A DNA stretch of 32,000 bases from Candidatus Thalassarchaeaceae archaeon. GTDB lineage: Archaea; Thermoplasmatota; Poseidoniia; Poseidoniales; Thalassarchaeaceae. The notes beneath the pieces were generated by a model, which was not told the DNA's origin, ran no database searches, and saw only the letters and a list, made by a program, of their open reading frames with translations. The stretch lies in NCBI GenBank assembly GCA_045568075.1, contig JBJLBP010000001.1, positions 660,001 to 692,000 of the forward strand, given 5' to 3'. This document shows positions 1 to 32,000 of this stretch, piece after piece. Numbering within the stretch: the stretch's first letter is position 1; every line of letters begins with the position of its first letter. The translations under genes and the position numbers were made by a program.

Positions 1-1350
1 GTCATCGCCGCGGTCAACGGTGTCCTTGTCGTCTATTGCTCCAACCGTAATTGAGGCGTCAGCAGCACCTACCGAAGTCACCCTGCGGCGTCCGTCATTG
101 CCGATTGCAGCGACCGGCACGACGCCTGCTTCTGCTGCTTGGTTCACTGCTCTCGCATCGGCGGCGGTGCCGTTGTCACCGGGGTCGTCGCCGTTAGGAT
201 CGCCGATGCTTCCGAATGACATCGACATTACTTGGATACCCTCGCTGGAGTCGTTATTTCCCCAATCGGTATCGACATTGGCAGCGACCCAATTTATGCC
301 TTTGAGAGTAGCAGCAGAGTTGGTTCCGCCAGTGTCTGTCATCACCTTGACATCGACGAGATAGGCACCGGGGGCATAGCCCTGGTGGATGCGTCGTGAA
401 TCACCAGTCCCGAGTGCAATTCCAGCAACGTGAGTTCCGTGCCCGTCTCCATCGTCGGGGTCATGTGTACCTTCGTTATTGCAGTCGTTCTGGTTGAGGG
501 AAGTGGCGTCACAACCAGCTATCCACTTGGGGTCAGCAAGGTCATCGGGATCGTTCTCATTATCGTCATTGTCATCAGAGAAATCGTCGAGTGAGAAGTG
601 CTCGTTATCGACTCCGGTGTCGAGGATTGCAATGACGATGCCCGATCCATCGTAGCCGAAATCACGCATTGTCTCGTCGTATCGGTCTGAGTCGCGGACC
701 TTCGAACCACGAGGAGCTGAGTCGAGATATGGGGCAAGGACATTCTGTTCCTCGACCATAACGACTCCATCGAGTTGCCAAATTTCAATCAGTGCGCTGA
801 CTGGAACATGGTCGAGAACGATGGAGTCGAGGATATCCATCTGGAAGAACCACGAGCCCTGCTCTTGCCAGCCGTGGGCTTCGAGAACTTCGCGGAGCGC
901 TGCAAGATCGCTCGGCCCAGGGTGCCAAGCGTAATCGACGACAATCGCAACCGTATCTTTGCCATCAATGCCAATGATTGCGGTTGACGATACCGACTGG
1001 CGTTGACCAGCGATGATTCGCTGAAGCCGGTCGTCCATACCATCGGAATCGAAGTCATACCAGTAGCCGAACCACCAACCCTCATCCTCGACCGGGATGC
1101 CGGCATCGAAGGGAGGGGAACGGATTGATCGGTCGATTGATTCACACTGAATCTCACCACAAATCAGGGCTGGAGGCCAGTTCGCTGGGCGCTCTTGACC
1201 TACATTCTCAAAGCCTTCAGAATTCTCACCGATTCCTAAGGAATCGACATCATCCTGAGTTGGAAATGCCGAGACGGCGATGCTCATGTCGAGCACCAGT
1301 ATCATCGCCGCAAGGACAATCGGAGTGAGGTCAAGTCGACTTTCAGTCAT
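1..1350 (-). CDS. Subtilisin-like serine peptidase (MEROPS S8), N-terminal 450 codons; the 3' end lies beyond the window start
   Basis: Absent from the ORF track because the frame is open to the window edge. Manual minus-strand translation from ATG (1350-1348) is uninterrupted. It starts MTESRLDLTPIVLAAMILVLDMSIAV (signal/anchor). It then shows the S8 Asp block GIVIAILDTGVD, the His block DGDGHGTHVAGIA and the oxyanion Asn block VPVAAIGNDG. The catalytic Ser block would be off-window. Track ORFs 20..364(+), 519..788(-) and 789..1160(-) are shadow frames of this gene. Confidence 0.85.
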   Translation of the reverse strand, partial: MTESRLDLTPIVLAAMILVLDMSIAVSAFPTQDDVDSLGIGENSEGFENVGQERPANWPPALICGEIQCESIDRSIRSPPFDAGIPVEDEGWWFGYWYDFDSDGMDDRLQRIIAGQRQSVSSTAIIGIDGKDTVAIVVDYAWHPGPSDLAALREVLEAHGWQEQGSWFFQMDILDSIVLDHVPVSALIEIWQLDGVVMVEEQNVLAPYLDSAPRGSKVRDSDRYDETMRDFGYDGSGIVIAILDTGVDNEHFSLDDFSDDNDDNENDPDDLADPKWIAGCDATSLNQNDCNNEGTHDPDDGDGHGTHVAGIALGTGDSRRIHQGYAPGAYLVDVKVMTDTGGTNSAATLKGINWVAANVDTDWGNNDSSEGIQVMSMSFGSIGDPNGDDPGDNGTAADARAVNQAAEAGVVPVAAIGNDGRRRVTSVGAADASITVGAIDDKDTVDRGDD

Positions 1351-1454
1351 GGCTCTGCAAGCAGAGCCAGCCTAAGTCGGGGTATAAGCCGAACCCGTCG
1401 AGGTGCCTAAGAGGCGTCCTCATCGGCACCTGTTGATGCTTGCGCTTCGTGCAG

Positions 1455-2492
1455 TCAAGGCCATTTGATGTGTCTATTGGAGAGGTCACATCGAAGGCTG
1501 CAATTCTCTCCTTGAACCACAGCATGAACCTCACCCTCGCAGACTGGGCAAATCACTTGCTCGGATAACTCCTCCAACCACGCCCTGCGAGTCTCCAATT
1601 CATCACCTTCGTCACGCAGCCGCTTGAGGATGCGGGCAGCCTCTGCTTCGAGGGGTTTTCCAGCCTCACTCCAGGGGTCTGATTCGAGGCTGCCCATGCG
1701 TGCGGTCGCCACTTCTCTCGCCGCCGTAGAGGCGGCAGTTCCGGCGACCGAGATATCCGTTGAGTCATCGAGTTTCGAGGGCGCTCCTCGAGCGATTGGT
1801 CGGGCGAGCGCCCAAGCCAGCATGAAGCCGCCCACATGCGCCATGTGGGCGACATTCGTGACCGATTGTTCGGCCTCAATTTGGTACATGTTCCAAACCT
1901 CGAGGCCCAATCGGAAAGCTGCGATTCCCCAGACTGGCCAAGCCCGTATGAAGAATAGCAGTGGAAATTCGATTCTATCGTACGGCCAGCAGGCCATGTA
2001 GGCTCCCAGTATGCCGAACGCGGCGCCGCTGGCGCCGAGGGCCGGGCTATACGACTCAGGGTGAGTCAGCACCCATGAGATATTCCCTCCCAACAGCCCG
2101 ACAAAGTAGATCACAATCCAGCGCGAGCGCCCCATTCTCTGTTCGAGAGGCACACCAGCGAGTGCGATGACCAAGATATTCCCGAGAACGTGAATCCAGT
2201 TGGCGTGAAGCCAAGCAGAGGTGAAGAATCGATGGACTTGATCCGGATGATCAGCAATTGCGGGAATCAATGTCAGAAACGCCATAGGCGTGAAATCGAA
2301 CAACCCGAAATCGATTATCATCTGATAGAAGGTCACGAGAAGCAGCGAGAGCACAGTCGCCAGAGCGATACTCGTCTCTTGCCGCCAAGCGACGACATAC
2401 GGTGCTGCTGCGACGGCCAAGAATAGTCCGAGAGCAAGCATATCCGAGCCGGTCAAATCGCTCCAGAAAATCTCGAATTCGGGCGCAGCCAT
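1455..2492 (-). CDS. Rhomboid-family intramembrane serine protease with a C-terminal soluble tail carrying zinc-ribbon-like cysteines
   Basis: 345-aa ORF with ATG at 2492. Multi-TM. Rhomboid blocks are WLHANWIHVLGN, the catalytic Ser block LGASGAAFGILGAY and the His block HMAHVGGFMLAWA. The C-terminal ~110 aa is charged/coiled and ends in ICPVCEGEVH...CSLRC. Confidence 0.85.
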   Translation of the reverse strand: MAAPEFEIFWSDLTGSDMLALGLFLAVAAAPYVVAWRQETSIALATVLSLLLVTFYQMIIDFGLFDFTPMAFLTLIPAIADHPDQVHRFFTSAWLHANWIHVLGNILVIALAGVPLEQRMGRSRWIVIYFVGLLGGNISWVLTHPESYSPALGASGAAFGILGAYMACWPYDRIEFPLLFFIRAWPVWGIAAFRLGLEVWNMYQIEAEQSVTNVAHMAHVGGFMLAWALARPIARGAPSKLDDSTDISVAGTAASTAAREVATARMGSLESDPWSEAGKPLEAEAARILKRLRDEGDELETRRAWLEELSEQVICPVCEGEVHAVVQGENCSLRCDLSNRHIKWP

Positions 2493-2590
2493 GCGACTTC
2501 CTCACCCTTCGACGGAACGGTTCAGGGCATAGCCGCTTCGCTGGAGCGCTCGACGGAACCACTCAAACGCGCGCTACCTGTGGACGAGCC

Positions 2591-3982
2591 ATGAGCGCGC
2601 GAGTGTTGCTATCTGCCGATGGGCTGGTGGTTAACCGTGGAGCGCGCAAGGTCCTGCGCGGCGTCGACTTCTCTCTATCAGAGGGAGAAGTCGTGGGTCT
2701 TGTCGGAGTAAATGGGTCTGGTAAGACGACCCTGCTCGAGACACTTGCTGGACTTCACTCGATGTCGGCTGGCAAGGTCGAGAGGCACGATTCTGGAATC
2801 TCTGAAATCGTGCGGGATTCTGATGGTCAGCGCGGGAATATTCGTGGTTTTGGTTTGGCTCTACAAAGCGACGCTATTTGTGGCGATGAGAGCGTCGCTG
2901 AGCGCGTCCGTGGAGCTTGTCGAGTTGCTGGACGCGCCGACGATGAGGCGGCTATTGCTCAGATGCTTTCAGATTGGGGTCTAGGCCACCGGGCTGATGA
3001 TCGAGTCGCCAAACTTTCCGGTGGCCTACGTCGTCGAGTAGCAGTTCTCTCTTCTTTGGCTCCAGCGGCTCTCAATCCTGATTCTACAGTGGTCCTTCTC
3101 GACGAGCCTTCCGAAGGTCTCGACGAGTCATCTCGCGAGCTCTTAGCCGGTTGGCTTGGCTCACTCTCAGCTCTCGGCCACTCTATCCTCGTCGCAACTC
3201 ACGACCCTGAGATGATTGCCACTTGCAACCGGGTCGTCACTGTCTCCGAATCCGGCTCGATTAGCAGCACTGAAAGCGGGACAAATTCGCTCTCTGCTCC
3301 CCTTCCGGAGCCGGTTGGCTCAGCCGAACACAAAGAGTTCGTCGGCTGGGCATTACGCTTGGAAAAGCGCAACCCAATCGACACCCTAGGTAGAGGGGTG
3401 CCCGCGCTCGTCGCCCTATTGCTCGCCTATACCCTCTCAACCGATATCGCGCGCACGAGCGAGAATCACGATTTGCTCGCCGGGCTGATTCTAACTCCAG
3501 CATTCATCAGCGCCATCGTCGCACCCGCTCTCATCAAGCGACTCGCAGAGGAACGAGCCGGCGATTGGTGGAGGGCGATGACCGGAGCCGGCTCGCGAAT
3601 CTGGTTCTCGATTATGGGGGCATCATTCCTGCTTCCATTACCAATCATCTACCTCTCATGGTACATACTCTCAGGAGACTTCGATTCCGATGTCCCAAGT
3701 TGGCTATGGCTATTCGGTTTGGTGATAATCGACCTTAGTGTAGCCGCGTCCGCTCTCCATCTAATGGTAGCAGACCTCAGTCGAGCCAGCGCTGTTCCTG
3801 TTTCCTTGCTTCAACTTGTTTTAATCTGGCCATTCCTTCAGATGACGAGCGCTTTGGCTTCGATAATGACCGATGGAATGAGTTTTGAATTAACGCTCGG
3901 TGAGCCGATTGCAGACATCGGGATAGCTTGGTTGTCAGTGGTACTAATTTGGGCCATGGCGGTAATCATTCCTGAAGATTGA
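2591..3982 (+). CDS. ABC transporter ATPase fused to a multi-TM permease domain (CcmA/CcmB-like heme-exporter fusion inferred from context)
   Basis: Track ORF 2402..3982 trimmed to ATG 2591 (MSARVLL...), because the upstream part runs into the divergent rhomboid promoter. Motifs: Walker A GVNGSGKTT, ABC signature LSGGLRRR, Walker B VVLLDEPSEGLD, H-loop VATHD. The C-terminal ~200 aa is hydrophobic with several TM segments. The gene lies directly upstream of ccmC. Confidence 0.7.
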   Translation: MSARVLLSADGLVVNRGARKVLRGVDFSLSEGEVVGLVGVNGSGKTTLLETLAGLHSMSAGKVERHDSGISEIVRDSDGQRGNIRGFGLALQSDAICGDESVAERVRGACRVAGRADDEAAIAQMLSDWGLGHRADDRVAKLSGGLRRRVAVLSSLAPAALNPDSTVVLLDEPSEGLDESSRELLAGWLGSLSALGHSILVATHDPEMIATCNRVVTVSESGSISSTESGTNSLSAPLPEPVGSAEHKEFVGWALRLEKRNPIDTLGRGVPALVALLLAYTLSTDIARTSENHDLLAGLILTPAFISAIVAPALIKRLAEERAGDWWRAMTGAGSRIWFSIMGASFLLPLPIIYLSWYILSGDFDSDVPSWLWLFGLVIIDLSVAASALHLMVADLSRASAVPVSLLQLVLIWPFLQMTSALASIMTDGMSFELTLGEPIADIGIAWLSVVLIWAMAVIIPED

Positions 3983-3993
3983 GAGGTGGAAAG

Positions 3994-4719
3994 ATGAATT
4001 GGCGCGACTCAGGATATGCCTTGACGTATGTGGGTTTAGCGGGTATTGTATTTGCTACAGTCATTGGTTTGGAATATGCTCCGACGATTAAGGCATGTAC
4101 TGGAGGTGGATGTTTTGGTGCCCCAGAAGCGTACAGGATTCTATACCTTCACGTTCCCTTTGCTTGGTGTTCATTCCTATCTTTCAGTGTTCTATTCTAC
4201 GGCTCAATAATGTGGTATTTGAAGCGCAGTGAAGATGCTTGGGTTTACTTCCAAAGTGGTTCCGACCTTGGCTTGATTTTTGGTTTAGGAGTGATAACCT
4301 CAGGTCCAATTTGGGCTTCTGCAGAATGGGGTACTCCGTGGGATTGGGGCGATATACGGCTCAATTCATTCGGTTTGCTTTCTGCGATCGCTCTATTCCT
4401 AGTATATTCGCGCCGATCTCAACCAGACACCCCAGCTACGCGAGATACTCTATCTGCAATCGGGCTGTTTGGATTCGCCTTAGTCCCTATTACTGCCGGA
4501 GCGACTCATTGGTGGAATACCACACACCCTCCACTATTGGTTATTGAATCGGGTGAAAAGGTAGGCATGGACTCCGAAATTCGTACGCTGCTATTGCTTA
4601 ATTTCGCGATTATGTGTGTTTTATTCGTAGGCTTTCTATTGCTCTCGAATAAGCGGTATCGTCTTGCCGCTGAGGTTTCCTCTCGCAAGGCGGAACTAGA
4701 CGAGGAGGCGATGTTGTGA
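3994..4719 (+). CDS. ccmC: Heme exporter protein C (cytochrome c maturation system I, CcmC)
   Basis: ATG 3994 is preceded by the SD-like GAGGTGG; the track ORF starts at TTG 3979. CcmC hallmarks: YRILYLHVPFAW (conserved His), the Trp-rich motif AEWGTPWDWGDIRLNS, and a second His in ATHWWNTTHP. About 6 TM segments. Confidence 0.85.
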   Translation: MNWRDSGYALTYVGLAGIVFATVIGLEYAPTIKACTGGGCFGAPEAYRILYLHVPFAWCSFLSFSVLFYGSIMWYLKRSEDAWVYFQSGSDLGLIFGLGVITSGPIWASAEWGTPWDWGDIRLNSFGLLSAIALFLVYSRRSQPDTPATRDTLSAIGLFGFALVPITAGATHWWNTTHPPLLVIESGEKVGMDSEIRTLLLLNFAIMCVLFVGFLLLSNKRYRLAAEVSSRKAELDEEAML

Positions 4720-4880
4720 GTGGAATCGTTGAGGCTTACATCGCCTACTCGATAATGGTTGGATTAGTGATCTGGTTCAGTCGCGACCTGCTCGGACAAA
4801 TCTCCTCGCTAGAGGCCGAACTTGAGGTGCTTTCCAGCAACGATACTGGCACCTTGGATAGTGCAGACTCCGAAGAATGA
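4716..4880 (+). CDS. Small single-TM protein, possible CcmD-like heme exporter subunit
   Basis: 54-codon ORF below the track cut-off, found by hand. GTG 4716 overlaps the ccmC stop (GTGA). Translation: VSGIVEAYIAYSIMVGLVIWFSRDLLGQISSLEAELEVLSSNDTGTLDSADSEE. One TM followed by an acidic tail. Position and architecture fit CcmD, but the sequence is too short for me to confirm. Confidence 0.4.
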   Translation: MSGIVEAYIAYSIMVGLVIWFSRDLLGQISSLEAELEVLSSNDTGTLDSADSEE

Positions 4881-4899
4881 GCGCCCTATTCTTCTCTTC

Positions 4900-4947
4900 G
4901 TTGATTTTTCTGAATCAACCTTAATTTCGGCCCCGAAGGGGGCCGAA
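4900..4947 (+). terminator. Two tandem stem-loops downstream of the ccm genes (putative transcript end/insulator)
   Basis: Hairpin A at 4900-4919: gttgatt-tttctg-aatcaac, 7-bp stem. Hairpin B at 4926-4947: ttcggcccc-gaag-ggggccgaa, 9-bp GC-rich stem. Both lie in a T-rich context 20 nt after the small ORF stop. Confidence 0.45.
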
Positions 4948-5012
4948 TGCTCTCCCGACCTGCTCACCAACCCTTCAAACGGGGCAGGTCTGCCGGAAGT
5001 TGGGGGAGCACC

Positions 5013-6065
5013 ATGGAAAGCGCAGCCTTCTGCATCTCTTGCGGCTCACCTCCGCCACTCACGTCCGAAAGGCTGTGCGAAGGCTGTCTACGGACCCGAA
5101 CGACATTTTCTGATGTTCCCGACCGTATCCAACAACACCGCTGCGCCAAGTGTGGCATGCATGAGGTCGAGAAGCGTTGGGTCCGTATCGAGGACGAGGA
5201 ACTCGGCGAGCTGCGACTCCGTGAGAACATTGCAGTTACCGAGGGTGCTACCTCGGTTGCCATCGATATGGCTTACCAATCAATCGACGAGCGCACTGCT
5301 CGCCTCCATGTGACAGTTGAGGGTAAACTCGAGGGTTATGATTTCGGAGATCAGTACGAAGTTCTGTTGCAGACCAGCAACGCGGTGTGCCCGACCTGCA
5401 CTCGAAAGGCAGGAGCTTACTTCGAAGCCACAATGCAACTTCGCAGCGCAGGTCGACGCCTCTCAGAAGAGGAACTCAAGGATCTCAGAGGGACTCTGGA
5501 TGAACTTCTCGCTGAACTTGAATCCGACCCTATGTTCTTCGTCACCAAAGAAGGACCCGTCACAGGAGGCTGGGACCTCCAGTTTGGGTCAAAAGCACTC
5601 GCAAGAACTTGGGCCCGACGTTTGATCCGAAAGTTTGGAGGAACGACCAAGGAAACTTCGACATTGGTGGGGATGAGAGAAGGAAGCGAAGTCACTCGGC
5701 TAACTCTAAGCTACCGAAAGCCAGCATATTCACTTGGAGACATCGTCCGCTGGAAGCGCGAGAATTGGCTAATTTCTGCTTGGCAAAAGGATGGACCGAT
5801 GCTTCGTCGCCTCGATAGAAATGAGCGAACGGGAGTAACTTGGCGAGACATGGAGAAGGCATCGGTTGTATGCCGATTCGACGATCAAAAAGTAGTCGAT
5901 ATTCTCAATCGTGACAGCTCTGGAGCGGAGGTCATGGATCCGACTGATTTCCGCGTGGTAACGGTTGCTCTCCCCTACGATGATGATGGTTCGAATCAGA
6001 ATCTGCGCATCGCTTTCATAGATGACTCGTGGTTGGCTATGCCGGGACACACAGGGGTTGACTGA
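5013..6065 (+). CDS. NMD3-family protein (archaeal homolog of the 60S subunit export adaptor)
   Basis: Track ORF 4947 trimmed to ATG 5013. An SD-like GGGGGAG lies upstream, and ATG 4947 sits inside hairpin B. N-terminal Cys pairs: CISCG...CEGC, CAKCG, CPTC. The AYFEATMQLR block is typical of NMD3. Confidence 0.8.
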   Translation: MESAAFCISCGSPPPLTSERLCEGCLRTRTTFSDVPDRIQQHRCAKCGMHEVEKRWVRIEDEELGELRLRENIAVTEGATSVAIDMAYQSIDERTARLHVTVEGKLEGYDFGDQYEVLLQTSNAVCPTCTRKAGAYFEATMQLRSAGRRLSEEELKDLRGTLDELLAELESDPMFFVTKEGPVTGGWDLQFGSKALARTWARRLIRKFGGTTKETSTLVGMREGSEVTRLTLSYRKPAYSLGDIVRWKRENWLISAWQKDGPMLRRLDRNERTGVTWRDMEKASVVCRFDDQKVVDILNRDSSGAEVMDPTDFRVVTVALPYDDDGSNQNLRIAFIDDSWLAMPGHTGVD

Positions 6066-6067
6066 CC

Positions 6068-7108
6068 ATGTCTAAGCCGGATTTCGATACACTGCTCGCT
6101 ACTCACGATAAGGGTGACATGGCCGGTTATACTCGCCGATTCGTCGACGACCTTGAGGCGGCACTCGGTGCTGCTGTCGAAGTCGACGCGGATATGGATT
6201 GGAGCGGTGTTCTGTGTCTTGGTATGGGTGGTTCCGGTGCTGGAGGGATGTTTTTGTCAGCCCTCACCGACTCCTCTGGAGGACTACCATTCGTCGTTTG
6301 GAGAGACTATGGTCTCCCCTCTTGGTGGGGTCCTGATTGGCTGGTTGTGGCTACTTCTTATTCGGGTAACACCGAGGAAACACTGGATGGTGTTCGCACC
6401 GCCCTTGAGGGCGGTGGCGTGGTTGTAGGAATCTGCTCAGGCGGTGAGCTTGAGCAAGTACTCTCCACTAGTGACGATGCTCTTTGCCTAAGCGTTCCAG
6501 GTGGACAAATGCCACGTTCCGCCTTTGGTCATCTTCTTGGAACTCAACTCGCCGCTTGCTGGGCGCTAGGGATTCTTCCGCGGCCTGATGAAGAAGAATT
6601 AGCGGGCATGATTACCCGACTACGCACGGCTTCTGAGTCTGCAGACCTCATCGGAGGAGACGGGCGGGTTGCGGCGATGGCGGCTGGGATGGTGGATCGA
6701 TCAATAGGAATCGTCGCCGCTGGAGAAATGGCTCCTGCAGGAGTTCGCTTCACGAATCAACTTAACGAGAATTCTGACCGCTTCGCACGTCCGGTTACCT
6801 TACCTGAGATGAATCACAATGAGATTGTTGCTTGGGGTCGTGATGCTGAGTCACAGGCCTTGCTCTATCTGACGAGTCCTGCTACGCACCCTCGCGTGAG
6901 CGCTCGGCTTGGATGGATGATGGAAAATGTCGATGCGGGAGATTCATGGCTGCTTGATTGTGAGGGTGAGAGTCTCCTTGAGAGCCTCCTCATCGCTGCG
7001 CACATCACCGATTGGGTGAGTATCGCACTGGCTGTCACGAATGGTGTCGATCCATCAGAGATGGCTTCGATTGAGGGGCTGAAGGCGCACCTCGCGACTA
7101 TTCAGTAG
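6068..7108 (+). CDS. Bifunctional phosphoglucose/phosphomannose isomerase family (SIS domain)
   Basis: 346 aa. SIS blocks LGMGGSGAGG and VVATSYSGNTEETL. The overall layout resembles the archaeal/bacterial PGI/PMI family. Starts 2 nt after the NMD3 stop. Confidence 0.7.
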   Translation: MSKPDFDTLLATHDKGDMAGYTRRFVDDLEAALGAAVEVDADMDWSGVLCLGMGGSGAGGMFLSALTDSSGGLPFVVWRDYGLPSWWGPDWLVVATSYSGNTEETLDGVRTALEGGGVVVGICSGGELEQVLSTSDDALCLSVPGGQMPRSAFGHLLGTQLAACWALGILPRPDEEELAGMITRLRTASESADLIGGDGRVAAMAAGMVDRSIGIVAAGEMAPAGVRFTNQLNENSDRFARPVTLPEMNHNEIVAWGRDAESQALLYLTSPATHPRVSARLGWMMENVDAGDSWLLDCEGESLLESLLIAAHITDWVSIALAVTNGVDPSEMASIEGLKAHLATIQ

Positions 7109-7683
7109 ATTGGTCCAAGGACCAAACGCGGGTCCGGATAAATTGCTAGAGATTTCTCGCGGTCAGCCGGCGCGACGACTCCTGGCATATCGTGAGTCTC
7201 GGGTTCTTCGTACGAGAGTTGGAAGTGCAGGTGTGGTTCCCAACCTCCATTCTCGTGACGGTCGCCCATCCAACAGATGACCTCTCCGGGGCTAACCTTC
7301 TGACCGACTGACTTGCCTCTGACCGAGGCGGCATCAAGGTGTCCGTAGAGTGCCCAGATAGTGGTGCTGTCGAGGATATGCTTGGTAATCACGACGTAGC
7401 CATAATCGCCGTCGGCCGGATTGTAGCCAAAGTGTGAGATCTCACCGTCGGCAAAGGCCATGCAAGGAGTTCCGACGGGCGCCCCGATATCGATGCCAAT
7501 GTGGAGGAAGCGCGCACCATCGAAGAGATCTGTATTGTACATCCCAGGGCGCAATTCATCGTATCTCCCGATATCGTAGTCAAATTTTGAGGGTGAGTAA
7601 TTGCCGGTAGTGAAATCACGGACTTCGTAATCATCAGGGAGATTGACTACTGGATGGAACTCATGTGAATCCCAGTTGATCAT
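7102..7683 (-). CDS. M23 (LytM-type) metallopeptidase-domain protein, apparently cytoplasmic
   Basis: 193 aa. M23 zinc-ligand blocks FLHIGIDIGAPVGTP (HxxxD) and PHLHFQL (HxH), plus the YGHL block. I see no signal peptide or TM. The 3' end overlaps the PGI/PMI 3' end by 7 nt (convergent). Confidence 0.75.
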   Translation of the reverse strand: MINWDSHEFHPVVNLPDDYEVRDFTTGNYSPSKFDYDIGRYDELRPGMYNTDLFDGARFLHIGIDIGAPVGTPCMAFADGEISHFGYNPADGDYGYVVITKHILDSTTIWALYGHLDAASVRGKSVGQKVSPGEVICWMGDRHENGGWEPHLHFQLSYEEPETHDMPGVVAPADREKSLAIYPDPRLVLGPIY

Positions 7684-7708
7684 GACCCGCCGAAGCGGGT
7701 CGAGTCCA

Positions 7709-8908
7709 TCACTCCTCCTCTTCCGCTTCTTCGGCGAGATTCCTCACTCCGCTTTTCTCTCGAAGCTCCTTTGAGGTCTTGGCGCCGAGTTCCTTCAACA
7801 TCTCAGTCTGCCGAATGACGTTTCCAGTCCCATCAGTAAGTTGATTCTTAGCCTTGTCGAAGGCCTTCTGAGCCTGCCCCAACTCGAAGCCAATTTCTGT
7901 GAACGACTCAAGGAAAAGCACGACCTTGTCGTAGAGCTTTCCAGCGCGCTCAATCAGTTCAAGTTGATTCTTCGATTGCTTCTCCTTCTTCCACAGGTCC
8001 TGAATCATCATCAGAATGACCATGATGCTCGTTCCACTGACAATCTTGACTCGTTGGTCAGCGACAAGTCCTGCGTAAAGGTCAGGGCTGTACCGCATGG
8101 CATCGATGTAGGCGCTCTCTAGAGGCACAACCATGAGCACGAAATCGAGAGTATTGATGCTCTTCATGTGGCTGTAATTGGCTGAGGCGAGTTTCTTCAC
8201 ATGTGAGTTGATTGAATCGCAGTGAGCCTTCATCGCAGCCTCAGCTTCATCCTCATCTGCGGCATTGACAAACTGTGTGTAGGCTGTCAGTGAGACTTTT
8301 GAGTCGAGAACGACTTGTCTGTCACCTGGGAGGTTGACTACGAAATCTGTCCTCTTTCGACTCTTATCTGCAGCGGTCTCGGAGAGTTGTGTGACATAGT
8401 CACGTCCCTCGACGAAGCCCATGCTCTGAAGCAGATTCTCGACCACTACCTCGCCCCATGCACCTTGGGTGCTAGAGTCTCCCTTCAGTGCATTTGTCAA
8501 GGCCTGAGTATCGCTTGAAAGTTGAAGGCCAGCTGTCTCTACAGCGCCTATCTTAGTCTCTAGAGTGGCCTCTCGTTGAATCCTCTCTCTCTCGACTCGA
8601 TCCACAGTCTCGAAGTAGTCGCCGAGAGATTTCGAAAGGTCTTCAGTCGCCTTTGTAAAACTCCCTTCCTTCTCCTTATCAGCCGCTTCTACAGCGTCTG
8701 AGAAGGCTTGTGTGGCCGCCAGTTTGTACGTGTCGAGCATCTGATGTTGAGTGGTTTGAAATGCTTCTTCGCGAGCTTCTAATTGGGCTCTCACCTTGAC
8801 TAATTCAGTTTCTGCATCGCTCGGCCCAGAGTCCATTTTCTGCTTCGCTAGCAGCCATCCAATTGCCGCACCAACAAGAATTCCAACGACGACGAACACG
8901 ATTTCCAT
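7709..8908 (-). CDS. rmuC: DNA recombination protein RmuC family
   Basis: Start set to ATG 8908 (MEIVFVVVGILVGAAIGWLLA, an N-terminal TM); the track ORF extends to 8968. A long coiled-coil region is followed by the RmuC core RTDFVVNLPGDRQVVLDSKVSLTAY and DFVLMVVPLESAY. Confidence 0.8.
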   Translation of the reverse strand: MEIVFVVVGILVGAAIGWLLAKQKMDSGPSDAETELVKVRAQLEAREEAFQTTQHQMLDTYKLAATQAFSDAVEAADKEKEGSFTKATEDLSKSLGDYFETVDRVERERIQREATLETKIGAVETAGLQLSSDTQALTNALKGDSSTQGAWGEVVVENLLQSMGFVEGRDYVTQLSETAADKSRKRTDFVVNLPGDRQVVLDSKVSLTAYTQFVNAADEDEAEAAMKAHCDSINSHVKKLASANYSHMKSINTLDFVLMVVPLESAYIDAMRYSPDLYAGLVADQRVKIVSGTSIMVILMMIQDLWKKEKQSKNQLELIERAGKLYDKVVLFLESFTEIGFELGQAQKAFDKAKNQLTDGTGNVIRQTEMLKELGAKTSKELREKSGVRNLAEEAEEEE

Positions 8909-9034
8909 TTCACTCAGCAAACAAAGAGGAAATCGAGGGTATATCAAGACTGGCAATCCGCTACGCAAGTGTAAGTCTGTTTAGGAGCGGTGCTGACCGG
9001 TCTGTTTAGGAATGGATTGTCGATACCACCTGCT

Positions 9035-10135
9035 ATGGATGCTTATGGGAGGGTACGCTGTGCTGTTCTAGGAGCCACTGGAATGGTCGCCCAACGATTC
9101 TTCCAACGTCTCCAATTCCACCCCTGGCTCGAACCCGTCGCAGTCATCGGTTCGCCGGAAACTTCGGGAAGTGCTCATGATGAGTGTCTCTGGAGTTTGG
9201 ATGAGGAAAGGCCACCGCAAAGTGGGCTGACTATCGGCGGGCTCGAGGATCTCGATTTGCTGATTGAGGAATTCCGAGATCTTGGAGTGCGCATTGTTTT
9301 CTCAGCACTTCCTGATGAGCCGGCCGGGAGGGTCGAGAGGCCACTGGCTGAGGCCGGCTTCATCGTCGTCTCGCACGCACAAATACACAGGCTCGACGAC
9401 GATGTACCTCTAGTCGTGCCAGAAGTGAATATCGAGCACTTAGCAGTGCTCGACAATCAAGCAAATTCGGGCGGTGGCCGGCTGGTTTCCTGCTCAAATT
9501 GCGCAGTATCTCCTCTCGCCATCACCCTCGCTCCGCTAATGCAGATGGCTCCGCTGGCATCAATCCGAATCGCCACCGAACAAGCCTTGTCCGGTGGTGG
9601 CCGCAAAATGTTAGCTGCTGGTCGAGCGGGCGAGCAAATATCTCGTGAGATTCCAGGAGAGTCAGAATCCGTTCGAGCCGAATTGGCCAAAATCCTCGAA
9701 ACGGATGTGAGCATTGAAGCGGAGTGCATTAGAGTGATGCGAGACCATGGTCATTATGCACGCCTGCACGTCGAATTCACTGAGCCTGTAAGCGCTCATC
9801 AGGTCATCCGAGAATGGCGTGAATGGACATCACGGAGCCAGCAACTCGACCTTCCATCGGCTCCGTCGCGAGCGATTATATTCGTCGATGACAAACTTTC
9901 TGAGGAGCACCGTTGGGTCGGTGGAGACGGTGTAAATCATCCCGGACACGATCTCAAGGCAGGGATGTCAGTGGCGGTCGGAGAGGTATCGGTCGAGGGT
10001 ACGAGCCTACGATACTCGACTATGGCTGACAATACGATTCGGGGTGCTGCGGGCTACTCAGTTCTGTTGGCCGAGCAGCTTCTCGCAGACGGATTGATGC
10101 ACGATAATAATACAACACTCGCGCGCGAGTTGTGA
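9035..10135 (+). CDS. asd: Aspartate-semialdehyde dehydrogenase (archaeal type)
   Basis: Blocks: Rossmann VLGATGMVAQRF, HPWLEP, DVPLVVPEVN, active-site Cys block VSCSNCAVSPL, QALSGGG. Start at ATG 9035; the track uses GTG 8990. Confidence 0.8.
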   Translation: MDAYGRVRCAVLGATGMVAQRFFQRLQFHPWLEPVAVIGSPETSGSAHDECLWSLDEERPPQSGLTIGGLEDLDLLIEEFRDLGVRIVFSALPDEPAGRVERPLAEAGFIVVSHAQIHRLDDDVPLVVPEVNIEHLAVLDNQANSGGGRLVSCSNCAVSPLAITLAPLMQMAPLASIRIATEQALSGGGRKMLAAGRAGEQISREIPGESESVRAELAKILETDVSIEAECIRVMRDHGHYARLHVEFTEPVSAHQVIREWREWTSRSQQLDLPSAPSRAIIFVDDKLSEEHRWVGGDGVNHPGHDLKAGMSVAVGEVSVEGTSLRYSTMADNTIRGAAGYSVLLAEQLLADGLMHDNNTTLAREL

Positions 10136-10151
10136 ATCTCTTCTTGGAGTC

Positions 10152-10817
10152 TTGACTTCGAGCCAACCGCACACGCCAATAGAGCGACATCCTACGCAGG
10201 GCGTGCGTCAGCGTCGCCTCGCTATGTTACTCTCCTCGCTTCCAGGGCATCCTTGCTCGGATGTCGGGTTGGAGCAGTATTCGACTAGTGGCGATTTGGC
10301 AGCAGCGTGGTTGGCGCAAATCGCCGCTTTCGGCGACCTTGATGCTGATTCAGTGGTCGCCGACTTGGGCGCGGGTAATGGAATTCTTGGAATCGGGGCC
10401 GCGCTGATGGGTGCTGGTCAGGTGATTCTTGTCGAATGCGATGAGGCTGCCTGTGCTGTAGCATTCGAGGCAGTCGAACAGACCGGAGTTGGAGATATTG
10501 CTGAGGTGATGTGCAAGGTGGTCAATGAGAATCTGGATATCGCTGGAGTCGATCTTGTAATTTCGAACCCTCCCTGGGGTTCTCAAACACCGAAAAGCGA
10601 TCGCCCATTCCTCGAAGCGATGCTTCGCAGTGGCGCGAATTCTCATTTGATGCACAGCGCTCAAGCGACTCATATTGAACCGTTATTTGAGGCGGCTGGT
10701 TGGACTGTTGAGCGATATTGGGAAGCGGACTTTGCCCTCCCAGCTGCCTACGCCCATCACTCCAGCCGTCAAGGTAAGACACGAGTCGCATTTTGGCGGC
10801 TGATTCCGCCCGAGTGA
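10152..10817 (+). CDS. METTL5-like (N6-adenine, NPPW motif) RNA methyltransferase
   Basis: Collinear by eye with human METTL5: LEQYSTSGDLAA vs LEQYPT, VVADLGAGNGILGIGAALMGAG (SAM motif I), VISNPPWGS (NPPF/W motif IV), FALPAAYAHH vs YDLPASYKFH. The start is ambiguous: TTG 10152, GTG 10203 or ATG 10224. Confidence 0.8.
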   Translation: MTSSQPHTPIERHPTQGVRQRRLAMLLSSLPGHPCSDVGLEQYSTSGDLAAAWLAQIAAFGDLDADSVVADLGAGNGILGIGAALMGAGQVILVECDEAACAVAFEAVEQTGVGDIAEVMCKVVNENLDIAGVDLVISNPPWGSQTPKSDRPFLEAMLRSGANSHLMHSAQATHIEPLFEAAGWTVERYWEADFALPAAYAHHSSRQGKTRVAFWRLIPPE

Positions 10818-10912
10818 AACCCCCTTCGCTCCGAGAGCACTGAAGGGACCTTCCAACGCCGTGCTACGCACGGCCGGACCGTTCATAGGGAGTGGTCCGG
10901 TCGCCGGCCTCG

Positions 10913-12226
10913 ATGAGCGCTGCTGACGGAGACTTCGTCACACCCGGTAACACGGTTGAGATCCCGGCCGATGCTAACCTTGGCTCGGGCCTCTCCGAGA
11001 CCGATTCCGGTGCAATAGCTCTCGTCAGCGGCACCGTTGTCAGCAACGATGGAACCATTTCCATCGAGGCCAACAGACCCGAGACGAACTCACCTCAGAT
11101 TGGTGACGATGTTATCGCCGAGGTCACCAAGCTGATGCCCAAGGTCGCGATGGTACGCTTACTCCACATCGAGAAGGACGCAGGTCACCGCGACCTTGCC
11201 GCTCTGAATCTCTTCGCAGACATTTTCGTCACTGAGATTGTAGACCGATTCCTTCCATCCCCTGGCGATGCAATGCGAACTCGAGATTTGATCCGAGCTC
11301 GCATCACCCAAATTGAACCGAACGTCAAGGCAAGCACTCGTGGCTCGCCCGAACTCGGAGTCCTTTCGGCAATCTGCCCCGCTTGCGGCGTCGACCTAGT
11401 TACCTCTGCAGCTAAGGACGATTTCAACGTCGATTGCCCACGCTGCGACTACATTGGTTACCGCGCTCTTTCCAACGGCTTCGGCCACGGCCACATCCTC
11501 GGAGACGACGTTCAGAGCCTGAATCGTGGCGGCGAGCGTTGGTCTGCAGACGCTGAGAAGAATCTCGGTCACGAGGGCGCTCGACCCTACCTATCCCCAA
11601 TGGCCGATCATCGCCGCGGGCTCACTCATGATGCCCCAGCGGCGGCCATGCGCATGCGCGCAGCAATCACTGGAAAAGGAGGCCGTGGAAGAGGCGGTGG
11701 AGGCAAGGATCGCGTCCAGCACAAATGCAAGTGCACCCTCTGCGGAGTCGACACAACAGTTCCATTCAAGCCGACACCCGGCAAGCCAATTCGCTGTCGC
11801 GACTGCATGGGCAAAGTCAAGGATGGCAAAGCAACCAAGGAGCAATTAGCGGCTGAGAGAGAGGTTCTGACAAAGGCTCGAGCCGAGTCTTCAGAGACTT
11901 CAGGAATCAAACTTTTCGTGGCACGTCTAGCCTACAAAGCAACTGAAGATGAACTACGCGCTTTGTTCGCCGACCATGGCGAGGTTAGCGAGTGCAGCAT
12001 CGCCACCGACCGTGAGACCGGTCAATCTCGCGGCTTTGCTTTCGTCAAGTTCGCCAGTCGCAAAGCCGGTGAGAAGGCAATCAAGGAACTCGATGGAACT
12101 GAGATTCATGGCCGCAAGATTTCGGTTCAAGAATCCAATGACGGCGGGGGCCGCCGAGGTGGACGCGGAGGAAACCGCGGCGACCGCGGTGGTAATCGTG
12201 GTCGTGGTGGCGGACGCCGCAACTGA
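10913..12226 (+). CDS. csl4: Exosome complex RNA-binding subunit Csl4 fused to a CxxC-x17-CxxC zinc ribbon, an RRM domain and an RGG-rich tail
   Basis: ATG 10913; the track uses GTG 10892. The N-terminal ~200 aa shows Csl4 architecture: FVTPGNTV...ALVSGTV, an S1-like core GDDVIAEVTKLMPKVAMVRL...IRARITQIE, and the zinc ribbon CPACG...CPRC. Next come GKGGRGRGGGGK, then CTLCGVDTTVPFKPTPGKPIRCRDC (exactly 17 residues between the CxxC pairs). An RRM follows, with RNP-2 LFVARL and RNP-1 RGFAFVKF. The protein ends in GGGRRGGRGGNRGDRGGNRGRGGGRRN. Confidence 0.8.
   Translation: MSAADGDFVTPGNTVEIPADANLGSGLSETDSGAIALVSGTVVSNDGTISIEANRPETNSPQIGDDVIAEVTKLMPKVAMVRLLHIEKDAGHRDLAALNLFADIFVTEIVDRFLPSPGDAMRTRDLIRARITQIEPNVKASTRGSPELGVLSAICPACGVDLVTSAAKDDFNVDCPRCDYIGYRALSNGFGHGHILGDDVQSLNRGGERWSADAEKNLGHEGARPYLSPMADHRRGLTHDAPAAAMRMRAAITGKGGRGRGGGGKDRVQHKCKCTLCGVDTTVPFKPTPGKPIRCRDCMGKVKDGKATKEQLAAEREVLTKARAESSETSGIKLFVARLAYKATEDELRALFADHGEVSECSIATDRETGQSRGFAFVKFASRKAGEKAIKELDGTEIHGRKISVQESNDGGGRRGGRGGNRGDRGGNRGRGGGRRN
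11906..12223 (+). other. RRM (RNP-1/RNP-2) domain plus C-terminal RGG box inside the Csl4 fusion ORF
   Basis: IKLFVARLAYKATEDELRALFADHGEVSECSIATDRETGQSRGFAFVKFASRKAGEKAIKELDGTEIHGRKISVQ, followed by an Arg/Gly tail. It is in frame with the Csl4 part, with no stop between them in my reading. Confidence 0.8.
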
Positions 12227-12330
12227 GCCACTGCTCGACGGATTATTCACGTCGATTCTTTTCGCGTGCGAGGACTCGTTCAATCGAAGTCGTGAAGGCT
12301 CAGTGTTCAGCCGAGCGGCTGAGGGATTCG

Positions 12331-14112
12331 ATGGAAGGCTGGCTTGTCCTCGATGGTTACGAGGATGAACCGGCTGCCTTCGGCGTGCCGAATTACCTCG
12401 GATTCCATATTCGCTACATCTGCGGAGTGCTGGAAGCTCGAGGTATTCCATACACGTACATGACAGTTGATCAGTGGCGGCTCAAGCACAAGAATCGTCT
12501 ATCAGAACCAGATGAAAGAGCCGCCCTGCAGCGAGAACTTGCTGATCTTGACGGTGCGGTAGTTCTCGCTGGTTCCGTAGTTCCAGGCAAATATGTTCGA
12601 GGAACTCCGATTTCCCGTCGCGAACTCGATGAGTTTCTCGCCATCCTCCCGCACGAACACCCAGTTCTCGCGGGAGGCTGGGCCATCAGACATTGGCGCT
12701 ATGACGGCTGGATTCCGCTCCGCGCCAACCTATTCTGTGCAGTGCAAGACACCGATGCAACTCTCGACAATTTCCTCACTTCTGGTCAGTGGAAACACAA
12801 GCGACGTAGCCCCGAGCAATGGAATGAGTGGGCGAAGGCGGGAGCGAAGGGCCAGTGTGTCACCACTCACCCCGACCTCGTTACAGAAGATGGCCGAGCC
12901 GGCCCATTGACTTACGAGGTCGAACTCTACCAGGGCTGTGTCCGATTCAAGCGAGGATGCAAATTCTGTATCGAGCCGAAGAAGGGAGTTCCAATTTGGC
13001 GAGAAGAAGAGGATGTTATCGCTGAGATAACCACTGCTCTTGACAACGGAGTACGCCACGTAAGAATAGGCGGCGCTACAGACATTTACACCTACAAAGC
13101 CGAAGGAGTCGTCGAACTCGAATATCCAGTTCCGAACCCTGAGCCAATAGCTAGAGTTCTGCATGGTTTGAGAGAGGACGAACGCCTCGATATCCTTCAC
13201 GTGGACAACGGAAATCCATCCATAGTCGCAGAGAATCTCGAACCTGCAACAGAGATCACTCGCACCCTTGTAGAAACTCTCTCCGATGGCGCAGTGCTCT
13301 CTTTTGGACTAGAATCAGCCGACCCACGAGTGCACGAAGAAAATTGGCTCAATTGTGATTCAGACCAACTCAAAACAGCTATTCGCCACATCAATGAACA
13401 CGGTCGCGAACGAGGTGAAAGAGGTCTACCAAAACTTCTCCCAGGTCTCAATTTCATCGCTGGCCTAAACGGTGAAACAGAACAATCCTACGACCTCAAT
13501 CGCCAACTCCTCAACAGCCTGCGCGCGGAAGGGCTCTGGCTGCGCAGAATCAACATCCGCCAAGTCGAAGGTCAAGGCTTCCAACCAATTCCCGAAGCCA
13601 CCTTCCGCGCATTCAAAAAAAGCGTCAGAGAAGAAATCGACAAACCTCTCCTCGAAGAAATGTTCCCGGCAGGTACTCGCCTAACGAATGTCTGGTGGGA
13701 AGCCCACGAAGACCGCATTCGCAGACCCGAACAAGTGCTCAATCCAGAGCATAGAGACTCGGCGATTCATGGCCGCTCAGGAATCACCTTTGGCCGTCAA
13801 ATCGGAGCATACCCAATCCTTATCGGAATTCCTTACCAAATTCCGCTCGAAACAGAATCAGATATCATCGTCACAGGTCATGGAATGCGCAGCATCAGTG
13901 GAGTGGAGTCGAACCTATCGATCAATACTGCAACTCAGGCTCAACTCGAAGCCATCCCTGGCATAGGCAGCAAAGCGGCATGGCGAATCATCTCTGAAAG
14001 AGCGAAATTGTCCCGTAAAGCCCCCGAAAGGCCATTTGATAGCGTCGAAGAGGCACTAGAAGCAGCGGGACTCCAGTCCTACGGACTGTCTCTTGAGGTG
14101 CTCAACGCGTGA
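12331..14112 (+). CDS. Radical SAM-superfamily protein with C-terminal helix-hairpin-helix motif (COG1031-like)
   Basis: ATG 12331 is preceded by SD-like GAGGG; the track uses GTG 12292. N-terminus LVLDGYEDEPAAFGVPNYLGFHIRYICG. Cys cluster GCVRFKRGCKFCIEP. C-terminal HhH ATQAQLEAIPGIGSKAAWRII. Confidence 0.7.
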   Translation: MEGWLVLDGYEDEPAAFGVPNYLGFHIRYICGVLEARGIPYTYMTVDQWRLKHKNRLSEPDERAALQRELADLDGAVVLAGSVVPGKYVRGTPISRRELDEFLAILPHEHPVLAGGWAIRHWRYDGWIPLRANLFCAVQDTDATLDNFLTSGQWKHKRRSPEQWNEWAKAGAKGQCVTTHPDLVTEDGRAGPLTYEVELYQGCVRFKRGCKFCIEPKKGVPIWREEEDVIAEITTALDNGVRHVRIGGATDIYTYKAEGVVELEYPVPNPEPIARVLHGLREDERLDILHVDNGNPSIVAENLEPATEITRTLVETLSDGAVLSFGLESADPRVHEENWLNCDSDQLKTAIRHINEHGRERGERGLPKLLPGLNFIAGLNGETEQSYDLNRQLLNSLRAEGLWLRRINIRQVEGQGFQPIPEATFRAFKKSVREEIDKPLLEEMFPAGTRLTNVWWEAHEDRIRRPEQVLNPEHRDSAIHGRSGITFGRQIGAYPILIGIPYQIPLETESDIIVTGHGMRSISGVESNLSINTATQAQLEAIPGIGSKAAWRIISERAKLSRKAPERPFDSVEEALEAAGLQSYGLSLEVLNA

Positions 14113-14168
14113 TGCAAACAGTTCAGGCATAGGGAATAGTGATAATCTCAGCAAGTGCGCCAATCTTC

Positions 14169-17100
14169 ATGCTGAACGAGGAAACCAAGAGGACAATCGC
14201 GCTCGGAATCTGCACACTCTTCTTCGGGGTGACCATGCTCGGCTTCCTGATAGGCAGCCAAGGTGCAACGCTCGTACTCGGTGTTGAGGAGGAAGCGGAT
14301 TTCACGCACGGCAGCGGTCCGACGCTGAATGTGCGTGGCAGCGAGGCCGGCTCGGTCTTCTCTCATTCTGTCCTCAACGTCGCTGATGACGGACCAATCG
14401 TAGTGCTAGCAAATGGAACTACAATTGAGTGGTCTGCTGGTTCCGCAGTATATTCTGAGGATTCTGTGATTTCAAGTTCAGGAGCAGGACAATGTTCGAT
14501 TCTGAGTAATTATTCGATGTACTGCACTGGTTCGAATAATTACGGTCAATTGGGACTTGGTAACACAGCATTTAGCGCTGGATATGTCAGTTTGAGCCCT
14601 GAGCCAGTGGTTGTCGACGAGGGCAAGGATCACTCTTGTGCTATCCTCGTCGATGCGAGTTTGTGGTGCTGGGGTCGCAATCATCACGGTCAGATCGGGG
14701 ATGACTCGACGACTAATCGTGTATCGCCGGTACAAATCGATTTGGGCACCAACGTCGATGTTGTTGCCGTGTCTGCAGGCGAGGATCACACCTGTGCCAT
14801 CACTGACACAGGGGATGTCAAGTGCTGGGGATACAATATCCGTGGGCAATTGGGTGATGGCACCACCAACGATTCATATGTTCCAATCGAGGCTAACCAC
14901 TCAACTGGATTGCGCGCGGTTTCTTTGGTGACCTCGGGTCGTTCGACCTGCGCCATCTTCGACAATGGCTCGGTCGGTTGCTGGGGTAACAAATACACTG
15001 TATTCTCTGACAATGGTGCGGCAACCGCTAATGTCCATCTAGTCGATTTGGGCGCCGGCGCCACGGCAACGATGCTCGATGGCGTCGGTTCCCACACCTG
15101 CGCTGTCATCGACGATGGTTCGATGCAGTGCTGGGGAGTAAATACTCATGGACAACTCGGCGATGGCACCTGTTCCTCGACGATTAACTCGGCCTGCTCG
15201 GCTGAGAATATTTTCCCCGGCGAGGGAGATTCAACTGTACAAGTAAATTTGAGCGCCGGTCTTTCGGTGCTTGCAGCGGCGACCAGCACGGATTCAACGT
15301 GCGCACTTCTCTCGGATGATTCGCTGCGCTGCTGGGGAGCGCAGTCGGGAGAATTTGACAATACCAGCGATTCAATGCTCAACCCATACGAGTTGAGCTT
15401 CACCGATGGCGCACACGTCGCCTTTACCGATCAGGACATGGATGGCGACGGAACTCGCAATATCTTCGATACCCATCAGACCGGCGACGATGATGGTGAT
15501 GGCGTCATCGATACCGCCGACGATTATCCAAACAATCCTGCGCGTTGGACTGATTGCGATGACGGAAAGTATGGTCGTCTAATCTGTACCGATGCCGACG
15601 CAGGTCACTCTGCGCCAGGTAATACTCTGGTCCAGACTCAATGTGAGACGGGAACCTTCCAGCCTTACACTGGTCAATCGACCTGCCTCGATGCCTCCGC
15701 CGGTCATTACTCAGATTCGGACGGAGCCACATCTCAGAGTGCATGCGCGAGCGGATATTACAACGCCATGGTAGGACAATCATCCTGCACCGCCGCGCCT
15801 GCCGGTTCCTTCGCATCAACTACTGGTGGCGACGCTGGAGCAACCAATACGACGGCTCTACCGCTCTCAGTGATGAGTGCGAATTATTCTGCGACGGTAA
15901 ATGGCGGCAGCGACACCAGTGACGTATTCTCTCTCGATTTGCCACGAAATGCTTGGTTCTCTGCCAATCTCACCTCGCCGATGGGACAGGACTTCAACAT
16001 CGATCTACTGAACGAGACTTTCGATATGGTATCGTTCTCAGCGACCAATGCGACCCAAGAAGAGGTCTCAACATCGGCTGCCGGCAATGCAAGCGGATTC
16101 TATTACATCCGCATCATGTATTCCTCGGGTTCGACCGGACCTGGCAATTACTCACTGGTCATCGACCTACGTTCGACCTCTGGCTCGATGTCACAGATTG
16201 GCTCGACGGCGACCTTAGTCGATGCCGAACATGGAATCTCGACGACTCTGTGTGGCGTCGGAACTTGGCAGAATCAAGTCGGCTCGACTTCCTGTAATGC
16301 AGCCTCCGCCGGACACTATGTCTACGGAACAGGAGCGACCACACAAACCGCGTGCTCTCCAGGATATTACCAGCCGACCACTGGCCAGACGACTTGCATA
16401 ATTGCCTCAACTGGATATTACGTCCCAACTTCTGGCGCAGCCTCGCAGACCGCGGCCTCGCCCGGTTACTACGTCAATGTCTCAGGATCTTCTTTCCAGC
16501 AGGCCTGCGCTGCGGGAACTTACCAGACATCAGCGGCGCAGACCACTTGCTTCGCAGCTAATCCTGGATATTACGTACCGACAGCTGGACAAGCCAACAT
16601 GACAATCTGTGATGTTGGTACATACCAACCGAATTCAGGACAGACCTCCTGCATCGACGCGGACCCAGGCAATTATGTTCCAAATCAAGGGGCAACGGCA
16701 CAGTCCCAATGCTTGGTCGGTACTTACCAACCATACTCAGGCCAGTGGGCCTGTCTCAATGCCGAGCCTGGGCACTATGTTCCTACAGTGGCGTCCACCT
16801 CACAGATTGCCTGCGTTACTGGTACCTATCAGCCGGCGAGTGGTCAGGACAAATGTGATTCCGCCTCTGCCGGCTATTACGTCAATAGCACTGCAGCAGT
16901 CAGTCAAGATCCATGTTTGCCCGGAACTTACCAACCGAGTATCGGGCAGACTGAATGCCTAGCCGCCGATGCTGGACATTATGTCGATACGCAAGCGGCG
17001 ACGGCTCAGATTGCTTGTTCAGCGGGTTCTTACAATCCCAATACCGGAGCCGATGAAGCCAGCGATTGTATGCTGGCAGATACAGGGCACTACGTAGCTC

Positions 17101-19238
17101 TCGATGGCTCGGTTGCACAGTATTCCTGCTCTGCGGGGACCTTCGCGGCTAATATGGGACAAATCGCCTGTGATGCAGCGGCTCCAGGGTACTACGTGCC
17201 CGCTGTCGCCGCTGACGCTCAGATTCCTTGTGCACTCGGATCTTGGCAAGCCTCTCAGGGAGCGACCGAGTGCGCAACCGCCGACCCTGGGCATTATGTC
17301 GATCAGGAGGCCTCCACAATGCAGACAGCTTGCGCAGCGGGCTCATACAATCCAAGCAGTGGTTCGATCGACTCAGATGACTGCATGGCAGCCGATGCTG
17401 GAAGTTACGTAGGCAATGAAGGCTCAGCCGAGCAATTACTCTGTCCAGCAGGGACCTATCAGCCAGCACCGGGTCAGTCAAGTTGTATCGATGCTGACTT
17501 CGGTTACCATGTGCCGACAGATGGTTCGACGGGACAGATTGGTTGCAGTATGGGATCCTACCAAGGAGAACGAGCCGGCACAGAGTGTCTGACAGCTGAG
17601 CCCGGCCATTACGTCGATTCTCACTTTGCATCCGCTCAGCAAGCCTGCCTCGCGGGCACATACAATCCCAACAGTGGATCAACCTCGGCTAACGATTGCA
17701 TCGAGGCGAACTCAGGATACTTCGTCGCTCATACAGGATCATCCGCTCAAGAGGCATGCGAATTAGGAACCTATCAGCCGAGCGCAGGATGGTCAAACTG
17801 CCTCGTAGCCGACCCTGGTTTCTATGTTGATACGATGGCTGCAACAGCCCAAATCGCTTGTGAGGCAGGTGACTACAACCCGAACTCGGGGTCGGTCACG
17901 GCCTCAGCCTGTTCCGATGCAGACCCAGGAAACTACGTCCCTGACCCCGCCTCCTCTGCCCAGATTCCATGTGAGGAGGGAAATTATCAGAACCTCCGCG
18001 GACAGACCGAGTGCAAATCCGCGGGCCTCGGTTATTACGTCGATTCCCCGTCAGCAATCTCACAAAATCCAGCCCCTATTGACTACTACATAGACACCGA
18101 AGGAGCGACTGAAGCACTGCCTTGCCCTAATGGGCAGATGACAATGGTGGAAGCAGCCAAGGATGTCAGCGATTGTCACATCGATACCGACGGCGACCGA
18201 ATTCCCGACTTCCTCGACAGAGACGATGACGGCGACGGTATCGACGACGGTTGGGATCTATGTGATTACGGCTTGATGAACTGGACCAGTACCAAATTAA
18301 ACGACTGGGATCAAGATGGCTGCGAGGATACCATCGAGGACAATGACGACGATAATGACGGATACCTCGATGACAATGATGTCCTCCCGCTCGACCCCGA
18401 AGAATGGCTCGACACTGACGGCGACGGAATCGGCAATAACGCGGATACCGACGACGACGGCGATGGTATTCCTGACCTTGAAGAGCAGAGTCTCGGTTTG
18501 GATCCGCTCGTTGCAGATTACGATGGCGATGGATATAACGACAGCATCGACGCTTTCCCCAAGGATGCTGATGAATGGATTGACACCGACGGCGACGGGG
18601 TCGGAGATAATTCTGACAGGTTCCCGACGATCAAATTCTACCAGAATTACGTTCAGGCCTCGATTCATCTTGTGATTGGCCTGATCATCCTCGGTGTCAT
18701 CGGCTTCAGTGTGCGCATGGGAATGGGTCGAAGTGAGAAACCTGAGGCCGATGATAGCACGCACGAATTACGTGAGATTGGAGGTGTCGAAGTAAGAATT
18801 TCGGCCGAGGATATGCTGTATGATGACGAGCCGGTTCCAGAACCAGAGCCTGAGCCTGAATTCACGCCACCTGTAGCGATGTTCGATTTGGACTCGGCTC
18901 AGCCTTCGGTGGCAGAAGTCGAGGAAGACGAACCAACGACTGAGCCGATGGCTTGGGATCTAACTCATGAGGCCGAGTCGGAGGAAGAATCTCTCGAAGA
19001 AGACTACGACGAGTCAGCCGATGAAGTATCAGAGGTAGGCGAGCTTGACCTAGGGTCATTACTCGATACGGCTCCGCCACCAAAGCCACGCGTCGAAGCT
19101 CCTGAGGATGCTCAAATCAACGAGCATGGACAGAAGGTTTGGCAAGATGCAAACGACGATATTTGGGTGCAGAACCCCGACGGCAGTCTACTGAAACACA
19201 ACGTATTGACTGGAGCCTGGGAGCCATACACGCAGTAG
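14169..19238 (+). CDS. Giant (1,689-codon) type-I membrane surface protein: N-terminal signal/anchor, RCC1-like beta-propeller, Asp-rich Ca-binding repeats, PPC-like domain, ~20 Cys-containing ephrin-receptor-like (GCC2/GCC3-type) repeats, second Ca-binding block, TM, acidic cytoplasmic tail
   Basis: ATG 14169 (MLNEETKRTIALGICTLFFGVTMLGFLIG); the track uses GTG 14139. A single uninterrupted frame. The domain evidence is listed in the sub-features and findings. Confidence 0.9.
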   Translation: MLNEETKRTIALGICTLFFGVTMLGFLIGSQGATLVLGVEEEADFTHGSGPTLNVRGSEAGSVFSHSVLNVADDGPIVVLANGTTIEWSAGSAVYSEDSVISSSGAGQCSILSNYSMYCTGSNNYGQLGLGNTAFSAGYVSLSPEPVVVDEGKDHSCAILVDASLWCWGRNHHGQIGDDSTTNRVSPVQIDLGTNVDVVAVSAGEDHTCAITDTGDVKCWGYNIRGQLGDGTTNDSYVPIEANHSTGLRAVSLVTSGRSTCAIFDNGSVGCWGNKYTVFSDNGAATANVHLVDLGAGATATMLDGVGSHTCAVIDDGSMQCWGVNTHGQLGDGTCSSTINSACSAENIFPGEGDSTVQVNLSAGLSVLAAATSTDSTCALLSDDSLRCWGAQSGEFDNTSDSMLNPYELSFTDGAHVAFTDQDMDGDGTRNIFDTHQTGDDDGDGVIDTADDYPNNPARWTDCDDGKYGRLICTDADAGHSAPGNTLVQTQCETGTFQPYTGQSTCLDASAGHYSDSDGATSQSACASGYYNAMVGQSSCTAAPAGSFASTTGGDAGATNTTALPLSVMSANYSATVNGGSDTSDVFSLDLPRNAWFSANLTSPMGQDFNIDLLNETFDMVSFSATNATQEEVSTSAAGNASGFYYIRIMYSSGSTGPGNYSLVIDLRSTSGSMSQIGSTATLVDAEHGISTTLCGVGTWQNQVGSTSCNAASAGHYVYGTGATTQTACSPGYYQPTTGQTTCIIASTGYYVPTSGAASQTAASPGYYVNVSGSSFQQACAAGTYQTSAAQTTCFAANPGYYVPTAGQANMTICDVGTYQPNSGQTSCIDADPGNYVPNQGATAQSQCLVGTYQPYSGQWACLNAEPGHYVPTVASTSQIACVTGTYQPASGQDKCDSASAGYYVNSTAAVSQDPCLPGTYQPSIGQTECLAADAGHYVDTQAATAQIACSAGSYNPNTGADEASDCMLADTGHYVALDGSVAQYSCSAGTFAANMGQIACDAAAPGYYVPAVAADAQIPCALGSWQASQGATECATADPGHYVDQEASTMQTACAAGSYNPSSGSIDSDDCMAADAGSYVGNEGSAEQLLCPAGTYQPAPGQSSCIDADFGYHVPTDGSTGQIGCSMGSYQGERAGTECLTAEPGHYVDSHFASAQQACLAGTYNPNSGSTSANDCIEANSGYFVAHTGSSAQEACELGTYQPSAGWSNCLVADPGFYVDTMAATAQIACEAGDYNPNSGSVTASACSDADPGNYVPDPASSAQIPCEEGNYQNLRGQTECKSAGLGYYVDSPSAISQNPAPIDYYIDTEGATEALPCPNGQMTMVEAAKDVSDCHIDTDGDRIPDFLDRDDDGDGIDDGWDLCDYGLMNWTSTKLNDWDQDGCEDTIEDNDDDNDGYLDDNDVLPLDPEEWLDTDGDGIGNNADTDDDGDGIPDLEEQSLGLDPLVADYDGDGYNDSIDAFPKDADEWIDTDGDGVGDNSDRFPTIKFYQNYVQASIHLVIGLIILGVIGFSVRMGMGRSEKPEADDSTHELREIGGVEVRISAEDMLYDDEPVPEPEPEPEFTPPVAMFDLDSAQPSVAEVEEDEPTTEPMAWDLTHEAESEEESLEEDYDESADEVSEVGELDLGSLLDTAPPPKPRVEAPEDAQINEHGQKVWQDANDDIWVQNPDGSLLKHNVLTGAWEPYTQ
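14481..15350 (+). other. RCC1-like repeat region (about 6 blades)
   Basis: Recurring blade signature: YCTGSNNYGQLGLGNT, LWCWGRNHHGQIGDDSTT, VKCWGYNIRGQLGDGTT, VGCWGNKYTVFSDNG, MQCWGVNTHGQLGDGTC, LRCWGAQSGEFDNT. Each is preceded by an H(S/T)CA(I/L/V) strand. Boundaries are approximate. Confidence 0.75.
16251..18176 (+). repeat. In-frame array of ~18-19 degenerate 33-37-aa Cys-pair repeats (C-x-x-G-[TS]-[YW]-[QN]-P-x-x-G-Q-x-x-C-x-x-A-x-x-G-x-Y-V ...), ephrin-receptor-like/GCC2_GCC3-type
   Basis: Example units: CDVGTYQPNSGQTSCIDADPGNYVPNQGATAQSQ, CLVGTYQPYSGQWACLNAEPGHYVPTVASTSQIA, CLPGTYQPSIGQTECLAADAGHYVDTQAATAQIA. Two to three further units lie upstream at ~15585-15830, before the PPC-like domain (~15858-16172). 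Confidence 0.8.
18177..18625 (+). repeat. Asp-rich thrombospondin-type-3-like calcium-binding repeats (DxDxDGxxDxxD)
   Basis: DTDGDRIPDFLDRDDDGDGIDD, DWDQDGCEDTIEDNDDDNDGYLDDND, DTDGDGIGNNADTDDDGDGIPD, DYDGDGYNDSID, DTDGDGVGDNSD. A shorter block of the same type lies at ~15430-15540. A TM helix (ASIHLVIGLIILGVIGFSV) follows at ~18656-18712. Confidence 0.75.
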
Positions 19239-19338
19239 AGGAGACCCCGTTTCGTTGTGTTTTCCACAACCGAACTGACCAATCGCGCGCGTCGCATTGA
19301 TAATCCGACACCTGATGCGAGAGTCACCGGTGAGAGAA

Positions 19339-19794
19339 ATGATAGACATCGATAACGAACATATCCCAACAATCGAGGCAAGCGCCCACTGCGATGGACC
19401 CTGTGGAGTCTACGACCCAGCGAGCGCTCGAGTAGCCGCGGAGGCGGTCCAATCAATGACTAAGAAAATGGTTGCACTCAGTGAAAGTAGCGCAGATTGC
19501 AGTTCTGCATCATACATCAACACCATGAGCCGATACGCAGTAATCAAGGAAGAAGAATCACAGAAGTGTAAGGACGAATTGTTGATTCTCTGGACCGACT
19601 TCTTCAAGCCTCAACACCTAGAGACAATTCCAGACCTGCACGACACATTCTGGCAGGCCGCAAAGCTCTGCTCCGCCTGCAAGGTCGAAGTCTCAGAACA
19701 ACATGCTCAGGAACTAATGGATGCGGTAGAAGCGATTCATCACATGTTCTGGGCTGCCAAGGGCCGTGACGTCCCATGGATACGCGCTTCCTGA
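19339..19794 (+). CDS. sodN: Nickel-containing superoxide dismutase precursor (Ni-SOD)
   Basis: The Ni-hook HCDGPCGVYDPA (canonical HCDLPCGVY) starts at 19387, directly after a short leader ending ...IEASA. ATG 19339 is preceded by SD-like GGTGAG. Alternative starts are ATG 19315 and TTG 19297. Confidence 0.85.
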   Translation: MIDIDNEHIPTIEASAHCDGPCGVYDPASARVAAEAVQSMTKKMVALSESSADCSSASYINTMSRYAVIKEEESQKCKDELLILWTDFFKPQHLETIPDLHDTFWQAAKLCSACKVEVSEQHAQELMDAVEAIHHMFWAAKGRDVPWIRAS

Positions 19795-20072
19795 ATGTCG
19801 TCGTGAAAGGCGACTCAATGTGGCCTACGCTCAAGCAGGGTAGCACTGCTAAGTTTGAGAGAATTGACCCAAACTCAGTATCTGTAGGGCAAGTAGTATT
19901 GTTAGATCATCCATTCATGCCAAATCTAAGGATAATCAAGAGAATACAATCTATAGAGGATAGACAATTATTCCTGGTGGGGGATAATCCAGACCCAACC
20001 GCCAGTGAGGATAGCCACAACTTTGGCATGGTAGATATTGCGTTAGTCATCGCAGTTCTTTCTCAAGAATGA
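19776..20072 (+). CDS. sodX: Ni-SOD maturation protease (S26 signal-peptidase-like, SodX)
   Basis: 98 aa. Ser block VVKGDSMWPTL, Lys block LRIIKRI, and GDNPDPTASEDSHNFG. Overlaps the sodN 3' end by 19 nt. Size and linkage fit the sodN-associated protease family. Confidence 0.8.
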   Translation: MDTRFLNVVVKGDSMWPTLKQGSTAKFERIDPNSVSVGQVVLLDHPFMPNLRIIKRIQSIEDRQLFLVGDNPDPTASEDSHNFGMVDIALVIAVLSQE

Positions 20073-20078
20073 TGGAAT

Positions 20079-20240
20079 TTATTGCAAAGGGATAACCAGT
20101 CCTTTTGGTGGTCTAAGCACCCAAATTAACCAAATTATTGAAGCTAAATTTATCGCTATTGCAAGGTAGTGTACAGTTTCCATTGGTCTGTCCGTCACTC
20201 TTGTGAATATGGATTCAATCACAATGAAATTGATTCCCAT
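20079..20240 (-). CDS. Hypothetical 53-aa single-TM ORF in the AT-rich spacer (weak)
   Basis: Hand-found: MGINFIVIESIFTRVTDRPMETVHYLAIAINLASIIWLIWVLRPPKGLVIPLQ. No recognisable family. It could be a chance ORF in AT-rich DNA. Confidence 0.15.
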   Translation of the reverse strand: MGINFIVIESIFTRVTDRPMETVHYLAIAINLASIIWLIWVLRPPKGLVIPLQ

Positions 20241-20272
20241 ATATATGCTAAATATCCATCCAAGAAATGAAA

Positions 20273-21253
20273 TTAGAATTGGATGACATTAGCACCCCAG
20301 GCTAAACCGCCGCCAAAGGCAGCGGTTACAACCAAATCACCCTCTTTGATGAGCCCTTCATCCATCGCCTCACGCATTGCAATAGGCACACTCGCACCGG
20401 CGGTATTGCCGTATTTGTGGAGATTTGTGAAAGTCTTAGACATCGGTAATCCAAGATTCTCCATACCTGTCTTGATGATGTTGATATTTGCCTGATGGGG
20501 TATCACAAAATCGACCTCATCAAGCGTCTTACCGACTCTCTCAAGCGCCGCATGGACCGCTTGCGGAAATGCCTCAATAGCAAAGTTCCAGACTGCTCGA
20601 CCGTCCATGTGGAAGTATTGCATACCCTCTTCGAAGTTGGCGCTGGGGATCGGTACTCGGACCCCTCCGGCGGGGATCTCTATGACTTCCGCGCCACTAC
20701 CATCACTCATCAGCCACGAGCCTAGGACGCCCTTTCCATCCGCAACCTTGCCGAGCACTGCCGCACCTGCTCCGTCTCCAAATAGCACGCACGTTGCTCG
20801 GTCCTGCCAATTGAGGATTCGAGAATAGATTTCAGAGCCGACCACAAGCACGTGGTCGTAACCCGGTGTCCCGACGAATCGGGCACCGATATCCAATGCA
20901 TGGACCCAGCCGGCGCAGACGGCATTGATGTCGAATGCGCCGCAATCAACGCAGCCTAATTTGTGCTGAACGATGCCTGCAGTCGAGGAGAGTGGCACGT
21001 CTGGTGAGGAGGTGGCGAGGATGACGAGGTCGATGTCAGCTGGGGTGAGTCCGGCGTCGTCCAAAGCCAGTTTGCAGGCTTCAACGGCGAGATCGGAGGT
21101 GTGCGTGTCTGCGTCAGCGATTCGCCTCTTCTTCATCCCCGTCTTAGTGGTGATCCACTCGTCGCTGGTCTCGACAATCTCCGCCCAATCCTCATTGCTC
21201 ATCTCATGAGGTGGAACATACGCTCCGAGCCCGATGATGCCCACAGATGTCAT
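20273..21253 (-). CDS. fabH: 3-oxoacyl-ACP synthase III (KAS III / FabH family)
   Basis: 326 aa. N-terminus GIIGLGAYVPP, catalytic Cys block NAVCAGWVHAL, His block IPHQANINI, Asn block YGNTAGASVP, and the C-terminal GGGLAWG. Confidence 0.85.
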   Translation of the reverse strand: MTSVGIIGLGAYVPPHEMSNEDWAEIVETSDEWITTKTGMKKRRIADADTHTSDLAVEACKLALDDAGLTPADIDLVILATSSPDVPLSSTAGIVQHKLGCVDCGAFDINAVCAGWVHALDIGARFVGTPGYDHVLVVGSEIYSRILNWQDRATCVLFGDGAGAAVLGKVADGKGVLGSWLMSDGSGAEVIEIPAGGVRVPIPSANFEEGMQYFHMDGRAVWNFAIEAFPQAVHAALERVGKTLDEVDFVIPHQANINIIKTGMENLGLPMSKTFTNLHKYGNTAGASVPIAMREAMDEGLIKEGDLVVTAAFGGGLAWGANVIQF

Positions 21254-21300
21254 GCTATCACCCGCTGCGCGAGTGCGGCTATCTTTCAGTCATTCCGACT

Positions 21301-22836
21301 TCAATCGTGCTTGAGACAGATGTTCATTGGCTCTGAGAAGAATCCGAGACTCCAGCGGCCACCCTCTCTGCCAACGCCGCTGTCCTTGACTCCGCCGAAG
21401 GGCACGCGCAAGTCGCGGTGCAGCCATGTATTGACCCAGACCATTCCCGTATCAATCGATTCGGCGACCCGACGTCCTTTGTCGAGGTCGCCGGTCCAAA
21501 CGCTTCCAGCCAAGCCGTAGCGGGTATTGTTGGCAATAGCTACGGCTTCTTCCTCGGCCTCGAATCGGTGAATCGTTACGACCGGTCCGAAGATCTCCTC
21601 GGTAGAGCAGCGGGCGTCGGGCGAAAGTCCTGCAATCACCGTCGGTGCCAGCCAGTTTCCGTGCTCGAACTCTTTGGGAAGGCAGGGGTGGCCTCCAGTC
21701 AGAACCTCTCCTCCCTCTTCCTGTGCGAGGGCTACGTAGCCCTCCACTTTGGCGAGGTGGTCGGGAGAGATGAGTGCACCGAGTTCGGTCTCATCGTTAC
21801 TTGGGTCGCCGATGCGCATCGATTCGACCGAGTCGACGAATCGTTTGACGAATTCGTCGTAAATCCCTGATTGCACTAGAATACGACTGCCACATAGGCA
21901 GACCTGACCTTGGTTGAGGAAGGCAGCTCGGGTAACACCCGGGACGGTTTTTTCAAGGTCACAATCATCGAAGATTATGCTGGCGTTTTTACCGCCGAGC
22001 TCGAGGCTGAGTTTCTTGAATTGTGGAGCGGCGGCGGCTGCGACCTTGGCTCCGGTGTCCGTGCCGCCGGTGAAGGAGACAAGGTCGACATCGGAGTGAG
22101 TAGTAAGTGGCCCTCCGGCTCCGGCTCCGTTCCCGTGCACGAGGTTGACGACTCCTGCAGGTAGTCCAACCTCGTCGATGGTTTCCATCAGTAGATTCGC
22201 TGTCATCGGAGTTAGTTCGGAGGGCTTACAGACTACTGTATTGCCCATGCCAATGGCCGGCGCAACCTTCCATGACAGGAGATAGAGGGGAAGATTCCAC
22301 GGTGTGATCAATGCAGCAACGCCGACCGGTTTTGACACGACTACATTGGTCGCGTTATCCATTTCGAATATCTCATCGGGTGAATCCGCCTTCTCGCGGA
22401 TAAGCCCAGCAAAGAAGCGGAAGTTGGCGACTGATCGGTAGGCATCGACAGCGCGTGCCAGTGCGATCGGCTTACCTGTATCGCGGCTCTCAAGGGCTGC
22501 GATATCCTCGTATTTTGTCTCTAGAGCATCGGCGATTCGATCTAACCAGTCAGCACGCTCAGCAAAGTCCAGAGCACCCCAATCCGGAGCAGCCGCGCGC
22601 GCTGCAATAACAGCTGCATCGACATCATCCGGACCAGACAACGGCACGCGTGCAAACCGGTAACCGGTTGCAGGTTCGAGGACGTTCAACCAGTTGTTCT
22701 CGTCGGCCTCGTTCCCAGAGTGTCCAACAAACTCTCCACCTATGTAATTCAACAAATCGAGCGGTGCTGCCCCGTCTCGGTCCCGCTCGCAGGGAACGCA
22801 CCCGGATTCACAGCACTTCTCAGGCTCCAAATTCAA
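21301..22836 (-). CDS. NAD(P)-dependent aldehyde dehydrogenase with an N-terminal CCxSGCxxC (oxidoreductase-like) extension
   Basis: ALDH blocks: LNYIGGEFV, ITPWNLPL, catalytic Glu LELGGKNA, catalytic Cys GQVCLCGSR, EEIFGPV. The start codon is TTG at 22836 and overlaps the stop of the upstream gene (TTGA). No in-frame ATG exists upstream of the ALDH core. Confidence 0.85.
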   Translation of the reverse strand: MNLEPEKCCESGCVPCERDRDGAAPLDLLNYIGGEFVGHSGNEADENNWLNVLEPATGYRFARVPLSGPDDVDAAVIAARAAAPDWGALDFAERADWLDRIADALETKYEDIAALESRDTGKPIALARAVDAYRSVANFRFFAGLIREKADSPDEIFEMDNATNVVVSKPVGVAALITPWNLPLYLLSWKVAPAIGMGNTVVCKPSELTPMTANLLMETIDEVGLPAGVVNLVHGNGAGAGGPLTTHSDVDLVSFTGGTDTGAKVAAAAAPQFKKLSLELGGKNASIIFDDCDLEKTVPGVTRAAFLNQGQVCLCGSRILVQSGIYDEFVKRFVDSVESMRIGDPSNDETELGALISPDHLAKVEGYVALAQEEGGEVLTGGHPCLPKEFEHGNWLAPTVIAGLSPDARCSTEEIFGPVVTIHRFEAEEEAVAIANNTRYGLAGSVWTGDLDKGRRVAESIDTGMVWVNTWLHRDLRVPFGGVKDSGVGREGGRWSLGFFSEPMNICLKHD

Positions 22837-24011
22837 CCCTCCTGATTACCCTCATTGGAGAAAGGGTCGGAGCGAGTCATAGCTTCAGTATACTCTTTCC
22901 AGTCCATGGAGAAGCGGTCTCGATCGGGGTCCCATTCGTCCCAGGTGACAACTTCCTCGAGGGCTGAGCGGTAGCTGTCTGGAACAATTCCTGGGACGAT
23001 AAACGCCTTCTGCCGGTGCAGTGGATACGGGTTGCGCAATTGGATACCCAAGACACCCAATACTGCTCGTGCCACATACCAAGTTGCTTGAGAGTTCCAT
23101 CCGTGTGCGATCTTGATTACGATTCCAAGTCCCTTGGGCCAGTCCGGATGATCAATTGCTAATCCCAAGAGACCATCTGCACCTTCTTTTGCAATCAATT
23201 TGCCTTCACCTGCTTTGAGGCAAGTAGAATCGAGTCGATTGAAGCCACCGATGAGGTCTGGGTGACGGTTCATCGCTTCCCAGATCCAGTCCTTATCACG
23301 GTTGGTTGCGAGTCCTGCGAACATCACTGCCAGTTCGTCGACGGTGTTTGAGACGGTTGGAAATCCGCAGCCGTCCTTGGCTACGCGCATCGGCTCCCAA
23401 TCGGGCTTACCCATGTAGGTGCGCAGGGTCTCGAGATACTTCGGGAACCAGGGTGAGCTTGGGAGTGTGTAGCCGGCGCGGTTCATGCCCATCTTTCGCA
23501 TTGCCTTCAGGATGGCTGCGTGTTCTCCTGAACAGGTGTGGAACCAGCGGCGAGGTCGACGTACTTGGCGTCCAAATTGGATGAGGGGGACGTCGAGGGG
23601 GCACTGCATGAGCCCCCACTCGGATTCTGAGAGTAGTGATTGTGCGGCTGCGACGTGTTCGGTGTCACCATTGTGAGAGGAGCAGGCGATTGCTTTCTGC
23701 TTCCAATCGAGTTCATCGAGGGCGCCGGTGAATGGTTTCATCATCAGTGGTTTCATCATCGAGCGTCCATAGACGAGGACATTACCGCCGAAAGAATGGA
23801 TGATTTCGTCTCCATGGGCCCAAGCGATGGCGCCATGGATAGTGTTCTCTGAGACATCCATACGACGGAAATCAACGAGAGGCTCCCATTCGACATCGCG
23901 ACCAGTGGCGATCCCCTCATGCTTCTCACCGAGTGGATTCGTTGGAAATACGGCCGACCCCGGTCGACCGGGAGCGACGCTGGACGGTTGCTCATTCTTG
24001 CGCGCGCTCAT
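22833..24011 (-). CDS. Asparaginase-II family (PF06089-like) amidohydrolase
   Basis: Blocks are collinear with Rhizobium-type L-asparaginase II as I recall it: RSMMKPL, ACSSHNGDTEHVAAAQSLL, HTCSGEHAAIL, KDGCGFPT, AKEGADGLLG. The ATG overlaps the upstream stop (ATGA). Confidence 0.7.
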   Translation of the reverse strand: MSARKNEQPSSVAPGRPGSAVFPTNPLGEKHEGIATGRDVEWEPLVDFRRMDVSENTIHGAIAWAHGDEIIHSFGGNVLVYGRSMMKPLMMKPFTGALDELDWKQKAIACSSHNGDTEHVAAAQSLLSESEWGLMQCPLDVPLIQFGRQVRRPRRWFHTCSGEHAAILKAMRKMGMNRAGYTLPSSPWFPKYLETLRTYMGKPDWEPMRVAKDGCGFPTVSNTVDELAVMFAGLATNRDKDWIWEAMNRHPDLIGGFNRLDSTCLKAGEGKLIAKEGADGLLGLAIDHPDWPKGLGIVIKIAHGWNSQATWYVARAVLGVLGIQLRNPYPLHRQKAFIVPGIVPDSYRSALEEVVTWDEWDPDRDRFSMDWKEYTEAMTRSDPFSNEGNQEG

Positions 24012-25252
24012 TCGACCCCTCCGTTCACTGCCGGAGCGACCTTCGTCATGAATGCCTCCATGTTGCGTTGGACTCTCTCTGAATCATGATTGAAGAAATC
24101 GAACCAGCACATCAACCGATCTTCGGGGTCGAATCGCTCACGAATCTGAGCGGCGACTTCCTCGACATTACCAATCACCGCATTGTCAGTCGCTCGCTCG
24201 ACCTTGGCCGGATCGATTGTCCCTTCCAATGCACTCCAGTAGGTTGTCAGCGCGGCCCTCGCCTCTTCGCGAGCCGCCGCGCTGCGCTCTTCCGCAGTCA
24301 GACCATTCTCATCGTTGACGAAGACCATGATTGTCCGTGGCATCATGTCGCGCGTCCATGAGCCTCCATTGGGGTGGTAATGCTCAGACATCCGTTGATG
24401 CGTTGATTCGATGATATGTGGAGGGGTAATTGAGAGATTGAAAACCTGCACAGGGGCCCACTGATTGACCTCCTCTTGCAAACTTGCATCGTGGCTTCCG
24501 AGTACTAGGTTCAACAGGTCTCGGCGCCATTTCTGAGGGATTGTTTTGATCTCTTCGAAGTTGTATCTCGGCGCGATTTCGATTGATTCAGGCGCCGAAT
24601 CAAGCCCATGCAATTGTTGCGCTGCTTGCTGAACTCGTTCCCAATCTTCGTCGGAGCGGAAGTTTGCTCGGGCGAGAATGGTTTTGCGAATCATCTCGGT
24701 GGAGATGACTTCGCCGTTTAGCAGCCGCAGAAAAATCTCTGATGCCTCTGCGAAGATTTGACCGCGTAGTGCTGGCCATGCTGCTTCTTCGACCATGTCG
24801 CGTGGGACGATGCCGTAGGGGCGAGCCATGAATTCGAAGCGGCCGGCCGAGAAACCGATGTGCAATTTACGCTGCTCTTCGGGATTCATGCCATGGAGAG
24901 CGAGGAAAGAGCCAACGCGCTCGGCTTGAGGGATTGGGCCACCGCTGGCCAGAATTGACATGACTGCACTTCCAACCTCTATCCTCTTCGTGCGCGCTAA
25001 CATTGCTGTTGCTACTTGAAAGAAGTCTGTGCAAAGACCAACTTCGCCGGGGTAATGTGGGACGACAGGCTTTGAGTTGCCCTTTTGCACTTCGGTTGAA
25101 AGATGAGCTTGGGCTACCCAGCCAATGCCGAATCCAAGATCGTCTGCCTTCTCGGCTTGGTCGAGGAAATTTGCGAACATCTCGCTCTCACTTGGAATAT
25201 AACCGGATGTGTCCGGCGTTTGCGAGATGGAGAAGAAGATGTCGAATTTCAT
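24008..25252 (-). CDS. LLM-class (luciferase-like) flavin-dependent monooxygenase/oxidoreductase
   Basis: MKFDIFFSISQ... N-terminus, DDLGFGIGWVAQAHLS, and a length of ~414 aa typical of the LLM fold. ATG 25252 is preceded by SD-like GAGGA; the track ORF starts at TTG 25261. Confidence 0.7.
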   Translation of the reverse strand: MKFDIFFSISQTPDTSGYIPSESEMFANFLDQAEKADDLGFGIGWVAQAHLSTEVQKGNSKPVVPHYPGEVGLCTDFFQVATAMLARTKRIEVGSAVMSILASGGPIPQAERVGSFLALHGMNPEEQRKLHIGFSAGRFEFMARPYGIVPRDMVEEAAWPALRGQIFAEASEIFLRLLNGEVISTEMIRKTILARANFRSDEDWERVQQAAQQLHGLDSAPESIEIAPRYNFEEIKTIPQKWRRDLLNLVLGSHDASLQEEVNQWAPVQVFNLSITPPHIIESTHQRMSEHYHPNGGSWTRDMMPRTIMVFVNDENGLTAEERSAAAREEARAALTTYWSALEGTIDPAKVERATDNAVIGNVEEVAAQIRERFDPEDRLMCWFDFFNHDSERVQRNMEAFMTKVAPAVNGGVE

Positions 25253-25264
25253 CGAAATCAATCC

Positions 25265-26062
25265 TCAGATCGACCGCATTCTACCGCCATCGACTGCGAG
25301 TGATACCCCACGGATGGCACTAGACGATGGGAGACAGAGATAGGTGACGGCTGCTGCTGTTTCCTGTGGATCGATTAGCCGTTGAATCGGAACTGAATCC
25401 ATCCAAGCGGTGCGAACTTCTTCGACTGACTTTCCAGTCTTGTCCGAAATCGAACCGGCCAGAGAACCGAGTCGGTCGGTATCGGTGAAACCCGGTAGGA
25501 TGTTGTTGATGGTGATGCATGGAGCGAATTCACGAGAGAGGGACTTGGACCACGAAGCCATTGCTCCCCTCAAAGTGTTGGACAATCCGATATTGTCAAT
25601 CGGTTCACGAACCGAGGTCGAAATGATATTCACAAAGCGCCCATAACCAATCTCTTCCATTCTGGGCGCAAGAATCTGAGCGATTGTGTGAGCTGCATGC
25701 AGGTGACGTGCGAACGGCCCGTCGAATTCGTCGAGTTTGTTTCCGAGCAAGGGTCCGCCGGGGGGACCTCCTGCATTATTGATGACAATCTCAACCATAC
25801 CGAGGCCAAGTACAGCCTCTCGAACGGCCTCGACATCTTCCAAATCAAGAACCAGCATCGAATGACCGGAACCATGCATTTCGTCAAGTAAGGTTTCGAG
25901 GTCTTCAGCCGAGCGCGCACAAGCGATTACCCGCGCTCCCGCGCGAGCAAGCATCAGAGCACTCGCCCTTCCAATCCCCTTGCTGGCCCCACAAACAAGT
26001 GCAGTCCGGCCAGCAAGTACATTCTCAGCAAAGGGGAAATCATCTCCAGTAAGTCCAGTCAT
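25265..26062 (-). CDS. Short-chain dehydrogenase/reductase (FabG-like), atypical catalytic motif
   Basis: Cofactor motif ALVCGASKGIGRA, NNAGG, and a strong SD GAGGAGG upstream. SNTLR sits at the expected YxxxK position (see finding). Confidence 0.8.
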   Translation of the reverse strand: MTGLTGDDFPFAENVLAGRTALVCGASKGIGRASALMLARAGARVIACARSAEDLETLLDEMHGSGHSMLVLDLEDVEAVREAVLGLGMVEIVINNAGGPPGGPLLGNKLDEFDGPFARHLHAAHTIAQILAPRMEEIGYGRFVNIISTSVREPIDNIGLSNTLRGAMASWSKSLSREFAPCITINNILPGFTDTDRLGSLAGSISDKTGKSVEEVRTAWMDSVPIQRLIDPQETAAAVTYLCLPSSSAIRGVSLAVDGGRMRSI

Positions 26063-26082
26063 CCATCTTCCTCCTCAATCTT

Positions 26083-26820
26083 TCAGTCGATGTAGTGCGC
26101 ATAAGTCTGTTCAGCGAGTTTATGATTGACTACTTCGAGAATATCAGGCCCAGCATTGCGGAAAGTGGGATGTTCGCTCTCTCCCTGAGGATGTCTCATC
26201 TCGTCCCAGCGCCCTGCTGAATAAGCCACCAGTGCCTCTTTCATTAGGGCACCTGCTAGAACCAGTGTTTCGTAACAGAGGTCTTCGTAGGTCATTCCTC
26301 GTGTCACTGCTACCTCGCGACGTAGAAGCAGTTCGCCAGTGTCGATGCCATTGTCGCAGAAATGGGTGGATGAACCGATTGGGATATCGTGGTAAACCGA
26401 CCACGCGGGACTCGCGCTGCCACGGCAATCTGGAAGCAATCCAGGGTGTGAATTGATGACTCCATCCGCGGGATGGTCGAGGATTTCGCCGCGGATGATT
26501 CTTGTGCCACCAAAGACGATCAGGTCAAGGTCGATTTCTCGGATATGAGGCATCACTTGTTCGGAGTTATGGATGGGGACTTCGATATGTGGGACGTCGA
26601 TCCCTTGTTCTGCCAAATCGGCCAATTGAGCCTCGATAGTTGGAGCGATATCGTTTCCTTCGATACGCTTGAGGAACTTCTCGCGCTCCTCATCACCGAT
26701 TGCAGAATCCTCGGTGATGACGATGGTTGGAACGAAGCCTTCTGAGAGGATTTGTCGAAGCATCTCGCGACCGTATGGGTGCTCTTTCAGCAGCAGATAC
26801 GCAAACTTTGGCTTCACCAT
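26083..26820 (-). CDS. Formyltransferase-family protein (Formyl_trans_N-like catalytic domain)
   Basis: 245 aa. Asn/His block VINSHPGLLPDCRGSASPAW and Asp block NGIDTGELL, which together form the N-H-D catalytic triad pattern of folate-dependent formyltransferases. Confidence 0.7.
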   Translation of the reverse strand: MVKPKFAYLLLKEHPYGREMLRQILSEGFVPTIVITEDSAIGDEEREKFLKRIEGNDIAPTIEAQLADLAEQGIDVPHIEVPIHNSEQVMPHIREIDLDLIVFGGTRIIRGEILDHPADGVINSHPGLLPDCRGSASPAWSVYHDIPIGSSTHFCDNGIDTGELLLRREVAVTRGMTYEDLCYETLVLAGALMKEALVAYSAGRWDEMRHPQGESEHPTFRNAGPDILEVVNHKLAEQTYAHYID

Positions 26821-26864
26821 GGTCCCCGCTTTGCGGAGGGGCCTTAGATACCCGTTCTTTTCGG

Positions 26865-28274
26865 TCAGGGAGTGACTCTTGATCGATCTCTGGGGAAGAG
26901 GACGACTTCTCGGACATTGCCCGCGCCTGTGAGTATCATCAACAAGCGGGCAACACCCAGTCCCCAGCCGGCGTGCGGTGGCGCGCCGTAGCGGAATCCG
27001 TCTGTGTAGAAAGTGAAGTCAGCAGGATTCAAATCCATGTTTCGTAGATTTTGCTCGAGAACATCCACACGATGTTCTCGCTGTCCACCAGAAGTCATCT
27101 CGTCGCGCCCGTAATTCAAATCGAATCCGCGCGACAGCTGGCCTCCCGTCGAGCCCTTCTCAGATTCATCATGATAGATGTAGAACGGTTTCATTGACAT
27201 CGGCCAGCGCGGCAAAAAGTGGAATCCGGGGTACTTGGCTGCGATGATATCGCAGTGATGGCTCTCGATATCTTCTCCCCACTCAATCTCGCCACCACCA
27301 TTCTGCACAATCTCAATCGCTTCACAATAAGGGATGCGAGGGAAGGGGAGGCTAGGGATTTCGACGGTAACCGGGTCTTGGTCTTGGCTTGCGCGGTAGG
27401 TGTTGATGGCTTCGAAGAGGTGTAGGTCATTGGCTGCAACCTGACTCCAGATGTGGTGGATCATGCGCTCCTGTACTCCCATGACGTCTTCGTCGTTCAT
27501 CCATGCTCCCTCGATATCGAAGGAGATGAATTCGTTCAAGTGACGGTAAGTGTCATGCTTCTCGGCGCGGAATGCGGGGCCGATTTCGAAGACGCGCTCG
27601 AGTCCTCCTAGAACTGCGAGTTGCTTGTAGAGTTGGGGTGACTGGCTGAGGAAAGCTGGTGTGTCGAAGTACATCATCGGGAAGAGATTGGTTCCTCCCT
27701 CACTCGCACTGGCGATGATTTTCGGCGAATTCATTTCGTTGAATCCTTCGCCGATGAGGTGGTCGCGGCCGTATTGTAGGACCTTACTACGGAGTTGGAA
27801 CATCGCATTGACATGGGCTCTGCGCAGGTCGAGGTGACGGTTGTCTAGGCGGATGTCGAGGCCTACGTTGACATCGTCGGTGATTCCTACTGGTAGTGGA
27901 GTTGCTGCTGCTGAGAGAATGTTTGCCTCAGAGACTGTAATTTCGTACTCTGGAGGTGGGGTTGGCTCGCCTTCCTTGGTCTTGGGCGGGCGCTTTTGGG
28001 CGACCACTCCTGTAACTTGAATGGTCGATTCACGAGAGGCTGATTGTACTGCTGCGAATGTATCCTCATCCATGTTGTCCTTCTTGAGGAATGCCTGGAT
28101 GTGTCCGGTTCCATCGCGTAGCATGACGAAAGCGATTGCACCACGGCCGCGGACTGTTTCCGCGTAACCAGCAATGGAGACTTCAGCGCCGATTAGATCA
28201 GCGCCACCGTTCACAACCTGGCCGATTGTATGCGTGCGGAATGCGGTGGGGTGCCAGTCGGCGCTGTCCCTCAT
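26865..28274 (-). CDS. aspS: Aspartate--tRNA ligase, archaeal/eukaryal type (class IIb)
   Basis: ATG 28274; the track uses GTG 28280. An OB-fold N-terminus. LSQSPQLYKQ is characteristic of AspRS rather than AsnRS. Motif 2 is GPAFRAEKHDTYRHLNEF, motif 3 is GAPPHAGWGLGVARLLM, and the protein ends in LFPRDRSRVTP. Confidence 0.85.
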   Translation of the reverse strand: MRDSADWHPTAFRTHTIGQVVNGGADLIGAEVSIAGYAETVRGRGAIAFVMLRDGTGHIQAFLKKDNMDEDTFAAVQSASRESTIQVTGVVAQKRPPKTKEGEPTPPPEYEITVSEANILSAAATPLPVGITDDVNVGLDIRLDNRHLDLRRAHVNAMFQLRSKVLQYGRDHLIGEGFNEMNSPKIIASASEGGTNLFPMMYFDTPAFLSQSPQLYKQLAVLGGLERVFEIGPAFRAEKHDTYRHLNEFISFDIEGAWMNDEDVMGVQERMIHHIWSQVAANDLHLFEAINTYRASQDQDPVTVEIPSLPFPRIPYCEAIEIVQNGGGEIEWGEDIESHHCDIIAAKYPGFHFLPRWPMSMKPFYIYHDESEKGSTGGQLSRGFDLNYGRDEMTSGGQREHRVDVLEQNLRNMDLNPADFTFYTDGFRYGAPPHAGWGLGVARLLMILTGAGNVREVVLFPRDRSRVTP

Positions 28275-28367
28275 GACCACGGCGTTCGGACTTCGATTTA
28301 TGAATCGAATCTAAGACTGGCTTGACGTCAGGCCAATGCTTGAGTAGTCGAACGGCTCGGCGAAGTC

Positions 28368-29450
28368 ATGACTCACGAGAACATGTATTACCGGATGATG
28401 GGAAATACCGGTATTCAGGTATCGGTTCTTTCGTATGGATTCTGGGCGACTTACGGCGTCAAGGATCGACTATCAGGTGATGCTGGAGTCGAGACTGCTA
28501 AGGAATTGATGAGTATCGCGCGCGAAGCTGGAGTAAACTGCTTCGATCACGCCGAAGCATACGGTAATCCCAATGGCGAGGCAGAACGAATCTTCGGTGC
28601 TGCTCTCAAACAATTGCAACATGAAAACCCAGATCTCTGGCGCCGCTCAGAATTGGTCATCACCACGAAAATCTACTGGGGTGGACTGGGTGTTAATGAG
28701 TCCGGACTTTCGGTGAAGCATTGCCGTGAAGGGATGGATAAGTGCTTGCAGCGATTGCAACTCGATTATGTCGACATGGTCTTCGCTCACCGCCCTGACC
28801 CATTGACTCCAACTGCTACTGTGGTTCGTGCAATGACCGACCTAATCCGTAACGGGAGTGCCACGTCTTGGGGAACAAGCGAATGGTCTGCTCAGCAAAT
28901 TACCGAGGCCTTCTGGATTGCGAGAATGGAGGGCCTCGAGCCACCACAGTTCGAACAGGCGCAATACAATATGCTTCATCGTCAGCGCTTCGAGGAGGAG
29001 TATTTCCCTCTCTATCGGCCGCCTTATTCCCTTGGGACAACGATCTGGAGTCCTCTACGCTCTGGCTTCTTGACGGGAAAATATCTGGATGGAATCCCAG
29101 AGGACTCACGGCCGACACAGGATGGCTATGATTGGTTGCTTGAGGATATTGAGGAACGTCGAGAACGGGGAGAATTCGAGGTTGTCCGTGGCTTGATGAC
29201 TTTCGCTAAGAAGAAGGGTTGCACGCCTGCGCAGTTGGCGCTGGCGTGGTGCTTGAAGAATCAGAATGTCTCGACGATTTTGGTTGGAGCAACGACTGCA
29301 GATCAATTGCGCGAGAATCTGGCCTGCATCGATGTGGCCAAGGATTTGACCGATGGGGAGATGGAGATTCTTGAGCAGATTCTCGGTAACAAACCAGCTG
29401 GATGGATAGGTCCGGGCGGGGCAGGAAGCCGCCAAATCAAAACTCTCTGA
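28368..29450 (+). CDS. Aldo/keto reductase (Kv-beta-subunit-like subfamily)
   Basis: YYRMMGNTGIQVSVLSYGFWATYG N-terminus, FDHAEAYG (catalytic Asp/Tyr region), DMVFAHRPD, and TSEWSAQQI. 360 aa. Confidence 0.85.
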   Translation: MTHENMYYRMMGNTGIQVSVLSYGFWATYGVKDRLSGDAGVETAKELMSIAREAGVNCFDHAEAYGNPNGEAERIFGAALKQLQHENPDLWRRSELVITTKIYWGGLGVNESGLSVKHCREGMDKCLQRLQLDYVDMVFAHRPDPLTPTATVVRAMTDLIRNGSATSWGTSEWSAQQITEAFWIARMEGLEPPQFEQAQYNMLHRQRFEEEYFPLYRPPYSLGTTIWSPLRSGFLTGKYLDGIPEDSRPTQDGYDWLLEDIEERRERGEFEVVRGLMTFAKKKGCTPAQLALAWCLKNQNVSTILVGATTADQLRENLACIDVAKDLTDGEMEILEQILGNKPAGWIGPGGAGSRQIKTL

Positions 29451-29494
29451 CGCGAGGTCACATGCCCGCTGTCTCGCAGGGTCAATGAGTGGTT

Positions 29495-30307
29495 TCATTC
29501 TTCTTCCGAGGAAGCAATCTTTCCTGCAATTAGGAGGAATGCTGTGTGTCCCATCGGCTGGTTGCCGGGGCGAACTCCGCCCTTCGCGGCTTTCGACCAG
29601 CGGCGTTCGATCATTTCTCCAGCAAATTCGACTACGAGGCCCTCTTCTTCGACCGCGTTCCACGACTTTTCGAGTTGCGCGGTCGTTGGACAATAACAGG
29701 CTAGGCGACCACCCGTTTTGACCGTGGACGCAATCTCTGGAACCACTGTCCACGGCTCTGCCATATCGATGATTGCGGCGTCGAGTTGTTCACAGATTCC
29801 TGCGACTTCACCGGCCGCCTCAGACAACCCCATTTCAAGCAGATGCCAGTCTGGAAATTCGGGTGCGAATTCGGCCATTCGTTCCATGTTATTTCGCCCA
29901 ACAGCCGCATGTTCAGGACGCACCTCGACAGAAATCAAGCAGCCCTTAGAACCCATCACATTGGCAAGGTGCATCGCCAGTCCGGCGGAGCCGTGGCCGC
30001 CTTCCAGTACGCGGCTTCCAACACCAATTCCCATCCAAGAAATTAGAAATCCAGAATCTTTGATTCCGATTGTCTGTGCCCTTCGTTGCATATTGCGGCG
30101 CGCCTCCGGCAGCGCCGCGTCGACGATGGTCAGAGACTTCTGACCGACAGTGATCCGGTCGCCGATTGAATACCCTTCCAAAAGCTGCGCAGCATCGAAG
30201 CGACCGAGCCCCTTCACCTTCAATTCCCCAGGCACTCGGTTGAGCAAGTATGCCCGCCCGTCGTCTTCACGGAGAGCCACCCAATTTGGGGTCTGGTCGG
30301 TAGTCAT
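29495..30307 (-). CDS. trmI: tRNA (adenine-N1)-methyltransferase (TrmI / Trm61-GCD14 family)
   Basis: SAM motif VLEGGHGSAGLAMHLA, LISVEVRPEHAAVGRNN, DAAIIDMAEPW, GGRLACYCPTTAQ, and the C-terminal MGHTAFLLIAGK. Confidence 0.8.
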   Translation of the reverse strand: MTTDQTPNWVALREDDGRAYLLNRVPGELKVKGLGRFDAAQLLEGYSIGDRITVGQKSLTIVDAALPEARRNMQRRAQTIGIKDSGFLISWMGIGVGSRVLEGGHGSAGLAMHLANVMGSKGCLISVEVRPEHAAVGRNNMERMAEFAPEFPDWHLLEMGLSEAAGEVAGICEQLDAAIIDMAEPWTVVPEIASTVKTGGRLACYCPTTAQLEKSWNAVEEEGLVVEFAGEMIERRWSKAAKGGVRPGNQPMGHTAFLLIAGKIASSEEE

Positions 30308-30380
30308 CTGAGTGAATGCGGGAGCGTCCTCGATTCAATACCTTCGATTGAAAATTTCAATTTTAAAAAACAACATATTC

Positions 30381-30402
30381 CGACCCTAAAGGGTCGTTTT
30401 TT
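30381..30402 (+). other. Stem-loop followed by T6 (intrinsic-terminator-like) inside a divergent promoter region
   Basis: cgaccc-taaa-gggtcg followed by tttttt. No plus-strand gene lies upstream of it, so its role is unclear. Confidence 0.3.
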
Positions 30403-30455
30403 GCAAGAATCCGAAGCGGGGTAGCATTATACCTCGCCAAAAACTCGCGAAATCG

Positions 30456-32000
30456 ATGACCGCAGCGCAGCAATTGAACAAACTACCATCTCTCATGATG
30501 GCCTTCCTGATGCTGACCATGTCAGCTGTTGGATATTTTGCCATCGAAGAGCAGAGTGCAGAGAAGGAAGAATTAGTCGCTGAGGACATGCCTCGATTCG
30601 CAACGAGCCCTGGACATTCGGTCTTTGGTGAATATGTCGGAGCCCATTGGTGTGGACCTTGTATGGGAAGTGCTTCTCCATCATTGGTCAACCTGAAGAA
30701 TAGTAATTCAGAGGATTTCACCTACGTGTCTTTCTTCGAAGGAGCTTCGACTGGCTGGCCATCCGATGGCCCGGTCAACAGGCAGAACCACGTAATGGCT
30801 AATTCAGGCGGATATCCGACTTTCGCTTTCGCTGACGAGACCTCCGGTTCATGCTACAAGGTTGGTTCCTCAGGATCGAATTACTACGATGCGGACTTCA
30901 CTACAGGTGGATGTATGCACGCTGATTCCAGCGATTTCAGTCTTGAAATGGGTATTGCTCTTGACTCCGCTGGAGATACCGTAACTACCTCTTTGGAGAT
31001 GACATATCTCGGTGCAGGCGATATTACGGTGTTCGTTTACGGAGCGATTACTGAGAAGGTGGGTGCAGAACCCTATGACGATGGAAGCAGCCCTCACCAT
31101 GTATGGCGAGAGTGGTTACTTTCAGATACCAACGATTTCACCGAGATCACTCTGACTGCAAATCAGGCTGAGACCTTGACTTGGGATAATCCACTCAGCA
31201 CTGTTCGCCCAGGTGGTGGATATACACAATGGGAGAACTTCTGGCCAGTATTTGCCCTAATGGATGGAGATTACTCGACATACAACGAGGTCTACGCTGC
31301 AATCGATTTTGACATGGGTCCATTAATCGATGTTGGAATCACCGACTTCGATGCTCGCAATTCAAACGACAACACTGGCTTCGTTGCCGGAGACATTCTC
31401 GAATTGGATGTAAATATCGCCAACAACGGTGCCGAAGCGTACAATGATGGTGGTAGCATCGACATTTACCACCTAACTGGTGGAGAGGAGATACACCTCG
31501 GTGGAATTTCGATCAATCAACTTGGAGTAGGCGGAACTCAGTCCTACTCGGCTACATTCGATACTAGCGATTTGACTCTGCTTCCGTCTGGCACTTCCTC
31601 CTTCCGTGCCCGCCTCTCAGGCCTGACTGGAGACAGGGTCGTTACCAATGATTACGAAGACGACCTCGCGTTGCACGATATGCCTCCAGTTCCTAACCGC
31701 CCTGCTGCGGTTGGTGCTGCTAGTGTTGAGCGCGGCACGCCGATTCAGTTTGAATCGACCGCTCTTCCTAACGATCTAGTCGACGAGATGTCGACAATGA
31801 CCGCTGTGATGGAATACTCAACAAGCGGTTCGGAGACATGGGATACTTCCTGGATTTCAGCAATAGATCTAATCGGTAGCGGCGGAAATGCACGCTACAT
31901 ACACACTATCTCTGCTCCAATGAATGCCCAGTCAGGAACTTACGATATTCGCATGCAGTGGACAGATGCAGGCGGCCAGTCATCTGATTGGGAAGTAACA
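30456..32000 (+). CDS. Secreted/anchored thioredoxin-fold (WCGPC) protein with CARDB/Ig-like modules; N-terminal 515 codons, 3' end beyond the window
   Basis: Absent from the track because the frame is open to the window end. ATG 30456 is the first ATG after the in-frame TAA at 30387. Signal/anchor LPSLMMAFLMLTMSAVGYFAI. Thioredoxin active-site context VFGEYVGAHWCGPCMGSASP. A CARDB-like module lies at ~31326-31630 (DVGITDFDARNSNDNTGFVAGDILELDVNIANNGAEAYNDGGSIDIYHL). Track ORF 30386..30721(-) is its shadow. Confidence 0.8.
   Translation, partial: MTAAQQLNKLPSLMMAFLMLTMSAVGYFAIEEQSAEKEELVAEDMPRFATSPGHSVFGEYVGAHWCGPCMGSASPSLVNLKNSNSEDFTYVSFFEGASTGWPSDGPVNRQNHVMANSGGYPTFAFADETSGSCYKVGSSGSNYYDADFTTGGCMHADSSDFSLEMGIALDSAGDTVTTSLEMTYLGAGDITVFVYGAITEKVGAEPYDDGSSPHHVWREWLLSDTNDFTEITLTANQAETLTWDNPLSTVRPGGGYTQWENFWPVFALMDGDYSTYNEVYAAIDFDMGPLIDVGITDFDARNSNDNTGFVAGDILELDVNIANNGAEAYNDGGSIDIYHLTGGEEIHLGGISINQLGVGGTQSYSATFDTSDLTLLPSGTSSFRARLSGLTGDRVVTNDYEDDLALHDMPPVPNRPAAVGAASVERGTPIQFESTALPNDLVDEMSTMTAVMEYSTSGSETWDTSWISAIDLIGSGGNARYIHTISAPMNAQSGTYDIRMQWTDAGGQSSDWEVT

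What the first reader, a model, noticed from the sequence alone, without database searches (positions are those of the whole stretch)
10913..12226. Exosome cap protein Csl4 fused to a CxxC-x17-CxxC zinc ribbon, an RRM domain and an RGG box
Seen in sequence: one uninterrupted 437-codon frame joins five parts. They are a Csl4-type N-terminal/S1/zinc-ribbon module, a GRG-rich linker, a CxxC-x17-CxxC ribbon (CTLCG...VPFKPTPGKPIRCRDC), a canonical RRM (LFVARL / RGFAFVKF) and a eukaryote-style RGG tail. Established knowledge: archaeal Csl4 is normally a ~180-200-aa three-domain cap subunit. RRM domains with RGG boxes are typical of eukaryotic and some bacterial RNA-binding proteins, and are uncommon in archaea. 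Inference: the fusion would hard-wire an extra single-strand-RNA-binding and possibly condensate-prone module onto the exosome cap. I do not know of this architecture being described.
Basis: partly seen in the sequence, partly recalled or inferred. Interest (0 to 1): 0.75.

Follow-up and report, generated by a model that had tools for sequence, protein, structure and literature searches.

The report
Exosome cap protein with RNA-binding tail
In Marine Group II archaea, among the most abundant archaea in the surface ocean, the Csl4 subunit that caps the RNA-degrading exosome carries a conserved zinc finger, an RRM domain and a basic tail; this built-in RNA-binding arm is in the databases under inconsistent names, and I found no paper that describes it.

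Summary
Window 10913-12226 (+) is one intact 437-codon gene. Residues 1-193 are a full Csl4 (N-terminal domain, S1, Zn ribbon). They match the solved A. fulgidus Csl4 by sequence (E 5.6e-10) and by fold (E 2.3e-15). Residues 267-302 are a CxxC-x17-CxxC zinc finger, 332-409 a canonical RRM, and 410-437 an Arg/Gly tail.

It is not an artefact. The identical protein occurs on 50 independent contigs, and more than 100 clusters of full-length relatives (down to 56% identity) share the same synteny. The organism is Ca. Thalassarchaeaceae (MGIIb).

Published MGII tables show that Rrp4, Rrp41, Rrp42 and DnaG are present, so the ring to be capped exists.

Three refinements:
- The "linker" contains a conserved ~45-aa module shared across the clade.
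- The RGG box is a local expansion; 82 of 112 relatives have no RGG, only a short Arg-rich tail.
- The tail is modular across the lineage: zf+RRM here, 2xRRM in clusters that include a Poseidoniaceae (MGIIa) MAG, 2xzf elsewhere.

Most likely function (inferred): a tethered basic RNA-capture arm on the exosome cap. I found no paper describing it. Verdict: a new variant of a known kind, of moderate interest.

The parts
10913..12226 (+). Whole gene: Csl4 with a C-terminal RNA-binding cassette (437 aa plus stop)
   Evidence: ORF and translation. The identical protein is on 50 contigs from NCBI, JGI, Logan, ENA and Tara. More than 100 full-length homolog clusters.
10913..11077 (+). Csl4 N-terminal domain (aa 1-55), with the invariant G6-D7-x-V9-T-P11-G12 motif
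   Evidence: NCBIfam Csl4 alignment starts at profile position 1. AF2 pLDDT 77-86. Motif present in 112 of 112 sequences. The distant variants hit Pfam ECR1_N.
11090..11362 (+). S1 (OB-fold) domain (aa ~60-150)
   Evidence: Colinear with the Csl4 profile and with 2ba1_A. Beta-barrel strands with pLDDT 85-92 in the second model. Fold match to Csl4 chains.
11363..11491 (+). Csl4 Zn-ribbon domain (aa 151-193; C155, C158, C175, C178); canonical Csl4 ends here
   Evidence: The Cys pairs align with those of A. fulgidus Csl4, and the chain ends at query ~193. Cysteines conserved in 111-112 of 112 sequences.
11492..11623 (+). Clade-specific conserved extension (aa 194-237): LNxxGxRWSxxxE, two short helices, then GARPYLSPxADHRRG
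   Evidence: Many invariant positions in 37 sequences. N204, G207, R209, W210, E215 and D232 are invariant or nearly so even across variants with other tails. Residues 194-220 are modelled at pLDDT ~69-83 and 221-237 below 50.
11624..11710 (+). Variable Gly/Arg-rich flexible linker (aa 238-266), net charge +4
   Evidence: Length- and sequence-variable in the family. pLDDT below 50 except for one short helix. Charge.
11711..11818 (+). CxxC-x17-CxxC zinc finger (aa 267-302; C274, C277, C295, C298), net charge +6
   Evidence: TIGR04272 at 40.2 bits (cut-off 36) and PF23477 at E 1.4e-9. Cysteines conserved in 111-112 of 112 sequences. pLDDT ~80-84. Zinc binding was shown for M. mazei proteins with this domain (PMC12704099).
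11819..11905 (+). Conserved alpha-helix joining the zinc finger to the RRM (aa 303-331)
   Evidence: Helix 309-330 at pLDDT ~82. L312, E315, R316 and R323 are invariant. The same KExLxxEREV segment follows the second zinc finger in the RRM-less variant P0127.
11906..12139 (+). RRM domain (aa 332-409): RNP2 = KLFVARL, RNP1 = RGFAFVKF
   Evidence: RRM_1 at E 3.8e-21. Foldseek hits to RBM39, HuR and other RRMs with TM ~0.9 and rmsd ~1 A. L334, F335, G374, F375, A376 and F377 are invariant in 112 of 112 sequences.
12140..12223 (+). Arg/Gly tail (aa 410-437; 4 RGG; net +7; 50% Gly), a local expansion of a conserved short Arg-rich tail
   Evidence: Motif counts, and the family comparison: median tail 15 aa, net +6, and 82 of 112 members without RGG. 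pLDDT ~34. Charge.
10152..10817 (+). Upstream neighbour: small SAM methyltransferase (MTS/PrmA-like), conserved partner of the csl4 gene
   Evidence: Pfam MTS at E 8.7e-11. Same position in loci L001-L005, which include distant tail variants. The MGIIb counterpart is annotated K07579 / COG2263 / arCOG00910 'putative methylase'.
12292..14112 (+). Downstream neighbour: radical-SAM protein with a C-terminal helix-hairpin-helix
   Evidence: Pfam Radical_SAM plus HHH_3. Same position in L001-L004 and L126-L128. The MGIIb counterpart is arCOG01359 / COG1031.

Best explanation
This is the Csl4 cap subunit of the RNA exosome of a Marine Group IIb archaeon (Ca. Thalassarchaeaceae), and apparently the only Csl4 in the genome.

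Shown:
- An acidic, canonical three-domain Csl4 core (aa 1-193, net -11) is followed by 244 added residues that are basic (net +16).
- The added part consists of a conserved clade-specific segment, a flexible Gly/Arg linker, a zinc finger, a helix, a canonical RRM with intact RNP1/RNP2 aromatic residues, and an Arg-rich tail.
- The lineage encodes Rrp41, Rrp42, Rrp4 and DnaG.

Inferred:
- The Csl4 core sits on the Rrp41-Rrp42 ring as in solved archaeal exosomes.
- The extension leaves from the Zn-ribbon domain, the domain whose deletion abolishes aRNase J binding in P. abyssi.
- The disordered linker (about 45 residues, giving a reach of tens of angstroms) lets the zinc finger, RRM and basic tail act as a tethered arm.
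- The arm captures single-stranded RNA and raises its local concentration at the S1 pore, for 3'-5' phosphorolysis or for the reverse tailing reaction. It would add affinity, and possibly sequence preference, that plain Csl4 lacks. With up to three Csl4 per cap there would be up to three arms.
- Related lineages carry 2xRRM or 2xzinc-finger cassettes on the same core. This suggests selection for 'extra RNA binding on the cap' rather than for one particular domain.
For: Csl4 identity:
- Full-length profile match; 37 of 37 family members match the Csl4 model, best E 1.7e-30; distant variants score 97-119 bits, above the 90-bit cut-off.
- Pairwise hit to 2ba1_A.
- AF2 model of aa 1-266 (pLDDT 76.6, pTM 0.60): the best PDB matches are Csl4 chains (2ba1_A, E 2.3e-15, TM 0.72), ahead of Rrp4 and Rrp40.
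- Zn ligands conserved.

RNA-binding cassette:
- RRM and zinc-finger profile hits above the curated cut-offs.
- RRM fold match with TM ~0.9.
- RNP1 and RNP2 residues invariant in 112 of 112 sequences.
- Basic charge of the added part.

Real and selected:
- Identical protein on 50 contigs.
- Every segment except the tail is conserved.
- Synteny conserved at 59% identity and in the variants.
- The apparent 'split' RRM genes are truncated gene calls.

Ring present:
- RRP4, RRP41 and RRP42 in 137-138 of 158 and 85-86 of 92 MGII genomes, the same frequency as alaS (PMC6336850 Supplementary Data 10).
- One MGIIb MAG has SDO1-Rrp4-Rrp41-Rrp42-L37Ae, DnaG, and a single arCOG00676 gene of ~422 aa with an RRM hit in the same methylase / radical-SAM context (PMC9723583).

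Csl4 as a docking hub:
- DnaG needs Csl4 to bind the exosome (PMC3672285).
- aRNase J needs the Csl4 C-terminal domain (PMC7144898).
Against: - No direct evidence that this protein binds the ring or RNA. Everything about mechanism is inferred from homology.
- The window protein scores 84 bits, below NCBI's 90-bit Csl4 cut-off, so the core is somewhat divergent.
- In the one transcript table seen, the Csl4 gene's values (0.13, 0.03, 0.07) are far lower than those of Rrp4 (3.3, 3.9) and Rrp41 (1.6, 1.8) in the same MAG. Csl4 may therefore be a minor cap component. The units were not checked.
- My DNA scan for the Rrp41 catalytic signature returned no locus titled Poseidoniales among 120, and a Thermoplasmatota Rrp41 query found none in its top 120. 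MGII Rrp41 may be divergent. I never saw its sequence and did not check its active site.
- 'Only Csl4 in the genome' rests on one truncated table and on the absence of a CSL4 row in another.
- Residues 221-266 are disordered in the models, so the geometry is a guess.
Confidence: 0.6

Rival explanations
1. The protein works mainly off the exosome, as a free multi-domain RNA chaperone or regulator like the bacterial or plant glycine-rich RRM proteins. The S1 and Zn-ribbon domains would serve simply as further RNA-binding modules.
For: The RRM's best NCBIfam hit is the bacterial 'RNA-binding regulator' model NF058537, at 86 bits against a cut-off of 100. JGI names some homologs 'cold-inducible RNA-binding protein' or 'nucleolin'. 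The Csl4 score is below the cut-off. Transcript values are much lower than for Rrp4 and Rrp41, so expression is not obviously stoichiometric with the ring.
Against: The N-terminal domain's only known role (established knowledge) is anchoring to the ring. Its GDxVTPG motif is invariant in 112 of 112 sequences, it is confidently modelled, and the whole core superposes on Csl4 in the assembled exosome. The ring, Rrp4 and DnaG are retained. No other Csl4 was seen in the MGIIb MAG table.
Confidence: 0.15
2. The extension is chiefly a protein-docking or regulatory module rather than an RNA-capture arm. It could recruit the exosome to ribosomes or to a helicase or nuclease partner, replace or modulate DnaG or aRNase J binding, or fold back to gate the cap.
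For: The most conserved added stretch (aa 194-237, including GARPYLSPxADHRRG) is partly predicted as disordered. That pattern is typical of a short linear binding motif. It is shared across variants whose RNA-binding cassettes differ. Most non-window variants also end in a shared S(R/K)RE..A..EEG peptide. In other archaea the Csl4 C-terminal domain is where partners dock.
Against: The RRM keeps all of its RNA-contacting aromatic residues. The cassette is strongly basic. Alternative tails are again nucleic-acid-binding domains, 2xRRM or 2xzinc finger. This fits RNA binding as the selected property. The two ideas are not exclusive: the 194-237 segment may dock a partner while the cassette binds RNA.
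Confidence: 0.15
3. The Arg/Gly tail drives phase separation, so the exosome cap nucleates RNA-protein condensates.
For: In this protein the tail has 4 RGG motifs within 28 residues and is 50% glycine, and there is a second GRGRGGGG patch at aa 254-262. A trimeric cap would make it multivalent.
Against: 82 of 112 relatives have no RGG at all, and their tails are only 11-19 residues of Arg-rich sequence. So this cannot be the conserved function. There is no experimental or predictive test here.
Confidence: 0.05
4. Artefact: an assembly chimera, a sequencing frameshift, or two adjacent genes merged.
For: None found. Some NCBI MAGs list a separate 115-aa 'RNA-binding protein' at this locus.
Against: The identical 437-aa protein occurs on 50 contigs from five sources, the longest 1.6 Mb. 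There are more than 100 full-length homolog clusters. The 115-aa entries are truncated calls: all 487 aa of the fused protein map in one frame with no frameshift.
Confidence: 0.01

Closest known systems
Canonical archaeal Csl4 (e.g. A. fulgidus AF_0206, PDB 2BA1 / 3M7N; NCBIfam NF034126; arCOG00676; K07573)
   Same: N-terminal domain, S1 and four-Cys Zn ribbon are colinear over the whole ~180-aa protein. It is the best fold match. The genome context includes the ring, Rrp4 and DnaG elsewhere in the genome.
   Different: 244 extra C-terminal residues: a conserved segment, a linker, a zinc finger, a helix, an RRM and a basic tail. The score is slightly below the curated cut-off (84 against 90 bits).
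Archaeal DnaG as the Csl4-tethered RNA-binding accessory of the exosome cap (S. solfataricus)
   Same: It adds RNA-binding capacity to the Csl4 side of the cap. DnaG binds only the Csl4-exosome and enhances binding of A-rich RNA (PMC3672285 and PMC4227792). Functionally it is the nearest archaeal precedent.
   Different: DnaG is a separate TOPRIM-containing protein bound non-covalently. Here the extra RNA binder is covalently fused and built from an RRM and a zinc finger. MGII also keeps DnaG, so the tail adds to it rather than replacing it.
Eukaryotic exosome adaptors built from RRM and zinc-knuckle proteins (NEXT: RBM7 RRM + ZCCHC8 + MTR4; TRAMP: Air1/2 zinc knuckles + Trf4/5 + Mtr4). Established knowledge, not tested here.
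   Same: The same logic and the same domain types: an RRM and/or a small zinc module deliver single-stranded RNA to the exosome cap.
   Different: Those are separate, helicase-containing complexes recruited to the cap. Here there is a direct fusion, no helicase, and no homology implied beyond the generic RRM. The resemblance is an analogy only.
Bacterial PNPase (an RNase PH-type ring with covalently attached KH and S1 RNA-binding domains). Established knowledge; the PNPase-Rrp41 relationship appears.
   Same: RNA-binding domains are covalently tethered above a phosphorolytic RNase PH ring.
   Different: In PNPase they are fused to the ring subunit itself. Here extra domains are fused to a cap subunit that already has an S1 domain.
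Glycine/arginine-rich single-RRM proteins (bacterial Rbp 'RNA-binding regulator' NF058537; plant GR-RBP, PDB 4C7Q; CIRBP, PDB 1X5S; nucleolin)
   Same: A canonical RRM followed by an RGG or Arg/Gly-rich tail. These are among the best sequence and fold matches for aa 330-437.
   Different: Those are free-standing proteins. Here the module is the C-terminus of an exosome subunit, it is preceded by a CxxC-x17-CxxC finger, and the RGG repeats are not conserved in orthologs.

Membership tests
Archaeal Csl4 exosome cap subunit | Colinear N-terminal domain + S1 + Zn-ribbon architecture, with a significant full-length match to the family profile | tested here: met
   NF034126: aa 7-190 = profile 1-178 of 180, E 1.1e-23. 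37 of 37 family members match. phmmer to 2ba1_A at E 5.6e-10 over 3-177 of 179.
Archaeal Csl4 exosome cap subunit | Score above NCBI's curated equivalog cut-off (an annotation threshold, not a biological feature) | tested here: not met
   84 bits against a 90-bit cut-off for the window protein. Related tail variants score 97-119 bits. This explains why PGAP names some orthologs 'Csl4' and others 'CxxC-x17-CxxC domain-containing protein'. It does not outweigh the sequence, fold and context evidence.
Archaeal Csl4 exosome cap subunit | Four cysteine Zn ligands in the C-terminal ribbon | tested here: met
   C155, C158, C175 and C178 align with the A. fulgidus cysteines and are conserved in 111-112 of 112 sequences.
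Archaeal Csl4 exosome cap subunit | Three-dimensional fold of Csl4 as seen in assembled exosomes | tested here: met
   The AF2 model of aa 1-266 (pLDDT 76.6) gives 2ba1_A as top hit (E 2.3e-15, TM 0.72 on the target). Human, yeast and C. thermophilum Csl4 chains follow, ahead of Rrp4 and Rrp40. This is a predicted structure, not an experimental one.
Archaeal Csl4 exosome cap subunit | The genome also encodes the Rrp41-Rrp42 ring (and Rrp4 and DnaG) | tested here: met
   From published tables for the lineage, not for this exact genome. RRP4/41/42 are in ~87-93% of 250 MGII genomes. MGIIb MAG SIMO Bin 19-2 has Rrp4-Rrp41-Rrp42, DnaG and the RRM-bearing Csl4. The 32-kb window itself holds none of these genes.
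Archaeal Csl4 exosome cap subunit | Physical incorporation into the trimeric cap on the ring | not testable with these tools
   Needs reconstitution, or at least a multimer structure prediction.
RRM (RNA recognition motif, PF00076) | Beta-alpha-beta-beta-alpha-beta fold with RNP2 and RNP1 motifs carrying the RNA-stacking aromatic residues | tested here: met
   RRM_1 at E 3.8e-21, profile 1-69 of 70. Predicted strands and helices in the canonical order, pLDDT ~83. Foldseek TM ~0.9 and rmsd ~1 A to solved RRMs. F335, F375 and F377 are invariant.
RRM (RNA recognition motif, PF00076) | Binds single-stranded RNA | not testable with these tools
   Inferred from the intact RNP motifs only.
CxxC-x17-CxxC zinc finger (TIGR04272 / PF23477 zf_Tbcl_2) | ~37-residue domain with the CxxC-x17-CxxC spacing, scoring above the curated cut-offs | tested here: met
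   40.2 bits (cut-off 36) and 37.9 bits (cut-off 27). C274-x2-C277-x17-C295-x2-C298, conserved in 111-112 of 112 sequences.
CxxC-x17-CxxC zinc finger (TIGR04272 / PF23477 zf_Tbcl_2) | Binds zinc; ligand (RNA, DNA or protein) known | not testable with these tools
   Zinc binding was shown by ICP-MS for two M. mazei small proteins with this domain; their function is unknown (PMC12704099).
RGG/RG-box proteins | Clustered RGG repeats (a tri-RGG or di-RGG arrangement; this definition is recalled from the literature and was not checked here) | tested here: inconclusive
   Met in this protein: RGG-RGG-x4-RGG-x3-RGG within aa 414-434. It is not a property of the family: 82 of 112 orthologs have zero RGG and only 7 have two or more.

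The most novel reading that the evidence does not exclude
Poseidoniia have turned the exosome cap itself into a substrate-selecting adaptor. The covalently attached RRM and zinc-finger arms, exchanged between families as cassettes (zf+RRM, 2xRRM, 2xzf), would give the archaeal exosome sequence- or structure-specific targeting. Eukaryotes achieve this with separate RRM and zinc-knuckle cofactors such as NEXT and TRAMP. This would be an independent, simpler invention of adaptor-guided RNA decay in a very abundant ocean archaeon. The conserved 194-237 segment would be a second, protein-docking element.
Probability: 0.2. Interest if true: 0.75.

Novelty: new variant of a known kind. Interest (0 to 1): 0.55.

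Why it matters
How the archaeal exosome chooses its substrates is poorly understood. The known cap proteins (Rrp4, Csl4, DnaG) give little more than a poly(A) preference. Here a whole class of very abundant, uncultured marine archaea has replaced plain Csl4 with versions that carry extra, modular RNA-binding cassettes, including RRMs. To my knowledge RRMs are rare in archaea; I did not quantify this.

That offers a natural experiment. The same core carries different tails in sister families, so the contribution of cap-tethered RNA binders to exosome targeting can be tested with recombinant proteins, without needing to culture the organism.

There is also a practical annotation lesson. The same ortholog is currently named 'Csl4', 'CxxC-x17-CxxC domain-containing protein', 'hypothetical protein', 'nucleolin' or 'cold-inducible RNA-binding protein'. 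KEGG-based pangenome tables miss it as CSL4. Some MAGs list only a 115-aa fragment.

Tried and rejected
1. Finding MGII Rrp41 directly from sequence:
- The search for related loci with a 3-sequence Rrp41 alignment on viral contigs used peptide patterns that were too narrow, and no hit was confirmed.
- A hand-made degenerate DNA pattern for QAD[AG]G[ST]R-x11-ADAG on GTDB genomes was highly specific: 118 of 120 loci were titled as archaeal (L104, titled 'bacterium', also carries a full archaeal-type Rrp41).
- A Thermoplasmatota Rrp41 (from L067) searched against 5.8 billion proteins gave only non-Poseidoniales names in its top 120.
- The question was finally settled from published supplementary tables.

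2. Dombrowski 2020 supplements: no per-lineage exosome data for Poseidoniales.

3. Donor of the zf+RRM cassette: P0148, the only free-standing protein that matched across the junction, is a plain 3xRRM protein with no zinc finger, in an uninformative context. The origin remains undetermined.

4. Whole-protein AF2 model: pTM 0.30, with the S1 domain poorly modelled from 37 close homologs. Its fold search returned only RRMs. I redid it on aa 1-266 with a more diverse alignment.

5. A true gene split in relatives: rejected.

6. Rfam and tRNA scans of the window: nothing found.

7. The recalled claim that csl4 is generally paired with a COG2263 methylase across archaea could not be verified in the searchable literature. 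I state the pairing only for this clade.
Full report
**1. The observation.**
Window 10913-12226 (+) is a single open frame of 437 codons plus a stop. The opposite strand is full of stops. A GTG seven codons upstream is possible, but the methionine at 10913 is invariant among 37 aligned homologs.

- The NCBIfam Csl4 model aligns end to end: aa 7-190 to profile positions 1-178 of 180, E 1.1e-23, 84 bits against a curated cut-off of 90.
- The CxxC-x17-CxxC domain passes both curated thresholds: TIGR04272 at 40.2 bits (cut-off 36), Pfam zf_Tbcl_2 at 37.9 bits (cut-off 27).
- RRM_1 scores E 3.8e-21.
- The last 28 residues hold four RGG motifs.

**2. It is a real Csl4.**
The first 266 residues on their own hit exactly one meaningful PDB sequence: the Csl4 chain of the A. 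fulgidus Csl4-exosome (2ba1_A; E 5.6e-10). The match is colinear from residue 3 to 177 of 179, with both cysteine pairs aligned. That chain ends opposite residue ~193 of the query.

An AF2 model of aa 1-266, built on an alignment that includes distant relatives, is confident for residues 1-220 (mean pLDDT 76.6, pTM 0.60). Its best structural matches are Csl4 chains from archaeal, human, yeast and C. thermophilum exosomes (top hit 2ba1_A, E 2.3e-15, TM 0.72). Rrp4 and Rrp40 rank lower. The N-terminal GDxVTPG motif and the four ribbon cysteines are conserved in 111-112 of 112 family members.

**3. It is not an artefact, and it is not rare.**
The identical 437-aa protein is recorded on 50 contigs from NCBI, JGI, Logan, ENA and Tara, the longest 1.6 Mb. 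Its names are:
- UniRef100_A0A075GIK1;
- 'CxxC-x17-CxxC domain-containing protein [Candidatus Thalassarchaeaceae archaeon]'.

A search of 5.8 billion clustered proteins listed 120 relatives, 111 of them full length (400-480 aa), down to 56% identity. Nearly all carry both RRM_1 and zf_Tbcl_2. At 59% identity the neighbourhood is unchanged: NMD3, PGI, M23 peptidase, RmuC, Asd, small methyltransferase, this gene, radical-SAM/HHH, giant surface protein.

Some NCBI MAGs list a separate 115-aa 'RNA-binding protein' at this locus. tblastn shows the complete fused protein (487 aa in that lineage) encoded in one frame with no frameshift, or running off a contig end. I therefore found no true split.

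**4. The organism and the rest of the machine.**
Source names place the window type in Ca. Thalassarchaeaceae (MGIIb), within Poseidoniales, Thermoplasmatota.

The mechanism depends on whether these archaea have the RNase PH ring, and my own sequence-based attempts to show this failed (see section 8). Two published supplementary tables answer it:
- In the 'MGII Core' sheet of Tully 2019, RRP4, RRP41 and RRP42 occur in 137-138 of 158 and 85-86 of 92 genomes, the same frequencies as alanyl-tRNA synthetase.
- In Damashek et al. 2021, the MGIIb (genus O1) MAG SIMO Bin 19-2 has SDO1-Rrp4-Rrp41-Rrp42-L37Ae in a row and an archaeal DnaG. It also has a single arCOG00676 / K07573 'Csl4' gene of 1269 nt (~422 aa) with a Pfam RRM hit. 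That gene is flanked by a K07579 / COG2263 'putative methylase' and an arCOG01359 radical-SAM/HHH gene, exactly the context seen in the window.

Neither paper's main text discusses this gene. Tully's core table has no CSL4 row, which suggests that KEGG assignment misses the extended protein.

**5. Anatomy of the added 244 residues.**
- Conservation across 112 sequences is high in every segment except the tail.
- Residues 194-237 are a clade-specific conserved module (LNxxGxRWSxxxE, then GARPYLSPxADHRRG). Positions N204, G207, R209, W210, E215 and D232 stay invariant or nearly so even in distant relatives whose tails differ.
- Residues 194-220 are modelled with moderate confidence as two short helices, and 221-266 are disordered.
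- A variable Gly/Arg linker (238-266) follows.
- Then come the zinc finger (C274, C277, C295, C298; 111-112 of 112 conserved), a conserved helix (309-330) and the RRM, modelled together at pLDDT ~80-85.
- The RRM superposes on solved RRMs at ~1 A. Its RNP2 and RNP1 residues (L334, F335, G374, F375, A376, F377) are invariant in all 112 sequences.
- The Csl4 core is acidic (net -11, pI 4.6). The added part is basic (net +16, pI 9.9).
- The RGG box is not a family trait. 82 of 112 members have no RGG. The median tail is 15 residues, Arg-rich, with net charge about +6. The 28-residue, 4xRGG tail is shared only with the closest relative.

**6. The tail is modular across the lineage.**
An exhaustive HMMER search of 1.84 billion representatives found one representative of the window type, plus about nine more distant clusters that share the Csl4 core and the 194-237 segment but differ downstream:
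- Csl4 + 2xCxxC-x17-CxxC with no RRM (P0127, on a 3.0-Mb contig);
- Csl4 + 1xRRM (P0145).

These variants pass NCBI's Csl4 cut-off at 97-119 bits. They keep the upstream methyltransferase.

The simplest reading is one orthologous csl4 locus whose 3' end has repeatedly acquired or exchanged nucleic-acid-binding cassettes. The tentative assignment of zf+RRM to MGIIb and 2xRRM to MGIIa rests on only a few named MAGs.

**7. How it most likely works.**
Shown:
- a canonical Csl4 core;
- an intact RRM, a zinc finger and a basic tail on a flexible tether;
- the ring, Rrp4 and DnaG present in the lineage.

From the literature:
- The archaeal cap is a trimer of Rrp4 and/or Csl4.
- DnaG reaches the exosome only through Csl4 (PMC3672285).
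- aRNase J binds Csl4 through its C-terminal domain and exposed S1 phenylalanines (PMC7144898).

Inferred: the core docks on Rrp41-Rrp42 as usual, and the extension leaves from the Zn-ribbon domain, the partner-docking C-terminal domain of Csl4 in other archaea. There they capture single-stranded RNA and raise its local concentration at the S1 pore for degradation or tailing. The conserved but partly disordered 194-237 segment may instead, or in addition, be a docking motif for a partner.

I give the identity claim about 0.9 and the tethered-capture mechanism about 0.6. The rivals are a free RNA chaperone, a mainly protein-docking or regulatory role, and condensate formation. They are listed separately with their tests.

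One caution: in the single transcript table I saw, the Csl4 gene's values are 10-100 times lower than those of Rrp4 and Rrp41 in the same MAG. Csl4-containing caps may therefore be a minority species. I did not check the units.

**8. What led nowhere.**
I verified a recalled S. solfataricus Rrp41 sequence against the PDB; it is identical to 2br2_B. From it I built a three-sequence alignment.
- The automatic peptide patterns were too narrow.
- One hit, L067, carries a textbook psmA-SBDS-Rrp4-Rrp41-Rrp42 superoperon in another Thermoplasmatota. Its Rrp41 did not bring Poseidoniales into the top 120 either.

So I never saw an MGII Rrp41 sequence. Its active-site status is unchecked, and the absence of pattern hits remains unexplained. 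The donor of the RRM or zinc-finger cassette was not identified.

**9. Comparison with what is known, and novelty.**
This is a member of the Csl4 family, with one annotation threshold narrowly missed, and it carries members of the RRM and CxxC-x17-CxxC families.
- Its nearest functional precedent in archaea is DnaG, which is non-covalently tethered to Csl4.
- The nearest analogies are eukaryotic RRM and zinc-knuckle exosome adaptors (NEXT, TRAMP) and the KH and S1 domains fused to the bacterial PNPase ring. These rest on established knowledge and were not tested here.

Seven of the eight full-text searches I ran looked for a description of a Csl4-RRM or Csl4-zinc-finger architecture, and none found one. 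The library covers only open-access PMC and bioRxiv, so a description elsewhere cannot be excluded. The sequences themselves are public and automatically annotated.

I rate it a new variant of a known kind, with interest 0.55. It is a clean, lineage-wide and experimentally tractable remodelling of a core RNA-decay machine in a very abundant archaeon. It is still a domain fusion whose function is so far inferred.

Noticed in passing
P0124, P0125, P0127-P0129, P0132, P0134, P0136, P0145 (C-termini; alignment): Csl4 variants with other tails (2xRRM, 2xzf, 1xRRM) all end in a shared short peptide, roughly S(R/K)RE..A..(R/E)EEG. The window (MGIIb) type lacks it. It looks like a conserved C-terminal docking motif of unknown partner.
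   Followed up: no
P0136 (L004 10001-11410): This Csl4-2xRRM variant has lost most Zn-ribbon cysteines (CSNSG...VCHTSG in place of CxxCG...CxxC). Its ribbon probably no longer binds zinc.
   Followed up: no
L126-L128 (NCBI GCA_012964315.1, GCA_012965585.1, GCA_012965105.1); protein P0287: The 115-aa 'RNA-binding protein' entries of Poseidoniales MAGs (HIA39672.1, HIA89663.1, HIB59551.1, PXY71757.1) are truncated gene calls of the Csl4-2xRRM gene. The full 487-aa protein maps in one frame in L128.
   Followed up: yes
GTDB genome scan, loci L006-L125: The Rrp41 catalytic-signature pattern (QAD[AG]G[ST]R-x11-ADAG) hit 118 loci titled as archaeal, but none titled Poseidoniales, although published tables show MGII has Rrp41. 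The MGII Rrp41 active site was never inspected.
   Followed up: partly
window 10152-10817 and 12292-14112; L001-L005: The triad small methyltransferase (K07579 / COG2263 / arCOG00910) - csl4 - radical-SAM with C-terminal HHH (arCOG01359) is conserved across MGII, and the methyltransferase across all tail variants examined. This may be a functional RNA-modification and decay gene cluster.
   Followed up: partly
window 14139-19238 (+): A giant 1699-aa predicted surface protein. It has N-terminal RCC1-type repeats, dozens of Cys-containing 'G.Y...G...C' repeats (Ephrin_rec_like), TSP3-type Asp-rich calcium-binding repeats, a C-terminal membrane helix and an acidic tail. It is syntenic in relatives.
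   Followed up: no
window 19297-19794 (+): A nickel superoxide dismutase (Sod_Ni, E 4e-46) in an archaeon. A 2023 paper on SOD transitions in MGII turned up in search (PMC10783094) but was not read.
   Followed up: no
window 7102-8968 (-): Bacterial-type genes sit next to each other in this archaeal genome: an M23 peptidase (193 aa) and RmuC (419 aa, E 7e-80). Both are syntenic in relatives at 59% identity, so they are stable residents and were presumably acquired from bacteria.
   Followed up: no
L104 (JACMIO010000012.1, 'MAG: bacterium isolate ES-bin-123'): A record titled 'bacterium' encodes a complete archaeal-type Rrp41 of 248 aa. The MAG is probably mislabelled or contaminated.
   Followed up: no
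PDB 8xfx_A / 8xie_A compared with L020 and L121: The Rrp41 of PDB entries 8XFX and 8XIE (organism not shown by the tool) looks very similar by eye to Rrp41 of low-GC 'Thermoplasmata' and 'Methanobacteriota' MAGs. It is probably a Thermoplasmatales exosome structure and would be the closest solved ring for modelling the MGII complex.
   Followed up: no

What the first reader, a model, noticed from the sequence alone, without database searches (positions are those of the whole stretch)
20273..26820. Tightly coupled six-gene operon of unassigned function: formyltransferase, atypical SDR, LLM monooxygenase, asparaginase-II-type amidase, ALDH, KAS III
Seen in sequence: six minus-strand genes have junctions of 20 nt, 12 nt, an ATGA overlap, a TTGA overlap and 47 nt. 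SD-like GAGGAGG, GAGGA and GGTGA motifs lie ahead of the SDR, LLM and FabH starts. Established knowledge: each family is common, but I know of no characterised pathway with this combination. Inference, hypothesis (a): a Rut-like oxidative ring-opening or amide catabolic route. A flavin monooxygenase would be followed by amide hydrolysis, the resulting semialdehyde handled by the SDR or ALDH, and a formyl unit handled by the formyltransferase fold. Hypothesis (b): monooxygenase, then alcohol dehydrogenase, then aldehyde dehydrogenase, oxidising an alkyl compound whose acyl product is primed by KAS III. Hypothesis (c): biosynthesis of an N-formylated or acylated small molecule. The sequence alone does not discriminate between these.
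Basis: partly seen in the sequence, partly recalled or inferred. Interest (0 to 1): 0.7.

Follow-up and report, generated by a model that had tools for sequence, protein, structure and literature searches.

The report
Alternative tryptophan-breakdown operon in marine archaea
The genes are real and form a conserved operon in Marine Group II archaea, and gene neighbourhoods in archaea and bacteria suggest an undescribed route that breaks tryptophan-derived kynurenine into aspartate and 2-aminophenol.

Summary
Six tightly packed minus-strand genes of the stated families lie at 20273-26820, in a Marine Group II archaeon (Thalassarchaeaceae).

Synteny over 80 species redefines the unit. The conserved core is formyltransferase-SDR-LLM-AsnII-ALDH, preceded by a conserved 33-nt upstream element. 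FabH follows ALDH in only about half of the lineages. In 21 other species, ALDH is followed by orthologues of 2-aminophenol 1,6-dioxygenase (AmnB/AmnA) fused to 2-aminomuconate deaminase. The ALDH is closest to 2-aminomuconate-semialdehyde dehydrogenase.

In bacteria, orthologues of the LLM-AsnII pair sit beside tryptophan 2,3-dioxygenase and/or kynurenine formamidase in seven of eight contigs. One AsnII is fused to the formamidase. Three contigs also carry the amn genes.

Best reading, inferred from context and chemistry:
- The LLM inserts oxygen into kynurenine's aryl ketone (Baeyer-Villiger).
- The asparaginase homologue hydrolyses the resulting beta-aspartyl aryl ester or anilide to L-aspartate and 2-aminophenol.
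- Amn enzymes and this ALDH then open and process the ring.
- The formyltransferase removes the N-formyl group.

Nothing was assayed. I found no description of this route in ten literature searches. The amn and TDO genes are not in this window.

The parts
26834..26866 (-). Conserved upstream element GACCGAAAAGAACGGGTATCTAAGGCCCCTCCG. It is a candidate promoter or operator of the operon. Its GGGTATC core ends 26 nt before the FT ATG.
   Evidence: The 16-mer core GAAAA[T/G]AACGGGTATC (up to 3 mismatches) lies upstream of FT, in the FT orientation, in about 50 MGII loci and matches almost nowhere else in them, whatever the upstream gene. Spacing to the ATG is 24-27 nt in 38 of 50 loci. FT itself lacks an SD-like motif (10 of 56). 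No Rfam match.
26083..26820 (-). Formyltransferase-fold protein (245 aa), first gene of the operon. Proposed to remove the N-formyl group of N-formylkynurenine or of a later N-formyl intermediate, by hydrolysis or by transfer to tetrahydrofolate.
   Evidence: PF00551 48.7 bits. Best solved relative is the hydrolase domain of 10-formyl-THF dehydrogenase (4qpd, E 7e-11). The N123/H125/D160 motif (INSHPGLLP, GIDTG) is present. It occupies the operon slot held by a 248-aa alpha/beta hydrolase in loci L080 and L084. It is absent from the bacterial clusters, which carry KynB arylformamidase instead.
25265..26062 (-). Atypical SDR (265 aa) lacking the YxxxK catalytic pair (LSNTLR at 160-165). Role unknown. 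Proposed lower-pathway reductase, for example 4-oxalocrotonate to 2-oxoadipate; this assignment is weak.
   Evidence: PF13561 108 bits and PF00106 99 bits. Best solved relatives are uncharacterised Burkholderia SDRs 5va8/5idx, which share the same motif. Orthologues at 47-55% identity precede the LLM in bacterial contigs L091 and L177, which also carry amn genes. It is absent from L087-L090, L092 and L178; L178 has two FAA_hydrolase genes instead.
24008..25252 (-). Divergent luciferase-like (LLM) oxidoreductase, 414 aa. Proposed flavin-dependent Baeyer-Villiger monooxygenase acting on kynurenine or N-formylkynurenine.
   Evidence: PF00296 44 bits on residues 4-104 only. No PDB sequence match at E<1. 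AF2 model pLDDT 83.6. Foldseek best matches are RslO1 7bip and bacterial luciferase 1luc, TM 0.6-0.75, 13-18% identity. Orthologues at 45-59% identity sit next to AsnII homologues in 7 bacterial contigs and near one in an eighth, with TDO and/or KynB in 7 of the 8 and a flavin reductase in L090.
22833..24011 (-). Class-3 (R. etli-type) asparaginase homologue, 392 aa. Proposed beta-aspartyl aryl ester or anilide hydrolase releasing L-aspartate and 2-aminophenol.
   Evidence: PF06089 158 bits. Best PDB relatives are ReAIV/ReAV 8cly/7os3, E 2e-17. S84/K87/S112/K275 and C160/C215 align with ReAV S48/K51/S80/K263 and C135/C189; the Zn ligand K138 is E163 here. One homologue (P0252) is fused to a Cyclase/KynB domain. 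The ATGA overlap with the LLM was read.
21301..22830 (-). ALDH8-type aldehyde dehydrogenase, 509 aa (TTG start at 22830; alternative TTG at 22836). Proposed 2-aminomuconate-6-semialdehyde dehydrogenase (AmnC-like).
   Evidence: Best solved relatives are all 2-aminomuconate-6-semialdehyde dehydrogenases (4u3w 451 bits, 4i1w 445 bits). The substrate-carboxylate arginines of 4i1w (R120, R464) align with R132 and R472. TIGR03216 scores 557.6, below its cutoff of 693. It is followed by AmnB/AmnA::RidA in 21 MGII loci and in L091, L177 and L178.
20273..21253 (-). FabH (KAS III), 326 aa. Adjacent on the same strand but a lineage-specific neighbour, probably not part of the pathway.
   Evidence: NF006829 378.8 bits (cutoff 249) and TIGR00747 350 bits (cutoff 292). 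C113/H253/N283 motifs are present. It follows ALDH in 38 of 81 loci; in L056-L086 that position is taken by amn genes. There is no conserved SD-like motif before it (4 of 38), and it is absent from all bacterial versions.

Best explanation
The conserved unit is a five-gene archaeal operon: formyltransferase-fold protein, atypical SDR, LLM, asparaginase-II homologue and ALDH. It starts at a conserved upstream element. It appears to be the middle part of a non-canonical tryptophan/kynurenine catabolic route that joins tryptophan 2,3-dioxygenase to the 2-aminophenol meta-cleavage (amn) pathway.

Proposed chemistry, all inferred:
1. Tryptophan 2,3-dioxygenase (TDO), encoded elsewhere in this genome, makes N-formylkynurenine.
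2. The formyl group is removed by the formyltransferase-fold protein, by hydrolysis or by transfer to tetrahydrofolate. KynB does this job in bacteria, and an alpha/beta hydrolase holds that operon slot in two other archaeal loci.
3. The LLM, using reduced flavin and O2, inserts oxygen between the aryl ring and the ketone carbon of kynurenine (Baeyer-Villiger). The product is the 4-(2-aminophenyl) ester of L-aspartate, which can rearrange to N4-(2-hydroxyphenyl)-L-asparagine.
4. The asparaginase homologue hydrolyses this beta-aspartyl derivative to L-aspartate and 2-aminophenol.
5. AmnB/AmnA opens 2-aminophenol to 2-aminomuconate semialdehyde.
6. This ALDH oxidises the semialdehyde to 2-aminomuconate.
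7. The RidA domain deaminates 2-aminomuconate.
8. The SDR may reduce the product; this assignment is weak.

Shown here: gene families, orthology, synteny and fusions. Not shown: any substrate or reaction. FabH is a neighbour, not a pathway member.
For: (1) Core synteny. FT-SDR-LLM-AsnII-ALDH keeps its order across L001 plus 80 Poseidoniales species loci. Counts: LLM 73, ALDH 71, SDR 63, FT 56.

(2) Link to 2-aminophenol cleavage.
- In 21 of those loci, two LigB paralogues (the second fused to RidA) and an amino-acid permease lie near the cluster, downstream of ALDH in 20 of them.
- In L079 these match the 2-aminophenol 1,6-dioxygenase beta subunit (3vsg_B, 371 bits, E 4e-110), the alpha subunit (3vsg_A, 157 bits) and 2-aminomuconate deaminase (6izh).
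- The window ALDH's five best solved relatives are 2-aminomuconate-semialdehyde dehydrogenases, and it keeps their two substrate arginines.

(3) Link to kynurenine. Orthologous LLM (45-59% identity, full length) and AsnII homologues are adjacent in bacterial contigs.
- L088: TDO-LLM-AsnII-KynB.
- L087: TDO-LLM-AsnII::KynB fusion.
- L089: KynB-LLM, divergent from AsnII.
- L092: LLM-AsnII-KynB, with TDO nearby.
- L091: SDR-LLM-AsnII-ALDH-AmnB-AmnA::RidA-KynB.
- L177: TDO, then SDR-LLM-AsnII-ALDH-AmnB-AmnA::RidA-KynB.
- L178: TDO-LLM, then AsnII, then ALDH-AmnB-AmnA::RidA-KynB further along the same 19-kb stretch.
(the cyclase genes score 203-210 bits on TIGR03035 arylformamidase.)

(4) MGII carries TDO. 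It lies divergent from FT in L064, L066 and L095. L095 shows the whole set on one contig.

(5) Chemistry.
- The AsnII homologue keeps the asparaginase catalytic Ser-Lys tandems.
- The Baeyer-Villiger product of kynurenine is a beta-aspartyl derivative, the acyl group this family hydrolyses (inference).
- L090 has a flavin reductase next to LLM-AsnII.

(6) Three unrelated deformylase-type proteins (FT fold, alpha/beta hydrolase, KynB) alternate in these clusters.
Against: - No reaction was tested. The Baeyer-Villiger step and the beta-aspartyl substrate are deduced from context and chemistry only.
- The LLM has no close characterised relative. Its best structural matches have 13-18% identity and are not specifically Baeyer-Villiger enzymes.
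- The window has no AmnB, AmnA, RidA or TDO gene within its 32 kb or the next 10 kb to the left. For this genome the partners are assumed to lie elsewhere.
- The ALDH score is below the NCBIfam equivalog cutoff.
- The alpha/beta-hydrolase replacement of FT rests on two loci, and that protein has no match to a known kynurenine formamidase.
- The SDR role is a guess from a small co-occurrence pattern.
- Two more distant AsnII homologues (L093, L094; 35-36% identity) lack an adjacent LLM.
- The literature library lacks most subscription-journal papers, so prior description cannot be excluded.
Confidence: 0.55

Rival explanations
1. The cluster belongs to tryptophan/kynurenine catabolism, but with different chemistry. 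The LLM would be an aromatic hydroxylase (a kynurenine 3-monooxygenase analogue), or would act on another intermediate. The AsnII homologue would hydrolyse a different amide. AmnB/AmnA would cleave a substituted aminophenol such as 3-hydroxyanthranilate.
For: The context evidence is the same as for the main explanation. Flavin monooxygenases commonly hydroxylate aromatics. One distant AsnII homologue sits next to a kynureninase-like gene (L093).
Against: The clusters contain no kynureninase, 3-hydroxyanthranilate dioxygenase or ACMS decarboxylase. The AmnB homologue scores 371 bits against characterised 2-aminophenol dioxygenases. This reading leaves an asparaginase-type Ser-Lys amidohydrolase, translationally coupled to the LLM, without a substrate.
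Confidence: 0.14
2. The operon degrades some other N-aryl amide or aminophenol precursor taken from seawater, such as an anilide or an asparagine-linked aromatic compound. The TDO/KynB neighbourhood in bacteria would then reflect only loose clustering of aromatic-amine genes.
For: TDO is not next to the operon in most MGII loci, and its usual neighbours are housekeeping genes. An amino-acid permease of unknown specificity follows the amn genes.
Against: TDO and/or KynB are linked to LLM-AsnII in 7 of 8 bacterial contigs with very different G+C content (34-72%). One is a gene fusion, and several are overlapping operon genes.
Confidence: 0.1
3. Biosynthetic reading. The LLM-AsnII module would make 2-aminophenol, or an N-formyl or acyl derivative, as a building block for a secondary metabolite such as a phenoxazinone, with FabH priming an acyl chain.
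For: Bacterial contigs L087-L090 and L092 have TDO/KynB/LLM/AsnII without ring-cleavage genes nearby. FabH is adjacent in the window.
Against: In MGII and in L091, L177 and L178 the module is joined to the ALDH, a ring-cleavage dioxygenase and a deaminase, which destroy 2-aminophenol. FabH is not conserved with the module. No tailoring or export genes were seen.
Confidence: 0.08
4. One reading: a Rut-like pyrimidine or N-heterocycle ring-opening route, or monooxygenase, alcohol dehydrogenase and aldehyde dehydrogenase oxidising an alkyl compound that KAS III then primes.
For: The family composition superficially resembles Rut (LLM, amidohydrolase, and RidA in relatives) or alkane oxidation (LLM, SDR, ALDH).
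Against: There is no RutA or RutB-type match; the LLM's only NCBIfam hit is 20.5 bits. The ALDH is of the aminomuconate-semialdehyde type. The SDR lacks the catalytic Tyr/Lys. FabH is not syntenic in half of the lineages or in any bacterial version. The neighbours are kynurenine and aminophenol genes.
Confidence: 0.04

Closest known systems
2-aminophenol meta-cleavage pathway (amnBACD of Pseudomonas sp. AP-3; cnbC of Comamonas CNB-1)
   Same: The window ALDH is closest to AmnC-type 2-aminomuconate-semialdehyde dehydrogenases. In 21 related archaeal loci and 3 bacterial contigs, orthologues of AmnB, AmnA and the RidA-type deaminase lie near it, directly downstream in most.
   Different: The feeding module is FT/SDR/LLM/AsnII rather than a nitroarene or aniline route. 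The alpha subunit is fused to the deaminase. No AmnE-H genes are in the archaeal clusters. The amn dioxygenase genes are not in this window.
Kynurenine pathway of tryptophan degradation (TDO, KynB, KMO, kynureninase, HAO, ACMSD, AMSDH)
   Same: The entry steps (TDO and a formamidase function) and the AMSDH-type ALDH are the same.
   Different: No KMO, kynureninase, 3-hydroxyanthranilate dioxygenase or ACMS decarboxylase is present. An LLM plus an asparaginase homologue plus AmnB/AmnA sit in their place. The predicted by-product is aspartate rather than alanine, and no carboxylated intermediate towards quinolinate/NAD is formed.
4-hydroxyacetophenone catabolism in Pseudomonas fluorescens ACB (Baeyer-Villiger monooxygenase HAPMO plus aryl-ester hydrolase, then ring cleavage) (my recollection, not checked here)
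   Same: The logic matches what is proposed here: aryl ketone to aryl ester, to phenol plus acid, to ring-cleavage dioxygenase, to semialdehyde dehydrogenase.
   Different: The enzyme families differ. There it is a class B FAD/NADPH monooxygenase and a different esterase; here an LLM-type enzyme and a class-3 asparaginase homologue. The substrate is an amino acid.
Rhizobium etli class-3 L-asparaginases ReAV/ReAIV (PF06089)
   Same: It is the same Pfam family. The two Ser-Lys tandems and the two Zn cysteines are conserved.
   Different: The match is weak (E 2e-17 to ReAIV). The Zn-ligand Lys138 is replaced by Glu163. There are about 40-residue N-terminal and about 60-residue C-terminal extensions. 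The gene is translationally coupled to an LLM, and in one bacterium it is fused to KynB.
Rut pyrimidine pathway (RutA LLM, RutB amidohydrolase, RutC RidA, RutF flavin reductase)
   Same: Both combine an LLM-class oxygenase, an amidohydrolase and, in relatives, a RidA protein.
   Different: No RutA or RutB family match was found. The amidohydrolase has a different fold. The context genes point to kynurenine and aminophenol.

Membership tests
Class-3 (R. etli-type) L-asparaginase, PF06089 | Profile match above the curated threshold | tested here: met
   PF06089 158.4 bits against a cutoff of 25, covering residues 47-326. No NCBIfam model matched.
Class-3 (R. etli-type) L-asparaginase, PF06089 | Catalytic Ser48/Lys51 and Ser80/Lys263 tandems (PMC8602277) | tested here: met
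   S84, K87, S112 and K275 are invariant in the 26-sequence alignment A2 and align with the ReAIV motifs.
Class-3 (R. etli-type) L-asparaginase, PF06089 | Zn site Cys135/Lys138/Cys189 | tested here: inconclusive
   C160 and C215 are present. The Lys position is E163 in MGII and is K, E or other residues in relatives. The paper reports that Zn is not catalytic.
Class-3 (R. etli-type) L-asparaginase, PF06089 | Hydrolysis of free L-asparagine as the physiological reaction | not testable with these tools
   Context argues for another beta-aspartyl substrate, but no assay was possible.
Luciferase-like (LLM) flavin or F420-dependent oxidoreductases, PF00296 | Profile match and TIM-barrel fold of the luciferase type | tested here: met
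   PF00296 44 bits against a cutoff of 27.9, N-terminal part only. AF2 model pLDDT 83.6. Foldseek probability 1.0 to RslO1, LuxA/B, Mer and SsuD, TM 0.5-0.75.
Luciferase-like (LLM) flavin or F420-dependent oxidoreductases, PF00296 | Membership of a characterised subfamily (RutA, SsuD, LadA, NtaA, Mer and others) | tested here: not met
   The only NCBIfam hit is TIGR03858 at 20.5 bits against a cutoff of 462. No PDB sequence match at E<1. Structural matches have 13-18% identity.
Type II (LLM-type, two-component) Baeyer-Villiger monooxygenases | Ketone-to-ester oxygen insertion with reduced flavin supplied by a separate reductase | not testable with these tools
   The only indirect support is an FNR-type flavin reductase next to LLM-AsnII in L090 and the chemical fit with an asparaginase-type partner.
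2-aminomuconate-6-semialdehyde / 2-hydroxymuconate-semialdehyde dehydrogenase (ALDH8-type, AmnC) | Equivalog-level profile score | tested here: not met
   TIGR03216 557.6 bits is the best hit but is below its cutoff of 693.25.
2-aminomuconate-6-semialdehyde / 2-hydroxymuconate-semialdehyde dehydrogenase (ALDH8-type, AmnC) | Closest characterised relatives and the substrate-carboxylate arginine pair | tested here: met
   The five best PDB sequence matches are all AMSDH (441-451 bits). R120 and R464 of 4i1w align with R132 and R472.
2-aminomuconate-6-semialdehyde / 2-hydroxymuconate-semialdehyde dehydrogenase (ALDH8-type, AmnC) | Encoded with the ring-cleavage dioxygenase that makes its substrate | tested here: inconclusive
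   Met in 21 related archaeal loci and in L091, L177 and L178. Not met in this window or the 10 kb to its left.
Formyltransferase, PF00551 | Profile match and the Asn-His-Asp catalytic motif | tested here: met
   PF00551 48.7 bits against a cutoff of 26.1. N123, H125 and D160 lie in INSHPGLLP and GIDTG. It is below the cutoffs of all named NCBIfam equivalogs (Fmt, PurN, ArnA).
FabH / KAS III | Subfamily profile above cutoff, and the Cys-His-Asn triad | tested here: met
   NF006829 378.8 bits (cutoff 249) and TIGR00747 350.1 bits (cutoff 292). C113, H253 and N283 motifs are present. It is a FabH family member, but it is not a conserved member of this operon.
Rut pathway | RutA-type LLM and RutB-type (isochorismatase-fold) amidohydrolase | tested here: not met
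   No RutA or RutB NCBIfam hits. The amidohydrolase is PF06089.

The most novel reading that the evidence does not exclude
There may be an undescribed branch of tryptophan catabolism. In it, a luciferase-like flavin monooxygenase performs a Baeyer-Villiger oxygen insertion into kynurenine. A class-3 asparaginase homologue then releases L-aspartate and 2-aminophenol, which feeds directly into the amn meta-cleavage enzymes. The route would occur in globally abundant Marine Group II archaea, other Thermoplasmatota and several bacterial phyla. In the archaea, a formyltransferase-fold enzyme may pass the formyl group of N-formylkynurenine to tetrahydrofolate instead of releasing formate.
Probability: 0.45. 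Interest if true: 0.85.

Novelty: new variant of a known kind. Interest (0 to 1): 0.72.

Why it matters
Marine Group II archaea are among the most abundant heterotrophs in the surface ocean, are uncultured, and have poorly known substrates. A dedicated, strongly conserved tryptophan/kynurenine operon would add an aromatic amino-acid sink to their ecology.

It would also assign functions to two orphan subfamilies: a divergent LLM and the non-rhizobial class-3 'asparaginases', which are annotated only as 'asparaginase' or 'hypothetical' in MAGs from Thermoplasmatota, Alphaproteobacteria, Myxococcota and Planctomycetota.

Biochemically, it would be a new way to dismantle kynurenine. The expected by-product is aspartate rather than alanine. 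The ring would be opened as 2-aminophenol rather than as 3-hydroxyanthranilate, so the route bypasses the branch towards quinolinate and NAD.

The hypothesis can be tested directly with two recombinant proteins and commercially available kynurenine.

Tried and rejected
- A PDB sequence search with the LLM found nothing at E<1.
- The first AF2 model, built from a shallow MGII-only alignment, was unusable (pLDDT 58.8). Adding three bacterial orthologues fixed this.
- Foldseek gave only generic LLM matches, with no Baeyer-Villiger-specific signal.
- Ten literature searches found nothing on this gene combination or on a kynurenine-to-2-aminophenol route (one search was a syntax error).
- Walking 10 kb beyond the left end of the window found Suf, Maf and protease genes but no amn or TDO genes.
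- Clustering the neighbours of the MGII TDO-thiolase pair showed only housekeeping genes (heme A/O synthases, an acetyltransferase and others). The thiolase link to the pathway is therefore weak, and I do not rely on it.
- The sigma-70 promoter and intrinsic-terminator scan gave nothing above shuffled controls on the relevant strand, and it does not apply to an archaeon.
- Rfam found nothing at E<=1 in 19000-29000.
- The idea that the adjacent AspRS belongs to the operon was dropped. Its distance to FT varies from 44 nt to more than 4 kb, and the conserved upstream element follows FT, not AspRS.
- The alpha/beta hydrolase that replaces FT could not be tied to known kynurenine formamidases by sequence.

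Full report
**What is there.** The window comes from a Marine Group II archaeon (Candidatus Poseidoniales, family Thalassarchaeaceae). The closest database proteins carry those names. The same locus occurs on many TARA and other marine metagenome contigs.
- FabH, 20273-21253.
- ALDH, 21301-22830.
- PF06089 asparaginase-II homologue ('AsnII'), 22833-24011.
- A divergent luciferase-like protein ('LLM'), 24008-25252.
- An SDR lacking the YxxxK pair, 25265-26062.
- A 245-aa formyltransferase-fold protein ('FT'), 26083-26820.

The junctions are as described, with one exception. The ALDH more likely starts at the second TTG (22830), which gives a 2-nt gap instead of a TTGA overlap.

**The unit redefined by synteny.** I aligned the AsnII protein with distant homologues from a search of cluster representatives. 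I used that alignment to fetch one locus per species from GTDB genomes. All 80 returned loci were Poseidoniales. Mapping the window proteins onto them shows FT-SDR-LLM-AsnII-ALDH in constant order at 54-98% protein identity. Some lineages have a TPR gene inserted between SDR and LLM.

FabH follows ALDH only in one part of the Thalassarchaeaceae (38 of 81 loci). The AspRS upstream lies at variable distance.

A 33-nt element (window 26834-26866) lies at a nearly fixed distance before the FT start in about 50 species, whatever the upstream gene. FT has no SD-like motif. SDR has one in 55 of 63 loci, the next three genes have weaker ones, and FabH has one in 4 of 38. I read this as an operon that starts at FT. 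FabH is a lineage-specific neighbour that may or may not be read through.

**Link to 2-aminophenol cleavage.** In 21 species loci, two LigB-family paralogues (the second fused to a RidA domain) and an amino-acid permease lie near the cluster. In 20 of them these genes lie downstream of ALDH; in L027 they lie upstream of FT on the other strand.
- The first LigB paralogue matches the beta subunit of 2-aminophenol 1,6-dioxygenase (3vsg_B, 371 bits, E 4e-110).
- The second matches the alpha subunit (157 bits).
- The best match of its RidA domain is 2-aminomuconate deaminase (6izh).
- The five best solved relatives of the window ALDH are all 2-aminomuconate-6-semialdehyde dehydrogenases (441-451 bits), and both substrate-binding arginines are kept.

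The ALDH therefore looks like AmnC. The genes upstream of it should deliver an ortho-aminophenol.

**Link to kynurenine.** Distant AsnII homologues (35-69% identity) gave the decisive contexts.
- P0252 is an AsnII fused to a Cyclase/KynB domain. Its contig reads TDO-LLM-AsnII::KynB.
- L088 reads TDO-LLM-AsnII-KynB, with overlapping genes.
- L089 has KynB-LLM divergent from AsnII.
- L092 has LLM-AsnII-KynB, with TDO nearby.
- L090 has a flavin reductase next to LLM-AsnII.
- L091 reads SDR-LLM-AsnII-ALDH-AmnB-AmnA::RidA-KynB.
- The alphaproteobacterial MAG L177 has TDO, then SDR-LLM-AsnII-ALDH-AmnB-AmnA::RidA-KynB. Its proteins are 51-69% identical to the archaeal ones.
- L178 has two FAA-hydrolase genes, then TDO-LLM, then AsnII, then ALDH-AmnB-AmnA::RidA-KynB spread over the same 19-kb stretch.

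The bacterial LLMs are full-length orthologues of the window LLM (45-59% identity). The cyclase genes score 203-210 bits on the arylformamidase model TIGR03035.

MGII also has TDO. It lies divergent from FT in L064, L066 and L095. L095 carries the whole set, from TDO to AmnA::RidA.

**Mechanism (inferred).** Kynurenine is an aryl ketone whose acyl side is an aspartate skeleton. A Baeyer-Villiger insertion with aryl migration would give L-aspartate 4-(2-aminophenyl) ester. This ester can shift to N4-(2-hydroxyphenyl)-asparagine. Either compound is a beta-aspartyl derivative, the acyl group that asparaginases hydrolyse. Hydrolysis gives L-aspartate and 2-aminophenol, the substrate of AmnB/AmnA.

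This accounts for four otherwise puzzling facts:
- An asparaginase-family protein that keeps the catalytic Ser-Lys tandems of ReAV is translationally coupled to a flavin-type oxygenase.
- The pair sits between TDO/KynB and the amn genes.
- No kynureninase, KMO, HAO or ACMSD is present in the clusters.
- A flavin reductase neighbours the pair in L090.

The LLM fold is confirmed (AF2 pLDDT 83.6; Foldseek matches to RslO1, bacterial luciferase and other LLMs). No characterised subfamily fits it.

**FT and SDR.** FT carries the Asn-His-Asp motif of formyltransferases and 10-formyl-THF hydrolases. No MGII locus has KynB, and no bacterial cluster has FT. In the two MGIIa-type loci where the region is visible, a 248-aa alpha/beta hydrolase sits in FT's place. 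I therefore assign FT to formyl removal. Whether it hydrolyses or transfers to THF is open, as is the order of deformylation relative to the LLM step.

The SDR co-occurs with the amn genes in L091, L177 and MGII. It is absent where the amn genes are absent, and from L178, which has AmnE/F-like FAA hydrolases. A lower-pathway reductase is a reasonable but weak guess.

**Limits.**
- Nothing was assayed.
- The window and the 10 kb to its left contain no amnB, amnA, ridA or TDO gene.
- The ALDH is below the equivalog cutoff.
- The TDO-thiolase pairing in MGII lies within conserved housekeeping synteny and is not used as evidence.
- Ten searches of an 8-million-paper library found no description of this route, but subscription journals are largely missing from that library.

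**Verdict.** The best explanation is a non-canonical kynurenine-to-2-aminophenol catabolic operon. My confidence in the full mechanism is 0.55, and higher for the general assignment to tryptophan/aminophenol catabolism. It is a new variant of a known kind of system, and my interest score is 0.72.

Noticed in passing
window 26834-26866 (-): A 33-nt element (GACCGAAAAGAACGGGTATCTAAGGCCCCTCCG) is conserved almost base for base in front of the formyltransferase gene in about 50 MGII species, at a nearly fixed distance from the ATG. It has no Rfam match. It could be a promoter, an operator for an unknown regulator, or a leader element.
   Followed up: partly
window 22789-22815 (-), ALDH residues 6-14: The ALDH N-terminus carries a CCESGCVPC motif. 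The same motif is present in L008, L027 and L074 and absent from L013, L021, L072 and L079. From memory it resembles the 'Oxidored-like' CCxSGCxxC mini-domain; this was not tested.
   Followed up: no
L095-L174 (metagenome loci), e.g. L066 4698-7097: In MGII-like contigs, tryptophan 2,3-dioxygenase is followed by an acetyl-CoA acetyltransferase (thiolase) in about 70 of 80 loci. Heme A/O synthase genes and other housekeeping genes are also conserved nearby. It is unclear whether the TDO-thiolase pairing is functional.
   Followed up: partly
L079 7813-8712; L084 7740-8579: A 279-299-aa TPR protein is inserted between SDR and LLM in several MGII lineages (L056, L057, L069-L071, L073, L076, L077, L079-L085).
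   Followed up: no
L079 15536-17227: The amino-acid permease that follows AmnA::RidA has a C-terminal EF-hand pair, which is unusual for an APC-family transporter. It is a candidate tryptophan or kynurenine importer.
   Followed up: no
L177 (GCA_020632795.1, JACKEV010000006.1) 4304-14473: An alphaproteobacterial MAG (72% G+C) has the same gene order as MGII, with 51-69% protein identity. This suggests horizontal transfer of the whole cluster between bacteria and archaea.
   Followed up: partly
window 19297-20072 (+): A nickel superoxide dismutase gene (sodN, TIGR02753 188.8 bits) and a small overlapping ORF that gene callers assign weakly to signal-peptidase families (Peptidase_S24/S26, SodX-like) lie convergent to FabH.
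   Followed up: no
window 14139-19238 (+): A 1699-aa protein has an N-terminal signal or anchor, RCC1-like repeats, a long run of about 30-residue Cys-containing repeats (Ephrin-receptor-like), an acidic calcium-binding-like region and a C-terminal transmembrane segment. It is probably a large surface protein.
   Followed up: no
L093 197-2524: A more distant AsnII homologue (36% identity, 61% G+C contig) is followed by a kynureninase-like gene (PF00266 plus KYNU_C) and has no adjacent LLM. This may be a different use of the family within kynurenine metabolism.
   Followed up: no
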